From: Candidatus Limnocylindria bacterium | GTDB taxonomy: Bacteria > Chloroflexota > Limnocylindria > QHBO01 | Assembly: GCA_038248895.1 (NCBI GenBank) | Contig: JBBRWZ010000001.1 | Location: 7,760-71,759 of the forward strand | DNA length: 64,000 nucleotides | Direction: 5' to 3' | Shown: positions 1-64,000 of the stretch, piece by piece | How positions within the stretch are numbered: the stretch's first letter is position 1 | How the letters are laid out: each line of letters starts with the position of its first letter | The notes under the pieces: generated by a model | What the model was told of the DNA's origin: nothing | Seen by the model: the letters and a program-made list of their open reading frames with translations, nothing else | Databases searched by the model: none | Translations under genes and position numbers: made by a program

Positions 1-445
1 CGATATCCCAGTGCGGTGGCGTGCCGTCGTCGTCGACGCGTCGCTCGCCCCACTCCCGGACGACCGGGTTGTCCGCGTCCGAGCGCCCAGCCGGCACGCT
101 CTCGTGCGGAACATTCGGAACGAGCAGGAGGTCGTCGGCGATCTGCGCCTCGGCGTTCGTCAGCTCGGCGGCAAGGAGGTCGATGCGGGTCGAGAGCTCG
201 GCCATCTCAGCCTTGAGCCGCTCCCCGTCCTCGCGCCGTCCATCCCGCATCAGGCCGCCGAGCTCCTTGTTGCCGGCGTTGCGCCGCGCGCGCAGCTCGT
301 TGACCTCGGCCTCCACGCGCCGGCGGTGCGTGTCCACGTCTGCGATGCGGTCGAGGGCCGCCAGCGGCTCGGCTCCCCCGCCCTTGCGTGCGACGGCGCG
401 CTTCACGGCCTCGACATCGTCGCGGATCAGCTGGAGCGAGATCAT
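1..445 (-). CDS. serS: Seryl-tRNA synthetase, 5' part. Gene continues beyond the window start. Not in the ORF track because no stop lies within the window.
   Basis: Minus-strand translation from the ATG at 443-445 reads MISLQLIRDDVEAVKRAVARKG...LLLVPNVPHESVP. This matches the SerRS N-terminal coiled-coil region. The start overlaps the lysS stop as ATGA. Confidence 0.8.
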   Translation of the reverse strand, partial: MISLQLIRDDVEAVKRAVARKGGGAEPLAALDRIADVDTHRRRVEAEVNELRARRNAGNKELGGLMRDGRREDGERLKAEMAELSTRIDLLAAELTNAEAQIADDLLLVPNVPHESVPAGRSDADNPVVREWGERRVDDDGTPPHWDI

Positions 446-2055
446 GCGGGGAGGGTAGCGGCGGCCGCGGCGGCGCGGAGCCGCGCCGTGACGAACGATG
501 GCTCGAGGCTCGCCACGAGCCACCCGGCACGCGGTCCCGAGGGCTGGCCGAGGAAGGCGAGGTAGAGGGCGGCGAAGGCGCGGCCGGCGGGAATGTCCAC
601 CGCCCGCGCCGCCTCGAAGATCTCGTTCTGCAGCGACTCGCCGGTCCACGCCGCGGCGTCCAGGACCGCCACTCGGTCGCGGAGGGCAGCAAGGAAGCGT
701 CGCTGCCCGTCGTCGAGACCGGCGGAGGCCGCTGGCAGCTCCTCGCGCACCGTCACCCGAACCCGATCCGGCGCGTACGCCTCCAGCCAGGCGCGCGCAG
801 CGCCGACACGCTCGGCGAGGATCGCCTCCTCTGCCGCGTTCAGGGCGCTCCCCTTCTCCGCCGCGGTCCGCTCCGCGACGTCGACGCCGGGCACCTGGAC
901 GAGGAGGGCAAGGTGGCCAAAGGCGGGCCGATGGAGGGCGGCGGCGGCAACCGGGTCGACGTCGGCATCCACGAGCGAGGCGGCGAACAGCTGCGGCGCA
1001 TCCGATGGCAGCTCCCCGCGCACCTCACGCCCGGCGGTCGCCGCGGCGAGGCGGTCCGACTCGTCGAAGAGGCGCGCGATGGCATCGGTCCCGTCGGGGT
1101 CGAAGCTGATCGCCTGGTTCGGGCGCGAGCGCAGGAAGAGGAGCCGCAGCTGCTCCGGAGGCACCACCTCGGCCATCAGCGACGCGGAGGCACCGGTGCC
1201 CCGGGAGGTGATCATCCTGCGGCCGCCGACGTTGAGGAACTCGTAGACGAGATTGGTCGGCGGGTCGCGATCGAAGACCTCGCGCGCGATCGCCTCGGAG
1301 CGGTCGCGGGCGCCGCCGCGGGTGGCGAGGTCCTTGCCGTTCGGCTCGATCGTGACGCCGAACTCGGACCACTTTGCCGCCCAGTCGACGTTGAACGGCA
1401 GCTTCCCGTTGCCGCCGAACGGGCTGATCTCGCCCTGGTGGCCGCAGCCGGTCGCCCAGCGTACAAGGTCGCTGCGGCATTCGTAATGGACGATCCCGCG
1501 CCCCCCGTCCCAGGCGGTGACGATGGTGGTACCGATGCGCCCGCAGTTCTCGCAGATGACCTGCAGTGGATGCCACTCCGCCGGATGGCGGACGCTCGCG
1601 ACGCGCTCGTAGACCTTCCGCACGACCTCCGCGCGGTCGAGGGCGATGCGGATCCAGCGGTCCATGGTGCCGGCGCGGTAGAGGTCGCTCATCCAGTAGC
1701 GAACGTCGGGATGGATACCGAGCCGGTCGAACGTGTCGATGAAGAGGCCGGCGAAGTGCCGCGCGTAGGACGCATGACAGTCCCCCGCCGGGTCAGGGAC
1801 GTTCGCCAGCGGCACGCCCATGAAGCGCTCGACGGCATCGGGGGTGAGGAGCGCCTGGGCATCCATCGGGTCGAGGTCGTCCACACCGTAGCGCAGCTCG
1901 ACGGCCAGCCCGCGAGCCCGCAGGGCACGCGTGATGACATCGAGGATCACCGGTCCGCGCAGCGAGCCGACGTGCACCGTCCCAGATGGCGTCTTGGAGT
2001 CGTTGACGACCTGCGGCCCCGATGCCGAGGCCGCCAGCTCATCGGCCCAGAACAC
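442..2055 (-). CDS. lysK: Lysyl-tRNA synthetase, class I
   Basis: 537 aa with a class I aaRS fold: a HVGS HIGH-like motif near the N-terminus and a KMSKS-like RMITSRG motif. The length and architecture fit the class I LysRS found in Actinobacteria and Archaea. Confidence 0.8.
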   Translation of the reverse strand: MFWADELAASASGPQVVNDSKTPSGTVHVGSLRGPVILDVITRALRARGLAVELRYGVDDLDPMDAQALLTPDAVERFMGVPLANVPDPAGDCHASYARHFAGLFIDTFDRLGIHPDVRYWMSDLYRAGTMDRWIRIALDRAEVVRKVYERVASVRHPAEWHPLQVICENCGRIGTTIVTAWDGGRGIVHYECRSDLVRWATGCGHQGEISPFGGNGKLPFNVDWAAKWSEFGVTIEPNGKDLATRGGARDRSEAIAREVFDRDPPTNLVYEFLNVGGRRMITSRGTGASASLMAEVVPPEQLRLLFLRSRPNQAISFDPDGTDAIARLFDESDRLAAATAGREVRGELPSDAPQLFAASLVDADVDPVAAAALHRPAFGHLALLVQVPGVDVAERTAAEKGSALNAAEEAILAERVGAARAWLEAYAPDRVRVTVREELPAASAGLDDGQRRFLAALRDRVAVLDAAAWTGESLQNEIFEAARAVDIPAGRAFAALYLAFLGQPSGPRAGWLVASLEPSFVTARLRAAAAAATLPA

Positions 2056-2089
2056 GGTGTCGGTCGTACGCCTGCGGCATCGCCGCGCC

Positions 2090-2551
2090 TCAGCTGATGG
2101 CGACGACGGTGTAGGCGTCAGCCCCGCCCGGGGTCTGGACGGTGACCTTCTCGCCCTGCTTCTTGCCCATCAGGGCCTGGCCGACCGGCGACTCGTTGCT
2201 GATGCGTCCCTCGCGGGGTGCCGCCTCGGCCGAGCCGACGATGGTGAACGCCTCCTCGCCGTCGGGGCCCTTGATGACCACCTTCGACCCGATCCCCACC
2301 TTGTCGCCATTGTTGCCGGCGATCACCTGGGCATTCTTCAGCTGCCCCTCCAGCGTCGCGATGCGTCCCTCCAGGAACGATTGCTCCTGCTTGGCATCCT
2401 CGTACTCGGCGTTCTCGCTGATGTCCCCGTCCTGTTTCGCGTCGTGGATGCGCGCGGCGACCCGCGGGCGCTCGCTGGTGATGAGGTGATGGAGCTCGAC
2501 CTCGAGCTTCGCGAGGCCCTCGGCGGTGAGGTAGACGGGCTTCGTGTTCAT
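2090..2551 (-). CDS. greA: Transcription elongation factor GreA
   Basis: 153 aa. An N-terminal coiled coil with acidic fingertip residues (DGDISENAEY) and a C-terminal FKBP-like domain. Typical GreA. Confidence 0.9.
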   Translation of the reverse strand: MNTKPVYLTAEGLAKLEVELHHLITSERPRVAARIHDAKQDGDISENAEYEDAKQEQSFLEGRIATLEGQLKNAQVIAGNNGDKVGIGSKVVIKGPDGEEAFTIVGSAEAAPREGRISNESPVGQALMGKKQGEKVTVQTPGGADAYTVVAIS

Positions 2552-3142
2552 GGTGTGCGCTCACTCCCCCTTCGTGGGTGGTGGATCGGGCGAGCCGGTC
2601 GCGTGGGACGGAGCCCCGCCGCACTGGGGCATCGCGGCGGACGGATCGAGGTCGATAACAAAAAACGCTCCAGGCCCCGCCCCGCTCATGCGTGGGCTTT
2701 CCTGAAGCCGGCCGCCCCGTTCCTTGCGGCGCAGGTGCAGAGCCACGTCGGTCGCCGCTCGTTTCCGCGCTGACGTCGCAGGATTGTAGGCGCGGACCGC
2801 ACGTTCGTCAAAAGCGCGGCGCCAGGTACCGGGTTCGGCATCCCGGTGATCCATCACCTCGATTGCACACCATCCGTTCGCCGTGCGCGGTTCCGGTGCC
2901 AGATCACCGCCAGCGCCGCACGAGGAGCGGGTAGCCGCCGACCTCCCGTTTAGCATGTGCTGATCTGTCACCGAATCGCAGCCGGCGCCACCCTCCGAGC
3001 ACGAAACCGGTGATGGACCTGCGGCAGAAGACGGCGAGCGGGGGCGATGTCTCGCCATTGCAGCAACCGATGGTGACCGACCGGCTGACCGGTCCTGGCC
3101 ACCTCCCATGTCGCGCCCAATTCGACGATGGGTCCGGATCGT
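2552..3142. other. Roughly 590-nt non-coding region between greA and uppP. The only long ORF (2561..3109, minus) has GC3 far below genome average. Local GC is lower, with A/T runs and short inverted repeats (GGTGATccATCACC).
   Basis: Third-position GC of the candidate ORF is about 55-60%, against more than 85% in confirmed genes. The translated product has no recognisable domain. Confidence 0.5.
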
Positions 3143-3985
3143 CTAGCGCACGATCACCAGGAGCACGATTCCCGCGGCGAAGATGAGCCGATAGAGGCTG
3201 AACAGGGCCACCGACCGCGTCCGCAGCCATGCCAGCAAGAAGCCGATGGCGAGCATGCCGCTGATCGCGGCGACGACAAAGCCAGCGGCGACGGCGAACC
3301 ACTCGTTCGTGGTGAGCGATGCGTCGAGGAGCTTGCGCGAGCCGTAGAGGCCGGCACCGAGCGTGATCGGCGTGGCGAGCAGGAAGCTGAAGCGCGCCGC
3401 CGACTCCCGCGTCAGGCCGAGTGCCAGCCCGGCGGTGATCGTCGCTCCGCTGCGGCTGATGCCGGGCAGCAGCGCGAGCGCCTGGCTGAAGCCGATGACG
3501 AGCGCGGACCGCGTGTCGAGCTCGTCCATCTGGCGCTCACGGCGCCCGATCCGGTCCGCGATCCACAGCCCGGTGGCGCCGATGACGAGGAAGCCGGCGA
3601 TGGCGATGCGTGTCGCGTCACTGTCGGCGTGGAAGACGGAGTTGATGAGGTCCTCGCCGAGGAAGCCGATGATCGCCGCCGGCACCGTCGCGATGACGAG
3701 GAGCCATCCAAGGCGCCGATCTCGATCGTCACCAATCCGGCGCTCCCGAATGCTGCCCGCGATCGCAGCCAGGTAGCGGATCCAGTCGCGTGCGAAATAG
3801 GCCAGCAGTGCGACGAGCGTCCCGAGATGCAGGAACACATCGAACGCGAGGCTCCCGACGAGGCCCGTCGAGTCCCAGCCGGCGATCCACGGCGCGAGCT
3901 CCAGATGTGCGCTCGAGCTGACCGGAATGAATTCGGTGAGGCCCTGGAGAAGGCCGATCAGCGCGGCCTGGATGACGACGTCCAT
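3143..3985 (-). CDS. uppP: Undecaprenyl-diphosphatase (UppP/BacA)
   Basis: 280 aa polytopic membrane protein. It has the BacA signature motifs (EFIPVSSSAH, PGISRSGATI). Confidence 0.9.
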   Translation of the reverse strand: MDVVIQAALIGLLQGLTEFIPVSSSAHLELAPWIAGWDSTGLVGSLAFDVFLHLGTLVALLAYFARDWIRYLAAIAGSIRERRIGDDRDRRLGWLLVIATVPAAIIGFLGEDLINSVFHADSDATRIAIAGFLVIGATGLWIADRIGRRERQMDELDTRSALVIGFSQALALLPGISRSGATITAGLALGLTRESAARFSFLLATPITLGAGLYGSRKLLDASLTTNEWFAVAAGFVVAAISGMLAIGFLLAWLRTRSVALFSLYRLIFAAGIVLLVIVR

Positions 3986-4023
3986 CGATCCCTTCCGGTG
4001 CGGGGCGGCGCGATAACGAATGA

Positions 4024-4059
4024 CGCCGGCGCCGGGGACGGTGCCCCGGAACGCCGGCG
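4024..4059 (-). terminator. GC-rich imperfect hairpin (about 14 bp with a 2-nt bulge) immediately downstream of hppA, followed on the minus strand by a T-containing tract. Putative intrinsic terminator.
   Basis: Inverted repeat cgccggcgccgggg / ccccggaacgccggcg read directly from the sequence. It lies between the hppA stop and the uppP start. Confidence 0.4.
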
Positions 4060-4076
4060 TTGAGAGTAGCGGACTC

Positions 4077-6290
4077 CTAGCGGATGAAGAGCGGCGCCAG
4101 CACCAGGGTGATGGTCGCGAGCAGCTTCACCAGCACGTGCAGCGACGGACCGGCGGTGTCCTTGAAGGGATCGCCCACGGTGTCGCCGACCACGGCCGCG
4201 GCGTGGGCATCGCTGCCCTTGCCGAGCACGACGCCGTTCGCATCGGTCAGGTTGTTGGACTCGATGTACTTCTTCGCGTTGTCCCATGCACCGCCGCCGT
4301 TGTTGAGGACGGTTGCGAGCATGACGCCCGAGATGGTCCCGACCATGAGCATGCCGGCGATCGCCTCCGCGCCCAGCAGGAGGCCGACCACGATGGGCGT
4401 GGCCACGGCCACCACCCCGGGCAGGATCATCTGCCGCAGCGCCGACCGCGTGGTGATGTCGACGACCCGAGCGTAGTCGGGGCGCTGGGTGTAATCCATG
4501 ATGCCGGGCATCTCCCGGAACTGGCGGCGGACCTCGACAATGATCGCCTGGGCCGCGGTACCCACCGCGCGGATCGCGAGGCTGGAGAAGAAGTAGACGA
4601 GCATGGCGCCGATGAGGGCCGCGATGAAGACGCTCACGTCGGCGAGGTTGACGCTGGTCAGCAGCTTCGCTCCGTCGACCCCGGCCTCGATGCGTCGGCC
4701 CTGGATTAGGTTGACCTTGTCGATGTAGGCGCTGAAGAGGAGGAAGGCGGCGAGCGAAGCTGACGCGATGGCGTAGCCCTTCGTCAGGGCCTTCGTCGTG
4801 TTGCCGACCGCGTCGAGGCGATCGGTGATCTCGCGTGCGCCCTTCTCGGCGTGGCTGAACTCGGCGATGCCGCCGGCGTTGTCGGTGATCGGGCCAAACG
4901 TGTCCATCGCCAGGATGAACGCGGTCGTCATCAGCATCCCCATGGTGGCGACGGCGGTTCCGAAGATGCCGCCGACGTCCTTGCCGGAGGCATCGGTCAG
5001 GCCGGCCAGCGTCCCGAGCCAGTGGCTCGCGAAGAGCGCGATGCCAATGGTGATGGCGGTCAGGGCGGTCGTCTCATAGCCGACCGCGGTGCCGCTGATG
5101 ATGTTCGTCGCGGGGCCGGTGCGGCTCGCCTCGGCGATCTCACGGACCGGGCGGAACGTGCCGGCGGTGTAGTACTGCGTGATGTAGACGAAGGCGACGC
5201 TCGTCGCCAGGCCCACCAGGCCGGCGCCGAAGTAGTAGACCCACGTCGGCAGCGCCGTCCCCGGGTTGATCGTCTGCATCATGACCGACGTGGTGAGCGC
5301 CAGGCCGAGGACGCACAGGAGGGTCGTCACCCAGTAGCCGCGGTTGAGGATGTTCATGGGGTTCTCATCCTCGCGACCACGGATGAAGAACATCGCGACG
5401 ATCGTGGCCAGGAGGCCGAACGCGCGGACGACGAGCGGGAAGAAGATCCACGCCTCGGGATTCGGCCAGCCCGCCGAGTTGGCGATGTTGTACACCGCCA
5501 CGCCGAGGATCATGGCGCCGATGTTCTCGGCCGCGGTGCTCTCGAAGAGGTCCGCGCCACGGCCGGCACAGTCGCCGACGTTGTCGCCGACGAGGTCAGC
5601 CACGACGCCCGCATTGCGCGGATCGTCCTCGGGGATGCCCGCCTCGATCTTGCCCACCAGGTCGCTCCCCACATCAGCGGCCTTGGTGTAGATGCCGCCG
5701 CCGAGCTGCGCGAAGAGCGCCACGAAACTGGCGCCGAAGCCGAAGCCGACGATGAGGAACGGTGCCTGCGCCGGATTCGAGAAGCCGCCGAAGGCGGCGA
5801 AGATGGTGTAGACGCCGAGCAGGCTCAGCGCCACCACCAGGAAGCCGGAGACCGCGCCACCGCGCAGCGCCACCTGGACCGCGCGGACGAGGCTGTGCTG
5901 GGCGGCGGCCGCGGTGCGCAGGTTCGCCTTCACGCTGATGAACATGCCGATGATGCCCGAGGCCATGCTGCACGCTGCGCCGACGAGGAAGGCGACGCCG
6001 GTCATGATACCGAGCTGCACGCCGTAGACGTCGGTGTCGGCCACGGCCTGCGTCTCGACGATGGCGATCACCGCGCCGATCACGAGCGCGCCGCCAATGG
6101 CGAGCAGCGCGATCGTCTGGTACTGGCGCCTGATGAAGGCCACCGCGCCCTCGTAGATCGTGCCGGCGATTTCCTGCATCGCCGCGGTGCCGGTGTCGGC
6201 GCGCAGCACGTCGAGGGCGAGGTACACGGCGAACGCGACCGCGGCCAGGCCGGCGATCGGGATCACCAAGATGATGGGCTGGAGCTCCAT
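4077..6290 (-). CDS. hppA: Membrane-bound proton-translocating inorganic pyrophosphatase
   Basis: Multi-TM protein with H+-PPase motifs (GDNVGDCAGRGADLFES, the DNAGGIAE region). The true start is most likely the internal Met (MELQPIIL...) at 6290, preceded by a GGAGGA Shine-Dalgarno sequence. The ORF track extends it with an Arg-rich artefact. Confidence 0.85.
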   Translation of the reverse strand: MELQPIILVIPIAGLAAVAFAVYLALDVLRADTGTAAMQEIAGTIYEGAVAFIRRQYQTIALLAIGGALVIGAVIAIVETQAVADTDVYGVQLGIMTGVAFLVGAACSMASGIIGMFISVKANLRTAAAAQHSLVRAVQVALRGGAVSGFLVVALSLLGVYTIFAAFGGFSNPAQAPFLIVGFGFGASFVALFAQLGGGIYTKAADVGSDLVGKIEAGIPEDDPRNAGVVADLVGDNVGDCAGRGADLFESTAAENIGAMILGVAVYNIANSAGWPNPEAWIFFPLVVRAFGLLATIVAMFFIRGREDENPMNILNRGYWVTTLLCVLGLALTTSVMMQTINPGTALPTWVYYFGAGLVGLATSVAFVYITQYYTAGTFRPVREIAEASRTGPATNIISGTAVGYETTALTAITIGIALFASHWLGTLAGLTDASGKDVGGIFGTAVATMGMLMTTAFILAMDTFGPITDNAGGIAEFSHAEKGAREITDRLDAVGNTTKALTKGYAIASASLAAFLLFSAYIDKVNLIQGRRIEAGVDGAKLLTSVNLADVSVFIAALIGAMLVYFFSSLAIRAVGTAAQAIIVEVRRQFREMPGIMDYTQRPDYARVVDITTRSALRQMILPGVVAVATPIVVGLLLGAEAIAGMLMVGTISGVMLATVLNNGGGAWDNAKKYIESNNLTDANGVVLGKGSDAHAAAVVGDTVGDPFKDTAGPSLHVLVKLLATITLVLAPLFIR

Positions 6291-6374
6291 GGATCCTCCG
6301 CTGATGGGTCCCTCACGCACCGCGGCGACGATTGCGCGCGCGTGCGCAGAACCGGTCTGACACACGGAAACGCC

Positions 6375-6403
6375 GGCGGGAATGGCACGCATGCGTGCCC
6401 GCC
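6375..6403 (-). terminator. Palindromic hairpin (GCACGCATGCGTGC core flanked by GGCGGG/CCCGCC), followed on the minus strand by a GTTTCC tract. Putative terminator of the rpoN operon.
   Basis: Perfect 14-bp palindrome with flanking complementary G/C runs, located 86-114 nt downstream of the 6489 stop. Confidence 0.45.
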
Positions 6404-6488
6404 AGCGAGGCCGCGCCATGGTAGCCGCGCGCGGTGCGGACGGTCAACTTACGACGGCGCCGGCGGGCATGCGCCGCGCGGATCGGCC

Positions 6489-8591
6489 CTAGGGAAGCCA
6501 CCGCGGACGTGTTCCCCCCTCGGTGAGCCGAAGCCCCGAGCCCGAATCGAGATCGATGAGCCAGATGCCGGTCGGCACCCCATCACCCGATGCCCGCGCC
6601 ACGAGCAGCTTCCCCGTCTCCGGCGTGAATGCCACCCAGCTCGCGACGAGGGCGCCGTCACCGAGCAGGCGACCGCGGGCGCCGCCGCCGGCCGTCGTGA
6701 TCCAGATCGACCCGGCATCGTCGCCGCGCGGGAGCGTCACGTAGGCGATGCGACCACGATCGTCGACCGCGACACGGGCCGGCGCGTCGAACGGCGTCGG
6801 CGCCGGGTCGCGTGATCCGCGGAACAGCCGCAGCACGTCCTGGTCGGCGAGGTCGGCTGACGCCGGATCGAGCGGCTCGGCCGGGGTGCCCGGCTCGTGC
6901 CGCGGCAACTCCGCATCCGCGCGCGGCCCATCAAGCACGACGCCATCGACGAGGATGCCGGTCGAGTCCGGCAGCCACGAGATCGGCCCAGCCGCATCGA
7001 TCTCGGCGGTCGTCAGCCGGTCGGCGGGCAGCTCGACCACCGCGACCCGCCCGGCGGTGTCGACATACGCCAGCGCGCCGCCGTCCGGCGAGAACGCGGG
7101 TTCGCGGAGGAGTGGCGACGGCAATGGCTCGCCGCTGCCGGCGACGGACGGGCTGGGAGACCCCGTCTCACCGGTCAGCTCGCGCGGCGGCACGAGCCGC
7201 GTCGCATCGGCCCCCGCGACACCGCGCAGCCAGATCCCGAGGCCGCCGCCGGTCGCCGCATCGGCCCGCCCGAACGCAATCGTGCGGCCGTCGGGGCTGT
7301 ATGCGGGGTCGAACTCGAGGTTGGCCGCATCGGTGAGGACGCGCCGGTCGCGGCCGTCGACGAGCTGCTCGACGAGCTGGACGCCGTCACCAAGGACAAG
7401 TGAGCGCCCGTCCGGGGCGACGGCGAAATCGGTCACCGCCGACAGCTCCGCGGTCACCTGGCGCTGGTTGGTCCCGTCGGGATTCATCGCCCACACGTTG
7501 GCCACCCCGCCGCGTGGCGACAGGAAGACGATCTGGTTGGAGAGCGTCGTGCTCGGCGCGCCGGTCGTGAAGGTCCAGGTCAGCGGTGCGGCGAGGCCAC
7601 CACCACCATCGGCGCTCACGCCCGCGGCGAGGGTCACCTCGAACGTCGTGTTGGCGGGCAGGGTCGACGACGGCATGAACCTGAGCAACCGTGCGCCTCC
7701 CGCCCCGAGCGCCGCCGCTCCGGGCAGCGGCACCGCCTCGAGCGACCCGGGCACCGCCGGGTCGACGGTGAGCAGCGCGGCGTCGACGGAGTCCGGATCA
7801 AGCGGTCGGTCGAAGACGACGCCGATCACGGTGGTGCCGGCGATGCCCTCCACGCCGTCCGCGGGCAGGAGCTGGACGACCTCCAGGTCGGTGCGCGCGG
7901 TCACGAACGAGATGCGGAGCGCTGCGTCGAGCGGTGTGCCGGCCAGGTCGGTGGCGGTGGTGTCGATCTCGATGCGGTAGCGCCGGCCCGCCTCCAGTGG
8001 CTGTTCCGGGACGATGGTGAGCCGCTCACCGGACCAGCGCAGTGCGGCCGACGTGCGCGGCGTCAGCCGCAGCGCATCTTCCACCGACGCGGTGTCCATC
8101 AGGGTGGAGAAGGTGATGGTGAGCTCCGCATCGCGCGCCACCGCCGCGTCGCCATCCCCAGGGTCGGTGGCAGCCACGCTCGGTGAGCCGACCGTGGTGA
8201 ACGAGAAGGGATCGGCGGCGGCCTGCATCGTGTTCCCGGCCTCGTCGCGCGCTCCCGGGCCGATGGTGACGACGAATGACGACTGCAACGGCAGCGGATC
8301 CGCCGGCGTGAACGTGACCGTCGTCCCGCTCCAGCTGAAGCTGCCGGGCACCTTCGGCGCGATGCTGATCGCCGTCTCGGCTGATGCATGGTCGACCGTC
8401 TCGGAGTAGGCGACCTCGATGCTCGTCGTCGTGAGAGCGATCCCCGCGTCGCCGGCGAGGTGCTGCGTCAGGCCGACGCGGCCCACGACCGGCGGCCGCG
8501 AGTCGACCGTGCTGGCGAGATAGAGGATGCCGGAGAGAACGGCGGCGCCGACGAGAAGGACGACAGATGAGCGGAGCAGAACGCGGCGCAC
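6489..8591 (-). CDS. Large exported or membrane-anchored protein. N-terminal signal anchor, tandem bacterial Ig-like (Big/SbsA-like) domains, and a C-terminal TolB/WD40-like beta-propeller.
   Basis: 700 aa with an N-terminal hydrophobic segment. Repeated roughly 100-aa beta-rich units have the pattern TxxxPxxxxPL...TVTF. The C-terminal half carries repeated FSPDGRxxA-type blades typical of TolB-like propellers. The GTG start sits 12 nt after the rpoN stop, with a GGAG Shine-Dalgarno sequence. Confidence 0.6.
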   Translation of the reverse strand: MRRVLLRSSVVLLVGAAVLSGILYLASTVDSRPPVVGRVGLTQHLAGDAGIALTTTSIEVAYSETVDHASAETAISIAPKVPGSFSWSGTTVTFTPADPLPLQSSFVVTIGPGARDEAGNTMQAAADPFSFTTVGSPSVAATDPGDGDAAVARDAELTITFSTLMDTASVEDALRLTPRTSAALRWSGERLTIVPEQPLEAGRRYRIEIDTTATDLAGTPLDAALRISFVTARTDLEVVQLLPADGVEGIAGTTVIGVVFDRPLDPDSVDAALLTVDPAVPGSLEAVPLPGAAALGAGGARLLRFMPSSTLPANTTFEVTLAAGVSADGGGGLAAPLTWTFTTGAPSTTLSNQIVFLSPRGGVANVWAMNPDGTNQRQVTAELSAVTDFAVAPDGRSLVLGDGVQLVEQLVDGRDRRVLTDAANLEFDPAYSPDGRTIAFGRADAATGGGLGIWLRGVAGADATRLVPPRELTGETGSPSPSVAGSGEPLPSPLLREPAFSPDGGALAYVDTAGRVAVVELPADRLTTAEIDAAGPISWLPDSTGILVDGVVLDGPRADAELPRHEPGTPAEPLDPASADLADQDVLRLFRGSRDPAPTPFDAPARVAVDDRGRIAYVTLPRGDDAGSIWITTAGGGARGRLLGDGALVASWVAFTPETGKLLVARASGDGVPTGIWLIDLDSGSGLRLTEGGTRPRWLP

Positions 8592-8603
8592 GGGCTCCGC
8601 GGC

Positions 8604-10016
8604 CTAGTGGTGTCGCAGCCGGGCAGGCAGGATGTGCAGCTCGTCGCGGTACTTCGCGACGGTGCGGCGCGCGATCGCGATCCCTTCCTCGGCGAGCAGG
8701 TCCGCGATCTCCTGGTCGGACAGCGGGTGCGGCTGCTCCTCCGACTCGATGAACTTTCGAATCTGGTCCTTCACCCCGAGCGAGGCGGTGAAAAAGTGGC
8801 TGAACGGGACCACCTCGCCCGAAGGGATCATCACGTACTTCTCGGCGGTGGCGCGGCTGACCGTCGACTCGTGCATCCCGATCAGGTCGCCGACCTCGGC
8901 GCGCGTCAGCGAGACGAGGTGCTGCACGCCGTGGAGGAGGTACTCACGCTGCCGATCCGCGAGGCACTCGGCGATGCGCTGGATCGTGGCGCGACGACGA
9001 TTGATGTTGTCGATGAAGAACTTCGCTCGCCCGACGTACTCGCGTACGTGCTGCTTGTCCTGCTCCGTCGTCTCGCTCGCCCGCAGCTGGCTCGAGAGCG
9101 ACGAATAAATGGGCGTCACCTGCAGGCTGAAGCGGCGTGACTCGACGACCTCCACCTCCAGCTCACCGTCGACGGCCCGAATCAGCACATCGGGGCGGAT
9201 CAGGGTCCGGTGCCCGCGTCCGCTGACCGCGGCGGTGAAGGCGGCGGTCGGGTACGGATTGAGGCTCGACTTCACGAACTCCCAGGTCGCGACGACACTT
9301 GCCTGGTCCGTCTTGAGGGCCGATGCCACCTCCCGGAAGCGACGCTCGCCCAGCTCGGGGAGATGATCGGCGACAACCGCCTCCGCGATCTCCGGCACCG
9401 GCGTCTCACCACCCTCACGCAGCCACGCGATCTGCGCCAGCAGGCTCTCCACGATCGATCGGGAGCCGATGCCGATCGGCTCGATGCCGCGCATCGCGGA
9501 TCGCACCTGCTGCACCTGCTCGACCGATACGCCCGTCGCCGCGGCGATCTCTTCGTCGCTGTCGGTCAGAAAACCGTTCTCGTCGAGGGCGCCGATGACC
9601 TGGTCCGCGACGGGGTGCAGCTCGCGCGGCAGGATCGCGTGGAGGTTCCAGGTCAGGTGCTCCTCCAGCGTGAACTCGGCCTCGGCACGGGCGATGGGGT
9701 CGAACTCGTCTGCCTCGTCCCGCAGCCGCGGCTGGCTGTCCGGGGGCAGGTCGTCGACGGTCGCGGCATCCACATCCGCCTTGGCATCGCGATTCGGCAT
9801 GCACTCGGTGCAGTAGTTGCCGGTCACCGGCGACCCACAGATGGGACAGGCGCTCGTCTCGAGCATCTCGAGCGCGGGGTTCTCGTCCAGCTCCTGGCTG
9901 ATCGCCTCCTGGAGCTCGACCGAGCTCATCTGCAGGATGTAGTTGGCGGCGATCTGCTTGGGCGTGACCTTGACCTGCAGCGACGGGTTGAGCTGCTGGT
10001 TGAGCTCGAGCGACAT
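8604..10016 (-). CDS. rpoN: RNA polymerase sigma-54 factor, with an unusual Cys4 zinc-ribbon insertion after region I
   Basis: Region I (LELNQQLNPSLQVKV...ENPALE), a C-terminal HTH, and the RpoN box (ARRTVAKYRDEL) are all present. CPICG-x9-CTEC lies between region I and the core-binding domain. Confidence 0.85.
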   Translation of the reverse strand: MSLELNQQLNPSLQVKVTPKQIAANYILQMSSVELQEAISQELDENPALEMLETSACPICGSPVTGNYCTECMPNRDAKADVDAATVDDLPPDSQPRLRDEADEFDPIARAEAEFTLEEHLTWNLHAILPRELHPVADQVIGALDENGFLTDSDEEIAAATGVSVEQVQQVRSAMRGIEPIGIGSRSIVESLLAQIAWLREGGETPVPEIAEAVVADHLPELGERRFREVASALKTDQASVVATWEFVKSSLNPYPTAAFTAAVSGRGHRTLIRPDVLIRAVDGELEVEVVESRRFSLQVTPIYSSLSSQLRASETTEQDKQHVREYVGRAKFFIDNINRRRATIQRIAECLADRQREYLLHGVQHLVSLTRAEVGDLIGMHESTVSRATAEKYVMIPSGEVVPFSHFFTASLGVKDQIRKFIESEEQPHPLSDQEIADLLAEEGIAIARRTVAKYRDELHILPARLRHH

Positions 10017-10073
10017 GGAACCTCGCGGGCGATCATCTGGGCCGGCCCTCGGATCGGCGCGGCAGAAGGGCGA

Positions 10074-10760
10074 TTATACGGGGAGGGACTCGATCTCTCC
10101 CCGGAGCGCCTCGGCGGAGGGGGTCGCGTTGATGCGGCGCAGGACGCTGCCACGACCGCGCGCGCTGAAGCTCACCAGGCTGTAGCCACCCGGATCCTGG
10201 TTGAGACGTCGCCGGTAATCGGCCATGGGCCAGCCGAGGAGCTGCGCCAGGACGACGCGGTTGACGTGGTTGTGGGCGACCACGATCGCCACCCGGCTGC
10301 GATCGGCGGCCGCCCAGGCGGTGAGGCGCTCGACGACCGGCATGGCGCGAGCGGCGACGTCGGCACCCGACTCGCCACCGGGGGTGCAGGTGCGGTACGG
10401 GTCGGACAGCCAGCGACCGCGGAGCTCGGGATCACGGGCGAGCGACTCGTCCGCCGTCAGGCCGTCCCAGGCGCCGTAGTCGATCTCGAGCAGGCCGCGT
10501 TCCAGTTCGATGTGCTCCGACCCGACGCCCAGCACGCGCGCCACCGGTGCCATCGTCTCGCGGCAGCGGCGAGCCGGGCTGCTGACGAGCCGGAGCTCGT
10601 CGTGCGGCAGCTCGAGCAGCTCCGCGGTGAGCGACGCGGCAAGTGCTTCGGCCAGGGCACGGCCGGCATCGGCCAATGGAAGGTCGCGCGACTGGCCGAG
10701 GTTGCGTCCCGCAGCGCTGTCGGCGGTCGTGGCGTGACGGACGAGGAAGAGGGAGCCCAC
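10074..10760 (-). CDS. Histidine phosphatase family protein (phosphoglycerate mutase-like)
   Basis: N-terminal LVRHA catalytic His motif and a conserved internal His (VAHNHV). 228 aa. Its stop overlaps a TATAAT hexamer just upstream of rpoN. Confidence 0.7.
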   Translation of the reverse strand: MGSLFLVRHATTADSAAGRNLGQSRDLPLADAGRALAEALAASLTAELLELPHDELRLVSSPARRCRETMAPVARVLGVGSEHIELERGLLEIDYGAWDGLTADESLARDPELRGRWLSDPYRTCTPGGESGADVAARAMPVVERLTAWAAADRSRVAIVVAHNHVNRVVLAQLLGWPMADYRRRLNQDPGGYSLVSFSARGRGSVLRRINATPSAEALRGEIESLPV

Positions 10761-10869
10761 GTCAGGAGTCTACGGGCCGGCCGCCGGATCGGCCCCGGGA
10801 GGCTGCGTTATGCTGTCGCGACCCCGCCTCATCCACCCGCGCTCGAGCGCGCTGCCCCAGGGAGCCCCG

Positions 10870-11607
10870 ATGACGTACGCCCCCGCCGCGCACGACCGCG
10901 ACGACCCCGAGGAGACCCCGTCCCCGACGCGACGCGGCCTCGGCTGCGCGTTCGAGATCGTCGAGACGCTGGTCCTGACGCTGATCATCTACCTCGTCAT
11001 CCACAACTTCATCGCGCAGCCGTTCGAGGTCCGGATGAGCTCCATGACGCCGACCATCCTCGAGTCGGAGTACATCCTCATCGACAAGATCAGCCCACGC
11101 TTCGCCGATTTCAAGCGCGGCGACATCATCGTCTTCCAGCCGCCGGAGGGATACCGCCAGGAGGGCGACATCCCCTTCATCAAGCGGATCATCGGCCTGC
11201 CCGGTGACACGGTCCAGTTCATCAACGGCTCGGTCTGGGTCACACCGCCGGGCGGCACTGCCACCGAGCTCGACGAACCGTACGTCGCCCGTGCCGGCGG
11301 GGCGCCGGTGCCGACGCAGTGCGCTCCGGTTGACTGCACCAGCGAGTGGCTCGTCCCCGAGGGGGACTATTTCGCCATGGGCGACAACCGGGGGGCGAGC
11401 CAGGACTCACGCGTCTTCGGACCGGTGTCGCGCGACTCGATCATCGGGCGCGCCTGGCTCCGCTACTTCCCCCTCGACCGGTTCGGCTTCGTCGGCCGGC
11501 CGCCGGGTGGCTACGCCGGGCTCCCCGACGGCGTCACCAGCGGCGGCACCGGCGCCGCCCCGCGTCCGCTGGCCATCGGCCCGCTGCCCCGCGCCGCCAT
11601 CCCGTAG
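10870..11607 (+). CDS. lepB: Signal peptidase I
   Basis: N-terminal TM segment. Catalytic Ser motif SMTPTI, plus the box D/E motifs GDNRGASQDSR. Start chosen at the Met preceding the TM segment. Confidence 0.85.
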   Translation: MTYAPAAHDRDDPEETPSPTRRGLGCAFEIVETLVLTLIIYLVIHNFIAQPFEVRMSSMTPTILESEYILIDKISPRFADFKRGDIIVFQPPEGYRQEGDIPFIKRIIGLPGDTVQFINGSVWVTPPGGTATELDEPYVARAGGAPVPTQCAPVDCTSEWLVPEGDYFAMGDNRGASQDSRVFGPVSRDSIIGRAWLRYFPLDRFGFVGRPPGGYAGLPDGVTSGGTGAAPRPLAIGPLPRAAIP

Positions 11608-11619
11608 CGTGGCGGTGAC

Positions 11620-12087
11620 TCAGCCGCGCGGCGGCTCCTCGGCGACCACCCAGCGGTCCACGTCCCGCTCGTAGTCGACCAGGGCGTCCGCACCGAACCA
11701 CAGCGCCAGCTCAGCGGCGGCCGTCTCGGGCGCGTCCGAGGCATGGATGAGGTTGCGCAGCCCGCTGATGCCCAGGTCGCCGCGGATCGTGCCCGGCTCA
11801 GCCTCGTTGGGCATCGTCTTGCCGACCATGCGTCGCACGGTGGCGATCGCATCGGGACCGTCGAGCGCCAGTGCGGCCACCGGGCCGGATGTGATGAAGT
11901 CGATGAGGCCGGCATAAAAGTGCTTGCCGGCGTGGACGGCGTAGTGGCGCTCCGCCAGCTCGGCGTCGACCAGCAGCAGGCGTAGGCCGGCCAGCTTGAG
12001 GCCCTTGCGCTCGAAGCGACCGATGATCGCGCCGACGAGGCCGCGCTGGACACCATCGGGCTTGACGAGGACGAGCGTGCGCTCCAT
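11620..12087 (-). CDS. ndk: Nucleoside diphosphate kinase, with a short C-terminal extension
   Basis: MERTLVLVKPDGVQRGLVG...NLIHASD motifs, including the active-site His. The internal Met has an AAGGAGA Shine-Dalgarno sequence, and the upstream Arg-rich part of the ORF is an artefact. Confidence 0.9.
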   Translation of the reverse strand: MERTLVLVKPDGVQRGLVGAIIGRFERKGLKLAGLRLLLVDAELAERHYAVHAGKHFYAGLIDFITSGPVAALALDGPDAIATVRRMVGKTMPNEAEPGTIRGDLGISGLRNLIHASDAPETAAAELALWFGADALVDYERDVDRWVVAEEPPRG

Positions 12088-12127
12088 CTGTCGGTTCTCC
12101 TTGTCTGCCGCGGCGCCGCGATGCGGG

Positions 12128-12889
12128 TCAGGACCGTCCGGCGCGGTCGTAGGCGGCCGCGGCATCCGCAGCTCGCCCGGCGGCGCGGAGGAGGTCGCCG
12201 TACAGTAGCAGACGCTCCGGCGGCGGCTCGGTCGTCGCCTCATGCGCGAGCATCCCCTCGAGCAGCGCGATCCCCGCCCCGGCGATGCGTGCATCGAGAC
12301 GAAGTCCCAGCATCAGCTCGCGATCGCCGCGCGCCGGCTCATCCGCACCGTATGCCTGCCGCGCCGCCTCGAGCCGGGCATGCGCAGCGGCCGTGCGTGC
12401 CGGCTCGTCCGCCGGCAGCGGCGCGGTGAACGGCGCCTGCACCGGCCGTGCCGTGCCGGGGCGCATCGACGCCGGCACGGGCCACGCGACGCGCCCCGGC
12501 ACGCCGCCGCGGATGCGCCACGCGTCATCGATCCCAACCGCCGCCAGCGCAGTCTCGGCGGCAGCGACCGCGCCTGCATCGTCACCGCCCGCGGCAGCGG
12601 CCTCGGCGGCGATGATCGCCACCACCGGCCGGCGCCGCTCCGGGCTCGACGGTCGCATCGCCGCCAGCGCCGCGCCCGCGGCTCGGTGGCGCCCCTGGCG
12701 CCACAGGGCCTCGGCGAGCAGCTCCTGCGCGGCATCGAGCTCGTCCCGCGAGCCGCCCTCCACCGAGATCTCGGCGATGCGGCGTCGCAGCGTCGCCTCG
12801 GCCAGGGGCGCCATGCCGGAGGCGAGCTGGCTGCGGGCCAGGGCGAGCTCGTCCGGGACCAGGTCGACGATGTACGCCTCGTCGCTCAT
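12128..12889 (-). CDS. Hypothetical Ala-rich helical (TPR-like) protein
   Basis: 253 aa, helical repeat-like. Its ATG overlaps the stop of the M16 peptidase gene as ATGA, suggesting translational coupling. Confidence 0.5.
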   Translation of the reverse strand: MSDEAYIVDLVPDELALARSQLASGMAPLAEATLRRRIAEISVEGGSRDELDAAQELLAEALWRQGRHRAAGAALAAMRPSSPERRRPVVAIIAAEAAAAGGDDAGAVAAAETALAAVGIDDAWRIRGGVPGRVAWPVPASMRPGTARPVQAPFTAPLPADEPARTAAAHARLEAARQAYGADEPARGDRELMLGLRLDARIAGAGIALLEGMLAHEATTEPPPERLLLYGDLLRAAGRAADAAAAYDRAGRS

Positions 12890-14235
12890 GCTGCGGACCA
12901 CGGTCGAAGGGCGCGCGCGAAGCGGGAGCGACCGCGAAACGGGCCGAGGACGGCAACCCGCAGCTGGTCGGGACGAACCCAGCGGCGGGCGACGCGCAGC
13001 AGGTCCGCGGATGTGATCGCCTCGAGCTCGGCCACCACCTCCTCGACGGTCAGGATGTGCGGCAGCAGGCTCTCCCCCATCCCCAACCAGGCCGCCACGG
13101 CGCCCGTCTCCTCCATCCGCAGCTCCAGGCGGCCCCGGGTGTAGGCACGGGCACGCTCGAGCTCATGCGCCGCCACCGGCTCGGTGCATACGCGCTCGAG
13201 CTCACGGGCGATTGCGGCGACCACCTCCTCCGCATGGTCGGGATCGAACCCGGCGTGGACGCCGAAGGTGCCGCAGTCCGCATAGCTGGTGGCGAATGTG
13301 GAGACGTCGTAGGCCAGCGAGCGACGCTCGCGGAGCTCGAGGAAGAGCCTGCTGCTCATCCCGTCGCCGAGCACGGCGCCAAGCAGGTCGAGGGCCCACC
13401 GATCCGGGTCGTTGCGGCTCACGCCGGGCATGCCGAGGCAGACGTTCCCCTGGGCGAGGTCGCGGTGGAGCACGCGCAGCGCCCCTGCCGCCGTCGGTCG
13501 CGGTCGGCCGAACGGGATGGCAGCGCGTCTGGGTCGCGCGGTCGGACGGCCCGGCGGCACATCGGTCCACCAGCCGGCCGCGTGATGCGCCACCTCGTCG
13601 TGCTCGATGGCACCCGCGACGGCGAGCACCACGTGCGCCGGTCGGTACCAGCGCGCCCAGTGGTCGCGGACGGCTGCGTGGGTGGCGCGGCGCACGCTGC
13701 GCGGCGTGCCGGCGATCTCGCGACCAAGGGGATGGGTGCCGAAGAGCAGCTCGTCGAAGAGCGTGAAGACATGGTCACCCGGCGAGTCGACGTACATCCG
13801 GATCTCGTCGACGATCACCGGCTTCTCCGCCGAGAGGTCGGCGTGCCGCAGAAGCGGCGACTCCACGAGCTCGTCGATCACGTCGAGCGCCCGGTCCGCA
13901 TGCGCGGCCGGCACCTTCGATGCGTAGACCGTCAGCTCGCGGTCGGTGCTGGCGTTGACGCTGCCGCCGACCGACTCGATCGCCTCGGAGAGCCCCCCAG
14001 GGGCCGGATGGGCAACGGTCCCCTTGAAGACCAGGTGCTCGAGCAGGTGCGAGAGCCCGGCCTGCGGCGCTCCCTCGTGGCGCGACCCGACGCCGACGAA
14101 GAGGGCGGCCGAGACGGAGCGCGCATGCGGCATCGACTGGGTCACGACCCGCAGGCCGCTCGGCAGGACCGAACGTCGGTGGGTGACCGCGCCGCGCCGA
14201 GCGGTCGCGCTGCGCCGCCGGGCGGCGGTCGGCAC
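12886..14235 (-). CDS. M16 family zinc peptidase (insulinase/pitrilysin-like)
   Basis: The inverted zinc-binding motif HLLEHLVFKGT (HxxEH) appears near the N-terminus. 449 aa. The N-terminal extent is uncertain. Confidence 0.8.
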   Translation of the reverse strand: MPTAARRRSATARRGAVTHRRSVLPSGLRVVTQSMPHARSVSAALFVGVGSRHEGAPQAGLSHLLEHLVFKGTVAHPAPGGLSEAIESVGGSVNASTDRELTVYASKVPAAHADRALDVIDELVESPLLRHADLSAEKPVIVDEIRMYVDSPGDHVFTLFDELLFGTHPLGREIAGTPRSVRRATHAAVRDHWARWYRPAHVVLAVAGAIEHDEVAHHAAGWWTDVPPGRPTARPRRAAIPFGRPRPTAAGALRVLHRDLAQGNVCLGMPGVSRNDPDRWALDLLGAVLGDGMSSRLFLELRERRSLAYDVSTFATSYADCGTFGVHAGFDPDHAEEVVAAIARELERVCTEPVAAHELERARAYTRGRLELRMEETGAVAAWLGMGESLLPHILTVEEVVAELEAITSADLLRVARRWVRPDQLRVAVLGPFRGRSRFARALRPWSAA

Positions 14236-14236
14236 G

Positions 14237-14704
14237 CTAGGCGTCCTCGTCCTCGTCGGTGCCGTCCGGCGCCATCAGCAGCTCCATCTGGATGTAGCGC
14301 AGGTCGCGGGCGAGCTCCGCCTGCGTGCGCGGGAGCGGCCGGCCGGCGCCGATCTCATCGTCATCGGTCAGGCTCGGCAGGCTGTTGGCGAACTCGATGA
14401 CCACCCGCTCGTTGCCGATGACCAGCGTGTAGACGAGCAGCTGCTCGGACGTGGTGTCGAACTGCAGGTAATCGAACGAGTCGAGGTTGAGGCAGATCGA
14501 GAGCGGCGTGAAGTAGCTGGCGATCTCGGGATGATCGACCACGATCCGCTCCACCCAGCCGGTGCCGCTGCTGGCCACCGCGCTGCCGCGGTAGTAGACG
14601 TAGCTCACCGTCTGCTTCAGCAGGGGCCGGAGGATGTTGTAGATATCGCTCCGGTTGGTGACGACGCCGGTGTTGATGTACAGCTTGGCGCGAGCGTCGG
14701 TCAT
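14237..14704 (-). CDS. Hypothetical protein with an acidic C-terminus, possibly a YbjN-like small alpha/beta protein
   Basis: 155 aa from the internal Met (MTDARAKLYINTG...). No confident family assignment. Directly upstream of the M16 peptidase gene with a 1-nt gap. Confidence 0.45.
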   Translation of the reverse strand: MTDARAKLYINTGVVTNRSDIYNILRPLLKQTVSYVYYRGSAVASSGTGWVERIVVDHPEIASYFTPLSICLNLDSFDYLQFDTTSEQLLVYTLVIGNERVVIEFANSLPSLTDDDEIGAGRPLPRTQAELARDLRYIQMELLMAPDGTDEDEDA

Positions 14705-14810
14705 CGGTGCCGGCGAGTCTAGCACCGTGCCTCGGGCGCCCGTGCCATGCCGGCGCCACGCTCGGGAGGACGGTATCCGGACCGATCCGTTCCGGCTAGC
14801 ATGGGCGGCG

Positions 14811-15641
14811 ATGCAGCTCCTCGCCGTCGACATCGGCAACACGAACCTGACGCTCGGCCTCTTCGATGGGGAGCGGCTGGCGGGATCGTGGCGCGCCACC
14901 ACGCGCCGCGCCGCCACCGTCGACGAGCTCGCCTCGCAGGTGACCGGCCTCCTGGGCCTCGACGGCTACGAGCTGGGCAGCGTCGACGCGGTCGCCATTG
15001 CGTCGGTGGTGCCGTCGGCTACGGCCACGCTCGACCGCCTGGTCCGCGACCGATTGGGGGTCGTGCCGCTGCTCGTCGACGCATCGTCGCTGGACGGCAC
15101 GCTCCAGATTCGCATCGACCGCCCCGCGGAGGCGGGTGCGGACCGCCTCGCCAACGCGCTCGCCGCCTGGCGCGAATACGGCGGTCCCGCCATCGTCGTC
15201 GACCTCGGCACGAGCACGAACTTCGATCTCGTCAGCCACGACGGGGCCTACGTCGGCGGCGCCATCGCGCCGGGGATGGGGCTCTCCCTCGAGGCGCTGG
15301 TGGGGCGTGCCAGCACGCTGCCCCGGATCGAGCTGCGGCGGCCGCCGCGCGCCATCGGCACCAACACCGTCCACGCGATGCAATCGGGCGCGGTGCTCGG
15401 CTACATCGGCCTCGTCAGCGGACTCCTCACCGCCCTCCGCAGCGAGCTCGCCGAGGCATCCCCGGCGGACAGCCGGATCACCGTCATCGCCACCGGCGGC
15501 TACACGTTCGAGCCGTGGCTGGCCGAGGTACCGGGGATCGACGCCGTCGAGCCGGACCTGACGCTGCGCGGCATCCGCTATGCGTGGCAGGCGGCGCGCA
15601 CCGCCGCCGCGGCGGCTGACGGCGGGGAGGCACGCGCATGA
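14811..15641 (+). CDS. coaX: Type III pantothenate kinase
   Basis: MQLLAVDIGNTN... acetate/sugar kinase fold. The glycine-rich motifs are typical of CoaX. Start taken at the Met beginning the DIGNT motif. Confidence 0.85.
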   Translation: MQLLAVDIGNTNLTLGLFDGERLAGSWRATTRRAATVDELASQVTGLLGLDGYELGSVDAVAIASVVPSATATLDRLVRDRLGVVPLLVDASSLDGTLQIRIDRPAEAGADRLANALAAWREYGGPAIVVDLGTSTNFDLVSHDGAYVGGAIAPGMGLSLEALVGRASTLPRIELRRPPRAIGTNTVHAMQSGAVLGYIGLVSGLLTALRSELAEASPADSRITVIATGGYTFEPWLAEVPGIDAVEPDLTLRGIRYAWQAARTAAAAADGGEARA

Positions 15642-16909
15642 GCGAGTCGCACACCACCCTGGCCGGGCGGCGCATCGTGGTCGGCGTCTCCGGCAGCATC
15701 GCCGCCTACAAGGCCGTTGCGCTCGTCCGCCTTCTCGTGGAGCACGGCGCCGTGGTCGATGTCGCCATGACCCCCTCGGCGACGAGCTTCATCGGCCCCC
15801 TGACGTTCGAATCGCTCACGCACCGGCCGGTGCTGACCGACATCCTCGAGCTCGACCGCGACCAGCAGATCGCTCACATCGAGCTCGCCGAGGCGGCGGA
15901 CGCGGTGGTGGTGGCCCCGGCGACGGCCAACATGCTGGCGGTCCTCGCCGCCGGGCTCGTCCAGGACGCGGTGAGCGCCATCGCGTGTGCATCGCGCGCC
16001 CCGGTCATCGTCGCCCCGGCGATGGACGCCGGAATGTGGACCCACGCGGCGACGCAGCGCAACGCGGAGACGCTGCGTGGCTTCGGCTACCGTGTGGTTG
16101 AGCCGGAAGTGGGCGCGCTGGCGAGCGGGCTCACCGGCGTCGGCCGCCTCGCCGAGCCCGCCACCATCCTCGACGCGGTCGAGCGGCTCTTCGAGCGAGC
16201 CGGCGACCTGGACGGCATCCGGGTGGTGGTGAGCGCCGGTGGCACGCGGGAGCCGATCGACCCGGTGCGATTCATCGGCAACCGCTCGAGCGGCAAGATG
16301 GGCGCGGCGATCGCCGAGGCGGCCCGCGACCGCGGCGCATCGGTGACCCTGATCGCCGGCGCCATGAGCGTCACGCCGCCGCGTGGTGTGGAGGTGATCA
16401 ACGCCACCACCGCGGCCGCGATGCGCGAGGCGGTGCTGCGCCATGCGCCAGGGACGGAGATCCTGGTGATGGCGGCCGCCGTCGCCGATTTCGCCCCGCA
16501 GCGCGCATCGGGACGCAAGATCAAGCGCGAGGGAAGCTCCCTGGCGATCACGCTGCTCCCCAACCCCGACATCATCGCCGAGGTGGGCGAGATGCCTGTC
16601 GAGGTCAGGCCGTTCCTCATCGGCTTCGCGGCCGAGAGCGACGACCTCGAGGCGAATGCGGGCGCCAAGCTGCGCGAAAAGGGGCTCGACCTCATCGTCG
16701 GCAACGTCGTCGGCGGGCCGTTCGACGCCATCGGCTCCGATGAGAACAAGGTGACCGTCTTCGGCGCCGAGGGACCGCTGACCGATTGGCCGATGCTGCC
16801 CAAGCGCCAGGTCGCCGAGCGACTCTGGGACCTCATCGCCGACCGGTGGCGTGCCGCCCGTCCCGGCGATGCGACGCCGTCCCGCACCCGTCGGACGCGT
16901 CGCCGATGA
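15638..16909 (+). CDS. coaBC: Bifunctional phosphopantothenoylcysteine decarboxylase / phosphopantothenate-cysteine ligase
   Basis: An N-terminal flavoprotein domain (VGVSGSIAAYKA) and a C-terminal CoaB domain. 4-nt ATGA overlap with coaX. Confidence 0.9.
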   Translation: MSESHTTLAGRRIVVGVSGSIAAYKAVALVRLLVEHGAVVDVAMTPSATSFIGPLTFESLTHRPVLTDILELDRDQQIAHIELAEAADAVVVAPATANMLAVLAAGLVQDAVSAIACASRAPVIVAPAMDAGMWTHAATQRNAETLRGFGYRVVEPEVGALASGLTGVGRLAEPATILDAVERLFERAGDLDGIRVVVSAGGTREPIDPVRFIGNRSSGKMGAAIAEAARDRGASVTLIAGAMSVTPPRGVEVINATTAAAMREAVLRHAPGTEILVMAAAVADFAPQRASGRKIKREGSSLAITLLPNPDIIAEVGEMPVEVRPFLIGFAAESDDLEANAGAKLREKGLDLIVGNVVGGPFDAIGSDENKVTVFGAEGPLTDWPMLPKRQVAERLWDLIADRWRAARPGDATPSRTRRTRRR

Positions 16910-17772
16910 GGGTCGTCGAGGACGTCGACGCCCTGCGCACGATCATCCTCGAACGGCGCATCGCCGGCGACGCGATCGGATACGTGCCCACCATGGGGGC
17001 GATCCATGACGGCCAGCGGTCCCTCGTCCGACGCTCGTCGGAGATGCACGGCTGCACCGTCGTCTCGGTGTTCGGCAACCCGGCCGAGTGGCGCGTCCTC
17101 GACGAGGGAGGTGACGCGATCCGCGACCACGCCCGCGACCTCGCGCTGCTCGAGAGTGCCGGCGCCGACGTCGTCTTCCGACCCAGCGTCGCGGCGCTCT
17201 ACCCGCCGGACGACCTGACGCGCGTCACCGTCGAAGGCCTCACACGGCAGCTCGAGGGGGCATCCCGTCCTGGCCACCTCGACGGCCTGACCACGGTCAT
17301 GCTCAAGCTGATCCACCTCACCGGGCCAGCCACCGTATATCTCGGTCAGAAACATGCGCAGCAGGTGGTCGTCCTGCGCCGGATGATTCGCGACCTCTTC
17401 CTCAACGTGGAGGTGGTGGCCTGTCCCACCGTCCGCGACCCGGACGGCCTGGCCATGTCGAGCGCGAACGCGCGCCTCTCCATTGAGCAGCGTCATGCCG
17501 CGACCTGCCTCCACGCCGCGATACGCGCGGCATCCGACGCGTACGACGGCGGCGAGCGATCAGCCGAGGTGCTCCGCGCCCGGATGTCCGAGATCCTCGA
17601 GGCCGAGACGATGGCGCGCGTCGACTACGTGTCGGTGGCCGATGCCGGCAACCTCGCCGAGCTGCAGCGCGTCACCGGCCCGGCGCTCGCGATGGTGGCG
17701 GCGTGGATCGGGCGCACCCGGCTCACCGACGTCATGCCGCTTGCGTGGGACGTGGCCCCGCCTGCGACGTGA
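16906..17772 (+). CDS. panC: Pantoate--beta-alanine ligase
   Basis: YVPTMGAIHDGQ (the HIGH-like motif of PanC) and the later conserved regions. ATGA overlap with the coaBC stop. Confidence 0.85.
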   Translation: MRVVEDVDALRTIILERRIAGDAIGYVPTMGAIHDGQRSLVRRSSEMHGCTVVSVFGNPAEWRVLDEGGDAIRDHARDLALLESAGADVVFRPSVAALYPPDDLTRVTVEGLTRQLEGASRPGHLDGLTTVMLKLIHLTGPATVYLGQKHAQQVVVLRRMIRDLFLNVEVVACPTVRDPDGLAMSSANARLSIEQRHAATCLHAAIRAASDAYDGGERSAEVLRARMSEILEAETMARVDYVSVADAGNLAELQRVTGPALAMVAAWIGRTRLTDVMPLAWDVAPPAT

Positions 17773-17893
17773 CGGCCGTCACCGGCCGCAGCGTGGGGAC
17801 GCCGAAAGTACCAGTGACGGCGCGTGCGGTGCTTCTATGATCCGGCGTGTCACCGCGACCTGAGGTCTCGTACTTCATGTGTCGCGTGCATCA

Positions 17894-17928
17894 GGGGAGA
17901 CCGACGAGTGCCCGCGTTCGGTCTCCCC
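17894..17928. terminator. 11-bp perfect-stem hairpin between the convergent panC and Pta-N-like genes. Putative bidirectional terminator.
   Basis: GGGGAGACCGA-N13-TCGGTCTCCCC inverted repeat, followed by TTCCTCAT on the plus strand. Confidence 0.45.
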
Positions 17929-17955
17929 TTCCTCATGCCCAGGCCGGGCTGCGAA

Positions 17956-19044
17956 TCAGAGCCGCTCCATGAGCGCGTCGACGTCGAGCGCGCGGCCGAC
18001 GAGCTCGATGATCGTCGAGATCTTCTCCGTATCGGACGGATGCGTCTTGACGAGGATCTCGTCCACATCACGCGCGGTCCGATAGGTATCGGTCCCGACC
18101 AGGTACGTGAAGACGTCGGCGGCGCGGAGGTCGCGCAGGATCGCCTCGCCGGGCCGGAAGCCGCCGCTCAGGATGACGCCGGTCACGCTCGGCGACGACC
18201 GAGGGCCGCGGTTGATGTCGATCGCCGCGCGGAGCAGGTCCTCGCGATCGCCCGGGGTGATGAGCAGGGTTCGATCACCAAGCAGCTCCACCGCGTGGCC
18301 GGCCTGCATCGCGCCGATGGAGACCTGACCGATGATCCGGTTCGGGGCAGCCTCGCCGGCGAGCAGCTCGCCTTCGAGGTGCGTCACGATCAGCTCAAGC
18401 GACGGGTTGGCGAGGAACTCGCTGAAGCCGATGCAGCCCAGGAGCGGCACCCCCTGCTGCGCGAGCCCGCGGGCGAGGATCTCCGGCAGCTCCGGGCGCC
18501 CCGCGATGTCCACCTTGTTGACGACCGCCCCGACGACACGGACGTCGTGGCGCGCGAAGAGGGCCGCATTGAGCGCGATCTCGTCGATCGGGCGACCCAC
18601 GCCACCCTCGCTGACGATCACCACCGGCGCATCGAGGAGGCGCGCCGCACGGGCATTGGAGAGGCCGACCACCGCCCCGACGCCGGCGTGCCCGGTGCCC
18701 TCCACGACCACCAGCTCCTTGTCGCGCGCGACCCGGCCATAGGCAGCGGTGACCTGCGCGCCGAGGTCGTCGTGGATGCGGCCCATCACGAAGTCGGTCG
18801 TGAAGTGGCGTGGCAGCGTCACCGGGCTCATGTCGTTGAGCGCGTCCGGGAGGTCGAAGACCTCCTTCATGAGGACCGCGTCCTCGTCGGCACGAACGCC
18901 CTCGACGAGGAGCGTCCGCTGCCCAACCGGCTTCATGAAGCCGAGGCGGTGGCCCTCCCGCAGGAACGCGGCGATGAGGCCCAGGCTCGTGGTCGTCTTG
19001 CCGCGATTCTGCCCGGTCGCGGCCAGGAAGACGCGGTGCGTCAC
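17956..19044 (-). CDS. Phosphotransacetylase N-terminal-domain-like protein (BioD/CobQ-like P-loop fold plus DRTGG domain)
   Basis: N-terminal ATGQNRGKTTTSLGL Walker-A-like motif as in the Pta N-domain. A C-terminal DRTGG-type segment (ITPGDREDLL). 362 aa, no acetyltransferase domain. Confidence 0.6.
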   Translation of the reverse strand: MTHRVFLAATGQNRGKTTTSLGLIAAFLREGHRLGFMKPVGQRTLLVEGVRADEDAVLMKEVFDLPDALNDMSPVTLPRHFTTDFVMGRIHDDLGAQVTAAYGRVARDKELVVVEGTGHAGVGAVVGLSNARAARLLDAPVVIVSEGGVGRPIDEIALNAALFARHDVRVVGAVVNKVDIAGRPELPEILARGLAQQGVPLLGCIGFSEFLANPSLELIVTHLEGELLAGEAAPNRIIGQVSIGAMQAGHAVELLGDRTLLITPGDREDLLRAAIDINRGPRSSPSVTGVILSGGFRPGEAILRDLRAADVFTYLVGTDTYRTARDVDEILVKTHPSDTEKISTIIELVGRALDVDALMERL

Positions 19045-19646
19045 CCCCGCGCGGTGGTGCGGCGTTCGATGAGCTCGACACCCTCGCGCAGTCGCGTGAC
19101 CAGCTCGCGATCGAGGAGGTCGGGCGTGAGGTGCTCGCCGAGGTGCTCCATCATGTCGGCGGCCATGCTGAGCAGGACGTCCGCATCGGCGATGAAGAAC
19201 TGCGGCTCGTTGTTGTAGCGGACCAGGGTGAGGCGACCCTGGAGCGTGGTCCCCGACTCCGCGTGCGAGATCTGCGTCCCGAAGTTGTGGCCCTGGATGC
19301 CGTCGGGGTTGTTGAGGAAGTTGAGGGCATTGTCGATGGCGAGCCCGAAGCGGGCCCGCCAGCCGACGATCCGCTCATGGACCTCCGGCGGAAGGCCCAT
19401 CTCACCGATCTCCTCGAAGACCTCGCGATCGACGGTGAGGAGGCCGACCAGCGTCGAGCCGGCACGCGCGCCGAGCATGACCTGCAGCGAGCGCTCGAGG
19501 GTGAAGACGTCGGAGTCGAAGCGCGGCGAGGTGGTCACCTCGGCGAGCAGGTCCTCGACGTTGTCGAGCGCGTTCACGTCGGCGAGCGCCGTGGCGAGGT
19601 TGAGGATCTCCTCGCGGAAGAGGAATCGCTCCTCGTGGTCGAGCAT
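19041..19646 (-). CDS. Hypothetical protein in the gdh operon. The start could also be 19703.
   Basis: About 200 aa with no recognisable motif. Its stop overlaps the downstream Pta-N-like start as ATGA. It lies 22-80 nt downstream of gdhA. Confidence 0.45.
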   Translation of the reverse strand: MLDHEERFLFREEILNLATALADVNALDNVEDLLAEVTTSPRFDSDVFTLERSLQVMLGARAGSTLVGLLTVDREVFEEIGEMGLPPEVHERIVGWRARFGLAIDNALNFLNNPDGIQGHNFGTQISHAESGTTLQGRLTLVRYNNEPQFFIADADVLLSMAADMMEHLGEHLTPDLLDRELVTRLREGVELIERRTTARG

Positions 19647-19725
19647 CTGGCCGGCCTTTCGTCTGCCGCTCCGGTGGTCGGACGCCCACGCGGGCGTCCG
19701 CATCGGTCCTGTGGCTGGGTGGGTC

Positions 19726-20994
19726 CTAGGGGTAGAGGCCTCGCAGCATGGTGGCCTCGGCGACGCGCGCCACCGCCACCATGTACGCGGCGGTCCGCAT
19801 GTCGACGCCGTGGCGCGTGCTCATCTCATGCACCGCGCCGAACGCCCGGTCCATGATCTCGCGCAGGCTCTCGTTGATCCGGTCCTCGGACCAGAAGAAG
19901 CTCTGCATGTCCTGCACCCACTCGAAGTAGCTCACCGTCACGCCGCCGGCGTTGCAGAGGATGTCGGGGATGAGGAAGACGCCGCGGTCGAAGAGGATCT
20001 CGTCCGCCTCCGGCGTGGTTGGGCCATTCGCCGCCTCGGCGACGACCTTGGCCTTGATGTTCGGCGCATTGTGACGGGTGATCTGGTTCTCGAGCGCGGC
20101 GGGGACGAGGATGTCGCAGTCGACCTCGAGGATCTCCCGGTTGCTGATATCCGTCGCGCGCGGGAAGCCGACGACGGTGCCGTGCTCCTGCTTCCAGGCG
20201 CCGACCCGCGCCGGATCGAGGCCGCCGGGGTCGTGGATCCCGCCGGTCGAGTCGCTGACCGCGACGATGCGCGCGCCCTCCGCGGCGAGCAGGGTGGCGG
20301 CGATGCTGCCGGCGTTGCCGTATCCCTGGATCGAGACCCGCGCGCCCTCGAGTGGCGTGCCCGCGGTGCGCGACCATTGTCGGAGCGTATACACCGCGCC
20401 GCGTGCGGTCGCCTCGTTGCGCCCGAGGGACCCGCCGATGGCGATCGGCTTGCCGGTGACGACGCCGGCGATCGTGTAACCGTTGTGCATGGAGTACGTG
20501 TCCATGATCCAGGCCATCGTCTGCGCGTTCGTGTTCACGTCCGGTGCCGGGATGTCACGGTCGGGGCCGATGAACGGGATGATCTCGGTGGTGAAGCGCC
20601 GCGTCAGTCCCTCAACCTCACGAATGGACAGCTTCTTGGGGTCAACGATGACGCCACCCTTGCCCCCGCCGTACGGGATGTTGACGACGGCGCATTTCCA
20701 GCTCATCCACATCGCCAGCGCGCGCACCTCGTCGATGCTGACATCCTGGTGGTACCGGATGCCGCCCTTCGCCGGACCGCGGCTGACATTGTGCTGGACG
20801 CGATAGCCGGTGAATACCCGGACGCTGCCGTCGTCCATCGTCACCGGGAAGTTGACCGTCAGCTCGCGCTGCGGGACGCGCAGGACGCGTCGCATGCCGT
20901 CGTCGAGGTCGAGTTTGTCGGCAGCGTGATCGAACTGCTGCTGGGCGACCGCCCAGATGTTCGGCGCCTCGGCGACGGGGTGTTTGCTGGCCAT
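19726..20994 (-). CDS. gdhA: Glutamate dehydrogenase (Glu/Leu/Phe/Val dehydrogenase family), copy 1
   Basis: 422 aa from the internal Met (MASKHP...). The catalytic-Lys GGGKGG region (PYGGGKGG) and a C-terminal Rossmann fold. A GGAGG Shine-Dalgarno sequence lies upstream of this Met. Confidence 0.9.
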   Translation of the reverse strand: MASKHPVAEAPNIWAVAQQQFDHAADKLDLDDGMRRVLRVPQRELTVNFPVTMDDGSVRVFTGYRVQHNVSRGPAKGGIRYHQDVSIDEVRALAMWMSWKCAVVNIPYGGGKGGVIVDPKKLSIREVEGLTRRFTTEIIPFIGPDRDIPAPDVNTNAQTMAWIMDTYSMHNGYTIAGVVTGKPIAIGGSLGRNEATARGAVYTLRQWSRTAGTPLEGARVSIQGYGNAGSIAATLLAAEGARIVAVSDSTGGIHDPGGLDPARVGAWKQEHGTVVGFPRATDISNREILEVDCDILVPAALENQITRHNAPNIKAKVVAEAANGPTTPEADEILFDRGVFLIPDILCNAGGVTVSYFEWVQDMQSFFWSEDRINESLREIMDRAFGAVHEMSTRHGVDMRTAAYMVAVARVAEATMLRGLYP

Positions 20995-21206
20995 GAGCCG
21001 CAGGTTGCCTCCAGTGATGCAGTCGACCCGACGCCTCTGCACGCCGTCTTGTCGTGATTCCAGGCGGAGGCGGGCCGGGTCGCGGACGGGATGGAATTCT
21101 AGCGCAGCGGAGCGATGCGTCACCCGTACCGATGGGCGGGCGACTTCCGGCGACGGCGCAGGACTCCAGCCGGGGGCGTGGCGCGAGGCGGGAGCCGGAT
21201 GGCGGC

Positions 21207-21250
21207 TAGCGCCGAGCCGCACGGCGCGTAGCACCGAGCCGCATGGCGCG
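21207..21250. repeat. Two tandem 22-nt direct repeats (TAGCGCCGAGCCGCACGGCGCG / TAGCACCGAGCCGCATGGCGCG) in the 384-nt gdhA upstream region
   Basis: 19 of 22 positions identical, immediately adjacent. Read directly from the sequence. Confidence 0.6.
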
Positions 21251-21305
21251 GCCCGACAACCGGTAGGCGGTTGAGCGCTTATTTGGTCACGCTCGCGCGT
21301 CGCGC

Positions 21306-21322
21306 CGGGGGTTGAACCCCCG
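21306..21322 (+). other. Perfect 7-bp stem / 3-nt loop hairpin (CGGGGGT-TGA-ACCCCCG) followed by TTT. A second, imperfect G-rich hairpin lies about 20 nt downstream.
   Basis: Read directly. Located between the thiolase stop and the gdhA start. Its role (terminator or attenuator) is unclear. Confidence 0.4.
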
Positions 21323-21378
21323 TTTGGCTGCCCACGCGTGACGGACCGGGGGTTCGATCCGGGCATGGTTGCCGGCAG

Positions 21379-22563
21379 CTACCCCGGCTGTACCAGCTCG
21401 ATCGCCATCGCCACCGCTCCCCCGCCGCCGAGGCACAGCGTTGCGAGCCCGGTCCGGCCACCGCGTGCGCGGAGGGCGTGGACGAGCGTCGTGAGCACGC
21501 GCGCTCCCGAGGCACCGATCGGGTGCCCCAGCGCGATGGCACCGCCGTTGACGTTGACGCGATCCCAGTCGAAGCCGAGCTCGTTGCCGTCGGCGAGCAC
21601 CTGCGCCGCGAACGCCTCGTTAATCTCGACGAGATCGAAGTCGGCGACGCTGCCGCCGACCTTCTCGACCAGGCGGCGCACGCCGTGGATCGGCGCCTCG
21701 AACAGCCACTCCGGCGCGACGTCCGCCTGGGCATACCCGGTGATACGCGCCAGCGGTGTCGCGCCGTCCAGCGCGTCGCCGGCGGCAATGACGAGCGCGG
21801 CTGCGCCATCGGTGATACCCGGCGCATTCCCGGCGGTCACGGTTCCGCCATCGGGCTGGAACGCCGGCCGCAGCTTCGCGAGCGCCTCCGCCGAGGTGTC
21901 GCGTCGCGGATTCTCGTCGACGCTCACCGTCTCGGGGCCCTTGCGGCCCGCGACCGAGACCGGGACGATCTCGGCGTCGAAGGCGCCGCTGTCGATCGCC
22001 GCAGCCGCCCGCTCGTGGGAGCGGAGCGCGAATGCGTCCTGCGCCTCACGGGTGATGTCGTGCTTCGCCGCCACGCGCTCCGCATGCAGCCCCATGTGCA
22101 CGTCGCATGACGAGCACCAGAGGCCGTCGTGAACGGTGCTATCGACCACGGTCTGGTTTCCCAGCCGGTAGCCGGCTCGCGCCCCCGGCAGCAGGTACGG
22201 GCCCAGGTTCATGTTCTCCATCCCGCCGGCCACGATCACGTCCGCGTCGCCGGCACGAATGGCGGCCGCCCCGAGCATCACCGCCTTCAGGCCCGAGCCG
22301 CAGACCTTGTTGATCGTCGTCGCGCTGACGCCGTCGGGCAGCCCGCCCTGGAGCGCTGCCTGGCGTGCGGGCGCCTGACCCGCGCCGGCCTGGATGACCT
22401 GCCCCATGATCGCCTCATCGACCCGGGCGGGATCGATGCCGGCGCGCTCGACGGCAGCACGGATGGCGGTCGCCCCCAGGGCGGTGGCGGGAGTCGTGGA
22501 GAGGCCGCCGCCGAACTTGCCGATGGGCGTCCTGGCGGCGGAGAGGATGAAAACGTCACGCAT
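21379..22563 (-). CDS. Acetyl-CoA C-acetyltransferase (thiolase II)
   Basis: 394 aa from the internal Met (MRDVFILSAARTPIGKF...). The active-site Cys region (NKVCGSGLKAV) and C-terminal thiolase motifs (GGGGAVAMAIE). Confidence 0.9.
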   Translation of the reverse strand: MRDVFILSAARTPIGKFGGGLSTTPATALGATAIRAAVERAGIDPARVDEAIMGQVIQAGAGQAPARQAALQGGLPDGVSATTINKVCGSGLKAVMLGAAAIRAGDADVIVAGGMENMNLGPYLLPGARAGYRLGNQTVVDSTVHDGLWCSSCDVHMGLHAERVAAKHDITREAQDAFALRSHERAAAAIDSGAFDAEIVPVSVAGRKGPETVSVDENPRRDTSAEALAKLRPAFQPDGGTVTAGNAPGITDGAAALVIAAGDALDGATPLARITGYAQADVAPEWLFEAPIHGVRRLVEKVGGSVADFDLVEINEAFAAQVLADGNELGFDWDRVNVNGGAIALGHPIGASGARVLTTLVHALRARGGRTGLATLCLGGGGAVAMAIELVQPG

Positions 22564-22586
22564 CGGTCCATGGTAGCCCGCTTGCC

Positions 22587-22606
22587 ATATGCCGATATCG
22601 GTATAT
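22587..22606. promoter_or_regulatory. 20-bp near-perfect palindrome ATATGCCGATATCGGTATAT in the thiolase/arsR divergent intergenic region. Putative ArsR-family operator.
   Basis: Perfect 10-bp core CCGATATCGG with AT-rich flanks, in a 73% GC genome. It overlaps the first in-frame ATG of the arsR ORF and lies about 10-30 nt upstream of the likely arsR start. Confidence 0.6.
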
Positions 22607-22615
22607 GTTGCGCAC

Positions 22616-22942
22616 ATGGCGCGAACAGCGACGACGAGCGACGCGTTCAACGCGGTGGCGGAGCCGCGGCGGCGCGAGATCATCGATCTCCTCGCCGGCG
22701 GTGAGCGAGCGGTGAACGGCATCGTCGCCGCACTCGGGCTTGCGCAGCCGCAGGTGTCGAAGCACCTCCGGGTCCTCCGCGAGGTCGGTCTCGTGGCGGT
22801 GCGCGACGAGGGACGGCAGCGGCTGTATCGGCTCGAGGGCCGGTCGCTGAAGCCGATCCACGATTGGGTGAAGGCCCACGAGCGTGCCTGGGAGGCTCGG
22901 TTCGGGGCCCTGGACGAGGTCCTCGATAACCTCGGACGCTAG
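22616..22942 (+). CDS. ArsR/SmtB family transcriptional regulator
   Basis: Winged-HTH with the ArsR-type recognition helix (LGLAQPQVSKHLRVLREVGLV). 109 aa from the second Met. The first ATG at 22589 lies inside the palindrome. Confidence 0.8.
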   Translation: MARTATTSDAFNAVAEPRRREIIDLLAGGERAVNGIVAALGLAQPQVSKHLRVLREVGLVAVRDEGRQRLYRLEGRSLKPIHDWVKAHERAWEARFGALDEVLDNLGR

Positions 22943-22989
22943 GAGTGATGACGACCATGGCGACCACGACCCAGGGCAGCGCGACCGTG

Positions 22990-23280
22990 ACGCTGCAGGT
23001 GCCTCGCACGTTCGAAATATCGACCGATGTGCGCGGGAAATCCCCGGTGCGAGCGGTTCGTTCGAAATATCGGTCAGGTGCGCGCACGAGCGCCGCGCGT
23101 CGGTGGGGCTCACGCACGCTGGCGTTCGAAATATCGGCCAAACCGCGCGCCTCGGTGGGCTCGCGCACGAATCGGGCGATATATCGAACGGGCGGCGGGC
23201 GGCGGGCGACGCAACGGCGGCGGCGGGCGGCGGGCGACGGAACGGCGGCGGCGAGCGGTGGGCGACGGCGGCGGCCAATC
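22990..23280 (+). repeat. Repeat element, copy A. Four TTCGAAATATCG-type boxes at 23011, 23061, 23125, and 23177 (the last in inverted CGATATATCGAA form), followed by a GC-rich tandem-repeat tail (GGCGGGCGACGnAACGGCGGC x2).
   Basis: AT-rich 12-mers stand out against the GC background. Box spacing is 50/64/52 nt. Homologous to copy B at 35690-35960. Confidence 0.75.
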
Positions 23281-23297
23281 CTCGCCCGCACATCGGT

Positions 23298-25256
<1,959 letters not shown>

Positions 25257-25281
25257 GATGGGCGGCGCCTCCTCGGGGCTG

Positions 25282-26463
25282 TCAGGATGACCGTCTGGCC
25301 TCGTCGATCAGGTGCTGGGCAATGATGAGCCGATGGATCTGGTTCGTGCCCTCGTAGATCTGCGCTCCCTTTGCGTCGCGCATGAAGCGCTCGACCGGGT
25401 TGTCGCGGCTGTAGCCGGCGCCTCCGTAGACCTGGACCGCATCGGTCGTGACGCGCATGGCGGTATCGGAGGCGATCCACTTCGCCATGCTGCTGGCGGC
25501 GTTGATCGGCTGGCCCGCGTCGCGCAGCCGCGCCGCCCGATGCGTGAGGAGGCGCGCCGCCTCGACGCCGGCCGCCATCTCGGCGAGCAGCGCCTGGATC
25601 ATCTCCTGGTCGGCGATCGGGCGGCCGAACTGCTTGCGATCCGCCGCGTAGCGCACCGCGTGCTCGAGCGCCGCTCGCCCGAGGCCGACGCAGCAGGCGG
25701 CGATCCCGATCCTCCCCGCCCCGAGCGCGCTGAGCGCAACCTTGAGCCCCTGCCCCTCGTTCCCGAGCCGATTCGCGGCCGGGACCCGCGCCCCCTCGAA
25801 CACGAGCTCGGCGCTGACCGTGTCGCGGATACCCATCTTCCGCTCGTGGCCGGCGACCCGGAATCCGGGTGTGTCGCGCTCGACGACAAAGGCGGTGATG
25901 CCGTCGCGACCCTGTGCGCGGTCGAGCGTCGCGAACGTGACCGTCACTTCGGCGTCGGCGCCGTTCGTGATCCAGATCTTCGTCCCGTCGAGAAGGTAAT
26001 CGTCGCCATCGCGCCGCGCGGCGAGCGACAGCGCCGCGGCGTCGGAGCCGGCGCCCGGCTCGGTCAATGCAAAGGCGCCGAGCCACTCCCCGGAGGTCAT
26101 GCGCGGGAGGTATCGGTCCTTCTGCTCGGTCGTCCCGAACGAGAGGATCGGCAGCTGCGCCAGCGCGTGGACGGATAGCGACACCGCCATGCCCATGTCG
26201 GCGGCGGCCACTTCCTCGAGCGCCACGGCCCAAGCGAGGGTGCCCATCCCCGCGCCGCCATGCTCCTCGGGATACTGCAGCCCGGCGAGACCGATCTCCG
26301 CCATGCCGTCGAAGAGGGAGCGGTCGTAGCGCTCGGCCTCGTCACGCTCGGCCGCGGTGGGCGCGAGGTGATCGCGCGCGAAGGCGCGAACCGTGTCGCG
26401 GACACCCCGCTCCTCCTCGGTCAGGCCGAACGGATCGCGGGACGCGCCGCCGGAGGCCATCAC
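25282..26463 (-). CDS. Acyl-CoA dehydrogenase (short/medium-chain type)
   Basis: 393 aa. ACAD N/M/C domains and a conserved C-terminal catalytic region (YEGTNQIHRLIIA). Confidence 0.85.
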   Translation of the reverse strand: MMASGGASRDPFGLTEEERGVRDTVRAFARDHLAPTAAERDEAERYDRSLFDGMAEIGLAGLQYPEEHGGAGMGTLAWAVALEEVAAADMGMAVSLSVHALAQLPILSFGTTEQKDRYLPRMTSGEWLGAFALTEPGAGSDAAALSLAARRDGDDYLLDGTKIWITNGADAEVTVTFATLDRAQGRDGITAFVVERDTPGFRVAGHERKMGIRDTVSAELVFEGARVPAANRLGNEGQGLKVALSALGAGRIGIAACCVGLGRAALEHAVRYAADRKQFGRPIADQEMIQALLAEMAAGVEAARLLTHRAARLRDAGQPINAASSMAKWIASDTAMRVTTDAVQVYGGAGYSRDNPVERFMRDAKGAQIYEGTNQIHRLIIAQHLIDEARRSS

Positions 26464-27332
26464 TCGACCCGGGTTCCCTTTTCGTCGTAGCGGTAGAAGC
26501 CGCGCCCCGTCTTCCGCCCAAGGTGGCCGGCGGCGACCATCTGCCGCAGCAGCGGCGCGGCGCGGAATTTCGGGTCGCCGAAACCGCGATACAGGACGTC
26601 CATCACGCCGAGCATGACGTCGTTACCGATGAAATCGGAGAGCTGCAGCGGACCCATCGGGTGGTTGAGACCGAGGCGCGCGCCGACATCGATGTCGTCG
26701 GCCGTCCCCGTCGACTCCATCAGCGCGAAGACCGCCTCGTTGATGAACGGGCCGAGCATCCGGTTGACGAGGAAGCCGGGCATGTCCTTCGACTCGATCA
26801 CGGTCTTGCCGAGGTCCGTCGCGAACTCGTGGCAGGCGTTGTACGTCGCGTCATCGGTCTCGAGGCCGCGGATGATCTCGACGAGGCCCATCACCGGGAC
26901 CGGCGAGAAGAAGTGCAGACCGATGAAGCGCGGGGCGCGATCGGTCGCCGTCGCGAGACCGGTGATGCTGATGCTGCTGGTGTTGCTGGCGAAGATCGTG
27001 TCCGGATCGGCGGCGTCCGTCACCGCGGCCCACGTCTCGCGCTTCAGCTGCTCGTCTTCGAAGACCGCCTCGATGACGAGGTCGTGGCCACCGACCCCGG
27101 CGGTGCCGACCGCGGCGGTGACGCGTCCGGCGATCTCATCGGCCGCCGCCTGCGCGAGCCGTCCCTTCTCCACCTGGCGCGCCAGGTTGGCGGTGATGCG
27201 CGCACGCCCCTTCTCGGCCAGCTCGACGGTGCGGTCCGCGAGTGTCACCTGCCTGCCGGCGCCGGCGCTGACCTGCGCGATGCCATGGCCCATCAGGCCG
27301 GCACCGATGACGTAGACACGATGGATGCTCAT
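26460..27332 (-). CDS. 3-hydroxyacyl-CoA / 3-hydroxybutyryl-CoA dehydrogenase
   Basis: 290 aa from the internal Met (MSIHRVYVIGAGLMGHGIAQV Rossmann motif), with a C-terminal 3HCDH domain. ATGA overlap with the ACAD gene. Confidence 0.85.
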   Translation of the reverse strand: MSIHRVYVIGAGLMGHGIAQVSAGAGRQVTLADRTVELAEKGRARITANLARQVEKGRLAQAAADEIAGRVTAAVGTAGVGGHDLVIEAVFEDEQLKRETWAAVTDAADPDTIFASNTSSISITGLATATDRAPRFIGLHFFSPVPVMGLVEIIRGLETDDATYNACHEFATDLGKTVIESKDMPGFLVNRMLGPFINEAVFALMESTGTADDIDVGARLGLNHPMGPLQLSDFIGNDVMLGVMDVLYRGFGDPKFRAAPLLRQMVAAGHLGRKTGRGFYRYDEKGTRVE

Positions 27333-27633
27333 CAGTCCGTGCAGGGTACCAGCGCCGGTCGCGGTGAAGCGCGGCGAGGCCACCGCCACGCGCCGGGGAT
27401 TGCCAGTTTCCCGGCATTGGCTGCAGCTCGGTGGTTGTGCCTTCGGGCGGTGGTCCGGTGCTCACGCGGGGGGTGGCCCATGCGCGGGCGGGAACCCCTC
27501 ATGAATCGCGGAGTTGACGCCCGCGGACGGCGCCGGGCGACGCATCGGCGACTGATCGGTGCGCGTGGCGCCTGCGGCGAGGTCAGCATATTCTCAGGCG
27601 TCAGCCACACCGATGAACCGGCGCCACGTGGCC

Positions 27634-28620
27634 TCACCCGCTCCCCGGGCGTCCATCCGGCGATGAATCGGGGGCCGGAGCGGGGGCAGGGGCGGGGGCG
27701 GCGTCCGTCTGCGCCTCGGGGGTGAGGCGCTCGGCGGCGGTCAGCGGGTCGAGGGTGCGGTCCGCGACAGCGTCGACGGTCTCCTCCCAGCGCGGGTCAT
27801 CTGCGGCACGGCGCGCGGCGAGGTCGGCGAGGGCACGACGCACCTGGTGGCGGGCGCGCTCCTGGGCGGCGGCGAGCGACCGTGCCACGGACCGGTGGGC
27901 GTCGACCGCGTCGGCGAGAGCGGCGATGCCCTCGCCGGAGGTCGCCGTGGTGACGAGGACCGGCGGCGGGGTTCGCGTCACGCGGCCACCGGCACTGGAG
28001 AGCATCGCGCGCAGCTGGCGCGCGGCACGGTCCGCCCCGGGCCGATCGCCCTTGTTGACGACGACGAGATCCGCCACCTCGAGGAGGCCGGCCTTGATCG
28101 CCTGCACCTCGTCCCCCGTCTCGGGCACCTCCACGACCACGGTCGTCTCGGCGACGCGCGCCACCTCGATCTCCGACTGCCCGGCGCCGACGGTCTCGAC
28201 CAGGATCGGGTCGAAGCCAGCCGCATCGAGGGCGGCGGCGGCGATCCAGGTCGTGGCGGCCAGCCCGCCGAGCTCACCGCGCGAGGCCATGGAGCGCATG
28301 AAGACATCCGCGTCGGCGGCGTGCTCCATCATCCGGATCCGATCCCCCAGGATGGCGCCCCCGGTGTAGGGCGAGCTGGGATCCACCGCCAGCACGCCCA
28401 CCCGACGGCCCCGACGTCGCCACTCACCGATGATCGCGCTGACGAGTGTCGACTTGCCGCTGCCGGGCGGCCCGGTGATGCCCACCACATGCCCACCGTG
28501 GCCGGCCGCGAACAGGGCCGGCAGCTCCGGACGCAGCGTCGGATCGCCGCGCTCGATGCGCGTCAGGAGCTGCGCGAGCGGCCGGCGCCCCCCCGTCGCG
28601 AGCTCGTCGAACGCGCTCAC
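27634..28620 (-). CDS. meaB: Methylmalonyl-CoA mutase-associated GTPase MeaB/ArgK
   Basis: P-loop [12 protein letters not shown], an NKxD-like VVNKGD, and the MeaB-specific switch regions. 328 aa. Confidence 0.85.
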
Positions 28621-29021
28621 GCCTCGCGGCGGGCGTGCTCGCGGAAGTAGCGGGCGATCTGGCCGATGCTCGTCCCCGGACCGAAGATCTCAGCGACGCC
28701 GGCATCCTTGAGCTTGGCGATGTCGACATCGGGGATGATCCCGCCGGCGGCGACGAGGACGTCGTCCATCCCCCGCGCGCGCAACAGCTCGACCGTCCGC
28801 GGCAGCAGCGCCATGTGCGCGCCCGAGAGGATCGAGAGGCCGACGACATCGACGTCCTCCTGCTCCGCGGCATCGGCGATCATCTCCGGCGTCTGGCGCA
28901 GGCCGGTGTAGATCACCTCGAATCCCTCGTCACGCAGGCCGCGGGCGAGCACCTTCGCCCCGCGGTCGTGGCCGTCGAGGCCGGGCTTGGCGATCAGGAC
29001 GCGGATGGGCGTATCGGGCAT
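28617..29021 (-). CDS. Cobalamin-binding mutase small subunit (methylmalonyl/isobutyryl-CoA mutase C-terminal B12 domain)
   Basis: 134 aa with the DxHxxG B12-binding motif ([10 protein letters not shown]). ATGA overlap with meaB. Confidence 0.85.
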
Positions 29022-29057
29022 CAGGGCGATTCTATCGGTCCATCAGGAGGCGATCCA

Positions 29058-29648
29058 TCAGGAGGCCACGAACGCCTTGCCGATGAGGCCCATGAACTCG
29101 CCGCGCGTCCGGGCATCGCGGCGGAACGTGCCCAGCATCGAGCTGGTGACCATGGTGGCACCGTGTTTCCGCACCCCGCGCATCAGCGTGCACAGGTGCG
29201 ATGCCTCGACGACGCAGGCCACCCCCTTGGGCGCCAGCCGCTCCATGAGGTAGTCCGCCACCTCGACGGTCAGCCGCTCCTGCACCTGGAGCCGATGCGC
29301 GTACATGTCGACGATGCGCGGGATCTTCGAGAGACCGACCACCCGGCCGCGCGGCAGGTAGCCGACGTGAACACGACCGTGGAAGGGCAGGAGATGGTGC
29401 TCGCAGAGGCTGTAGAACTCGATGTCACGCACCACGACCATCTCGTCGTAGTCGACCTCGAACGTGGCGCCGTTGATGAGGGCATCCGGATCAGTCCGGT
29501 AGCCGTCGGTGAGCTCCGCATACATGCGCCGCACCCGCTCCGGGGTGCGCATCAGCCCCTCGCGGGTCGGGTCCTCGCCGATCTCCGCGAGCAGCGTGCG
29601 GACGGCGACCTCGAGGTCGGTGCCGGGGGCGCTCTTGGCATCGCTCAT
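29058..29648 (-). CDS. folE: GTP cyclohydrolase I
   Basis: 196 aa from the internal Met. Catalytic motifs CEHHLLPF and the Cys/His zinc ligands. Confidence 0.9.
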   Translation of the reverse strand: MSDAKSAPGTDLEVAVRTLLAEIGEDPTREGLMRTPERVRRMYAELTDGYRTDPDALINGATFEVDYDEMVVVRDIEFYSLCEHHLLPFHGRVHVGYLPRGRVVGLSKIPRIVDMYAHRLQVQERLTVEVADYLMERLAPKGVACVVEASHLCTLMRGVRKHGATMVTSSMLGTFRRDARTRGEFMGLIGKAFVAS

Positions 29649-29721
29649 GGGGGACGATGGTACCAGCGCATCGGGGCCGCAAGGCATATCGGCCAGCCAC
29701 GGCGTCGCGGTACACTCGCAT

Positions 29722-30324
29722 GTGACCGGACGCACCACTTCGGGGGCCACCTGGCTCGTGATCATCCATCCTCCCCTGCATCACCGTCGCTCCCTCGGCC
29801 GATCTGCGCTGAGCGCCCTCACCGGCGATCCCGTCGCGCGCGGGCTGGGACGGCGTCTCGACGACGGCCACCACTACCTGAGTGGCGTGATGTGCGGTGG
29901 CGCCCCCATCGACGCCGTCGTGGTCGGCAGCGGCGGCACCTGGGCCATCACCATCGGCGGCGAGAGCGGCCGCTTCCGCAAGCGCAACGGTCACTGGTAC
30001 CGATGGCACAGCGGCAACGATTCCTGGGTGCCGTGGGTCGCGCGTCCCATCGATGCTGCTCGGCTGGCTGGCCACCGGCTCAGCATCGTCCTGGAGGGAG
30101 CGGGGCTGCCGAGCGCCGTCGAGCCGTGTCTCCTCGCCGGCCATGGGACATCGGTCGAGTGGGAGCGCGACCAGCGCCCCGGCGTCCGCGTGCAGGCGGA
30201 TCCGGAGCAGCTGGCGGCGCGTATCGGACGGGACGAGGTGCTCAGCCCGTCGCAGGTGGACCGGATTGTCTCGTTGCTGGATCCGCGCCAGCCGCTCCAG
30301 CGTCTCGCCCCCGAGCCGCGCTGA
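29722..30324 (+). CDS. NERD (nuclease-related domain) protein, putative. GTG start inferred. The 3' end overlaps the convergent PAP2 gene by about 83 nt.
   Basis: The pattern IDAVVVGSGGTWAITIGGESG resembles the NERD core (D-hhhh-G--G-hhhE-K). No ATG is available, so the start is uncertain. Confidence 0.4.
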   Translation: MTGRTTSGATWLVIIHPPLHHRRSLGRSALSALTGDPVARGLGRRLDDGHHYLSGVMCGGAPIDAVVVGSGGTWAITIGGESGRFRKRNGHWYRWHSGNDSWVPWVARPIDAARLAGHRLSIVLEGAGLPSAVEPCLLAGHGTSVEWERDQRPGVRVQADPEQLAARIGRDEVLSPSQVDRIVSLLDPRQPLQRLAPEPR

Positions 30325-30982
30325 GGCGCGCGTCGAGCCGCGCGCTCACCGCCGCGAAGAGCACCACCCAGACAAGTCCCAGCGTCCAGCCGCCCACCAC
30401 ATCCGTCGGATAGTGCGCACCGAGGTACACCCGGCTGAGGCCCACCAGGCCGATGACGAGGCCGAGCAGCGCCGCCACGACGACTCGCGTCGCCGCCGGG
30501 AGCGAGGTCCGCGCCACCAGGACGATGATCACGCCGTACGCGATCATGGCGCTCAGGCTGTGGCCGGAGGGGAAGGAGTAGCCGGGCTCCACGACGATCG
30601 GCGGCAGCTCGTTCGGTCGCTGGCGCTCGACGACGAGCTTGATGGTGCCGTTGGCGAGCGCGCCGAGACCCACCGCCGTCCCGGCGGCGACGCCGACCCA
30701 GGGGCGGCGCGCCGCGATCTCCACGATCGCGACCACGACCGCGAGGAGTCCCACCCAGGTTGGCCCGCCGAGGGCCGTCGCGGTCTGCAGCCACCCCAGC
30801 GGCGCCACGAGCGCCTGCGCGCGGACGGTACCGATCACCGCCTCGTCGATCGGCCGCGCCAGGTGCATGTCGATCAGCACGACCAGGCCGGCCACGACGG
30901 CGAGGAGGACGAGGATGATGACGGCGGCCCGCATCGGGCTGGGGGCGAGGCGGCCGTGCGCGATGCGCTGGGTTGATGCCAT
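30242..30982 (-). CDS. PAP2 family phosphatase (membrane)
   Basis: 246 aa from the internal Met. PAP2 motifs KxxxxxxRP (KLVVERQRP), PSGH (SFPSGHS), and SRxxxxxHxxxD (SRVYLGAHYPTD). The upstream 144 codons of the track ORF are Arg/Asp-rich artefact. Confidence 0.8.
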   Translation of the reverse strand: MASTQRIAHGRLAPSPMRAAVIILVLLAVVAGLVVLIDMHLARPIDEAVIGTVRAQALVAPLGWLQTATALGGPTWVGLLAVVVAIVEIAARRPWVGVAAGTAVGLGALANGTIKLVVERQRPNELPPIVVEPGYSFPSGHSLSAMIAYGVIIVLVARTSLPAATRVVVAALLGLVIGLVGLSRVYLGAHYPTDVVGGWTLGLVWVVLFAAVSARLDARLSAARGRDAGAAGADPATRQSGPPATG

Positions 30983-31024
30983 GGGTCGGGTGAGTGTAAG
31001 GAACGCCCGTATGATCCGCACGCC

Positions 31025-33076
31025 ATGACCAGTACGCACGCTGCCCGGCGGGCGGTGGCCGTCGCCCTCGTGTGCGCGGCCCTGCTCGTCGCCGCCTGGA
31101 TCTGGCCACCGCTCGCGATTGCGGTCGTCTGGCCGCTGCTCTTCGTGGTGCCGGGTGCGGTGGCGGTCGGCATCCTCGCGCCGCGCCTGGCCGCGCCGGG
31201 GCGCGTGGGACTCGCGATCGTGATCTCGGTGGCGCTGAGCACCCACGTCGTCTACTGGCTGGCAATGGCCATCGGACCGTCGGTCGGCGGCCACGGGTAC
31301 GGCCGGCCGACGATCTTCGCGGCCGCGGCGCTGCTCGCCGCCTCGTTGCCGCTGGCCGCGGCGCGCGGTGCCCACCCGTCGCCGCGTCGCGCGTGGCGCG
31401 CGCTGCGCCGCCACGTACCGGCCTTCGCCGTCGCGACGCTGAGCGCGGCCTTCGTGGGCATCGTCCTATCGCAGGGGCTGTGGCATGTCACCCCGTCCGG
31501 TGTCGCGGCCGGTGGCTCGAATTGGAGCGACCTGCCCGTCCACCTGTCCATCGCGGAGAGCCTCAACGCCGGCAACTTCCCGCCGCAGGTCCCCTACTTC
31601 GCGGGCGAGCCGCTCGTCTATCACTGGTTCGCCGACTTTCATGCGGCGATCGCCGCCAAGGCCGCGGACCTCTTCAGCATCCCCGCCTTTGTGACCGGGT
31701 CCGCGGTGGGTGCGGCCGCTCTCGCGCTCTGCGTGCACGGCCTTGCCTCGCACCTGCTCCGGGGTCGCGGCGCGCGCCGCGCGGCGGTGCTCGCCGCCGT
31801 GCTCGTCGTCTTCGGCGGCGGCCTCGCCTGGACGCGCCTCCTCGACGACGTCGTCCGCGGCGGCGACCTCGTACATCTCGTCACCCACAACAGCTACGAC
31901 AACATCTGGTACGACAGCCAGGGACTCGTCAGCTGGCCCTACTTCCGCATCCCATCGGTGATGGGCACCGGGCTGCTCGTGCACCGCGCCACGGCGGTGG
32001 GGCTGCCGATCATGGTGGGTGCGATCCTCCTCCTCACGCTGGCGCTGCCGATACGCCGGCGGCTGCGGCGCGGAATGCGCGATCGCCCATACCTGCTCGT
32101 CGCGGCGGGCCTGCTCGGGGCGGCCCTCGCGCCGTTCCAGTTCTTCCTCTTCCCGGCGCTCATCATGCTGGCGCTCGGCTGGGTCCTGCTCGGCGGCCGC
32201 CTCACCGGACGCGGCAGCGCGCGCAACGCGGCTCGCTACCTGCTGCCTTTTGTGATCGCCGTGCCGTTCGCCCTCCCCGCCCTCACCCAGGCCGGCTCGA
32301 GCGGGGCGCTCCAGGTGGTCGCCGGCTGGGAGTCGGCACCGCGCGACGACGGCCTCGCCGCGGTCGCATTCTTCTACCTCACCAACCTCGGCATCCCGTT
32401 CGCCCTGGCCCTCGCGGGGCTCGCGGTCGCCCGCGTTCCGTACGCCCCGTTCCTAGCGGCGTGGGTGATCGTGCTGTTCGCGGTCCCCAACCTCGTGCAG
32501 GTCAGCGTGGTGGCGTTCGACATGAACAAGCTGTTCCAGGCGATGGCCGTCGGCGGGGCGCTCGCCGGCGCGTGGCTCGTGCGCCGCTGGCCGCGACCGG
32601 TGATCGCCGGACTGCTGGTGCTCAGCATCCCCAGCCCGCTCCTGGTGGGGATCTGGAGCGCGTCGGCGAACCTCCAGATGCTCACCGGCGCCGAGCTCGA
32701 CGCGGCGGGCTGGGCGAGGACGACGCCGGAGCGCAGTGTCTTCGTGACCGATGGGTGGCTCACCGCCCTCACCGACCCGGCCGGCCGCCTGCGGCTCACG
32801 ACATTCGACCCGTACGTGGCCAATCTCGGCTACCGCCCCGATGCGCGGCACGCCCTCGTCGACGCGATCTTCTGCGACGGCGACGCGACGGCGAGCGCGA
32901 CGATCATGCGCTCGCTCGGCGCGCGCTACGTCGTCGACGCCGTCCGGCCGCAGACCTGCCCGGCGCCGGTGGACTTCTCGACCTCCGGCGCGTTCCGCGA
33001 GGCGTACGCCAATGACCAGCTGCGCGTCTGGGAGCTGACGGAGCCGGACGGGCCGGCGGGTATCATCGGCCCATGA
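31025..33076 (+). CDS. Large polytopic membrane protein, putative GT-C-fold glycosyltransferase (PMT/ArnT/DUF2298-like)
   Basis: 683 aa with more than 12 predicted TM helices. Periplasmic loops carry conserved acidic and aromatic residues. The C-terminal soluble domain contains Cys residues. The family assignment is tentative. Confidence 0.45.
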   Translation: MTSTHAARRAVAVALVCAALLVAAWIWPPLAIAVVWPLLFVVPGAVAVGILAPRLAAPGRVGLAIVISVALSTHVVYWLAMAIGPSVGGHGYGRPTIFAAAALLAASLPLAAARGAHPSPRRAWRALRRHVPAFAVATLSAAFVGIVLSQGLWHVTPSGVAAGGSNWSDLPVHLSIAESLNAGNFPPQVPYFAGEPLVYHWFADFHAAIAAKAADLFSIPAFVTGSAVGAAALALCVHGLASHLLRGRGARRAAVLAAVLVVFGGGLAWTRLLDDVVRGGDLVHLVTHNSYDNIWYDSQGLVSWPYFRIPSVMGTGLLVHRATAVGLPIMVGAILLLTLALPIRRRLRRGMRDRPYLLVAAGLLGAALAPFQFFLFPALIMLALGWVLLGGRLTGRGSARNAARYLLPFVIAVPFALPALTQAGSSGALQVVAGWESAPRDDGLAAVAFFYLTNLGIPFALALAGLAVARVPYAPFLAAWVIVLFAVPNLVQVSVVAFDMNKLFQAMAVGGALAGAWLVRRWPRPVIAGLLVLSIPSPLLVGIWSASANLQMLTGAELDAAGWARTTPERSVFVTDGWLTALTDPAGRLRLTTFDPYVANLGYRPDARHALVDAIFCDGDATASATIMRSLGARYVVDAVRPQTCPAPVDFSTSGAFREAYANDQLRVWELTEPDGPAGIIGP

Positions 33077-34275
33077 CCAGCCCCAGCCAGGCCCGGCCGG
33101 GTGGCGCCGTCGTCGCCCTCGATCACCTGAGCAAGACCTACGGCGGCTCGGGGGCGGCGGCGGTCGACGACCTCTCGCTCACCGTCCCGGCCGGCGAGAT
33201 CTGCGTCCTCGTGGGGCCGTCCGGGTGCGGCAAGACGACCACGATGAAGATGATCAACCGCCTCATCGAGCCGACCGGCGGTCGCATCACGATCGACGAC
33301 GAGGACGTTTCGAGCATCCCGGCAGTCGAGCTGCGGCGGCGGATCGGCTACGTGATCCAGCAGATCGGCCTCTTCCCGCACCTCACCATCGCCGACAACG
33401 TGGCGATCGTGCCGAAGCTCCTGCAGTGGGACCGCACCCGCGTCCGCGAGCGCGTCGACGAGCTGCTCGACCTGGTGGGGCTCGAGCCGAGCCAGTACCG
33501 CGACCGATACCCCTCGGCCCTTTCCGGGGGAGAGCGTCAGCGCGTCGGCGTGGTCCGCGCGCTGGCCGCGGATCCACCCGTCATGCTCATGGACGAGCCG
33601 TTCGGCGCCGTCGACCCGATTCGCCGCGAGCGGCTGCAGAACGAGTTCCTCAGGCTCCAGGCACGCGTCCGCAAGACGATCATCTTCGTCACCCACGACG
33701 TGGACGAGGCGATCAAGATGGCGGACCGCATCGCGATTCTGCAGCGCGGCGGCGTCCTCGCCCAGTACGACACGCCGGATGCCATCCTCGCCAACCCGGC
33801 GTCCGAGTTCGTCGCGCGCTTCGTGGGCGCGGACCGCGGCCTGAAGCGGCTGTCGCTCGGACGGGTGCGCGACGTGCCGATGCTGGAGCCTGTCATCATC
33901 CGCGCCGACGAAACACGTGCTGACGCGCGCCAGCGTCTCGCCGGCGTCGAGGAGCTGGAGTACGCGCTGCTGGTCGACGATCACGGTCGTCCACTCGGCT
34001 GGATCCACGGTAGCGACCTCACCGGCGGCGGCAGCGTGCCGGTCGATGCCGCCACCCCCGGCGCGCCCACCGTGCAGGCAGAGACGACGCTGCGCGATGC
34101 GCTGTCGGCGCTGCTCGGCTCGTCGGTCCAGCTCGGGGTCGTCGTCGACGAGAAGGACCGCGCCATCGGTCTCGTCAGCGTCGACGCCATCGGCGAGGCG
34201 CTCCGCGCTCCGGTGCGCGGTGCCGACGGGGAGCTGCATCCCGTCGGGGAGGCGGCGGTCGAGGCCGCGTCGTGA
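33073..34275 (+). CDS. opuCA: Osmoprotectant (glycine betaine/carnitine/choline) ABC transporter ATP-binding protein with C-terminal CBS pair
   Basis: Walker A (GPSGCGKTT), the ABC signature (LSGGERQRV), and Walker B, plus about 130 aa of CBS-like tail. ATGA overlap with the upstream gene. Confidence 0.85.
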   Translation: MTSPSQARPGGAVVALDHLSKTYGGSGAAAVDDLSLTVPAGEICVLVGPSGCGKTTTMKMINRLIEPTGGRITIDDEDVSSIPAVELRRRIGYVIQQIGLFPHLTIADNVAIVPKLLQWDRTRVRERVDELLDLVGLEPSQYRDRYPSALSGGERQRVGVVRALAADPPVMLMDEPFGAVDPIRRERLQNEFLRLQARVRKTIIFVTHDVDEAIKMADRIAILQRGGVLAQYDTPDAILANPASEFVARFVGADRGLKRLSLGRVRDVPMLEPVIIRADETRADARQRLAGVEELEYALLVDDHGRPLGWIHGSDLTGGGSVPVDAATPGAPTVQAETTLRDALSALLGSSVQLGVVVDEKDRAIGLVSVDAIGEALRAPVRGADGELHPVGEAAVEAAS

Positions 34276-34937
34276 GGGAACAGCCCTTCTTCAGGGTCGA
34301 TTGGATCGTCGACAACGCCGATGCCATTGCGGGACGCGTCTGGGAGCACGTCCAGATGACCGTCATCGCCGTCGTCCTCGGCTTCGTCATCGCCATCGCC
34401 CTGGCGCTCCTCATCCGCCGCGTCCCGCGCCTCTACGGACCGATCATCGGCGTCACGGGCACGATGTTCGCCATCCCGAGCCTGGCGCTCTTCGCGATCC
34501 TGGTGCCGTTCACCGGGCTGTCGGTGCTGACCGCCGAGATCGCGCTGGTCAGCTACACGCTCCTCATCCTCGTCCGCAACATCGTCGCCGGGCTGGAGAG
34601 CGTCGGGCCCGACGTCGTCGAGGCGGCGACGGCGATGGGGCTGACGTCCCGGCAGCGGCTGCTGCAGGTCGAGCTGCCGATCGCATTGCCCGTCGTCATC
34701 GCCGGCATCCGCATCGCAACCGTGACGACGGTCGGCCTGGTGACGGTGACCGCCCTCATCGGCCTCGGCGGGCTCGGCTACCTCATCATCAACACCGGGA
34801 TCAACCGCTTCTTCCCGACCTCGATCTACACCGGCGTCGTGCTCTCGGTGCTCCTGGCGGCGCTCGCCGACATCTCGCTGCTCCTCCTCCAGCGCGCGCT
34901 GACACCGTGGTCGCGGTCCCGCGCCGGTGGCGTCTGA
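34272..34937 (+). CDS. opuCB: Osmoprotectant ABC transporter permease
   Basis: 221 aa with six TM helices, of the BPD-transporter permease type. Confidence 0.8.
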   Translation: MREQPFFRVDWIVDNADAIAGRVWEHVQMTVIAVVLGFVIAIALALLIRRVPRLYGPIIGVTGTMFAIPSLALFAILVPFTGLSVLTAEIALVSYTLLILVRNIVAGLESVGPDVVEAATAMGLTSRQRLLQVELPIALPVVIAGIRIATVTTVGLVTVTALIGLGGLGYLIINTGINRFFPTSIYTGVVLSVLLAALADISLLLLQRALTPWSRSRAGGV

Positions 34938-34941
34938 GGTC

Positions 34942-35682
34942 ATGGAGTTCATCGGACGTGTCCTCGCCTGGATCGTCGATCCAGCCAGCTGGACCGGCAG
35001 CGACGGGCTCGGCATCCACGTCTGGGAGCAGCTGGTCCTCAGCTTCCTGGCGCTCGTGGTCGCCATCGCCATCGCACTGCCGCTCGGCCTGCGCATCGGG
35101 CACACCGGGCGCGGCGCCAACGCGGTCATCTGGACAGCCAACATCGGCCGCGCCGTGCCGTCGCTCGGCTGGATCGGGATCTTCTTCCCGATCGTGCTGC
35201 TGCTGCGCACCGGCTCCGGCGGCTTCTGGACGTCACTGATCGCCTTCGCCCTGCTCGCCATCCCGCCGATCGTGACGAACACGTACACCGGCATGCGCGA
35301 GGTCGATCGGGATCTCATCGAGGCCGGTCGCGGGATGGGGATGCGCGAGCGCGACGTCGTGACCCGGGTCGAGATACCGCTTGCGCTGCCGGTGATCCTG
35401 GCGGGAGTGCGGACCTCGGCCGCGCAGACGATGGCGACCGCCACGCTCGCCGTCGTGGTCGCGGGCGGGACGCTCGGCGTCCCCATCCTGCAGGGGATCA
35501 GGGGCGGTGACGACGTGAAGCTGGTGGGCGCGGCGCTCCTCGTGACGCTACTGACGCTTGCCACCGAGTTCGGGTTCGGCGCGCTCCAGCGGGCCGCGAC
35601 GCGACGGAGCAACGCCGCCGCCGGCCACCGTCCGTTCAAGAACGCCGGCGAGGTGCCACTGCCGCCGGCGGGCCCCATGTGA
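34942..35682 (+). CDS. opuCD: Osmoprotectant ABC transporter permease, second subunit
   Basis: Paralogous BPD permease. ATG at 34942 with a TGAGG Shine-Dalgarno sequence. An alternative GTG at 34927 would overlap opuCB by 11 nt. Confidence 0.8.
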   Translation: MEFIGRVLAWIVDPASWTGSDGLGIHVWEQLVLSFLALVVAIAIALPLGLRIGHTGRGANAVIWTANIGRAVPSLGWIGIFFPIVLLLRTGSGGFWTSLIAFALLAIPPIVTNTYTGMREVDRDLIEAGRGMGMRERDVVTRVEIPLALPVILAGVRTSAAQTMATATLAVVVAGGTLGVPILQGIRGGDDVKLVGAALLVTLLTLATEFGFGALQRAATRRSNAAAGHRPFKNAGEVPLPPAGPM

Positions 35683-35689
35683 CGACCGA

Positions 35690-35960
35690 CCCGATCCCGT
35701 GGCCCCGTGTTCGATGTATCGAACAATTTGAGCCAGACGTGGGCGGCGCGTGAGGTTTGTTCGAAATATCGGTCAGCGGTGAGCGTGAGGCCTGCGGCTG
35801 CGCGCGGCTCCCGCACGCCAGCGCTCGATTTATCGGTCACACCCCACGCGACGGCCCTGAACTGCGCGAATCGGTCGAAATATCGAACGCGGCGGCGCGA
35901 ACGCGGCGCGAACGCGGCGCGGGGCGCGGTGGGGCGCGGTGGCGGCGACGGCGCAAACCG
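35690..35960 (+). repeat. Repeat element, copy B. Boxes TTCGATGTATCGAA (35710), TTCGAAATATCGG (35760), TCGATTTATCGG (35825), and TCGAAATATCGAA (35875), then a GC-rich tandem tail (CGCGAACGCGGCG x2, GGGGCGCGGT x2).
   Basis: Box spacing 50/65/50 matches copy A. Overall identity with copy A is about 75%, and the orientation is the same. It sits inside the opuC operon between the last permease gene and the substrate-binding gene. Confidence 0.75.
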
Positions 35961-36100
35961 CGGTGAGCCTTTCACACGCCCGACACGTAGCAATGGCATA
36001 CCTGGCTCGCTTCGGCAGTCGCCTTGCTATGGTGAAGGTTGAAACCGAGCACGAGCGTCGCGAACCACGGGGCGCCGTCATCGAAGGAGGAGAGACCCAA

Positions 36101-37066
36101 ATGCGGATTGCCCGCAGGCTAGCCCTCGGGGCGTCGGTGCTGGCGCTGATGGTCAGCGCGTGCACCACGGGAGGGGGCAGCCAGTCGCCGGCCAGCAGTG
36201 CCGGATCGTCTGGTGGAGCCGCACTTCCCAACGTCACCGTCGGCTCGGACGGCTTCTACGAGTCAGCCGTCGTCGCAGAAATCTACGCCCAGGCCCTCGA
36301 GGCCCAGGGCTTCACCGTGGAACGCAAGCTGGAGATCGGTGCGCGCGACGCACGTATCGCCGCGTTCAAGTCCGGCGAGATCAACCTGATGCCGGAGTAC
36401 ATCGGCTCAGGCGTACTGTTCCTGGCCGCCAACGAGAGCCTGGACGGTGAACCGACCTCGGACACGGCCGAGACGCTTGCCACGCTGAACCACCAGCTCG
36501 CGCAGCTCGACCCGGCCGCAGTCGCATTCGACGCCTCGCCGGGCACCGATGCGGACGGCTTCGTCGTCCGCCAGGAGACGGCCGACACCATGAGCCTCAG
36601 CACCATGAGCGATCTCGCGGCCGTCGCGGACCAGCTCACCTGGGGGCTCCCCGCCGAGTGCAGCGACAACCCCGCCTGTGGCCCGGGTCTGAGCGACGTC
36701 TACGGCGTCGACATCTCGTCGCTCGACGTCAAGAACTTCGACGCCTGCAGCTCGGCGATGGCCGAGGCGCTCAACGGCAAGGAGATCGATGTCGCCGAGG
36801 TCTGCACCACGCAGCCCGACATCGAGACGTTCAACTTCGTCCTGCTCGAGGATGACGGCGGCCTCGCGCCGGCGCAGAACCTCGCGCCGGTGGCGACCCA
36901 GGAGCTCGCCGATGCGGCCGGCTCGACCCTCTCGGACGCGCTGAACGCCGTGTCGGAGAAGCTCACCACCGAGGAGCTCACCAAGCTCGGCGTCGAAGTG
37001 GCGGTCAACCAGACCAGCTACGAGGATGCCGCGCACCAGTGGCTGACGGACAACGGCTTCATGTAG
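36101..37066 (+). CDS. opuCC: Osmoprotectant ABC transporter substrate-binding lipoprotein
   Basis: Lipoprotein signal peptide with an LMVSAC lipobox, then an OpuAC/OsmX-type fold. GAAGGAGG Shine-Dalgarno sequence upstream of the ATG at 36101. Confidence 0.8.
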   Translation: MRIARRLALGASVLALMVSACTTGGGSQSPASSAGSSGGAALPNVTVGSDGFYESAVVAEIYAQALEAQGFTVERKLEIGARDARIAAFKSGEINLMPEYIGSGVLFLAANESLDGEPTSDTAETLATLNHQLAQLDPAAVAFDASPGTDADGFVVRQETADTMSLSTMSDLAAVADQLTWGLPAECSDNPACGPGLSDVYGVDISSLDVKNFDACSSAMAEALNGKEIDVAEVCTTQPDIETFNFVLLEDDGGLAPAQNLAPVATQELADAAGSTLSDALNAVSEKLTTEELTKLGVEVAVNQTSYEDAAHQWLTDNGFM

Positions 37067-37138
37067 GCCGCCTCGACCACGTGCCGATGCGGGCGGCGCA
37101 GCCTTCGGGCCGCGCCGCCCGTAGACTGTCCGGCACAG

Positions 37139-37783
37139 ATGTCCGAACACCTCGATCTCACCGACTGGCGCCGTCGCGTGGCAACGCTCTATACGGACCT
37201 GCGCGCCGACGCGCGCCCCGACCCACTGCGGCTCGTCACGTTCCGATCCCGCAGGGATCGCCTCTTCGGCGAGCATCCGTCGTCGCCCATTCCGCCGGAT
37301 GGCCGCCGCGACTTCCGCGGCCTCGCGTACTGGCGCCACGATCCCGCGCTCGTCTTCCGCGCTCGGCTGGAGCGCGATCCGGCGGCGCCGCCGCTGGACC
37401 TGCCGCGCTCCGGACCGGGCGGGACGATGCCATTCGCGCGGATCGGGTGGGTCAGCTTCACCGTCGACGGCACATCGTCGCGGCTCGCGGTCTACTGGCT
37501 CGGTGAGTACTCGGGCGGGCTCTTCCTCCCGTTCCGCGACACCACGAGCGGGCAGGAGACCTATGGCGGCGGGCGCTACCTCTGGGACTCGGCCAAGGGA
37601 GCGGACCTCGGCGCGGACGGCGAGGAGCTTCGCATCGATTTCAACTACGCGTATCACCCCTCCTGCGTCTACGACCCACGCTGGAGCTGCCCGCTCAGCC
37701 CGGAGGAGAATCGGCTCGACGTCGCCATCCGCGCCGGCGAGCGCCTCGATCGGGCGGGGCACGGCGAGGTCGGCGGCGCGTGA
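37139..37783 (+). CDS. DUF1684 family protein
   Basis: 214 aa with the conserved C-terminal YDPRWSCPLSPEEN motif characteristic of DUF1684. Confidence 0.7.
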   Translation: MSEHLDLTDWRRRVATLYTDLRADARPDPLRLVTFRSRRDRLFGEHPSSPIPPDGRRDFRGLAYWRHDPALVFRARLERDPAAPPLDLPRSGPGGTMPFARIGWVSFTVDGTSSRLAVYWLGEYSGGLFLPFRDTTSGQETYGGGRYLWDSAKGADLGADGEELRIDFNYAYHPSCVYDPRWSCPLSPEENRLDVAIRAGERLDRAGHGEVGGA

Positions 37784-38247
37784 GCGACCCCACCGACACA
37801 CGAGCTCGTCGTCACTGCATCAAGTGCGGCCGCGACATCGGCCCGGACGAGTCGATCTGCGGCGTCTGCAACCGCGCCGGCATGGTGACGCCGTCCGCTT
37901 CGCAGTACCACGGCACCATGGTGGCGGCCATCATCGCCGGCGTCGCGGCACTGGCGATCGCGGCGAGCGTCGCGATGCGCGGCGTGGGGCCGTTCTCGGC
38001 CGAAGTGGTGTCGAGCGCACCGGCGACGGGAGCCGTGCTCGACGTCAGGGTCGCCGTCAGCAACGAGGGACAGCGCACCGGCCGCGCCAGGTGCCAGCTC
38101 GCCGCCTACGACGGCTCGGGACGGACGACGCAGACCCGCACGTTCGTGACGGTCGAGGTCGCCGGCGGACAACGCGTCGAGATCGACGAGTTCATCCCGG
38201 GCATCACCGCCGCCCCTGCCCGGGTGGCCGTGACGTGCCGGGGTTAG
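37780..38247 (+). CDS. Small zinc-ribbon membrane protein (hypothetical)
   Basis: N-terminal CIKCG-x11-CGVC zinc ribbon, one TM helix, and a beta-rich C-terminal domain. GTGA overlap with the DUF1684 stop. Confidence 0.5.
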
Positions 38248-38777
38248 GCGGCGAAGCGAAGCTCCACCTCGACGAGGCCACTGGCGAGCGAGCGATCGGT
38301 GACGAGCGCCCAGGCCTCGTGCGACAGGTCCACGACGCGCTCGTCGGCGGTGCCCCAGTAGCATTGGCACCAGTCGACGACCGGTAGCTCGACGCAGCGG
38401 TCAGCGCAGACGGTGATTGTTCCGTTGACGGTCCCGTTGTAGCGGCCGCCGAGGGCGCCCGGCAGCGCCACGACGGGCTGACCCATCCAGCCCGCCGTGC
38501 CGCGATAGTTGCTGGCGATGCCGCTCACCGCGCGATACGCGGGCGGCGGCGCAGTGGTCGCCGCTGGCGGCGCAGTGGTCGGCGCCGGTGACGCGACGGT
38601 CTCCGGGGTGCCCCGTGCGGCGAGAACCTGCTCCTCCACGACAGAGCGATCCAGCGGGGCGGATCGACGGGCGAGCAGTCCTACGTCGCGCGCCTGCGCG
38701 ACGAGCCCTCCCGTGACGGCCGTGAGCGCGAGCCCGACGGCCAGAGCGGCGCACAGCGCCGCGATGCGGTGCCTCAA
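38244..38777 (-). CDS. Double-psi beta-barrel (RlpA/expansin-like) exported protein
   Basis: C-terminal domain GIASNYRG...[21 protein letters not shown]...[12 protein letters not shown] fits the DPBB fold. Start placed at an internal TTG, with a GGAG Shine-Dalgarno sequence, ahead of the signal/TM segment. The longer track ORF would overlap the TPM gene. Confidence 0.5.
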
Positions 38778-38970
38778 TGGTGACTCCGAGTGCGGGATTG
38801 GGGCGATCGCCGCCAGTCCGGGCGCGGGCGTTTGTCGCGCGTCGACGGAGGCTTCCCCCGCGATCGCCGGTGGCGCAGGTGGGCGCCACGGTGCATCTGC
38901 AAGTACAGATGGGTCGCAAGAAGGGTGCCAGCCGGCGGCGCATGACGCAAACCGCGTATCCTCGGGCGCG

Positions 38971-40677
38971 ATGCGTCGCCACCGCCTGGCCCCCCTCCTC
39001 GCCGTCGTCGCAGCGTGCCTCGCGAGTGCCGCCGTCGCCGCCGGGCCACCCTTCCCGAATCCTGTCACCGACGAGGCGGTGTACGACACCGCCGGCGCAC
39101 TGGCCTCGGGCACCGTCACCGCCGTCGAGAAGCGAATCGACGAGATCGAGACCCGTTCCGGCGCCGAGGTCGTCGTCTACACGCAGCTCGACCCGTTCAT
39201 CACTGAGTCGGAGAACCTGGCGGCGGCGCGCGCCCTGATGGACCAGTGGGGCATCGGCCGGTCTGGCTTCGACGATGGCCTCGTGATGATGATCGGCCTC
39301 AACGACGACCTCGTCCATGGCAAGGTCAGCCTCTTTGCGGGCGCGGGCTACAAGTCGGCCTACCTCGACGAGGACGCGCTCAAGGGCATCATCGACCAAG
39401 ACTTCGTGCCGCCGGCGCGCAACGGCGACCTCGACAACGCCGTCCTCTTCACGATGGAGGCGATCGACCGCGCAACGACGCCGGAACGTCGCGACGCGTT
39501 GAATCGGGCGCGGCAGCTCAACGCCGTGGTGGGGCTCATCGGCGGGCCGCTGGCGCTGCTCGTCGTCGCCGGGGGCGCCTACCTGAAGTGGCGACGCGAG
39601 GGCGACGATCCCGACATCCTCGACAGCCCGTCGATCCTCGCGGCGGGCCCCCCGGCCGGGATGACCCCCGCGCTGGCAACCGTCGTCCGCGAGGGCCGCG
39701 CGACGCGCCATAGCCTCAACGTCACGCTGCTCGAGATCGCGAGCACCGGCCGCATCGGCTTCGCCAACCTCGACCAGGTACGGCAGGCACGGTCGGACGA
39801 GAAGGCCGATCCGGAGACCGATCCGGCGATCCATCTCCTCCGGGCCGCTCCATCGTCGCGCGCCCTCTCGCCCGTTTCGAGTCGGGCGTACGACAGCATT
39901 CGGCAGCTCGCGGGCGGCAACGAACGGCTCAGCCGGTCGCGCCTCTGGAAGCTCAACGACGCGCTGGGCGAGACGTCGGAGCAGCTCGAGCGCGAGTCGG
40001 TGCGGCTCGGCTGGCTGACACGCGAGCCGACGCTCGCGATCCATGGTGCTTCGCTCGTCGCCGGGCTCTGGCTGGCAGGCGGCATCGGCGCCGGTGCGCT
40101 CGGCATCTTTTTGCCGTCGAGCGGCCTCGTGCTGGTCGGGATCGGGCTCGGCATCGGTGCGCTCATCGCGTTCGGCTTCGCGCGCGCGATGAGCAAGCGA
40201 ACGACGCAGGGCGCCTACGCCGATGCGATGCTCAAGGCCTTTCGACGCACGCTGAAGCTCACCATGGAGCAGTCGCGCTCGATGGAACAGGTCACGGCCA
40301 ACGAGGAGGTGCGCCTGCTGGCCGATACCCCGGACAAGGCGGTGGTGTGGGGCATCGCGCTGGGGCTCTACGCGGAGCTGCGGGGCGTGCTCGAGCGGAC
40401 GCTCGCCGATGCCCCCGAGGCGGTGCGCTCCGCGTCAACGTACTACCCGATGTGGCTGGGCTCGTCGAGCGGCTCGACGTACAACGCGGCCGACACCAGC
40501 ATCGCCCACGGGGGCGGCGGCATCTTCTCGAGCTCCCCCGTCCCCGACATCGGCGGCATGTTCAACGCGCTCGGCAGCATGGGCAACACGCCACCGTCCA
40601 CCGCGAGCTCGTCGGGGGGCGGTGGGTTTTCCGGCGGTGGCTCGTCGGGCGGCGGGGGCGCGAGCGGCAGCTTCTGA
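38971..40677 (+). CDS. TPM-domain (DUF477) plus DUF2207-like membrane protein with a Gly-rich C-terminal tail
   Basis: Signal peptide, a TPM phosphatase-like domain (AVYDTAGAL...VVVYTQ), two or more TM helices, and a low-complexity tail ([20 protein letters not shown]). Confidence 0.6.
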
Positions 40678-40762
40678 GGCATCGCGGCTCGTTTCAACCG
40701 CCGCCGTTGCAACGCCGGTCGAGGGCTGGCGGATTCGTGACAAACGCGCCATACTTGGCGTG

Positions 40763-41659
40763 ATGGCACAACAACGACGAGACAATCGACGACCCGGCGG
40801 GGGCAGGGGTGGTTTTGAACGCGGCGATCGGGGCGGATTCGACCGTCAGGAGCGCGGCGGCTTTCCACGCGCCGAGCGCGGCGGATTCAATCCATCCGGC
40901 GCACGACCCCCGGCGGACCGTGGTGGCTTCGGCCGCCGCGACGCCGCTCCGGGCGGCTCCGGGTTCGGCGCTCGACCGGATGCCCGACCGGATGCCCGGC
41001 CGGCATTCCGCGAGGACGACGGCGGCATGAACATCCGCCTCACGCCCCGCGGCCTCGGCGCACTCAAGACGCTCGCGGGAGAGGCTGGCATGCGGCCCGG
41101 CGAGCTCGTCACGCGCTGGGTCGAGGAGCGTCTCGAGGCGGAGCGCGGAGGGGCCTCCGCGGAGCCGATGCGGACCGCGCTCGACGCCCGCATCGACGCA
41201 CTCTCGGCACGGATCGACGCGCTCGAGTCGCGAAGCACCGACGCGACGTCGCGGCCGCCCCGGGCGGATGTCGCCGGCGACGCCCCGGCGGCGAGCACGT
41301 CCACGGCTGCAGCGACGGACCCGGCCGAGACGCCCGCTCCCCGCCGGCGTGGCCGGCCACCGAAGACGGCGACGGCTGCGACCAGCCGGACCACCCCGGC
41401 GAAGCGTGGACGCCCGCGCAAGGCCGCGACGGCCGGCTCCGGCAAGCGCGTCCCGCTGCACCAAGAGATCATCGCGGTGATCACTGAGCGCGGCCCCCAG
41501 ACCGCCGCCGACCTCGCCGTCGCCATCACCGAGCGTGGTGTCTTCACGCCGCCACGCTCCGGCAAGCCGCTCGACGCCGCCTCCGTCAACAGCCGCGTCA
41601 GCAACCCCGTCTATCGCGACCGCTTCGCGCGCGACGGGCACCGCATCACGCTGGCCTGA
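40763..41659 (+). CDS. Novel DNA-binding protein. N-terminal RGGF-repeat region, ribbon-helix-helix domain, AT-hook motifs (RGRPPK, KRGRPRK), and a C-terminal HARE-HTH-like winged helix. A shorter product could start at the alternative Met at 41027.
   Basis: Five RGGF units are encoded with synonymous codon variation (agg/cgg/cgc/cgt, ggt/ggc/gga, ttt/ttc). That pattern indicates selection at the protein level. MNIRLTPRGLGALKTLAG...ELVTRWVEERL is RHH-like. LHQEIIAVITERGPQTAADLAVAITERGVF...FARDGHRITLA is HARE-HTH-like. Confidence 0.6.
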   Translation: MAQQRRDNRRPGGGRGGFERGDRGGFDRQERGGFPRAERGGFNPSGARPPADRGGFGRRDAAPGGSGFGARPDARPDARPAFREDDGGMNIRLTPRGLGALKTLAGEAGMRPGELVTRWVEERLEAERGGASAEPMRTALDARIDALSARIDALESRSTDATSRPPRADVAGDAPAASTSTAAATDPAETPAPRRRGRPPKTATAATSRTTPAKRGRPRKAATAGSGKRVPLHQEIIAVITERGPQTAADLAVAITERGVFTPPRSGKPLDAASVNSRVSNPVYRDRFARDGHRITLA

Positions 41660-41682
41660 GGGCAGCACACCTCAAACACGAC

Positions 41683-41711
41683 GATGGCCGCCGGTGATCC
41701 CGGCGGCCATC
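41683..41711. terminator. Perfect 12-bp stem / 5-nt loop hairpin (GATGGCCGCCGG-TGATC-CCGGCGGCCATC) between the convergent RHH-HARE gene and the dodecin gene. Putative bidirectional terminator.
   Basis: Read directly. The stem is a perfect reverse complement. Confidence 0.55.
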
Positions 41712-41733
41712 TCGATGTGCGGTCCGGCAGCGG

Positions 41734-41937
41734 TCAGTCCTCGAGGACGAACGTCACCAGGATGTTGGCCTGGAACTCGACGGTCCCGTCGCGGCTGACG
41801 TTGACGCGCTGCTCCTTCACCCAGGCGCTGCGCACCTGGCGCAGCGTCTTGTTGGCGCGCTCGATGCCATCCTTGATGGCGGTCTCGAAGCTCTCGGTGG
41901 AGGTGCAGGACAGCTCGGTGACGCGTGCGACAGACAT
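41734..41937 (-). CDS. Dodecin family flavin-binding protein
   Basis: 67 aa with the dodecin beta-alpha-beta-beta pattern (VARVTELSCTSTESFETAIKDGIERA...VTFVLED). Confidence 0.7.
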   Translation of the reverse strand: MSVARVTELSCTSTESFETAIKDGIERANKTLRQVRSAWVKEQRVNVSRDGTVEFQANILVTFVLED

Positions 41938-42004
41938 CGGTCAGTCTCCTCGTGCTTGGTGCGGCGTTGGTTCGCGTTCCGATGATGCACGAGCCGGACC
42001 ACCC

Positions 42005-43036
42005 CTAGCCGCCGTGTGACGCCGTCCACGCCAGCAACTCGTCCGCGGGGAGGGCGTTGACGAGCATCGCCGGCGTGACGCCGCAGCGGAATCCCCGCTC
42101 CGCGCCATTGCGCAGCCACGCCAGCTGTCCGGGCGCATGCGCATCCGAATCGATGCTGAAGCGACAGCCGGCCTCCACCGCGAGGCGCAGCAGGCGCTTC
42201 GGCGGATCCTGGCGCTCCGGTCGCGCGTTGATCTCGATCGCCTTGTCGAAGCGCAGGGCGGCGGCGAAGACAATCTCGGCGTCGAACGTTGATTCCGGCC
42301 GCTTGCGCTTGCCCGTGGTCATGCGGCCGGTGATGTGGCCGAGGATGTCGAGGTGTGGGTCGGCCAGCGCCGTGACCAGCCGCCGCGTCATGGGTGCCGC
42401 TTCCATCCGCAGCTCCGAGTGGGCGCTGCCGACGACGACGTCGAGCCGGTCGAGCAGCGCCGGCTCCTGGTCGAGCGCACCGTCGGCGAGGATGTCGACC
42501 TCGATGCCCGTCAGGATCCGGAACGGCGCCAGCTCGGCATTCAGCTGCGCCACCTCATCCAGCTGGGCCTGCAGGCGCGCCGGCGAGAGGCCATTCGCCA
42601 CGGTGAGCCGGGGGGAATGGTCGGTCAGCACGATGTAGTCGTGCCCGAGGTCGCGGGCCACCTCCGCCATCTCGCGGATCGGCGCGCCGCCATCCGACTG
42701 CTCGGAATGGACGTGGCAGTCACCGCGCAGCGCGTCGAGCAGCGCCGCCGTTCCGTCGTCCACCGGTACCAGGCCGGTCGCCTCGAGACGGCGGAGGTAG
42801 ATCGGCTCGTCGCCGTGCAGCGATTCGAGCACCGTGCGCTCGGTGACCTCACCGATGCCGCTCAGCTCGCGCAACGTGCCGGCGGCGGCCCGCGACGCCA
42901 GCTCCGCACTGCCGATGCCGGCGACCGTGGATGCGGCCGAGCGAAACGCGCGCACCCGGTAGCCGGGCTCCGAGGCGGCCTCCAGCAGGAAGGCGATGCG
43001 GCGCAGGTCGGCAACTGGATCGCGGGGATCGGGCAT
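42005..43036 (-). CDS. PHP-domain phosphoesterase with N-terminal helix-hairpin-helix region (truncated PolX-like)
   Basis: The PHP metal-binding His/Asp motifs (CHVHSEQSDG, HDYIVLTDHSP, the HAPGQ region) are preceded by about 100 aa resembling the PolX 8-kDa/HhH region. 343 aa. Confidence 0.65.
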   Translation of the reverse strand: MPDPRDPVADLRRIAFLLEAASEPGYRVRAFRSAASTVAGIGSAELASRAAAGTLRELSGIGEVTERTVLESLHGDEPIYLRRLEATGLVPVDDGTAALLDALRGDCHVHSEQSDGGAPIREMAEVARDLGHDYIVLTDHSPRLTVANGLSPARLQAQLDEVAQLNAELAPFRILTGIEVDILADGALDQEPALLDRLDVVVGSAHSELRMEAAPMTRRLVTALADPHLDILGHITGRMTTGKRKRPESTFDAEIVFAAALRFDKAIEINARPERQDPPKRLLRLAVEAGCRFSIDSDAHAPGQLAWLRNGAERGFRCGVTPAMLVNALPADELLAWTASHGG

Positions 43037-43055
43037 GTCGCGAGGACAGACCGCG

Positions 43056-43979
43056 TCAGGCGACGGTGAGGAGTCGCCGTGGGTTGCCCACGGTCATGGT
43101 CGTGATCTCTCCCTCGCCCACCGCGGCCGTCCGCAGGCGCGGCAGGAAGTGCTGCTGCAGGTACGTGTAGCCGAAGCCGCCGTTCGCCTTGAGCTGGCTG
43201 TTGTGGCAGACGTCCTGGCTCAGCAGGATCTGGCCGGCGAAGCCGCGGTCGACGAGTTCGACGATGAGCTCCACCAGGCGCGGTTCGGCCGCCTCCGCGG
43301 ACGCGAACCGGTGGCCGAGGAAGTCGAACTCGAGGTTCGCGCCGGCGTCGAGGATTGCCAGGTAGTGGTCGAGGTCGACCAGCGAATCCGCATGACCGAT
43401 GACGACCCTGGCCGGATCCACGCCCTCGTCAACGAAGAGGGCAAGCTGCGCCTGACCGACCCGCGACGCCACACCGTGGGTGGTGATCGCCATGCCGGTG
43501 GCGAGCGACGCGCGGGCCGCGGCACGATGCACGCGCTCCTCCGCCGGGCTGACCCACGGCTTGTCGGTGCCGATCTCACCGATGATGCCCGGACGAATGC
43601 CGCTCCCGCCGACACCATCCCGGAACTCGGCGATCAGCTCCGCCGCCAGCTCGTCGACCGACCGACGGTCGATGCGTGCCTCCGCCGGGTAGTACGGCTC
43701 GCGGTACCAACCGCAGCCCATGACGATCTGGATGCCGCTCGCGGACGCGATCCGCCGCAGCCGCTCCGGGTCACGGCCCACGCCGGGGAGCGTGAGGTCG
43801 ACCAGGGTCGCGGGCCCCCGACGGCGGAGGTCGCGCAGCTCGGGGAGGATGAGCTCGTCATCCGGCGTCAGCTCCCAGTAATCCCAGCGGCCGGGGACGT
43901 GCCACAGCGCGATGCCCAGGTGCTCGTGCGGCAGCGTGAAGCCGACCCGCTCCGGCGGGATCGGTCCGGTCACGGTCAT
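43056..43979 (-). CDS. Phosphotriesterase-related protein (aryldialkylphosphatase / amidohydrolase PTE family)
   Basis: 307 aa from the internal Met. The N-terminal metal-binding motif GFTLPHEHL and downstream His/Asp ligands. Confidence 0.75.
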   Translation of the reverse strand: MTVTGPIPPERVGFTLPHEHLGIALWHVPGRWDYWELTPDDELILPELRDLRRRGPATLVDLTLPGVGRDPERLRRIASASGIQIVMGCGWYREPYYPAEARIDRRSVDELAAELIAEFRDGVGGSGIRPGIIGEIGTDKPWVSPAEERVHRAAARASLATGMAITTHGVASRVGQAQLALFVDEGVDPARVVIGHADSLVDLDHYLAILDAGANLEFDFLGHRFASAEAAEPRLVELIVELVDRGFAGQILLSQDVCHNSQLKANGGFGYTYLQQHFLPRLRTAAVGEGEITTMTVGNPRRLLTVA

Positions 43980-44129
43980 GACATGCGATGCCACGGCTAT
44001 CCTCCAGCTCGGCGATGACGGCGCTGCCGACGCGTTCCACGTTGCGCAATGGCGTGGCGCCCGCACCGGTCGCGGCGTAGTCTGGGACCGACGTCACCGC
44101 TCGGTCAATGACGGAGGAAGTCGCCAGTC

Positions 44130-45386
44130 GTGCCGACCACGCGAGCAGCCAACCTGTGGACCATCGCCCAGCGCCGCCTCGACGCCGCCGCGGAGCGGCT
44201 GGAGCTCGACGACGGGATGCGGCGGGTGCTCCGCGCACCGAAGCGGGAGCTGACGGTCACCTTCCCGGTGACCCGCGACGACGGCAGCGTCGCCGTCTAC
44301 ACCGGACACCGCGTTCATCACAACGTCAACCGCGGTCCGGCCACCGGCGGCATCCGCTACGTGCCGGACCTCACCCTCGACGACCTGCGCGCCCTCGCCA
44401 TGGCGAATACGTGGAAAGCCGCGCTGGTCCAGATCCCGTTCGGTGGCGCGATGGGCGGGGTACGCGTCGACCCGAAGCAGCTCTCCGTCACCGAGCGCGA
44501 GGGGATGACGCGCCGCTTCGCGACCGAGATCGGACCGATCACCGGGCCGGACCGTGATATCCCGTCGCCGGACGTGAACACCGGCTCGATCACCATGGCC
44601 TGGATGATGGATACCTACTCCATGCATCGCGGCCATACCGTCCCCGGATCGGTGATCGGCAAGCCGCTCGCCATCGGCGGATCGGAGGGCCGGCGCGAGG
44701 CGACCAGCCTGGGGGCAGTGACGGCGCTCGAGGCGGTGGCGCGCACCACCGGCATCCAGCTGGTCGGGGCGCGCGTCGTCATCCAGGGCTTCGGGCGCGT
44801 CGGCACCATCCTCGCGCGACGCCTCGACCGGCTCGGGGCGCGCATCGTGGCGATCGCGGACGACAGCAACGGCGTGACCAGAGCGGACGGGATCGATGTC
44901 GACGCCGCGGTGCGGTGGATGCGAGAGCGCGACGCCATCACCGACCTCGCCGACACCGAGGCGGCTGACAAGGACTCCCTCCTCGAGCTGCCGTGCGACA
45001 TCCTCGTCTTCGCCGGCCTCCAGGGCCAGCTCGACGGCGAGAACGCGTCACGCGTCGGTGCGCGGCTCGTGGCCGAGGTCGCCGGCGGCGCGGTGTCGCC
45101 CGAGGCGGACGTCGCCCTCTCCGACCGCGGCATCCCGGTGATCCCCGATATTCTCTGCTCGGCCGGCGGCCTGGTCGTCGGCTACTTCGAATGGGTGCAG
45201 GACATGCAGGCGTTCTTCTGGAATCGGGAGCAGGTCGCGAAGGAGCTCGAGCAGGTGATGGAGCGGGCGGTCGCGTCGGTCTATGACCTCGCCAAGCGCA
45301 GCCGCGTCACGCTCCGCGAGGCAGCCGAGATGGTCGCCGTCGAACGCGTGGCGCAGGCGACCCAGCTGCGCGGGCTCTACCCGTAG
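44130..45386 (+). CDS. gdhA: Glutamate dehydrogenase, copy 2 (paralog of the 19726-20994 gene)
   Basis: 418 aa with the same family motifs (FGGAMGG catalytic region, Rossmann fold). Roughly 55-60% identical to copy 1 by eye. Confidence 0.9.
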   Translation: MPTTRAANLWTIAQRRLDAAAERLELDDGMRRVLRAPKRELTVTFPVTRDDGSVAVYTGHRVHHNVNRGPATGGIRYVPDLTLDDLRALAMANTWKAALVQIPFGGAMGGVRVDPKQLSVTEREGMTRRFATEIGPITGPDRDIPSPDVNTGSITMAWMMDTYSMHRGHTVPGSVIGKPLAIGGSEGRREATSLGAVTALEAVARTTGIQLVGARVVIQGFGRVGTILARRLDRLGARIVAIADDSNGVTRADGIDVDAAVRWMRERDAITDLADTEAADKDSLLELPCDILVFAGLQGQLDGENASRVGARLVAEVAGGAVSPEADVALSDRGIPVIPDILCSAGGLVVGYFEWVQDMQAFFWNREQVAKELEQVMERAVASVYDLAKRSRVTLREAAEMVAVERVAQATQLRGLYP

Positions 45387-45392
45387 CTTTCC

Positions 45393-45809
45393 TCAGGGCC
45401 CCTGGGGGGCGGCGACGGCCGCCATCGGCGTCGACCGTGGACGGACCAGTCCGCGTTGATCGTCAGCATCGGTAGGCGTCGCGAACGACATCGCAAACTC
45501 GAGCGCCACGGATTCGTTGAGGTCAATGCCCGCAACGCTCGCCAGCTGACGCTTGAACCACAGGTCGTGCGCGTCCATCGATACCGACAGCAGCGCGAAG
45601 GCCCGGACCGGGTCCTCGCTGTCGATCATGCCGATCAGCAGCTCCCCCGCCTCGACCCGGCCCAGGAACCATCGCGCACCACCGATGCCCACACGTCGTT
45701 CGCATCGCTCCTGCTCGGCGCGGCGCCCATCAGCAAGCTCGCGCATGAAGCCGCGCGCCGACTCCCCCCGGCCGGGCAGAAGCGAGACCACGACGCAGTG
45801 TTCGGGCAT
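45393..45809 (-). CDS. Small hypothetical protein (about 138 aa), possibly an ABM/Dabb-like alpha+beta barrel
   Basis: High-GC3 reading frame (MPEHCVVVSLLPGRGESARGFMRE...) downstream of the LAL regulator gene. Hidden in the ORF track as the C-terminal tail of a 677-aa Arg-rich artefact ORF. Confidence 0.4.
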   Translation of the reverse strand: MPEHCVVVSLLPGRGESARGFMRELADGRRAEQERCERRVGIGGARWFLGRVEAGELLIGMIDSEDPVRAFALLSVSMDAHDLWFKRQLASVAGIDLNESVALEFAMSFATPTDADDQRGLVRPRSTPMAAVAAPQGP

Positions 45810-45877
45810 GGACCGATGGTCACCCGCGGCTCCGCCACCGCGCATTGGGCTGCGCCTTATTTCTGGGCCGATTCGCC

Positions 45878-48877
45878 TTACTCGGGATCCCCGGGTCCGA
45901 CGAGCCCGAGCCCGATCCCCGCGGTCGCGGCCTCGATGCGTGTCGCAACGCCGAGCTTGGCCTTGATATTGGTGACATGCACCGACGCCGTCTTGGCGGT
46001 GATGAACAGCCGCTCGGCGATCTCGTGATTTGACCGTCCGGCGGCCACCAGGCGCAGGACCTCTCGTTCGCGCGCCGAGAGGAGGCCGCTGGCGCGCGTC
46101 GCGGCCGGTGCACCGGCTCCGTCGAGGTGGATGCGTCCGCGCCGGGCAAGCTCCCGCACGGCGGCGACAATCGGTTCGGCGCCCATCGCCGATGCCAGGC
46201 GATGCGCGGCCTGGAGCGGATCGCGCGCCTCGTCGGCACCGGCACCGCCGGCGGCGAGCGCGGCGGCCCCGTGGCGCCAGCGAGCGACCGCCTCGTCGAA
46301 GCGGTGCTCCAGCGCGGACCACTGCGTCGCGGCGACCTCCCAGAGGCGGGCGTCGTCGCACCCCATTGCCCGCGCGTGCTCGGCGAGCAGCTGCTGCCGG
46401 TCGGCGGCGAGGTGCGCCGAGGGGGGGCCGTTCACCGTCAGCACGCGCACGTGCCGGTCGAACCGCGCACCGAGCGCTTCGGCGACCGCCTCGAGCTCGC
46501 CGATGCGCGACGTGTCGAGCCGAACCGCGGGAAGCTCGCGGAGGTCGCCGATGGCGCGCAGCCCGTGGATGCAGAGCCAGCGCCACTCCGCGGATCGGTC
46601 GGGATGGCCCCCGGCTTCGAGTGCCGCGATCCCGGCCAGCGCCTGCGCGAGCGCGTCCTCCGGCCGCCCGGCCCAGAGCGCCGCGTGCGCGCGCTGCTCG
46701 TGCGGGCCGGTCCAACCGGTGACGCGCGGTGTCGTGGCCAGGCGGTCGACCGTGTCGAGCGCGTCCTGCGCGACGGCCGCATCGCCCCGTGCCGCGGCCA
46801 GCTGGGCGGCCACGAGGGCGAGCCACGCCTGCGGCAGACCGCGCGGGCCGCGCGCCAGCCCGGCTTCGAGGAGCGCCTCGCATCGGTCCCAGTCGCCGAG
46901 GAGGAAGGCGCGGTCGATGGCAATCGCGTTGGTGGTCTCGCCGTAGGTGTGCTGCATCCCTGCCGCCTGGACGGCCTCGACCCCCTCGACCACGACATCG
47001 AACGCCTCGCGCAGACGGCCCGATTCGTGGAGCGCCTCGGACAGGTTCGATCGGTCGATGGCCTCGTCGTCGAGCCGGCCGAGGTGCGTCGAAATCTCGA
47101 GCGCGGCGGAGAGGGTCTCGATCGCCTCCTCGGGCATGCCGTTGCGGAGCTGCGCGATGCCGAGCACACCGAGCGCTCGCCCCTCCTCGGTCGCGGCCCC
47201 CACCTGACGCGCCACGTCGGTTGCTTCGGCGGCGAGGGCCAACGCCTCGTCCAGGTCGGCACCCATGACGAGCGCCGAGGCGAGCCTGGACAGCACCCAG
47301 GACCGCTCGGCGGTGGCGGGCTCCGCCGGCACGAGGGCGACGGCGGCTCGCCGATGGCGGGTGAAGGCCTCCGTGTTTCCCACCAGCCAATAGGCCTCGC
47401 CGGCCCGCACGTGGAGCAGCCCGCACGTCACCGGGTCACCGTCCACCGCCAGCGCCACGGCTCGCTCCCATAGCTCGGCGGCGCGTGCGAACTCCCCGCA
47501 CGCCTGCGCCGCCTGGGCGGCCATGCGCGTCATTGCGGGCAGGTCGAGGTCGATCGTCTCGAGCGCCGCCGGGTCCAGCTCCACGATCGCCAGGGCGCGG
47601 TCGAGGGCGCCGAATGCCTCCGCCTGGGCGAACGCCGCCTGCGCCGCCTGGGCGGCCTGCACGAGCGCCGGCAGGGCGCGTCGCTCGTCACCGGCGCGCA
47701 GCCAGTGGTTCGCCAGCTCGGCGGCGGCGCGGGGCGGCGATGGATCGCCGAGCTCGGGCATCCCGTCGAGCACGACGGCGTAGGCGCGGTGGAGCCGCAG
47801 CCGCTCGCCGGGGAGGAGATCCTCGTAGATCGCCTCCGCGGTCAGCGGGTGCCTGAACCGATAGCGCGCCGTCGCCGGGTCGGGGGTGAGGATGGCGCGG
47901 TCGACCGCCTCGCGCAGTGCTTCGAGAAGGCGGTCGTCGCGGAGATCGGCGACCGCCTCGAGGAGGGGATGGGTCACCGACAAGCCGACGCTGATGATGC
48001 GCAACAGTCGACGCGATGGCTCGGAGAGGCCACGGACGCGTGCCAGCAACGTCTCGCGCAGCCCGGTCGACAGCGTCGCGCTTCCGTTCGAGGCGAGCAG
48101 CTCCTCGGTGTAGAACGGGTTGCCATCGCTCCGTGCATACGTCTGGGCCAGCAGGTCCTCCGACGGCTGGCGGCCGAGGATCGCCGCCACCTGCGCGTCG
48201 TGCTCGTCACGGGTCAACCGTTCGAGCCGCAGGCTCGTCACCCGTTCGATGCGTCCCAGCTCCGCCAGGAGCGGCGTCACCGGGTGGCGCGAATGGAGCG
48301 CATCGGTTCGAATCGTCACCGCCAGGACGACCCGTGCGAACTGGAGCGTCCGTCCGATGAACCCGACGAGCTCGCGCGTCGAGCGGTCCGCCCATTGGAG
48401 GTCCTCGATCACCAGGAGCGTCGGACACGAGCGGCCGAGGCGACCCATCACACCGAGCACCTGCCCGAAGAGGCGCGTCTGCGCCAGCCCGGGGTCCGAG
48501 GCATCGAGCGCCAGCGACGGCCCCAGGTCAGGGAAGAGACGCGCCAGCTCGGGTCGGGCCCGGCCGATCGCCTCCTCCGCGGCCGGGTCTCCCGCGAGCG
48601 CGTCGTCGACGACGGGCCGCAGCGCCTCGAGGACCGGCACGTACGGCAGGTTCGCCTCGTCGATCTCCATGCTGCCGCCGACGAGCGCCCGCCCACCGGA
48701 GTCCCGGACGCGCATGGCGAACTCGGAGACGAGGCGTGACTTGCCGATCCCCGCTTCGCCGAGGACGAGCGCGGTCGCAGCCGACCGACCGCTCGCCGCC
48801 TCCTCGAAGAGCGACATCAGGCGACCGAGCTCGGCGGCGCGTCCGATCAGGATTGGGCTCGAGCCGGCGCGGACCAT
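45878..48877 (-). CDS. LAL-family (large ATP-binding LuxR) transcriptional regulator
   Basis: 999 aa. N-terminal AAA/P-loop (GEAGIGKSRL), central TPR-like helical repeats, and a C-terminal LuxR HTH (EREVLRLVAAGRSNHEIAERLFITAKTASVHVTNIKAKLG). Confidence 0.85.
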   Translation of the reverse strand: MVRAGSSPILIGRAAELGRLMSLFEEAASGRSAATALVLGEAGIGKSRLVSEFAMRVRDSGGRALVGGSMEIDEANLPYVPVLEALRPVVDDALAGDPAAEEAIGRARPELARLFPDLGPSLALDASDPGLAQTRLFGQVLGVMGRLGRSCPTLLVIEDLQWADRSTRELVGFIGRTLQFARVVLAVTIRTDALHSRHPVTPLLAELGRIERVTSLRLERLTRDEHDAQVAAILGRQPSEDLLAQTYARSDGNPFYTEELLASNGSATLSTGLRETLLARVRGLSEPSRRLLRIISVGLSVTHPLLEAVADLRDDRLLEALREAVDRAILTPDPATARYRFRHPLTAEAIYEDLLPGERLRLHRAYAVVLDGMPELGDPSPPRAAAELANHWLRAGDERRALPALVQAAQAAQAAFAQAEAFGALDRALAIVELDPAALETIDLDLPAMTRMAAQAAQACGEFARAAELWERAVALAVDGDPVTCGLLHVRAGEAYWLVGNTEAFTRHRRAAVALVPAEPATAERSWVLSRLASALVMGADLDEALALAAEATDVARQVGAATEEGRALGVLGIAQLRNGMPEEAIETLSAALEISTHLGRLDDEAIDRSNLSEALHESGRLREAFDVVVEGVEAVQAAGMQHTYGETTNAIAIDRAFLLGDWDRCEALLEAGLARGPRGLPQAWLALVAAQLAAARGDAAVAQDALDTVDRLATTPRVTGWTGPHEQRAHAALWAGRPEDALAQALAGIAALEAGGHPDRSAEWRWLCIHGLRAIGDLRELPAVRLDTSRIGELEAVAEALGARFDRHVRVLTVNGPPSAHLAADRQQLLAEHARAMGCDDARLWEVAATQWSALEHRFDEAVARWRHGAAALAAGGAGADEARDPLQAAHRLASAMGAEPIVAAVRELARRGRIHLDGAGAPAATRASGLLSAREREVLRLVAAGRSNHEIAERLFITAKTASVHVTNIKAKLGVATRIEAATAGIGLGLVGPGDPE

Positions 48878-49040
48878 GCCCCCCGATTATCCGCCCTGCG
48901 CCACCCCGCCGCGCGGGTTGAGCCGGGTCGCCCGACGTGGCGATGGGCGGCGCATGCGAGAATGGTCGTTCCACGTATCCCTACGTGCGCGTCGTTCGAC
49001 CGCGGTGCGCGTCGCCACACCCCGCTGGAGATCCGACCGT

Positions 49041-49976
49041 ATGACCGAGCCCTTCGCCTCCCCGCGCGACCTGCTCACCGAACTCGAGCCCGCCGCCGAG
49101 CGCCTCATGAGCCGTCATGTTGCGATGGCAAAGGAATGGTTCCCCCACGACTACATCCCGTACTCGATGGGTCGCGACTTCGACAGGGAGCCATGGACGC
49201 CTGACCAGCCACGCATCAGCGGCGTCGCACAGATCGCCTTCGAGGTGAACCTGCTGACCGAGGACAACCTGCCCTCGTACCACCGCGAGATCCACCGCAT
49301 GTTCGGCAACGGCGATGGCGCGTGGATCAACTGGGTCAACCGCTGGACGGCGGAGGAGGGGCGCCACGCGATCGTCCTGCGCGACTACCTGGTCGTCACC
49401 CGCAACATCGATCCGTACGCGCTCGAACGCTCACGCATGAACCAGCTCCAGGTCGCGTACAACCACGACGATGGGGGGAACGTGCTGCGCGGTCTCGCGT
49501 ACGTTGCGTTCCAGGAGCTCGCCACGCGGATCAGCCACCGCAACACCGGCCGCTACTCGTCGGACCCGGTCGCCGATCGCATCATGGCGCGCATCGCCGC
49601 GGACGAGAACCTGCACATGGTGTTCTACCGCGACATGCTGAGCGAGGCGCTGCTGCTGGACCCGTCGGCGGCGGTGATGGCCGTTGCGGACGAGGTGATC
49701 GCGTTCGAGATGCCGGGCGCCGGCATGGAGAACTTCACCCGCAAGGCGGCGCAGATGGCGAAGGCCGGCATCTACGACCTGCGCATCCACCACGACGAGG
49801 TCGTCTGGCCCCTGCTGCGGCACTGGGGCGTGTTCGAGCTCGAGCACCTCTCCCCCGCCGCCGAGCAGCGGCGTGACGAGCTCAAGACGTTCCTGGACCG
49901 GCTGGATGCCACGGCCGCGCGCTTCGAGGCCCGTCGCGCGGCGACCGTCGAGCGCGAAGGCGCGGTCGCCGGCTAG
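49041..49976 (+). CDS. Acyl-ACP desaturase (soluble di-iron, DesA1/DesA2-like)
   Basis: 311 aa. The N-terminal WFPHDYIPY motif and the di-iron ligand motifs (EENRH-type: AEEGRHA, DENLHM). Divergent from the LAL regulator. Confidence 0.75.
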   Translation: MTEPFASPRDLLTELEPAAERLMSRHVAMAKEWFPHDYIPYSMGRDFDREPWTPDQPRISGVAQIAFEVNLLTEDNLPSYHREIHRMFGNGDGAWINWVNRWTAEEGRHAIVLRDYLVVTRNIDPYALERSRMNQLQVAYNHDDGGNVLRGLAYVAFQELATRISHRNTGRYSSDPVADRIMARIAADENLHMVFYRDMLSEALLLDPSAAVMAVADEVIAFEMPGAGMENFTRKAAQMAKAGIYDLRIHHDEVVWPLLRHWGVFELEHLSPAAEQRRDELKTFLDRLDATAARFEARRAATVEREGAVAG

Positions 49977-50148
49977 CGGCGCCGGGCACCCGTCGAGCCG
50001 CCGGTCAGGCGTCGGAGCAGGCGAACCATCAGGAAGCCGAAGATCAATCGGCGCAGCAGTGCGAACATGAGCGCCGCCAATGCATGCGCTGTGCCGCGAC
50101 CGCAGCCGCATGTTGCGGCGGCATCGACCGTGCACGCACACTGAGCCC

Positions 50149-51897
50149 ATGACCGATCCAGACCGATTCCGCGACCACCAGGACCGCTGGGCCCGCGAGC
50201 GCCTCGACCCGGCGCTCGAGCGTGGCCCGGAGCGACGAGCGCGCTTCATCACGCAGTCCGGCGTGGATATCGACCGCGTCTACACGCCGGCGGACCTGGC
50301 CGACCCGGTGAACGACCCGGATCGGGATCGGCCTCGCTATCGGTTCAGCCCCAGCGCGAGCGAGGAGGCGAGCGCGTGGGACGAGGTCGACGACGTGGGT
50401 CTGCCAGGCGCGCCGCCGTTCACGCGCGGGATCCATCCCACCGGGCATCGCGGCCGCCTCTGGACGATGCGGATGTTCGCCGGCTTCGGCACCGCGGAGG
50501 ACACCAACGATCGGTTCAAGAAGCTGATCGCGGCCGGCGGGACCGGTCTCTCCATCGCGTACGACATGCCGACCCTGTACGGCTACGACCACGACGACCC
50601 GATGGCCGAGGGCGAGTTCGGCACCTGCGGCGTCGCCGTCTCGAGCCTCGCCGACATGGAGATCCTTCTCCACGGGCTGCCGGTCGGCGAGATCAGCACC
50701 AGCATGACCATCAACTCCCCCGCCGCCATGATCTGGGCGATGTACATCGTCGCCGCCGAGAAGGCCGGCGTGCCGCGCGCACAGCTCACCGGCACCCTCC
50801 AGAACGACATCCTCAAGGAGTTCATCGCGCAGAAGGAGTACATCTTCCCGCCGGCACCGTCGCTGAAGCTCGTCACCGACACGGTCGAGTGGGGCACGCG
50901 GGAGCTGCCGCGCTGGAACACCATCAGCATCAGCGGCTACCACATCCGCGAGGCCGGCTCGACCGCCGTCCAGGAGCTGGCCTTCACGATCGCCGACGGC
51001 ATCGCGTACGCGGAGGACGCGATCGCGCGCGGGATGCGCTTCGACGACTTCGCACCGCGGCTCAGCTTCTTCTTCAACAGCCACAACGACTTCTTCGAGG
51101 AGATCGCGAAGTTCCGCGCCGCGCGGCGGATCTGGTACAAGCTGTGCCGCGAGCGGTTCGGGGCCGAGAACGAGCGCTCCACCTGGATGCGCTTCCACAC
51201 CCAGACCGCCGGAGTCTCGCTCACCGCGCAGCAGCCGCTCAACAACCTGACGCGCGTCGCCGTCCAGGCCCTCGCCGGCATCCTCGGCGGCACCCAGAGC
51301 CTCCATACCGATGCGTACGACGAGGCGTGGGCAGTCCCGAGCGAGGAGGCCGCCCTCCTCGCGCTGCGACAGCAGCAGGTCATCGCCGAGGAGTCGGGGG
51401 CGGCCAACACCGTCGATCCGCTCGGCGGCAGCTACTTCGTCGAGACGCTGACCAACCGGACCGAGCAGGCCGCGTGGCGCTACATCGCGCGGATCGACGA
51501 GCTCGGCGGGATGGTGAAGGCGCTCGAGGCCGGCTATCCCCAGGGCGAGATCGCCGATGCCGCCTACGAGCAGCAACGCGAGCTGGAGCAGCACGAGCGC
51601 GAGATCGTCGGCGTCACGAAGCACGCGGATCCCAACGAGGAGCTCCGCATCCCGCTGCTCGCCATCAGCAAGGAGCAGGAGCGCCGCCACCTGGACCGCC
51701 TGGCGCGCACGCGCGCCGACCGCGACGCGGACGCGCACGCGGCGGCGATGCGCCGCCTCGAGGACGATGCCCGCCGCGGGGACGTGAACCTGATGCCGGC
51801 CATCGTCGAGGCGACGAGCGCGTACGCCACGATCGGCGAGATGTGCGGCGTTCTGCGTCGCGTCTACGGCGAGTACCGGGAGCCGCTCGCCGTCTGA
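50149..51897 (+). CDS. Methylmalonyl-CoA mutase family catalytic (TIM-barrel) subunit lacking the B12-binding domain
   Basis: 582 aa from the internal Met. Conserved substrate-binding barrel motifs ([33 protein letters not shown]). No C-terminal DxHxxG domain. The matching B12 subunit and meaB are at 27.6-29.0 kb. Confidence 0.8.
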
Positions 51898-52079
51898 TCC
51901 TGACCAGGCGGGGCAGCGCGGCGAGCCGGCGCGGCCCGGGCCGGCCCCGATGCGTGAGCCGGTGGCCGACCCGGTGCAGGGCACGCAAGCGCCGCGCCGA
52001 ACTCCCCCACGCCATCACCCTGCCACGCGCCCGCTTACCAGCCGCTTATCGGCGAAGCGCCCGCTACCATCGGTCCAGC

Positions 52080-52961
52080 ATGAAGCTGCATCTCGTCGAC
52101 GCGACGTTCGAGCTGTTCCGCGCCTACTATTCTCGCCCCCCCGAGCGTGGCCCCGACGGGCGGCCGGTGAACGCGGTGCGCGGCCTCGTCGACAGCATGC
52201 TCAGCCTCCTGCGCGAGCCGGATGTTACGCACATCGGTGCCGCGACCGACCACGTGATCGAATCGTGGCGCAACGACCTGTACGCAGGCTACAAGTCGAG
52301 CGCCGGGGTCGACCCCGACCTGCTCGCCCAGTTCGAGGACGCGGAGCGTGCCCTGCGGGCGCTCGGCATGGTTGTCTGGCCGATGGTCGAGGACGAGGCG
52401 GACGACGCCATCGCGGCTGCCGTGGCGCGCTTCGGCGACGACCCGCGCATCGGCCAGGTCGTCGTCTGCAGCGTCGACAAGGACCTGATGCAGCTCGTCG
52501 AGGGTGGCCGCATCGTGCTCCGGGACCGGATGCGACGGATCACGTACGACGAGGCGGGCGTGATCGAGAAGTTCGGCGTGGCGCCCGCGAGCATCCCCGA
52601 CTACCTGGCCCTTGTCGGCGACAGCAGCGACGGATTCCCCGGCCTTGCGGGCTGGGGAGCCAAGAGCGCGGCCGCGGTCCTGGCGCGCTGGGCAACCATC
52701 GAGCGCATCCCCGCCTCGGCGCTCGATTGGGAGCTGCCGCTGCGCGGCGCCAGCCGGCTCGCCGCAACGCTCGCCCAGGGCCAGACCGAGGCACTCCTCT
52801 ACCGCCGCCTCGCGACGCTGAACCGGGATGCGCCCATCGAGCGGATGGCGCCGACACTCGACGCGCTCGAATGGCACGGCGTTCCCCGCGAGGCGTTCAC
52901 CGCACTCTGTGACGAGCTTGGATTCGAGACGGTCGGCGAGCGCGTGCACCGCTGGGCCTGA
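52080..52961 (+). CDS. 5'-3' exonuclease / flap endonuclease (Pol I N-terminal domain-like, stand-alone)
   Basis: 293 aa. PIN-like N-domain acidic residues (LVDATFELFRAYY, EADDAIAAAV, SVDKDLMQLV) and an H3TH region. Confidence 0.75.
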   Translation: MKLHLVDATFELFRAYYSRPPERGPDGRPVNAVRGLVDSMLSLLREPDVTHIGAATDHVIESWRNDLYAGYKSSAGVDPDLLAQFEDAERALRALGMVVWPMVEDEADDAIAAAVARFGDDPRIGQVVVCSVDKDLMQLVEGGRIVLRDRMRRITYDEAGVIEKFGVAPASIPDYLALVGDSSDGFPGLAGWGAKSAAAVLARWATIERIPASALDWELPLRGASRLAATLAQGQTEALLYRRLATLNRDAPIERMAPTLDALEWHGVPREAFTALCDELGFETVGERVHRWA

Positions 52962-53061
52962 CCCGCCCGACGCATCTCGCGGTCTTCGCCGCACATCCGT
53001 CGGCGCGCAGTACCTTCGTACGGTTCGGTGGGTTCTGGTGCGCTGGTAGCGTCGGCGACCG

Positions 53062-54315
53062 ATGGACCGCCGCCGTTCGCGCCGCTGGGCAGCTCCGCTG
53101 CTGGCCGTGCTCCTCACCTCGTTGCTCGCCGTCCCCGGGCTCCCCCGTCCCGCGGCCGCTGCCGCGTGCACGGCATGGAGTTCCGAGTCCGAGCCCCCGG
53201 CCGTTATCCGGGTCTTCCGGACCGCGACCGGCGCCGTGGAGACGGTCGACTTCCGGAGCTATGTGAACAACGTGCTGTCGCGGGAATGGATCAGCAGCTG
53301 GACAACCGAGTCGATCCGTGCCGGAGCATTGGCCGTCAAGCACTACGCCTGGTACCAGGTGGTGCACTACCGCGGCTACGTGAACGCCGACGGGGATTGC
53401 TTCGACATCTTCGACTCAACCCGAGACCAGTACTACGACCCGACCCGACCAACGTACACCGCGATGTCGGCCGCGGTCGACGCGACGTGGGCCACGGTGG
53501 CGCTCATCGGCGGCCACGTCTTCCCGACGTACTACAACGCGGGCGGACCGGGCGAGAGCTGCGGTGCAAACGCGAACGGGTGGCGCATGTACCAATGGGG
53601 GTCACAGGGCTGCGGCCTGATCGGCCGCTCCGCGACCCAGATCATGGCAACCTACTACGCCGGCGTCACCGTCTCGTCAGCTCCCGCACCGGTCGTGCCG
53701 TCCCCGACGCCGACGCCAACGCCAACGCCCACCCCCACACCGATCGCGACACCCATCCCCGTCGTGACGGCCTCCCCATCGGCCGTGCCGGCAACGCCGG
53801 CGCCAAGCGCCACTGCCGCGGCGCCGACGCAAACGCCAACGCCGACGCCAACCGTCGCCCCCACGGCGACGCCGGTCGCGACCCCTTCACCGACACCTCC
53901 ACCCGTCCCGCCGGTCGCACCTCCCGTCAACGAGCAGCCCGGCGGCGGTCAGACGGGCATCGTCGGCGCCGCAGCTCCTCCGCCGCCACCTCCGCCCGAT
54001 CCGGCCCCCGTGGTCGTGGTGGCGACACCGGTACTGGCATCGGTCCCTGTCGATCGCTCGTCGAGCGTGGACTCCGCACCGCGCCACCCCTCCGATCACG
54101 CCGGCCTGGCGGCGACCCGCACGCTCGAATGGGATGAGCGGGCGCACGTCAACGGCTTCGCGTGGCCGGCGACGCATTCCGAGCCGGCGGCCCGGATGGA
54201 TCCGCGCCTCGCGACGTTCGTGGTCCTCGCCGACGACCTGGCGAATCGCCTGATGCGCCAACTCGTCGCGGTCCTCCCGCGGCCGTGGATCTCCGAGGCG
54301 GTCGCGCGCCGCTGA
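53062..54315 (+). CDS. SpoIID/LytB-domain protein with a Pro/Thr-rich linker (secreted)
   Basis: Signal peptide, then a SpoIID/LytB-like region (SREWISSWTTESIRAGALAVKHYAWYQ...QYYDP...GGHVFPTYYNAG), then (PT)n and poly-Pro low complexity. Confidence 0.55.
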   Translation: MDRRRSRRWAAPLLAVLLTSLLAVPGLPRPAAAAACTAWSSESEPPAVIRVFRTATGAVETVDFRSYVNNVLSREWISSWTTESIRAGALAVKHYAWYQVVHYRGYVNADGDCFDIFDSTRDQYYDPTRPTYTAMSAAVDATWATVALIGGHVFPTYYNAGGPGESCGANANGWRMYQWGSQGCGLIGRSATQIMATYYAGVTVSSAPAPVVPSPTPTPTPTPTPTPIATPIPVVTASPSAVPATPAPSATAAAPTQTPTPTPTVAPTATPVATPSPTPPPVPPVAPPVNEQPGGGQTGIVGAAAPPPPPPPDPAPVVVVATPVLASVPVDRSSSVDSAPRHPSDHAGLAATRTLEWDERAHVNGFAWPATHSEPAARMDPRLATFVVLADDLANRLMRQLVAVLPRPWISEAVARR

Positions 54316-54374
54316 GCGGCGGCGTTGCCGCATGATCGGCACCAGCTCACCTCCGCCGTGCGCGGCGGCTCGAC

Positions 54375-55322
54375 TCAGCCGATGAGGCGGCGGACGGCGA
54401 TCTCGGCGGCGGCGAGATCCTGGATCGCGAGGCCCACGCTCTTGAAGACGGTGATCGCCTCGGGATCACGCGTCGCCGCCCAGCTGCGCGGGACGGAGCC
54501 GATCTCGACCAGGTCGGCCTCGGCCACTGCGCCGTCGCCCACGGCGGCGAGCACGTCGCCCGCCTCGGCCAGCGCCGCCGCGCGAGCGTCCACCGCCACG
54601 CGCGTGGCGCGTCGGAACAGCGCCGATGGCAACTCGACCATGTCCGGCCGATAGGCACCGATGCCGTTGATGTGACACCCCGCGCCGACCCAGCTCGCGT
54701 CCAGCACCGGGGTCGATGACGTGGTCGCGCAGCACACGATATCGGTACCGCGGACCGCCGCCTCCGCGTCGGGCATGACGCGAACCGTGACGGCACCGCC
54801 GATATCAGCATCCAACGCGGCCGCGAACGCCCGACGCCGCGTCTCATCACGCGCAAAGACACGGATCTCCTCGATTGGCCGCGTGCCGAGGACTGCGTGC
54901 GCCTGCCATGCGGCCTGTGCCCCGGCACCGAGCAGGCCGAGGACCGATGCATCGGGGCGCGCCAGGAGGCGCGTCGCAACACCGGATGCGGCGCCGGTGC
55001 GCATCGCGGTGATGGTGGCGCCGTCCAGCACGGCAAGTGGCGCCCCGGTCGCCGCATCGATCCACGTCACGCTGGCGTGGATCGTCGGTAGGCCGCGTTC
55101 GGCGTTTCCCGGCGTGATCGTCACGAGCTTCACGGTGCTGCCCACCCCATCCTGGCGGACGCCCGCCATCAGCAGCAGGTCACCCGACGGCAGATCCACG
55201 TGCGCGCGCAGGGGCGAGCGATCGCGGCCGCTCGCGACATCACGGAACGCGGCCTCGACGCCGTCCAGCAGCTCACCCATCGGTATGGCGGCGCGCGTCG
55301 CCGCTGCGTCGAAGACCTGCAT
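54375..55322 (-). CDS. Ornithine cyclodeaminase / mu-crystallin family protein
   Basis: 316 aa from the internal Met. OCD/mu-crystallin Rossmann motif (LGLLGAGAQA) and family-wide conserved blocks. Confidence 0.75.
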   Translation of the reverse strand: MQVFDAAATRAAIPMGELLDGVEAAFRDVASGRDRSPLRAHVDLPSGDLLLMAGVRQDGVGSTVKLVTITPGNAERGLPTIHASVTWIDAATGAPLAVLDGATITAMRTGAASGVATRLLARPDASVLGLLGAGAQAAWQAHAVLGTRPIEEIRVFARDETRRRAFAAALDADIGGAVTVRVMPDAEAAVRGTDIVCCATTSSTPVLDASWVGAGCHINGIGAYRPDMVELPSALFRRATRVAVDARAAALAEAGDVLAAVGDGAVAEADLVEIGSVPRSWAATRDPEAITVFKSVGLAIQDLAAAEIAVRRLIG

Positions 55323-55414
55323 AGCCTGCGAGTCTACCCGCCCCGCTCGCGCCCGGGCCGTCGACCGCGGGGCGTACCCTTGGGCGGGCACACGGATTGC
55401 TCAGGAGGCAACAC

Positions 55415-55759
55415 ATGACATCGATTCAGGACGAGGTCTCGGCGCGAGCCGAGGCCGTGGGCAACGAGATCGGGGCGCTGGGCTGGCTGCTTCGGACCGC
55501 CGTGATGGCGGCGGTGGCCGGCGCCGTCTACACCGAGCTGCGCAAGCCGCCGGCGGACCGCACCTGGCACGGCAAGGTGCTGGGCGTCGTGCCGTACGAT
55601 TTCCGGATCCCCTCCCTCAATGACCTGCGGCTCGCCTACTGGAACCCGCACTCGACGAAGGTGTTCACGGAGCGTCCGCTCGGGGTGGGCTGGGCCGTCA
55701 ACATCCCGACCGCGCTGCGTCGCATCGGCATGCTGAGCTCACGAGCCGGAGGCTCCTGA
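55415..55759 (+). CDS. Small hypothetical protein (114 aa) with one hydrophobic segment
   Basis: ORF with high GC3. No recognisable domain. Confidence 0.4.
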   Translation: MTSIQDEVSARAEAVGNEIGALGWLLRTAVMAAVAGAVYTELRKPPADRTWHGKVLGVVPYDFRIPSLNDLRLAYWNPHSTKVFTERPLGVGWAVNIPTALRRIGMLSSRAGGS

Positions 55760-55797
55760 CCGACCGGATTCGCGCGCTGCGCTAGGATCGGCACCAC

Positions 55798-56241
55798 ATG
55801 AGCTGGTTCCCGATCCTGCTGGTCGTCCACATCCTGCTGGCGCTATCGCTGCTGCTGCCCAGCGTGGTGCTGCCGTTCGTCCTCCGGCGCGGCGCCGTCG
55901 CCGCCGAATCGCCGCTCGTGCGGCGCCTGATGCGGATGCAGGGAAGCGGCAGCATCGTGATCGCTGCCGGGCTGGCGCTGACCGGCGCCGGCCTGCTCCT
56001 CATCCTGGGCACCGGGCTGCTCGCCAAGCCATGGCTGCTCGTGGCGCTCGTGATCTATGCGGTCAACCTGCTCGTCGCCGGCTTCGTCAGCCGCCCCAAC
56101 CTGCGGCGCCTGATCGGCCTCGGCAGCGGCGACGCGGCCGCCTGGCAGCGACGCGCGCGCCGGCAGCGCTGGATCGCCTACGGCATGGCCGGGGCGACGG
56201 GCGTCATCGGCTTCCTCATGATGGCCAAGCCGGGCGGCTGA
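55798..56241 (+). CDS. DUF2269-like integral membrane protein
   Basis: 147 aa with four TM helices. The pattern MSWFPILLVVHILLA...PSVVLPF is typical of the DUF2269 family. Confidence 0.5.
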   Translation: MSWFPILLVVHILLALSLLLPSVVLPFVLRRGAVAAESPLVRRLMRMQGSGSIVIAAGLALTGAGLLLILGTGLLAKPWLLVALVIYAVNLLVAGFVSRPNLRRLIGLGSGDAAAWQRRARRQRWIAYGMAGATGVIGFLMMAKPGG

Positions 56242-56452
56242 CCCGTCAGCAGGCTAGAAGCGCGGCAGGGGCAGCGGCTTGCCCTGCAGCCAGAAGATCG
56301 CGAAGACGATCAGGATCATGGCGAGCAGAAAGAATCCGAACCAGCGCAGGACTTCCATGGGTGATCTCGGTTCCTCGAGCGTGCGGCAGCAATACGCCCC
56401 CACCGGTCCGGGCGATTCTACCGCTCGTCGTCCAGCCCTCTAGAATCGACCG

Positions 56453-57721
56453 GTGACCCTCCTCCTCCACGATGCCCGCCGCGGCGTGCGCGTCCCGTTC
56501 GACCACCCGCTGGACGTTCCGGTGGGTCTTTACGTCTGCGGCGTCACGCCCTACGACACCGGCCACCTCGGCCATGCGTTCACGTACGTCAGCTTCGACG
56601 TTCTGCATCGGTACCTGGAGTTCCTCGGCCACGACGTCAAATACGTCCAGAACCTGACCGATGTCGACGACGACATGCTGCGCAAGGCGCGCGAGACCGG
56701 CGAGGACTACCTGGCGCTCGGCAACCGGTGGGTCACCGCCTTCCGCACCGAGATGGATGCACTCAACTGGATTCCGCCTGACGTCTACCCGCGCGCCACC
56801 GAGCACGTCTCGCAGATGCAGGCGATGATCGCCGCGCTGCTCGAGCACGGGCACGCGTATGCCGCCGAGGGCAACGTCTATTTCAGCGTCGACTCGTGGC
56901 GAACCTACGGCGAGCTCTCGGGCCTGCCACGCGCGGCGATGCTGGCGGTCGCCAACGAGCGGGGCAACGTTCCCGACATGCCCGGCAAGCGCGACCCCCT
57001 GGACTTCGTCCTGTGGCAGCGGTCCGCCCCGGACGAGCCGGCATGGGACGCGCCGTGGGGCAGCGGCCGCCCCGGGTGGCACATCGAGTGCTCGGCGATG
57101 TCGACCGCCTACCTCGGCGCGCAGTTCGCGATCCACGGCGGCGGGGCTGATCTCATCTTCCCGCATCACGAGTCGGAGATCGCACAGAGCGAGGGGGCCA
57201 CCGGGCAGCGCCCATTCGTGCGCTGGTGGATGCATGCCGGCATGCTGCGGCACGATGGTGACAAGATGAGCAAGTCGCTCGGCAACCTCGTCCTCGTCCG
57301 CGATCTGCTGCGGATGCACTCGGGTGACGCCATCCGCCAGTACCTCGTCTCGCATCACTATCGCGACGAGGTGACGTACGACGGAGTCGAGCTGGAGGCA
57401 GCATCGGTCGCTGCCGCTCGCCTCAGGCGCGCGGCGAGGCGCGCCGCCGAGGTGGCACCCGATGGGCCGGACGGCGGTGTCGGATCGCTGCAGCCGCAGG
57501 TGGTGGAGCGTCGCGCGCGCTTCCTCGCCGCCATGGACGACGATCTGGACACGCCCGCCGCGCTGCCCGAGCTGAACGCCCTCGCTTCGCTCGCTCTCGA
57601 GACGGCGGACTCACGACTGGCCGCGGATGCCGGCTGGACGGTCCGCGAGCTCGGCAGCCGCATCCTCGGATTCCGCCTCGAGGGACGGCTCGCGGCGACG
57701 GTGGACGCGGCGGTCGCGTGA
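56453..57721 (+). CDS. mshC: Cysteine ligase of the CysRS-paralog type, most consistent with mycothiol ligase MshC
   Basis: HIGH motif (TGHLGHA), KMSKS (KMSKSLGNLVLV), and the MshC-like block ANERGNVPDMPGKRDPLDFVLW. Only about 150 aa follow KMSKS, so there is no anticodon-binding extension. GTG start. Confidence 0.65.
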   Translation: MTLLLHDARRGVRVPFDHPLDVPVGLYVCGVTPYDTGHLGHAFTYVSFDVLHRYLEFLGHDVKYVQNLTDVDDDMLRKARETGEDYLALGNRWVTAFRTEMDALNWIPPDVYPRATEHVSQMQAMIAALLEHGHAYAAEGNVYFSVDSWRTYGELSGLPRAAMLAVANERGNVPDMPGKRDPLDFVLWQRSAPDEPAWDAPWGSGRPGWHIECSAMSTAYLGAQFAIHGGGADLIFPHHESEIAQSEGATGQRPFVRWWMHAGMLRHDGDKMSKSLGNLVLVRDLLRMHSGDAIRQYLVSHHYRDEVTYDGVELEAASVAAARLRRAARRAAEVAPDGPDGGVGSLQPQVVERRARFLAAMDDDLDTPAALPELNALASLALETADSRLAADAGWTVRELGSRILGFRLEGRLAATVDAAVA

Positions 57722-58287
57722 CGAACGCCGGTGCGGATCGCGTGCCGGAGCGCCGGGGGGACGATCGCCGCGTACCGGCCAGCGTTCGGCTCGGCAACGT
57801 CGTACCGCCCGAGGACCCCGAGGACTGGACGCGGCCGCTGACGTGGGTCGCAGCCGGCGGCATGCTCGCCGCGCCGCTTGTCGCGCTGGCGTGGTTCATC
57901 GCCGCCCCGCCCCTCGACAGCACGCGGGCGCTGCCGCTGTCGTACGCGGTCGCCATCGCGGTGGCGGTGGGAGCCACTGCCACCGGCGCCACCCAGCAGG
58001 GCGCGGCACGGGCGCTGCTGGCGACGCTCGGCTCGGCATTGTTTGCCGCCCTCGCGCTCGTCATCGTCGGCGTCGTGACCGCCGGCGAGCGGCAGGTCGG
58101 CCAGGCTTCGCCGACCCTGGCGCATGCCGCTGCCGGTGCCGTGGCGGGCATCGCGTCCGGCGCGACGGCGGCAATCGTGGCGGGCGTCGTGGCCAGGCTC
58201 CGCGGTCGGTGGCTGCGCCTCCTGCCGCCGCTGGCAGCGGGGTGTGTTATCGCCTACGGCGTCGTCGGCGCGTTGCTCGGCGGCTGA
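57718..58287 (+). CDS. Hypothetical Ala/Gly-rich membrane protein
   Basis: 189 aa with four predicted TM helices. GTGA overlap with mshC. Confidence 0.45.
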   Translation: MTNAGADRVPERRGDDRRVPASVRLGNVVPPEDPEDWTRPLTWVAAGGMLAAPLVALAWFIAAPPLDSTRALPLSYAVAIAVAVGATATGATQQGAARALLATLGSALFAALALVIVGVVTAGERQVGQASPTLAHAAAGAVAGIASGATAAIVAGVVARLRGRWLRLLPPLAAGCVIAYGVVGALLGG

Positions 58288-58301
58288 TCGGCTGCCGAAC
58301 G

Positions 58302-58847
58302 TCAGGCCGGCGACTTGCGCGAGAGTCGCTCCGCGAGGCCGCCGACGGTCAGCGCCATGCCGAGCGCGATGATGCCGACCGCCGCCACCAGACGGAATGC
58401 CTCGCCGCCGAACACGGTCGCGAAGGCCACGTAGGCAACGACCCCGGCGGCCGCCACGCCGAACCCGATCCACTTGAAGGCGGGTGCATCGGCAATCCAG
58501 CCGGCGGCGTACATGCCGAGCCCCAGGCTGAACGGGAGAACGCTCCACAGGTACGACCACTGCCCCCAGCGGTCGGTGAGCGAGGTGTACAGCAGGGTGC
58601 CGCCGACGGCGGCCAGGACGGCCCCGGGGATCACCATCCCGGCTCGCAGGCGCCGATGCTGCTCGCCGATCACGGCGGGCGCGAGGAAGAAGAGCGACAG
58701 CACCACCAGCAGCGCCGGCCACCAGGCCCAGAGCTCGGGCGTGACGCCAAGGTCGCCGAGGAACGTCCGGATCCACTCCCCGGCGAGGATGGCGACGCCA
58801 ACGCCGAGCAGCAGGACGCCGGCGAACAGTTCGATGGTGCGACTCAT
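58302..58847 (-). CDS. Hypothetical integral membrane protein
   Basis: 181 aa from the internal Met (MSRTIELFAGVLLLG...) with five to six TM helices. The upstream part of the track ORF is Arg-rich artefact. Confidence 0.5.
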   Translation of the reverse strand: MSRTIELFAGVLLLGVGVAILAGEWIRTFLGDLGVTPELWAWWPALLVVLSLFFLAPAVIGEQHRRLRAGMVIPGAVLAAVGGTLLYTSLTDRWGQWSYLWSVLPFSLGLGMYAAGWIADAPAFKWIGFGVAAAGVVAYVAFATVFGGEAFRLVAAVGIIALGMALTVGGLAERLSRKSPA

Positions 58848-58880
58848 GAGCGGGCCAGAGTATAGCCATCCGCCGCCGCG

Positions 58881-59468
58881 ATGAACCCCACGGGCGTCCG
58901 GCGGGTATCGATCGCACAGGCCGGATGGGAGGGTTGGCTGATGCGGACTCGTCGTGGCCGAATGGCAGCGGGTGTGCGGTTCGCTGCCCTGCTCGCGTTC
59001 CTGACTCTGCTGATCGGTAGCGCGATCGTGGTTGGGCAGGCCGGCGTAGAGGCGGTACGTGGACCCGCCGGCACCTCTCTCGTCGACGGCTACTGGGTCG
59101 GTCGCCTCCCGGCGACGCCCATCGGCGTCGGTCTGGCACTGGGCGGCAGCACCGTGATCGCGGTCGCGGGCATGGGTGCCGCCGTTCTCGGCGCCGGCTG
59201 GGTCGTCCGGCTGCTGTGCGCGTTGCTTCTCACGCCGGTCGTGCTCTGGTGGGCGGGCGCTGCCCTGCTGGCGGGTGTCGGCGCCTGCTGCGGCCCTCCC
59301 CCGCCGTTCGACCCGATCACGGCCGCCTATTCGAACCCGGCGGCGGCGCTGGCGCTGGTGACCGTGCCGGCGCTGCTCATCGGTCTCCTGGTGTGGCTGT
59401 TCCGGCGGCCCGACCCGGTCGTCGATCGGAGCGTGGTGGACCAATTCCGCACGGTCAGCGGCGCCTGA
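58881..59468 (+). CDS. Hypothetical membrane protein. The start may be the internal Met at about 58941.
   Basis: Hydrophobic helices with a conserved CCGPPPPFDP segment. No family assignment. Confidence 0.4.
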   Translation: MNPTGVRRVSIAQAGWEGWLMRTRRGRMAAGVRFAALLAFLTLLIGSAIVVGQAGVEAVRGPAGTSLVDGYWVGRLPATPIGVGLALGGSTVIAVAGMGAAVLGAGWVVRLLCALLLTPVVLWWAGAALLAGVGACCGPPPPFDPITAAYSNPAAALALVTVPALLIGLLVWLFRRPDPVVDRSVVDQFRTVSGA

Positions 59469-59483
59469 ACAGGCGGAGCCGCG

Positions 59484-60680
59484 CTACATCTCGCCTTCGA
59501 ATGGTGGCTGCGGCATCCGCAGCTGCCGGTCCTTGCGGTAGCCGAGCAGGTAGTCGGCCTGCATGAGCGTGTGGATCTGGCTCGTTCCCTCGTAGATGAC
59601 CGATCCCTTCGCGTTGCGCAGGTAGCGCTCCACCGGGTATTCGTTGCTATAGCCGTACGCACCGTGGATCTGGATCGCGTCCAGCGCCGACGCGACCGCA
59701 TGGTCGGTGCAGTACCACTTGGCGAGACCGGTCTCGCGCGTATTGCGCTCGCCCGCGTTCTTCTTGGAGCCGGCCTTGAAGACGAGCAGCCGCCCGGACT
59801 CGATCCCGACGTACATCTTCGAGAGCATCTGCTTGACGAGCTGGTGCTGGCCGATCTCCGAGCCGAACGTCTTGCGCTCGTGCGCGTACTTCAGCGACGC
59901 GTCGAGGCACGCCTGCGCCAGGCCCACGCTCCCCGCCGCAACGGTGTAGCGGCCCTGGTCGATGGCGCTCATGGCGATGGTGAAGCCCTCCCCCTCCTCG
60001 CCGACCCGGTTCGCGGCCGGGACCTCGCAGTCATCGAAGGTGAGGATCCCCGTGTTCCCCGCACGCACGCCGAGCTTGCCGTGCAGCGGTTCCGAGCTGA
60101 ACCCGGTGAACGAGCGCTCGACGATGAAGGCGGTGATGCCCTTGTGACCCGCCGCCCGATCGACGGTGGCAAAGACGAGGAAGTTGTCCGCCGCATCCGC
60201 CAGCGAGATCCAGATCTTGCTGCCGTTGAGGATGTACCGATCCCCATCGCGACGCGCGGTCGTGGCGAGATTGCCCGCGTCCGAGCCGACGCCCGGCTCC
60301 GTGAGCCCGAACGTGGCCAGCTGCTCGCCGCGTGCCTGCGGGACCAGGTATTGCTGCTTCTGCTCCTCGCTCCCCCACTGGAGCAGCGTCAGCGAGTTGA
60401 GCCCGGTGTGGACGCTGAGGATGACCCGAAAGGCGGTGTCCGCGCGCTCCATCTCCTCGCACAGCAGCGCGAAGGCGATGTAGTCCATTCCCGCGCCGCC
60501 GTAGCGCTCCGGGATGGGCAGGCCGAGCAGGCTCTCGGCACCCATGCGCTCGTAGATGCCGCGGTCGTACGTGGACGTGGCGTCGAGCTCGCCGATGCGC
60601 GGCAGGATCTCGCGCTCGGCGAAGGCGCGCGCGGTGCGCTGCACCTCTCGCTGCGCGTCGGTCAGGGAGAAATCAATCAT
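59484..60680 (-). CDS. Acyl-CoA dehydrogenase (second copy)
   Basis: 398 aa. ACAD N/M/C domains, FAD-binding motifs, and the catalytic region YEGTSQIHTLMQA. Confidence 0.85.
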   Translation of the reverse strand: MIDFSLTDAQREVQRTARAFAEREILPRIGELDATSTYDRGIYERMGAESLLGLPIPERYGGAGMDYIAFALLCEEMERADTAFRVILSVHTGLNSLTLLQWGSEEQKQQYLVPQARGEQLATFGLTEPGVGSDAGNLATTARRDGDRYILNGSKIWISLADAADNFLVFATVDRAAGHKGITAFIVERSFTGFSSEPLHGKLGVRAGNTGILTFDDCEVPAANRVGEEGEGFTIAMSAIDQGRYTVAAGSVGLAQACLDASLKYAHERKTFGSEIGQHQLVKQMLSKMYVGIESGRLLVFKAGSKKNAGERNTRETGLAKWYCTDHAVASALDAIQIHGAYGYSNEYPVERYLRNAKGSVIYEGTSQIHTLMQADYLLGYRKDRQLRMPQPPFEGEM

Positions 60681-60854
60681 CGGGGCTCCATGGGGGAAGT
60701 CGGGCGCTCATCAAGCCGGTCGCCCCCGTCGCGTGGTCGGGATGCGGTCACCGAAGATTCTAGCCGCCGCGTGGGATTCGGCCGCCTCGCACCACACCCG
60801 CTGCGTTGAATTCCGAGTGGAGCATCGGTAATTCGGATTGACGAACCAATTGTG

Positions 60855-60873
60855 TCAGGCTAGCCTAACCATG
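60855..60873. promoter_or_regulatory. IdeR/DtxR-like iron box (TCAGGCTAG-C-CTAACCATG, core AGGCTAGCCT) overlapping a putative -10 hexamer (TAGCCT). A TTGACG -35 element lies 17 nt upstream. Promoter of efeU.
   Basis: 13 of 19 positions match the TTAGGTTAGGCTAACCTAA consensus, with the central 14 positions matching 13/14. It sits in a locally AT-richer stretch about 65 nt upstream of the efeU start. Confidence 0.5.
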
Positions 60874-60935
60874 ACCGCCACCGATCGCGCGGCGCGCGGC
60901 CGCATGCATCGACGGAGACGAAGGAGAGCACCGGA

Positions 60936-61826
60936 TTGGACGTTGGATTCTTCACTGCCGGATTGCTGACCGGACTGCGGGAGGGCGTCGAGGCGGCACT
61001 CATCGTCGGCATCGTGCTCGCCTACCTGGTCCGGACCGGCAACCGACGCCACGTCGGCCGCATCTGGCTCGGAACTGGAGCGGCGGCGGCGGTGAGTCTC
61101 GCGGTTGGCGGAATCCTGTTCGTGACGATCGGTGGCCTCCAAAAGCCGGCCGAGCAGCTCTTCGAGGGCCTCGCCATGCTCGTGGCCACGGCTGTTGTGA
61201 CCTGGATGCTGTTCTGGATGCGCCGCCAGGCCGCAAGCGCCAGAAGCGACCTGCACGCCTCGGTCGAGCGGGTTCTGACCGATGGCGGGGCATGGGGCAT
61301 GACGGTGCTCGCGTTCACCGCCGTCATCCGCGAGGGCATCGAGACGTCCCTCTTCCTGCTCGGCCAGACGCAGGCTGCCGCGCAGGCGCAGGGTGGCGCC
61401 GCAAGCACGCTGAGCGGCGCGCTCCTCGGGCTGGCGATCGCCGCGGGGATCGGCTATGGCTTCTACCGTGGCGCCCGGGTCGTCGACCTGCGGACGTTCT
61501 TTCAATGGACCGGCATCGCGCTCATCTTCATCGCTGCCGGCCTGCTCTCTCACGCGGTCCACGACCTCATCGAGGTGGCCGAGTTCTACGGCGCCGAGCT
61601 CCCCCTGACGAGTGCCGCCTTTGACATCAGCGGCGTCCTGCCGGACGAGGGCAACTTCGTCGGCGAGATGTTGCGCGCCGTGCTCGGCTACGCGTCGCGT
61701 CCCGAGTGGCTGACGTTCGCAGCCTGGATCGGCTACCTCGGTGTCGTCATGACCGCGTACCTGCGCCCCGCGGCTCTCGCGCGGCCGAATGCACGACCTG
61801 CTGGTGAGGGGGCCGCCCACACGTAG
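60936..61826 (+). CDS. efeU: High-affinity iron permease, FTR1/EfeU family
   Basis: Two REGxE motifs (LREGVEAAL, IREGIETSL) in TM helices. 296 aa. TTG start with an AAGGAGAG Shine-Dalgarno sequence. Confidence 0.8.
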   Translation: MDVGFFTAGLLTGLREGVEAALIVGIVLAYLVRTGNRRHVGRIWLGTGAAAAVSLAVGGILFVTIGGLQKPAEQLFEGLAMLVATAVVTWMLFWMRRQAASARSDLHASVERVLTDGGAWGMTVLAFTAVIREGIETSLFLLGQTQAAAQAQGGAASTLSGALLGLAIAAGIGYGFYRGARVVDLRTFFQWTGIALIFIAAGLLSHAVHDLIEVAEFYGAELPLTSAAFDISGVLPDEGNFVGEMLRAVLGYASRPEWLTFAAWIGYLGVVMTAYLRPAALARPNARPAGEGAAHT

Positions 61827-61842
61827 CGCCGGGCACGGCCGG

Positions 61843-63111
61843 CTATGGGTCGTCCATCGTCGGCAGACGCCCCCATGCCACCACGGTACCGTCGGCGGTG
61901 CCCTGCACCCACACCAGCAGGTCGCCGGCGACAACCGGACGGAATGCGCCTCCCTGTTCGTTGTCAGGAGCGATCTGGAAGACGCGCGCCGGAGCGTCTG
62001 TCTTCAGGTCATAGAGGTAGAACTCGGTGTCGTCGATGCCCCAGAATGCGACATAGCGGTTCCCGACCGACGGGTTGGTGAGGCCCGACTGCGGCGTCGT
62101 CAGCACGTGGCGCGTCTCACCGCTGCTGAGGTCGTGGAGCGTCAGGGAACCCCAGGTGTAGACATTTTCCGCTTCCTTCCAGGCGACCCACTCGCCGTGG
62201 ATGGCGGGCTGCGTTGCTCGGCCGGCGTCGTCGAGGCGCACGCCACCGTCACCGGGCACCGCCAGGTCGATGAGGATGGGAGTCAGCTCCGCCGGGTGGA
62301 AGTCCGAGCCCACCTCGCCGTGCACGTAGTCCACCTCGGTGACGACCATTCGGTCCTGGTCGAGGTCCGGGTGGAACCACTGGTAGCGCGATGGGTCGTC
62401 GGTGCGCAGCACGGTGCGGGTCATGGCCGGCAGGGCGACGTCGATCAGCTCGGAGCGCGTCACATCGGGGCCCCCGGCCACGACGCTCCACACGACATGG
62501 CGCGCGTTGACGGCCACGGTCGGGTACGGCGCCTCGTTGAGGGGCGGGTTGCGATCCAGCTCGATGGGCTCGGATGCCTGCGGCGGTAGCAGCCAGAGGA
62601 TCCATGCCTTTTCGCCGAAGGCCAGGTCATTGGCCTCCGCAAACGCCACGTAGCCGCCGCCAGTCGCGACCGGAAGAAGGCTCGACGCGGACCGCGGGCT
62701 GGCCCAGAGAAGCTCGGGGTCCCTGCCGGGCTCCGCCCGATACAGGTTCGGCCCTGACTGCGGGTCCGCAATCGCGGGGTCGGCACCGGAGAAGACGATC
62801 GAGTCCCCATCCGTGGTGACGAACAGGACCGCGCGGGAGCCCGGCACCGTGCCATGCTCGAGGACGGTCTGCGGAACCTCCACCGACATGCCCGGGTCGG
62901 TGTTGGCCGATGTGGTTGGCGTCGGCGTTGCGGATGGCCGCGCCGTGACCGGCGCCGATGCGATCGCGGGGCTCGCGCCGCTCGGCTGGGGTGCCCCACA
63001 GGCCACCGCGGCGATGAGCACGGCGGCCAGGGCAACGGTCGCCCGAGCCAGGGGCCCGGACGACCGGAAACGGTTACCAGACAATCCACTTCCCCTGTGA
63101 GTGAACGCCAT
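61843..63111 (-). CDS. Lipoprotein with TolB/WD40-like beta-propeller
   Basis: 422 aa from the internal Met (MAFTHRG...AAVLIAAVAC lipobox). The Ser/Thr/Pro-rich N-terminal part of the track ORF is artefact. Repeated blades carry YVAF/VAFW motifs. Confidence 0.55.
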   Translation of the reverse strand: MAFTHRGSGLSGNRFRSSGPLARATVALAAVLIAAVACGAPQPSGASPAIASAPVTARPSATPTPTTSANTDPGMSVEVPQTVLEHGTVPGSRAVLFVTTDGDSIVFSGADPAIADPQSGPNLYRAEPGRDPELLWASPRSASSLLPVATGGGYVAFAEANDLAFGEKAWILWLLPPQASEPIELDRNPPLNEAPYPTVAVNARHVVWSVVAGGPDVTRSELIDVALPAMTRTVLRTDDPSRYQWFHPDLDQDRMVVTEVDYVHGEVGSDFHPAELTPILIDLAVPGDGGVRLDDAGRATQPAIHGEWVAWKEAENVYTWGSLTLHDLSSGETRHVLTTPQSGLTNPSVGNRYVAFWGIDDTEFYLYDLKTDAPARVFQIAPDNEQGGAFRPVVAGDLLVWVQGTADGTVVAWGRLPTMDDP

Positions 63112-63955
63112 TCGTCTTGATGAGCGTGCGGTAGATGTCGTAGCTGGGATCGACGAACCGGCCCGTCTCGCCGCCGTAGCCGCCTGACGAATCGGTGTAG
63201 TAGGCCAGGGGGACACGCGTTCCGTCCCATTTGGCGTAGTAGCCGCGCATGACGATCCAGTGCCCGGTGTTGACCGCTGGGTGGTTCTCCCAGCTGGTGA
63301 GGAAGTAGCCGAAGCCGATGTCATGCGGGGCGACGGCCGCCGTGAGCGGCATATCCCAGCCGCTGACGTCGGTAATGATCTTGCCGTGCCAGTCCGCGCC
63401 GCTGGTGACCTGCCGTTCGGCGTAGATGAAGCCGCTCGGCAGCCGTGAGCCGGCATTCATGCCGACGCGCTCGGCGTATGGCGAGGTGCCACCGTTGGCA
63501 TCCGCCTTCAGCCACCAATCGGAGATCTGCTTCTGGGTGAACCAGTTCCAGTTCTGGTCCCAGCTGAAGATGCCACGCGTGTAGTTGATGACCTGCTGCA
63601 CCGTCGCCGGGCCGCAGTAGATGCCCTTGATCTGCTGGCGCGGGTAGATCGCCACGAAATCGCTGACGCAGCTGCCCGAACCGCTCACCGCGGTGAGGCG
63701 CTCCTCGGCGGTGCTGCCCGCCACGCCCGCCGAGGTCGCATCGGTTGCGGTGCGCTCCTCGAGGGCCAGGGCGGAGATGGCCATGGATGGGCAGAGAGCG
63801 GCCAACGCCAGCGCGTCCGCGTGCTTCGTGCGCGAGGCGGACTCGGATTCGGCGGCGAGCCGGGCAGCCTGCCGCTCGCGTTGCGCGACCGAGCGCTGCT
63901 CGGCCCGCGTCAGCGGGGTGGCCTCCTCGGCGCCGAGGGCGGGGCCGGGAAGCAC
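63074..63955 (-). CDS. Putative papain-fold cysteine peptidase (C39/transglutaminase-like). The N-terminus may extend beyond the listed Met.
   Basis: The spacing of candidate catalytic Cys (IYCGPATVQQV) and His (GHWIVMRGYY) fits a papain-like fold. 38-nt overlap with the downstream lipoprotein gene. Confidence 0.4.
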   Translation of the reverse strand: MLPGPALGAEEATPLTRAEQRSVAQRERQAARLAAESESASRTKHADALALAALCPSMAISALALEERTATDATSAGVAGSTAEERLTAVSGSGSCVSDFVAIYPRQQIKGIYCGPATVQQVINYTRGIFSWDQNWNWFTQKQISDWWLKADANGGTSPYAERVGMNAGSRLPSGFIYAERQVTSGADWHGKIITDVSGWDMPLTAAVAPHDIGFGYFLTSWENHPAVNTGHWIVMRGYYAKWDGTRVPLAYYTDSSGGYGGETGRFVDPSYDIYRTLIKTNGVHSQGKWIVW

Positions 63956-64000
63956 TTCGACGGTGGGATCGGCCGCGTTGGCGGCCGCTGGAACTGCGGC

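What the first reader, a model, noticed from the sequence alone, without database searches (positions are those of the whole stretch)
6489..10760. Sigma-54 with a Cys4 zinc-ribbon insertion, in a probable mycothiol-producing actinobacterium, co-transcribed with a 700-aa exported Ig-like/beta-propeller protein
rpoN is unambiguous: region I, the HTH, and the RpoN box are all present. Sigma-54 is absent from most Actinobacteria, yet this window also carries an MshC-like ligase, a class I LysRS, and MeaB, which are all actinobacterial hallmarks. Region II is replaced by CPICG-x9-CTEC, a zinc ribbon. rpoN lies 55 nt downstream of a histidine-phosphatase gene, and the two may be co-transcribed. It is translationally coupled, with a 12-nt gap and a GGAG Shine-Dalgarno sequence, to a large secreted protein carrying tandem Ig-like domains and a TolB-like propeller. 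A hairpin with a T-tract terminates the unit at 6375-6403. No bEBP (NtrC-type activator) lies in the window. The canonical rpoN neighbours hpf, ptsN, and lptB are absent.
Basis: partly seen in the sequence, partly recalled or inferred. Interest (0 to 1): 0.65.

Follow-up and report, generated by a model that had tools for sequence, protein, structure and literature searches.

The report
Chloroflexota sigma-54 with zinc knuckle
This is a genuine sigma-54 gene from a soil Chloroflexota bacterium (class Limnocylindria, not an actinobacterium) whose protein carries a conserved four-cysteine zinc knuckle found in a whole branch of sigma-54 factors, and the same window holds a conserved sigma-54 promoter driving a small secreted protein.

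Summary
The sequence features are real, but the claim that made them surprising is wrong. rpoN (8604-10016, minus strand) is a bona fide sigma-54. Its closest relatives, and the whole five-gene neighbourhood, belong to Chloroflexota of the class Ca. Limnocylindria. At least 169 species-level genomes there carry this rpoN. The "MshC" gene fails the MshC cutoff.

The Cys4 motif is CxxC-x8-CxxC (residues 57-72), not x9. It sits directly after region I and takes the place of the first part of region II. The acidic remainder of region II is retained. All 120 close homologues have the motif, as do 123 of 150 diverse representative clusters. Named members include Limnocylindria, Ktedonobacterales, Anaerolineae, Dehalococcoidia and Armatimonadota. 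E. coli sigma-54 has no cysteine in this region, and I found no paper describing the module.

rpoN has its own conserved TATAAT box and is tightly joined to the Big_5/PD40 gene. The "terminator" is a conserved hairpin downstream of the hppA promoter.

New result: a conserved -24/-12 promoter at 38916-38930 (28 of 33 orthologous loci; 1.3 expected by chance) drives a secreted double-psi beta-barrel protein.

The function of the knuckle is inferred, not shown. I rate this a new variant of a known kind, of moderate interest.

The parts
10074..10760 (-). Histidine-phosphatase superfamily gene (228 aa) upstream of rpoN
   Evidence: PF00300 E=4e-41. Conserved upstream of rpoN in about 70 loci at 57-72% identity.
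10073..10078 (-). TATAAT -10 box of a dedicated rpoN promoter; it overlaps the HisPhos stop codon (TAA 10074-10076)
   Evidence: It is the only TATAAT on either strand of the window. TATA[AC]T occurs 24-53 nt upstream of the rpoN ATG in most of the 63 of 74 loci that have it, and most of the remaining loci have close variants.
8604..10016 (-). rpoN, sigma-54 (470 aa)
   Evidence: TIGR02395 296.9 bits against cutoff 277. Pfam AID, CBD and DBD all match. PDB sigma-54 chains match at E=1e-49.
9864..10001 (-). Region I (activator-interacting domain), residues 6-51, with the positive-to-negative charge switch retained
   Evidence: PF00309 44 bits against cutoff 23.8. Net charge is +1 for residues 1-31 and -7 for residues 32-56; clade means are +0.7 and -6.2.
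9801..9848 (-). Cys4 zinc knuckle CPICGSPVTGNYCTEC, residues 57-72 (C57, C60, C69, C72)
   Evidence: Present in 120 of 120 close homologues, in the clade at 52-54% identity and in 123 of 150 representative clusters. C57, C69 and C72 are invariant and C60 is at least 90% conserved in 40 full-length proteins of 28-44% identity. It has a fixed 16-aa length. Pfam DZR hits are sub-threshold. AF2 pLDDT is about 58-66.
9681..9800 (-). Remainder of region II, residues 73-112: acidic disordered linker ending in the conserved DEADEFDPIARAE block (RII.3-like)
   Evidence: pLDDT below 50 for residues 73-113. Net charge -7; the linker varies from 31 to 51 aa in the clade. D106 is invariant and P107 is at least 90% conserved.
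8613..9050 (-). DNA-binding domain with HTH and RpoN box (ARRTVAKYR)
   Evidence: PF04552 E=2e-38, residues 323-468. RpoN-domain PDB chains also match.
8592..8603 (-). 12-nt junction gccgcGGAGccc between the rpoN stop codon and the GTG start of the next gene
   Evidence: The junction is 3-27 nt in the large majority of loci.
6489..8591 (-). 700-aa envelope protein: N-terminal hydrophobic anchor, three Big_5 Ig-like domains, PD40/TolB-like propeller repeats
   Evidence: PF13205 E=1e-45 with 3 stretches and PF07676 E=2e-9. Conserved directly downstream of rpoN at 42-66% identity, but absent from the clade at 52-54% identity.
6418..6447 (-). Sigma-70-type promoter TTGACC-18-TACCAT for hppA
   Evidence: It is the only promoter-like site in 6200-11000; 0.1 are expected by chance. 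A promoter is conserved at this place across loci (TTGACC...TACCAT or TGCTAGAAT).
6371..6407 (-). Conserved hairpin CGCUGGCGG-[variable inner hairpin]-CCGCCGGCG followed by UUUCC. It is the 5' stem-loop of the hppA mRNA and a likely stop for read-through from rpoN-Big5/PD40
   Evidence: Conserved in 55 loci with an invariant outer stem. MFE -34.3 kcal/mol, z=-2.2. No Rfam match. Fails the canonical T-tract criterion.
4077..6290 (-). H+-translocating pyrophosphatase hppA; the true start is the ATG at 6290, after GGAGGA
   Evidence: PF03030 E=4e-244. Linked downstream of rpoN in both Limnocylindria clades.
38916..38930 (-). Sigma-54 promoter TGGCAC-ccttc-TTGC (-24/-12), 138 nt upstream of the DPBB gene
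   Evidence: It is the only match in the window. The equivalent element is present in 28 of 33 orthologous metagenomic loci, all on the gene strand; 28 hits against 1.3 expected. The -24 and -12 blocks are 90-100% conserved and the spacer about 40-50%.
38244..38777 (-). Sigma-54-controlled gene: 177-aa secreted protein with a signal anchor, a Pro/Thr linker and a C-terminal 4-Cys double-psi beta-barrel domain
   Evidence: Coding-type GC profile .74/.59/.85. An identical protein is on record from the 99-kb contig, and the family has 921 members, some labelled Limnocylindria or Chloroflexota. Foldseek matches include Streptomyces papain inhibitor 5ntb at E=1.3e-4, bacterial expansin structures (D1 is their DPBB domain, from my knowledge) and kiwellin. 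No Pfam hit.

Best explanation
The window comes from a soil Chloroflexota bacterium of the class Ca. Limnocylindria. Its rpoN encodes a functional, enhancer-type sigma-54.

Transcription unit. rpoN is transcribed from its own sigma-70-type promoter (TATAAT at 10073-10078). It is co-transcribed with a membrane-anchored Big_5/PD40 envelope protein. The unit ends at a GC-rich hairpin that is also the 5' stem-loop of the next gene, hppA.

Promoter specificity. The protein recognises canonical GG-N10-GC promoters. One such promoter is conserved across the class and lies in the window. It drives a small secreted double-psi beta-barrel protein.

The variant. This sigma-54 belongs to a large, so far undescribed structural variant. 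In it the N-terminal part of region II (RII.1 in E. coli) is a fixed 16-residue CxxC-x8-CxxC knuckle, which most likely binds one zinc ion.

Inferred function of the knuckle. It is probably a small, mechanically stable fold placed between the activator-threaded region I and the acidic linker that lies in the RNA polymerase cleft. There it would do two things:
(i) fill the downstream-DNA channel as RII.1 does, helping to keep the closed complex inactive;
(ii) act as a hard backstop that prevents the intrinsically processive bEBP ATPase from unfolding sigma-54 beyond region I.

What is shown: the identity, the taxonomy, the conservation, the operon signals and the promoter. What is inferred: zinc binding and the role as channel plug and backstop.
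For: Identity:
- TIGR02395 is above its cutoff and all three Pfam domains match.
- PDB sigma-54 chains match at E=1e-49.

Taxonomy:
- 169 species genomes carry a relative. The best 80 are labelled almost entirely Chloroflexota or Limnocylindria, and the five-gene synteny is shared.

Knuckle:
- The four Cys are invariant or nearly so across 28-44% identical proteins.
- They are present in 120 of 120 and 123 of 150 proteins in the two surveys.
- The module has a fixed 16-aa length, whereas the flanking linker varies from 31 to 51 aa.
- It gives sub-threshold DZR/Zn_Ribbon_1 matches.

Retained sigma-54 logic:
- The region I charge switch, the acidic region II and the conserved D106-P107 block are all present.

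Own promoter and operon:
-.

Functional sigma-54 specificity:
- A conserved TGGCA[CT]-N5-[CT]TGC occurs upstream of the orthologous gene in 28 of 33 loci, against 1.3 expected.
- The same contigs carry the Cys4 rpoN, judged by matching contig lengths of 894,509, 86,887 and 584,127 bp.

Mechanistic frame from the literature:
- The bEBP threads about 30 residues of region I and must halt, although it is processive enough to unfold the whole sigma-54 when the full complex is absent (PMC11839083).
Against: - No metal or structure data exist. The AF2 confidence for the knuckle is only moderate (pLDDT 58-66).
- No zinc-ribbon Pfam model reaches its gathering score.
- The E. coli-type charge switch that is proposed to halt the bEBP is retained here, so a second stop is not obviously needed.
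- No bEBP was found in the window or within 10 kb either side of rpoN in 80 genomes. Whole genomes could not be searched, so activator dependence is inferred only from the intact region I.
- Co-transcription and termination are inferred from spacing and conservation, not from RNA data.
Confidence: 0.55

Rival explanations
1. The Cys4 site is a regulatory switch, not a passive structural element. Oxidation of the thiols, or loss of zinc, would unfold the knuckle. That would change how region I and region II inhibit the polymerase, or mark sigma-54 for degradation. The sigma-54 regulon would then respond to redox or metal stress.
For: The four cysteines are strictly conserved over a deep clade. 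Cys4 zinc sites act as redox switches in other transcription systems, for example the ZAS anti-sigma factor RsrA (my own knowledge, not tested here). A zinc-ribbon protein, FlgZ, controls RpoN stability in trans in H. pylori (PMC3372290). The validated target is a secreted protein with four conserved cysteines.
Against: Most Cys4 ribbons are purely structural. No thiol or redox gene is linked to rpoN in the conserved neighbourhood. No data bear on reactivity.
Confidence: 0.15
2. The knuckle is an RNA-polymerase docking module analogous to the N-terminal zinc ribbon of TFIIB/TFB. It would bind a surface of the core enzyme, near the dock or RNA exit or on the clamp, and anchor the following linker that reaches into the cleft.
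For: The order zinc ribbon, then flexible acidic linker, then a segment in the RNA-exit path (RII.3-like DExDP block) parallels the order ribbon, B-reader/linker, core of TFIIB (architecture). The review notes that RII.3 and the TFIIB linker occupy equivalent space, and that the TFIIB ribbon sits where the sigma-54 CBD binds (PMC5095919). One family member gave a weak Zn_Ribbon_TF hit at E=0.007.
Against: The TFIIB-type hit is far below threshold and was seen in only one of ten sequences. In sigma-54 the RNA-exit site is already occupied by the CBD. The resemblance is one of order only and would have to be convergent.
Confidence: 0.1
3. The knuckle is a lineage-specific decoration with no specific mechanistic role beyond local folding or protease resistance of an otherwise disordered, dispensable region II.
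For: Region II is described as poorly conserved and largely non-essential in E. coli (PMC5095919). A sub-clade uses a different Cys pattern, CxGDC-x6/7-CPYC, which suggests tolerance.
Against: The four Cys and the exact 16-aa length are invariant across proteins that share only 28-44% identity, while the adjacent linker varies freely. That indicates strong purifying selection on the module itself.
Confidence: 0.2

Closest known systems
Canonical sigma-54 (RpoN) of E. coli / Klebsiella pneumoniae (e.g. PDB 8F1I, 5NWT)
   Same: Region I, core-binding domain, ELH-HTH and RpoN box all align over residues 7-468. The region I charge switch and an acidic region II are retained. Promoters are of the GG-N10-GC type.
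   Different: The segment of E. coli region I and II aligned has no cysteine. Here the RII.1-equivalent segment is a 16-aa CxxC-x8-CxxC knuckle. The gene neighbourhood (HisPhos, Big_5/PD40, hppA) replaces the proteobacterial lptB-rpoN-hpf-ptsN arrangement.
TFIIB/TFB N-terminal zinc ribbon (Pfam PF08271)
   Same: A small Cys4 ribbon precedes a flexible linker that enters the polymerase cleft or RNA-exit path. It is a general initiation factor.
   Different: The protein family is unrelated. No significant profile match was found (best E=0.007 in one of ten sequences). The position within the holoenzyme is unknown.
FlgZ / HP0958 (DUF164 zinc-ribbon protein) of Helicobacter pylori
   Same: A CxxC...CxxC zinc ribbon functionally tied to sigma-54. 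The cysteines are needed for RpoN accumulation (PMC3372290).
   Different: FlgZ is a separate protein acting in trans, and its cysteine pairs are 18-26 residues apart. Here the ribbon is built into sigma-54 itself, with an 8-residue spacing.
Sigma-70 region 1.1 / sigma-54 RII.1 as occupants of the downstream DNA channel
   Same: The element follows the N-terminal inhibitory region and is flanked by acidic sequence. The proposed role is to block DNA entry until activation.
   Different: Region 1.1 and RII.1 are helical or acidic and metal-free. The module here is near-neutral (mean charge -0.2) and Cys4-based.
Secreted double-psi beta-barrel proteins (Streptomyces papain inhibitor 5NTB; bacterial expansin EXLX1 domain 1)
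   Same: The sigma-54-controlled 177-aa protein shares the DPBB fold (Foldseek E=1e-4 to 1e-3) and is exported.
   Different: Sequence identity is only 16-24%, and there is no Pfam match. It has no expansin D2 domain. Its activity is unknown.

Membership tests
Sigma-54 (RpoN) family | N-terminal activator-interacting region I | tested here: met
   PF00309 matches residues 6-51 at 44 bits against cutoff 23.8.
Sigma-54 (RpoN) family | Core-binding domain and C-terminal DNA-binding domain with HTH and RpoN box | tested here: met
   PF04963 E=9e-36 and PF04552 E=2e-38. ARRTVAKYR is present. RpoN-domain PDB chains match.
Sigma-54 (RpoN) family | Full-length equivalog score above the curated cutoff | tested here: met
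   TIGR02395 scores 296.9 bits against a cutoff of 277.35.
Sigma-54 (RpoN) family | Cognate -24 GG / -12 GC promoters in the genome | tested here: met
   TGGCAC-N5-TTGC at 38916-38930. It is conserved in 28 of 33 orthologous loci, against 1.3 expected.
Sigma-54 (RpoN) family | Partner bEBP (AAA+ protein with GAFTGA, PF00158) encoded in the genome | not testable with these tools
   None was found in the 64-kb window, in 80 loci of about 20 kb or in 46 metagenomic loci.
Zinc ribbon / zinc knuckle (Pfam DZR PF12773, Zn_Ribbon_1 PF13240) | Two CxxC pairs at ribbon spacing, conserved | tested here: met
   CxxC-x8-CxxC. C57, C69 and C72 are invariant and C60 is at least 90% conserved.
Zinc ribbon / zinc knuckle (Pfam DZR PF12773, Zn_Ribbon_1 PF13240) | Profile score above the gathering threshold | tested here: not met
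   The best DZR score is 23.8 bits against 27.3. Zn_Ribbon_1 scores 21.3 against 25. I therefore describe it as a Cys4 knuckle and do not file it in a Pfam family.
Zinc ribbon / zinc knuckle (Pfam DZR PF12773, Zn_Ribbon_1 PF13240) | Predicted beta-hairpin knuckle fold | tested here: inconclusive
   AF2 gives short strands at residues 49-68, but pLDDT is only about 58-66.
Zinc ribbon / zinc knuckle (Pfam DZR PF12773, Zn_Ribbon_1 PF13240) | Binds one Zn(II) | not testable with these tools
   This needs metal analysis of the protein.
   rpoN, S26, HisPhos, Big_5/PD40 and hppA all match Chloroflexota / Ca. Limnocylindria MAG contigs at 42-92% identity with the same gene order.
   It scores 373.6 bits against a cutoff of 485.1. 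The same protein passes CysRS TIGR00435 (390.1 against 340).
Intrinsic (Rho-independent) terminator | GC-rich stem-loop | tested here: met
   Hairpin at 6371-6407. The 64-nt context folds at -34.3 kcal/mol, z=-2.2. It is conserved in 55 loci.
Intrinsic (Rho-independent) terminator | Run of at least 5 T in 8 nt directly after the stem | tested here: not met
   The tail is UUUCCGUG. The scan found no terminator in 6200-11000.
Double-psi beta-barrel (DPBB) fold, for the sigma-54 target protein | Structural similarity to solved DPBB proteins | tested here: met
   Foldseek probability is 1.00 to 5ntb, 9ms4, 3d30, kiwellins and designed DPBB proteins, with E=1e-4 to 1e-2. Model pLDDT is 74 overall and 90 or more in the core strands.

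The most novel reading that the evidence does not exclude
The Cys4 knuckle could be a functional control point of enhancer-dependent transcription in a whole branch of bacteria (Chloroflexota, Armatimonadota). In one version it is a zinc-stabilised mechanical stop that sets how far the bEBP ATPase can thread sigma-54. In the other it is a redox- or zinc-sensitive latch that lets the cell switch the sigma-54 regulon with thiol or metal status. A more extreme version is also not excluded: these genomes may lack classical bEBPs altogether, in which case the knuckle would be part of a different activation route.
Probability: 0.25. Interest if true: 0.7.

Novelty: new variant of a known kind. Interest (0 to 1): 0.42.

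Why it matters
Sigma-54 is the one bacterial sigma factor that needs an ATPase to open DNA. Current structural work on E. coli and Klebsiella proteins shows that the ATPase threads region I and must then stop, while region II occupies the polymerase cleft.

A large natural clade in which the region I / region II boundary is a fixed, probably zinc-bound fold is a ready-made experiment on two open points. The first is what limits threading. The second is what the 'dispensable' region II does.

The finding also gives a first handle on sigma-54 biology in Limnocylindria, a soil class known here only from metagenome-assembled genomes. That handle is a conserved promoter and its target, a secreted DPBB protein. 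It fits the proposal that sigma-54 controls the cell exterior (PMC3162934).

The original reason for interest, sigma-54 in an actinobacterium, does not hold.

Tried and rejected
- An exact look-up of the rpoN product in the contig index found nothing, although an identical protein is in the protein collection. I used the search for related loci instead.
- Rfam has no family for the hppA leader hairpin.
- A search for -24/-12 motifs in 1.35 Mb around rpoN showed no enrichment. My first relaxed pattern wrongly required A/T after TTGC, whereas the validated promoters have G/T.
- After correcting the pattern, the rpoN loci gave 17 hits against 8.3 expected. The recurrent ones, near position 6100 on the minus strand, are antisense inside a conserved coding region and read GCTGC rather than TTGC. 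I discounted them.
- A TGGCATG-N4-CTGCAT element about 15 nt upstream of the rpoN GTG in L073 and L075 could indicate autoregulation. It is seen in only two related loci, so I left it as a note.
- GAFTGA/Walker A scans found only out-of-frame or coincidental matches, for example GGAYTGA inside the DPBB protein.
- My first translation of the 38244-38777 ORF was off by one base and was corrected.
- My GC3-based gene call had masked this ORF behind a spurious 5' extension of the plus-strand TPM gene.
- Five literature searches for a cysteine or zinc module within sigma-54 found none. This is absence from an open-access library, not proof of novelty.
- I could not measure what fraction of all sigma-54 proteins carry the knuckle. 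The representative search was seeded with the knuckle itself.


Full report
**What is at the coordinates**

The minus strand carries three genes: a histidine-phosphatase gene (10074-10760), rpoN (8604-10016, 470 aa) and a 700-aa gene (6489-8591).
- rpoN matches the three Pfam sigma-54 domains: AID at residues 6-51, CBD at 111-304 and DBD at 323-468.
- It passes NCBI's equivalog model TIGR02395 (296.9 bits against a cutoff of 277).
- It aligns over residues 7-468 with solved E. coli-type sigma-54 chains (E=1e-49).
- The 700-aa protein has three Big_5 Ig-like domains, PD40/TolB-like repeats and an N-terminal hydrophobic anchor.
- The rpoN stop and the next GTG are 12 nt apart, with GGAG between them.
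- The HisPhos-rpoN gap is 57 nt.

The details that need correcting are listed below.

**The organism is not an actinobacterium**

- The 120 best protein matches to rpoN (75-100% identity) that carry names are called Ca. Limnocylindria or Chloroflexi, apart from three odd MAG labels.
- In a collection with one genome per species, 169 genomes encode a relative. The best 80 are almost all labelled Chloroflexota, Limnocylindria or Chloroflexia.
- tblastn shows that the whole block is shared by about 70 of these genomes at 42-92% identity. The block is signal peptidase S26 (divergent), HisPhos, rpoN, Big_5/PD40 and H+-pyrophosphatase.
- Ca. Limnocylindria is a class of Chloroflexota.
- Sigma-54 in 'some Chloroflexi' was reported in 2011 (PMC3162934). 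A contemporaneous survey lists RpoN in 4 of 13 Chloroflexi species (PMC3372290).

The 'actinobacterial hallmarks' do not discriminate:
- Class I LysRS and MeaB are present.
- The 'MshC-like ligase' (56453-57721) passes the CysRS cutoff and fails the MshC cutoff.

**The Cys4 module**

The motif is CPICGSPVTGNYCTEC (C57, C60, C69, C72), i.e. CxxC-x8-CxxC. It begins six residues after the ENPALE end of region I.

Conservation:
- It is present in all 120 close homologues.
- It is present, as CPLCGNPLTGRVCLTC, in a second Limnocylindria-type clade at 52-54% identity.
- An exhaustive HMMER search of 1.84 billion representative proteins with residues 1-130 returned 408 clusters at E<=1e-3.
- Of the 150 clusters listed, 123 have CxxC-x8-CxxC (a few with 6-11 residues between the pairs) at the same place. 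Most of the others are fragments or frameshifted pieces. A few have a different four-Cys pattern, CxGDC-x6/7-CPYC.
- Named members include Ktedonobacterales, Anaerolineae, Dehalococcoidia, unclassified Chloroflexota and Armatimonadota.
- In an alignment of 40 full-length proteins sharing 28-44% identity with the window protein, C57, C69 and C72 are invariant and C60 is at least 90% conserved.

Anatomy:
- The module has a fixed length of 16 residues (14 in two sequences) and is near-neutral.
- The following linker varies from 31 to 51 residues and is acidic (mean -7.3). It ends in a conserved DExDP..AR block.
- Region I keeps the positive-to-negative charge switch (+0.7, then -6.2).

So region II is not replaced. 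Only its first part is a Cys4 knuckle.

Comparison and limits:
- The aligned E. coli region I and II segment has no cysteine.
- The isolated segment gives only sub-threshold matches to generic zinc-ribbon families (DZR up to 23.8 bits against 27.3).
- The AlphaFold model is confident for the CBD and DBD, moderate for the knuckle (pLDDT 58-66) and disordered for residues 73-113.
- Five literature searches found no description of such a module in sigma-54.

**Transcription signals around rpoN**

- A CC[C/G]TATAATC box lies mostly 24-53 nt upstream of the rpoN start in the 63 of 74 loci that have it. Most of the rest have near variants such as TATCAT or TAGAAT.
- In the window the box is at 10073-10078 and overlaps the HisPhos stop codon. 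It is the only TATAAT on either strand of the 64-kb window.
- rpoN therefore has its own sigma-70-type promoter. Read-through from HisPhos is possible but not required.
- The rpoN-Big_5/PD40 junction is 3-27 nt in most loci, which supports co-transcription.
- No canonical terminator exists in 6200-11000.
That hairpin has an invariant 9-bp outer stem (CGCUGGCGG/CCGCCGGCG), is conserved in 55 loci and is followed by UUUCGUGUG.
- The hairpin lies a few bases downstream of a conserved sigma-70-type promoter, TTGACC-18-TACCAT at 6447-6418. This is the only such site in the region, with 0.1 expected.
- The hairpin is thus the 5' stem-loop of the hppA mRNA. It may also stop transcripts coming from rpoN-Big_5/PD40. 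It has no Rfam match.

**Sigma-54 is functional here: a conserved promoter and its target**

- The window has a single TGGCAC-N5-TTGC match, at 38916-38930 on the minus strand.
- It lies in a 193-nt divergent spacer, 138 nt upstream of a 177-aa minus-strand ORF (38244-38777). A spurious extension of the opposite-strand TPM gene had hidden this ORF.
- The ORF is real. An identical protein is on record from the 99-kb contig. The family has 921 members, some named Limnocylindria or Chloroflexota.
- Three hits have contig lengths equal to those of contigs that carry the Cys4 rpoN.
- In 46 metagenomic loci encoding relatives, 28 of the 33 with enough upstream DNA have TGG[CT]A[CT]-N5-[CT]TGC at the equivalent place, all on the gene's strand.
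- That is 28 hits in 120 kb against 1.3 expected. The -24 and -12 blocks are 90-100% conserved, while the spacer is about 40-50% conserved. This is the pattern expected of a true sigma-54 promoter.
- The product has a signal anchor, a Pro/Thr linker and a four-Cys C-terminal domain. The predicted fold is a double-psi beta-barrel. It is closest to the Streptomyces papain inhibitor and to bacterial expansin structures.
- A secreted protein as target agrees with the idea that sigma-54 controls the cell exterior (PMC3162934).

**How it most likely works**

Shown:
- It is a canonical sigma-54 in domain content and promoter specificity.
- It has its own promoter and is fused in an operon with an envelope protein.
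- It belongs to a deep clade with a strictly conserved Cys4 knuckle at the region I / region II boundary.

Inferred:
- The knuckle binds zinc.
- In E. coli-type holoenzymes RII.1 fills the downstream DNA channel, and the rest of region II runs through the template and RNA paths (PMC5095919).
- The bEBP threads about 30 residues of region I and then halts. Yet it is processive enough to unfold all of sigma-54 outside the full complex (PMC11839083).
- A compact metal-stabilised fold 25 residues beyond the halt point is well placed to serve as channel plug and as mechanical backstop.
- I give this composite reading about 0.55. Most of the uncertainty is in the functional role.

Rivals:
- a redox or zinc switch (0.15);
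- a TFIIB-like docking ribbon (0.1);
- a selectively maintained but mechanistically unspecific stabiliser (0.2).

The retained charge switch argues that the knuckle is not the only stop signal.

**What could not be settled**

- No bEBP gene lies in the window, within 10 kb either side of rpoN in 80 genomes, or in the 46 target loci. Whole genomes were out of reach, so activator dependence rests on the intact region I.
- The share of all sigma-54 proteins that carry the knuckle is unknown, because the wide search was seeded with it.
- Zinc binding, the transcription starts and the operon boundaries need experiments.

**Verdict**

The surprising part of the finding, sigma-54 in an actinobacterium, is refuted. 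What remains is a well-supported and apparently undescribed structural variant of sigma-54 that is widespread in Chloroflexota and Armatimonadota, plus a newly identified conserved sigma-54 promoter and target. I classify it as a new variant of a known kind, of moderate interest.

Noticed in passing
window 6362-6447 (- strand); L001-L072, same position between Big_5/PD40 and hppA: A conserved promoter is followed within about 10 nt by a hairpin with an invariant 9-bp outer stem and a variable inner hairpin, then UUUCGUGUG, about 60-90 nt before the hppA start. The distant clade (L073, L075, L077-L079) has a different hairpin plus a T-run at the same place. There is no Rfam family. It could be an mRNA-stabilising 5' stem-loop, an attenuator, or a shared terminator.
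   Followed up: partly
window 56453-57721 (+): A 422-aa CysRS-like protein matches only positions 11-375 of the 466-position cysS model, so it lacks the C-terminal anticodon-binding part, as MshC does. It passes the cysS cutoff and fails the MshC cutoff. It may be a truncated CysRS paralogue of unknown role in a Chloroflexota genome.
   Followed up: partly
window 38894-38911 (- strand); L081-L120, just after the -12 element: An inverted repeat directly follows the sigma-54 -12 element (window CATCTG-tacttg-CAGATG; other loci TGCGATCC-gac-GGATCGCA). The structure is conserved but the sequence is not. It may be the 5' hairpin of the transcript or an operator.
   Followed up: no
L073 5055-5071 and L075 3333-3349 (+): In the Limnocylindria clade at 52-54% identity, a TGGCATG-N4-CTGCAT element lies about 15 nt upstream of the rpoN GTG start. 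It might indicate sigma-54 autoregulation with a near-leaderless mRNA. It was seen in only two related loci.
   Followed up: no
L073, L075, L077-L080 versus L001-L071: The rpoN-hppA linkage is older than the operon. The distant clade lacks HisPhos and Big_5/PD40 and instead has a small reverse-strand ORF between rpoN and hppA.
   Followed up: partly
P0200, P0249, P0259, P0269 (sigma-54 representatives): A sub-clade replaces CxxC-x8-CxxC with a different four-cysteine pattern, C-x-G-D-C-x6/7-C-P-Y-C, at the same position after region I.
   Followed up: no
L011, L012, L036, L041, L045, L063, L065 (record titles): Contigs carrying the Limnocylindria-type rpoN synteny block are labelled Angelobacter, Binatia, Steroidobacteraceae or Conexibacteraceae in their MAG records. 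These are probably mis-binned or mis-classified.
   Followed up: no
window 38509-38970 (+): The long plus-strand ORF 38509-40677 is spurious in its first 154 codons. The TPM/DUF2207 gene starts at the ATG at 38971 with a signal peptide. The extension hid the minus-strand DPBB gene and the promoter spacer.
   Followed up: yes
window 19726-21366 (-) and 44130-45386 (+): There are two glutamate dehydrogenase paralogues of the archaeal/halophile GdhA type in one 64-kb window. The first has an N-terminal extension of about 130 aa in the ORF as called.
   Followed up: no
window 45878-48877 (-): A 999-aa STAND-type regulator (AAA_16, TPR/MalT-like, LuxR-family HTH) is the only large ATPase-type regulator in the window. 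It is not a bEBP.
   Followed up: no

Follow-up and report, generated by a model that had tools for sequence, protein, structure and literature searches.

The window, a stretch of 64,000 nucleotides, contains on its forward strand an open reading frame that extends from 40763 to 41656, is closed by a stop codon at 41657–41659 and encodes a product of 298 residues. This is not a chance open reading frame because 428 homologues and 111 genomic loci were found, and the segment 40763–41659 is a real, conserved gene of Limnocylindria, an uncultured bacterial class of soil and freshwater. The gene, its elements and the basis on which each was assigned are as follows.

40726..40732, + strand: −35-like box CTGGCGG (CTGGCGC or TTGCGC in orthologues), from conserved upstream columns
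40750..40755, + strand: −10-like hexamer CATACT, 7 nt 5′ of the ATG, from the orthologue alignment
40763..41659, + strand: full coding sequence, 298 amino acids plus stop, pI ~11.4, from the open reading frame, homologues and loci
40763..41026, + strand: disordered Arg-rich N-terminal tail, residues 1–88, net charge +6, from pLDDT, dN/dS and charge
40763..40807, + strand: N-terminal motif MAQQRRDNRRPGGGR, with the family form M-[PAST]-[YF]-[DEN]-R-R-x-D-R-R-P-G-G-G-R, from full-length homologues
40805..40930, + strand: five [D/E]RGGF units at residues 15–18, 23–26, 31–34, 39–42 and 53–56, read from the sequence
40973..41003, + strand: 12-nt DNA tandem repeat, 2.6 copies, encoding ARPDARPDARP, from Tandem Repeats Finder
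41027..41146, + strand: ribbon-helix-helix (RHH) domain, residues 89–128, opening at the internal Met, from fold and strand pattern
41162..41251, + strand: long helix with heptad pattern, residues 134–163, from the AF2 helix and weak Pfam coiled-coil matches
41342..41365, + strand: AT-hook 1, RRRGRPPK, residues 194–201, near-invariant, from a Pfam match at threshold and conservation
41402..41422, + strand: AT-hook 2, KRGRPRK, residues 214–220, present in some orthologues only, within the best Pfam AT_hook stretch (residues 214–223)
41447..41656, + strand: HARE-HTH-type winged helix, residues 229–298, from the fold and a transitive Pfam link
41683..41711, no strand assigned: GC-rich hairpin with a 12-bp stem between the gene and the convergent dodecin gene, seen in the sequence

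The same neighbours surround the gene in all 80 kept loci where the contig reaches far enough. A gene for a TPM/DUF2207 membrane protein is immediately upstream in 58 of 64 loci, and the convergent dodecin gene is present downstream in 70 of 80; the hairpin is probably a terminator shared with the latter. Only 248 matching clusters were found among 1.84 billion representatives, and the gene appears to be a chromosomal, syntenic core gene confined to the class Limnocylindria (Chloroflexota). Four bins named Methylomirabilota, Steroidobacteraceae, Acidimicrobiia and Angelobacter, which would have placed homologues in other phyla, have the same neighbours as the Limnocylindria loci with 50–90% identity and are probably misbinned Limnocylindria contigs. 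The initial annotation proposed the TTCGAAATATCG boxes as candidate DNA targets. These boxes are real but lie 5–18 kb from the gene and near other genes, no evidence was found tying them to the 40763–41659 protein, and the proposed link was rejected. A GCTGG...CCAGC pair recurs upstream of the gene in one subclade only.

Translation could start at the ATG at 40763 or at the internal Met at 41027. Public gene calls begin at the internal Met in the exact public match, P0001, and in ~70–80% of homologues; the codon is ATG in all 63 loci compared and is preceded by an SD-like element in 40 of the 63. These observations favor the view that only a 210-residue protein is made and that the RGGF region is an untranslated leader or intergenic DNA. 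Against it, no stop codon interrupts the frame over at least 56–122 codons 5′ of the internal Met, and in ~75 of 80 related loci this upstream frame begins with a conserved Met-led motif; the family form of the motif heads the open frame in ~70 loci. In addition, the dN/dS of the tail in 17 orthologue pairs is 0.035–0.35, as compared with 0.12–0.28 for the remaining protein. The sequence D-[DE]-G-G directly before the internal Met is conserved while its third codon positions vary synonymously. A non-coding interpretation of 40763–41026 was also rejected, as an Rfam search of this region gave no credible match.

The upstream sequence also argues for the long start. In 67 unique orthologous upstream regions, the most conserved columns are positions −36 to −31, and we infer that the CTGGCGG box serves as a −35 element and not as the binding site of a regulator. 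The pattern TAnnnT, starting at −16 to −12 and ending 6–10 nt before the ATG, is present in 61 of the 67 regions, whereas an SD-like motif precedes the upstream ATG in only 5. The clade of the window has the hexamer [C/G]ATACT, in which A2 and T6 are kept and T1 is lost; CATACT is thus a weaker −10 match than most orthologues have, and a scan for the strict sigma-70 consensus found no promoter at 40750..40755. Because the conserved −10 box is 6–10 nt from the ATG and is not accompanied by a Shine-Dalgarno sequence, there is strong support at the sequence level for a promoter of the gene's own that would give a leaderless mRNA beginning at the 40763 ATG, so that the 88-residue tail would be translated. 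The 40763 start put forward in the initial annotation, together with translation of the N-terminal region, is therefore favored by the open frame and its conserved motif, the dN/dS of the tail and the placement of the −10 box. The 41027-start protein as sole product is largely refuted, and we regard it as very unlikely; a short isoform that lacks the tail may be made from the internal Met as an additional product. It follows that most public gene calls cut family members short by 56–122 residues, as a result of the leaderless start and the low-complexity 5′ region, and the same annotation error probably affects other proteins of such genomes.

The tail has pLDDT values below 50 in the AF2 model. 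Within its N-terminal motif, M1, R9 and R10 do not vary among 21 full-length homologues, and conservation is 90% or more at G13, G14 and R15. The five RGGF units were previously described as having different synonymous codons, and this is directly visible in the sequence (AGG GGT GGT TTT, CGG GGC GGA TTC, CGC GGC GGC TTT, CGC GGC GGA TTC and CGT GGT GGC TTC). Tandem Repeats Finder shows no DNA-level repeat spanning the units, and such a repeat was rejected as their source. The 12-nt repeat encoding ARPDARPDARP looks, from its sequence, like recent repeat growth within the tail. As a conserved feature, RGG did not survive comparison with the orthologues: apart from L022, tails with at least three RGG[FY] units are restricted to the clade of the window, and RGG is absent from most orthologues, the tails of which are built elsewhere from DRPxF, GDRPYQPRP or PDRG repeats. 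Tail length varies from 56 to 122 residues, yet 62 of 67 orthologues carry a net charge between +6 and +8. The numbers of positive (13–29) and negative (7–18) charges are closely correlated (r = 0.92, slope 1.02), the standard deviation of the net charge is 1.0 as compared with 3.5 when the pairing is permuted, and the aromatic content is ~7% across orthologues. Judged by these comparisons, what is conserved in the tail is not RGG but the balance of its charges and its share of aromatic residues. The data strongly support a tail composed of rapidly turning-over, charge-neutral repeats of Arg with Asp or Glu, separated by Pro/Gly spacers and including Phe or Tyr, in which the net charge is held at ~+7, and they give equally strong support to the location of most of this charge in the conserved MxYDRRxDRR motif. 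A homologue search with the tail alone gave 154 word-sharing candidates, none with E ≤ 0.001. The tail represents a clean natural dataset in which repeats are replaced wholesale between species while the charge of +6 to +8 is kept and dN/dS is ~0.1.

The region that follows the internal Met has the fold of a ribbon-helix-helix (CopG/Arc/MetJ) domain, with an N-terminal β-strand and two helices of ~12–17 residues connected by a tight turn. The strand, M89-N-I-R-L-T94 (M-S-I-R-L-D in the family), has the alternating hydrophobic and polar pattern of this fold; R92 is invariant, conservation reaches at least 90% at I91 and L93, and the polar residues would contact bases. Thus the ribbon-helix-helix assignment of the initial annotation stands with respect to fold and strand pattern but not with respect to Pfam profile membership, as the window protein has no Pfam RHH match even at E ≤ 10. 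Among 120 family members, RHH_10 is matched in 12 (best E 0.012) and PSK_trans_fac in 6, all below threshold, and the RHH profile (A4) gave only chance matches to PDB sequences (E ~1). DSSP assigns no strand to the RHH region of the single-chain AF2 model; the two-stranded antiparallel sheet that RHH proteins form as obligate homodimers is not seen because the prediction covers the monomer only. In the long helix beyond this domain, Leu and Ile residues of LDARIDALSARIDAL are spaced 4,3,4,3, and there are weak Pfam coiled-coil matches to DUF7310 in 25 of 120 members and to HalX in 10. The modelled helix is likely to be a coiled-coil oligomerization element.

Both of the AT-hook cores noted originally are present. 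The Pfam AT_hook model (PF02178) scores 17.8 bits, with a cut-off of 17.4 bits, and the core residues G197, R198, P199 and K201 of AT-hook 1 are at least 90% conserved among 120 homologues. Two or more GRP cores occur in the linker of 8 of 52 orthologues. The segment around the AT-hooks has pLDDT values below 60 and contains the R-G-R-P core with basic flanks.

The C-terminal domain has a winged helix-turn-helix fold. Its earlier assignment to HARE-HTH is upheld by the fold and through a relative, although the window protein itself has no Pfam HARE-HTH match even at E ≤ 10. HARE-HTH (PF05066, gathering threshold 25.9 bits) is the commonest winged-helix Pfam match in the family and is found below threshold in 20 of 120 members (best E 0.0015). 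The relative P0207 passes the cut-off with 27.0 bits over residues 169–238, and this segment is 47% identical to the window domain, with an hhalign probability of 99.4% and an E value of 1.8e-21. The link to HARE-HTH is transitive only, because P0207 is above the cut-off and the window protein has no Pfam match. The whole protein and the winged-helix profile (A3) gave only chance matches to PDB sequences, with E ~1. A conserved insert of 13 residues (259–271), which contains P-R-S-x-K-P-L-D, is located between helices 2 and 3 of the HTH and is assigned as loop by DSSP.

The initial annotation regarded the protein as a member of an undescribed family, and this agrees with the searches: the AT_hook match at threshold is the sole Pfam hit, NCBIfam gave only weak, meaningless matches, neither database has a family-level model, and the literature search found no paper on the family. 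The modules themselves are known. What is new is their combination in one class-restricted protein, an Arg-rich disordered tail with three known DNA-binding modules, which is described in no database. We are highly confident of the architecture and the start codon taken together.

The best explanation, to which as a whole we give about an even chance, is that a syntenic core gene apparently confined to the class encodes a very basic, multi-module DNA-binding protein that works by the mechanism proposed here. The RHH domain would dimerize and contact the major groove through its two-stranded sheet, and the helix that follows would stabilize the dimer or pair two dimers. The AT-hook would read minor grooves that are narrow and AT-rich, a kind of site seldom found in a genome of ~70% GC, and the winged helix would provide a second duplex contact per subunit. 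Because each of these elements would add contacts or pairing, the oligomer could bind or bridge several DNA segments and in this way serve as a global or architectural regulator. Weak, multivalent contacts to nucleic acid, or between tails, might be added by the polyampholytic tail. We propose this role of an oligomeric, architectural or global DNA-binding protein tentatively and rate it a little short of even, and nucleoid association of the candidate protein is plausible. The high pI (median 11.2 across the family) and the three DNA-contact modules joined to an oligomerization helix are consistent with a chromatin-type role. Nucleoid-associated proteins and xenogeneic silencers form a functional class marked by high abundance, by low-specificity or AT-biased binding throughout the genome and by oligomerization on DNA; the pI of 11.4, the several DNA-contact modules, the heptad helix and the class-restricted, syntenic gene with a promoter of its own are indirect indications that the protein may belong to it. 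A more specific possibility, which we consider improbable, is that the protein is the Limnocylindria counterpart of Lsr2 or H-NS and thus a chromatin protein that arose independently in a high-GC lineage. In this case an RHH-coiled-coil oligomer with AT-hook and HARE-HTH would coat AT-rich DNA, some of it perhaps foreign, or form bridges between its segments, and the charge-balanced Arg/Asp tail, kept at ~+7 net while its repeats turn over, would condense the nucleoid through multivalent contacts. If this is true, one more independent family would join the silencing or bridging proteins of bacteria, and the tail would be a natural bacterial case of a disordered "sticker-and-spacer" region in which selection conserves charge.

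The core architecture alone does not imply a global role, because the RHH-helix-winged-helix core is also found in shorter paralogues (P0176), which sit inside metabolic operons and resemble ordinary local regulators. The protein could by analogy be a sequence-specific transcription factor, autoregulatory or local, in which the tail and AT-hook only tune affinity. We view this as possible but somewhat unlikely: a pI of 11 with three DNA-contact modules is unusual in a simple repressor, and a palindromic operator in the promoter was rejected, as inverted repeats are not generally enriched there (mean best arm over all loci 3.31, as compared with 3.16 ± 0.25 in shuffled sequences). The neighbours (osmolyte transporter, TPM membrane protein, dodecin, PHP, PTE and GDH) are of unrelated function, and with the downstream gene convergent the locus has no regulon that would obviously belong to it. 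A further reading would make the protein the RHH antitoxin of a toxin-antitoxin pair, or else a partition protein of the plasmid type (ParG or omega). Neither a toxin nor a ParA gene adjoins, however; the flanking positions, where a type II antitoxin would have a co-oriented toxin gene, are occupied by the TPM/DUF2207 and dodecin genes, which are conserved housekeeping neighbours, and the gene is chromosomal, apparently in one class only and fixed in synteny. This interpretation is contradicted by synteny and is hardly credible.

An RNA-binding or RNA-polymerase-associated factor was considered as well, in which the HARE-HTH domain would dock on polymerase in the manner of the delta subunit. 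With nascent RNA bound by the Arg-rich tail, such a factor would have a chaperone, anti-termination or condensate role. We judge this distinctly improbable. The analogy on which the initial annotation drew, that of RNA binding and phase separation by eukaryotic RGG boxes, is weaker than was claimed because every unit in the window is charge-neutral. In a tri-RGG box, RGG triplets are separated by 0–4 residues in a net-positive region. The five RGG of the window are 5 residues from their neighbours (e.g. F-E-R-G-D), and each unit has one acidic and one basic residue. Like the RGG/RG boxes of the FUS, hnRNP and nucleolin type, the tail is disordered and of low complexity and repeats R-G-G followed by an aromatic residue, but it differs in that its [D/E]RGGF units are charge-neutral and 8 residues apart, and in that orthologues carry non-RGG repeats such as DRP instead.

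In its winged helix, and in the extra residues that separate helices 2 and 3 of the HTH, the C-terminal domain resembles the HARE-HTH family (PF05066), which includes the N-terminal domain of the RNA polymerase delta subunit, ASXL and the N termini of restriction enzymes. According to PMC11037411, which cites Aravind and Iyer 2012, HARE-HTH has an extra helix inserted within the HTH motif, whereas the insert in the present model is a loop rather than the extra helix described there. No description was found of HARE-HTH fused to RHH and AT-hook.

Among the closest known nucleoid proteins, MatP, the organizer of the Escherichia coli Ter macrodomain (3vea), has an N-terminal four-helix bundle and lacks an AT-hook, a winged helix and a disordered tail; it belongs to the lineage of the Gammaproteobacteria and has no sequence similarity to the window protein. 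CdbA, the RHH nucleoid-associated protein of Myxococcus xanthus (6sbw), comprises the RHH only, with 48 residues in the matched chain, and binds c-di-GMP (PMC7156744). Unlike the window protein, it has no Arg-rich tail, AT-hook or winged helix, and no sequence relationship to it was detected in the PDB profile search with the RHH. AT-hook-like motifs define the silencers Lsr2, H-NS and MvaT, and Lsr2 acts in high-GC genomes, in which AT-rich DNA stands out (PMC4466236, PMC8476142). These basic proteins share with the window protein an oligomerization module and an RGR or AT-hook-like minor-groove reader, but there is no sequence or fold relationship, and in the Limnocylindria protein oligomerization would be by RHH and helix, with two further DNA-binding domains. 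Bacterial chromatin proteins are known in detail for few phyla only. For the Chloroflexota, a concrete candidate is now offered by this class-restricted, syntenic and highly basic protein and its three DNA-contact modules.

The gene under study and its immediate flanks have these features in window coordinates.
40675–40677: stop codon of the TPM/DUF2207 membrane-protein gene that lies 5' of the frame
40763–41659, forward strand: open reading frame, 298 codons and a stop
41027: internal Met codon (residue 89)
41683–41711: GC-rich hairpin with a 12-bp stem, between the stop of the gene (41659) and that of the convergent dodecin gene (41734), probably a bidirectional terminator
This frame contains every element listed in the initial annotation, namely the RGGF units, the MNIRLTPRGL... 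block, the C-terminal block, and two RGRP cores. A chance frame in GC-rich DNA is ruled out by 428 database homologues of the product and by matches at 111 loci in a collection with one genome per species. The five RGGF units, at residues 15, 23, 31, 39, and 53, are each preceded by an acidic residue, and reading of the codons bears out the claim that they differ synonymously, with a different codon set for every unit. Tandem Repeats Finder detected no DNA-level repeat across the units; its sole report was a 12-nt, 2.6-copy repeat at 40973–41003 that encodes ARPDARPDARP. The full-length protein has a pI of 11.4 (family median, 11.2).

Public gene calls mostly place the start at the internal Met: the database protein P0001, which is 100% identical, has 210 residues and begins at 41027, and ~70–80% of the homologues are called from this Met or from ad hoc starts (MDDGG, VPRGADDGG). 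However, four independent results favor the start at 40763 that had been proposed initially. Upstream of the internal Met the frame is open for at least 56–122 codons in ~75 of 80 related loci and begins with the conserved motif M-[PAST]-[YF]-[DEN]-R-R-x-D-R-R-(P)-G-G-G-R. Purifying selection is indicated by the dN/dS of this upstream segment (0.035–0.35; Nei-Gojobori, 17 orthologue pairs), which is equally low as or lower than that of the rest of the protein (0.12–0.28). The four residues preceding the internal Met, D-[DE]-G-G, are conserved while their third codon positions vary. Finally, in the 60 nt that precede the long ATG, 61 of 67 unique loci have a TAnnnT hexamer whose first base lies at −16 to −12, a CTGGCGC or TTGCGC box is conserved at −36 to −31, and only five loci have a Shine-Dalgarno-like motif; this placement of the boxes and the scarcity of the Shine-Dalgarno-like motif strongly support a leaderless mRNA, made from a conserved promoter of the gene's own, with its first base at or next to the long ATG. 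A caveat is that the hexamer in the window's own clade reads [C/G]ATACT (40750–40755), with A2 and T6 retained and T1 lost. Translation of the N-terminal tail (residues 1–88) is thus strongly supported, and a short form from the internal Met as sole product is largely excluded. The internal Met has an ATG codon at all 63 of 63 loci, 40 of which also have a Shine-Dalgarno-like GAGG created by the D-E-G-G codons before it, so additional initiation may occur there beside the long form.

At loci L001–L080 and L084 the family is shortened in public gene calls, most homologues beginning at the internal Met, and consequently ~260–350 nt of real coding sequence are annotated as intergenic (40678–41026 in the window). 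Other calls join the gene to the upstream TPM/DUF2207 gene (P0131, 691 aa; P0194, 400 aa). The error in annotation is systematic and results from the leaderless start together with a 5' region of low complexity. Two further features lie in the spacer that separates the −35-like box from the −10 box. In the 'MPY[DE]RRPDRRPGGG' subclade (L017, L024, L025, L033, L035, L058, L060, and L076) it contains an inverted repeat, (C)GCTGG(CG)...(CG)CCAGC(G), at −42 to −16 from the ATG with at most 8 bp per arm, which is not enriched family-wide and could be a clade-specific operator. In many orthologous promoters (L009, L014, L020, L027–L031, L037, L038, L046, L049, L050, L064, L065, L070, L071, and L080) it contains an AT-rich TTTCAAA, TTGAAA, or TTTAAA tract in GC-rich surroundings, conceivably an AT-hook target for autoregulation.

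An AF2 model of the window protein, built from a 120-sequence alignment, comprises the following segments.
Residues 1–88: disordered, pLDDT below 50
Residues 89–128: extended segment and two helices, pLDDT 79–93
Residues 134–163: long helix, pLDDT about 80–91
Residues 164–228: disordered, low pLDDT
Residues 229–298: three helices and a β-hairpin, pLDDT above 95
The presence of ribbon-helix-helix (RHH), helix, AT-hook, and winged-helix modules is strongly supported. The proposed RHH agrees with the model of residues 89–128, although the window protein has no match to Pfam RHH, or to Pfam HARE-HTH (PF05066), even at E ≤ 10. The long helix has L/I residues spaced 4,3,4,3 in LDARIDALSARIDAL, a heptad pattern. 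The AT-hook claim stands, with Pfam AT_hook just above threshold (17.8 versus 17.4 bits); within the family the first hook (RRRGRPPK) is conserved at 90% or above, and the second occurs in only a minority of orthologues. HARE-HTH is the commonest winged-helix Pfam family among the 120 members (20 members, best E 0.0015) and the top Pfam match of remoter relatives with the same C-terminal domain, which an exhaustive profile search recovered. One of these relatives, P0207, scores 27.0 bits against HARE-HTH over residues 169–238 (cut-off 25.9), and the same residues align to the window domain with 47% identity (hhalign probability 99.4%, E 1.8e-21), so that the suggested HARE-HTH identity of the C terminus is supported transitively but not directly. 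According to a published description (PMC11037411), the HTH of HARE-HTH contains an additional helix; at this position the family has a 13-residue conserved insert (P-R-S-x-K-P-L-D) that is modelled here as a loop. The winged helix is also fused C-terminally to a KAP-family P-loop NTPase (P0256, 824 aa), an XRE helix-turn-helix protein (P0264), and a hydrophobic protein that, as read from its sequence, is probably membrane-embedded (P0258). Given these three fusions it behaves as a mobile module, and conflict systems may be among the contexts.

RGG is not what is conserved in the tail. Tails with three or more RGG[FY] units are confined to the clade of the window (the window and L001–L003) and to L022, and the repeats of other clades are DRPxFG, ERPPRDFA, GGDRPYQPRP, SDRP, PDRG, or REEGGYTPRP. 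The tails share an Arg content of 18–32%, Pro/Gly spacers, and a median of about 7% Phe plus Tyr. Among 67 unique tails of 56–122 residues, positive charges (13–29) and negative charges (7–18) covary with r = 0.92 and a slope of 1.02. Of the 67 tails, 62 have a net charge of +6 to +8; the standard deviation of the net charge is 1.0, as compared with 3.5 (lowest, 2.7) in 2000 permutations of how positive and negative counts are paired. This covariation at near-constant net charge shows that the repeats are charge-neutral polyampholyte units, with the surplus positive charge located mainly in the conserved N-terminal motif. Eukaryotic RGG boxes, in contrast, are net-positive. The RGGF units noted initially therefore exist, but direct transfer of the eukaryotic RGG roles, RNA binding and phase separation, is weakened.

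The family is small, since only 248 of 1.84 billion cluster representatives matched at E ≤ 0.001 in the exhaustive profile search. Of the 80 loci that the scan retained, all but five are in Candidatus Limnocylindria or Chloroflexota metagenome bins; one exception is titled only 'uncultured bacterium', and the others (L019, L068, L071, and L080) are in bins of Methylomirabilota, Steroidobacteraceae, Acidimicrobiia, and Angelobacter. These four contigs have the full Limnocylindria gene order at 50–90% protein identity and are probably misbinned. The gene is syntenic and appears confined to one class. It lies in conserved housekeeping DNA, in the order glycine-betaine-type ABC transporter, DUF1684, DUF4307, TPM/DUF2207 (directly upstream in 58 of 64 loci), the gene itself, the convergent dodecin gene (found in 70 of 80), PHP/HhH protein, phosphotriesterase-family protein, and glutamate dehydrogenase. 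In several orthologous loci the gene and the dodecin gene are only a few nucleotides apart.

The window also contains the TTCGAAATATCG boxes pointed out in the initial annotation, with 10 matches at up to two mismatches as compared with 1.0 expected. They form two clusters.
23011–23188: first TTCGAAATATCG cluster
35710–35887: second TTCGAAATATCG cluster, directly upstream of an OpuAC-type substrate-binding gene (35939)
Some boxes overlap their own reverse complement and are thus partly palindromic; the clusters look like a putative operator array for some regulator.

We give an architectural or global DNA-binding role for the protein close to, and at most, an even chance. The RHH would dimerize and read the major groove, and the heptad helix may stabilize or pair the dimers. 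In MatP, which organizes the chromosome, a coiled coil stabilizes or pairs RHH dimers. The minor grooves of AT-rich DNA, scarce in a host genome with a GC content of about 70%, would be read by the AT-hook. A second duplex contact per subunit would come from the winged helix, and the tail may add weak multivalent contacts. With several DNA-contacting modules in each oligomer, the protein could bind or bridge several DNA segments.

The main rival, an ordinary operator-specific regulator, is less likely. The protein would then resemble its shorter paralogues (P0176 and P0149 among them), which have the RHH-helix-basic linker-winged helix core without the long arginine-rich tail. The gene for P0176 (L081, 5001–5612, in a Limnocylindria bin) has dipeptidase/amidohydrolase genes on one side and an oligopeptide ABC transporter on the other, neighbors that suggest a local regulator. 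Such a regulator would be expected to have a conserved palindromic operator in its own promoter, and no general enrichment of one was found in the family. A delta-like association with RNA or RNA polymerase is considerably less probable; neither the basic charge nor the modules for duplex DNA accord well with it. An antitoxin or partition protein is largely excluded by the lack of a toxin gene or parA at the locus, around which no mobile-element signature was found either.

For a phylum that has been little studied, the gene product is a candidate chromatin protein open to testing, and its tail illustrates how repeats in a disordered region of a bacterial protein can turn over naturally while charge is conserved. 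Each of the four kinds of module is already known; their combination has no record in Pfam, NCBIfam, or the literature searched, in agreement with the initial view that it is undescribed. The closest functional analogues are the RHH nucleoid protein CdbA (PMC7156744) and MatP, with its RHH and coiled coil, together with the AT-hook-like silencers Lsr2, H-NS, and MvaT (PMC4466236, PMC8476142), none of which is related to the protein in sequence.
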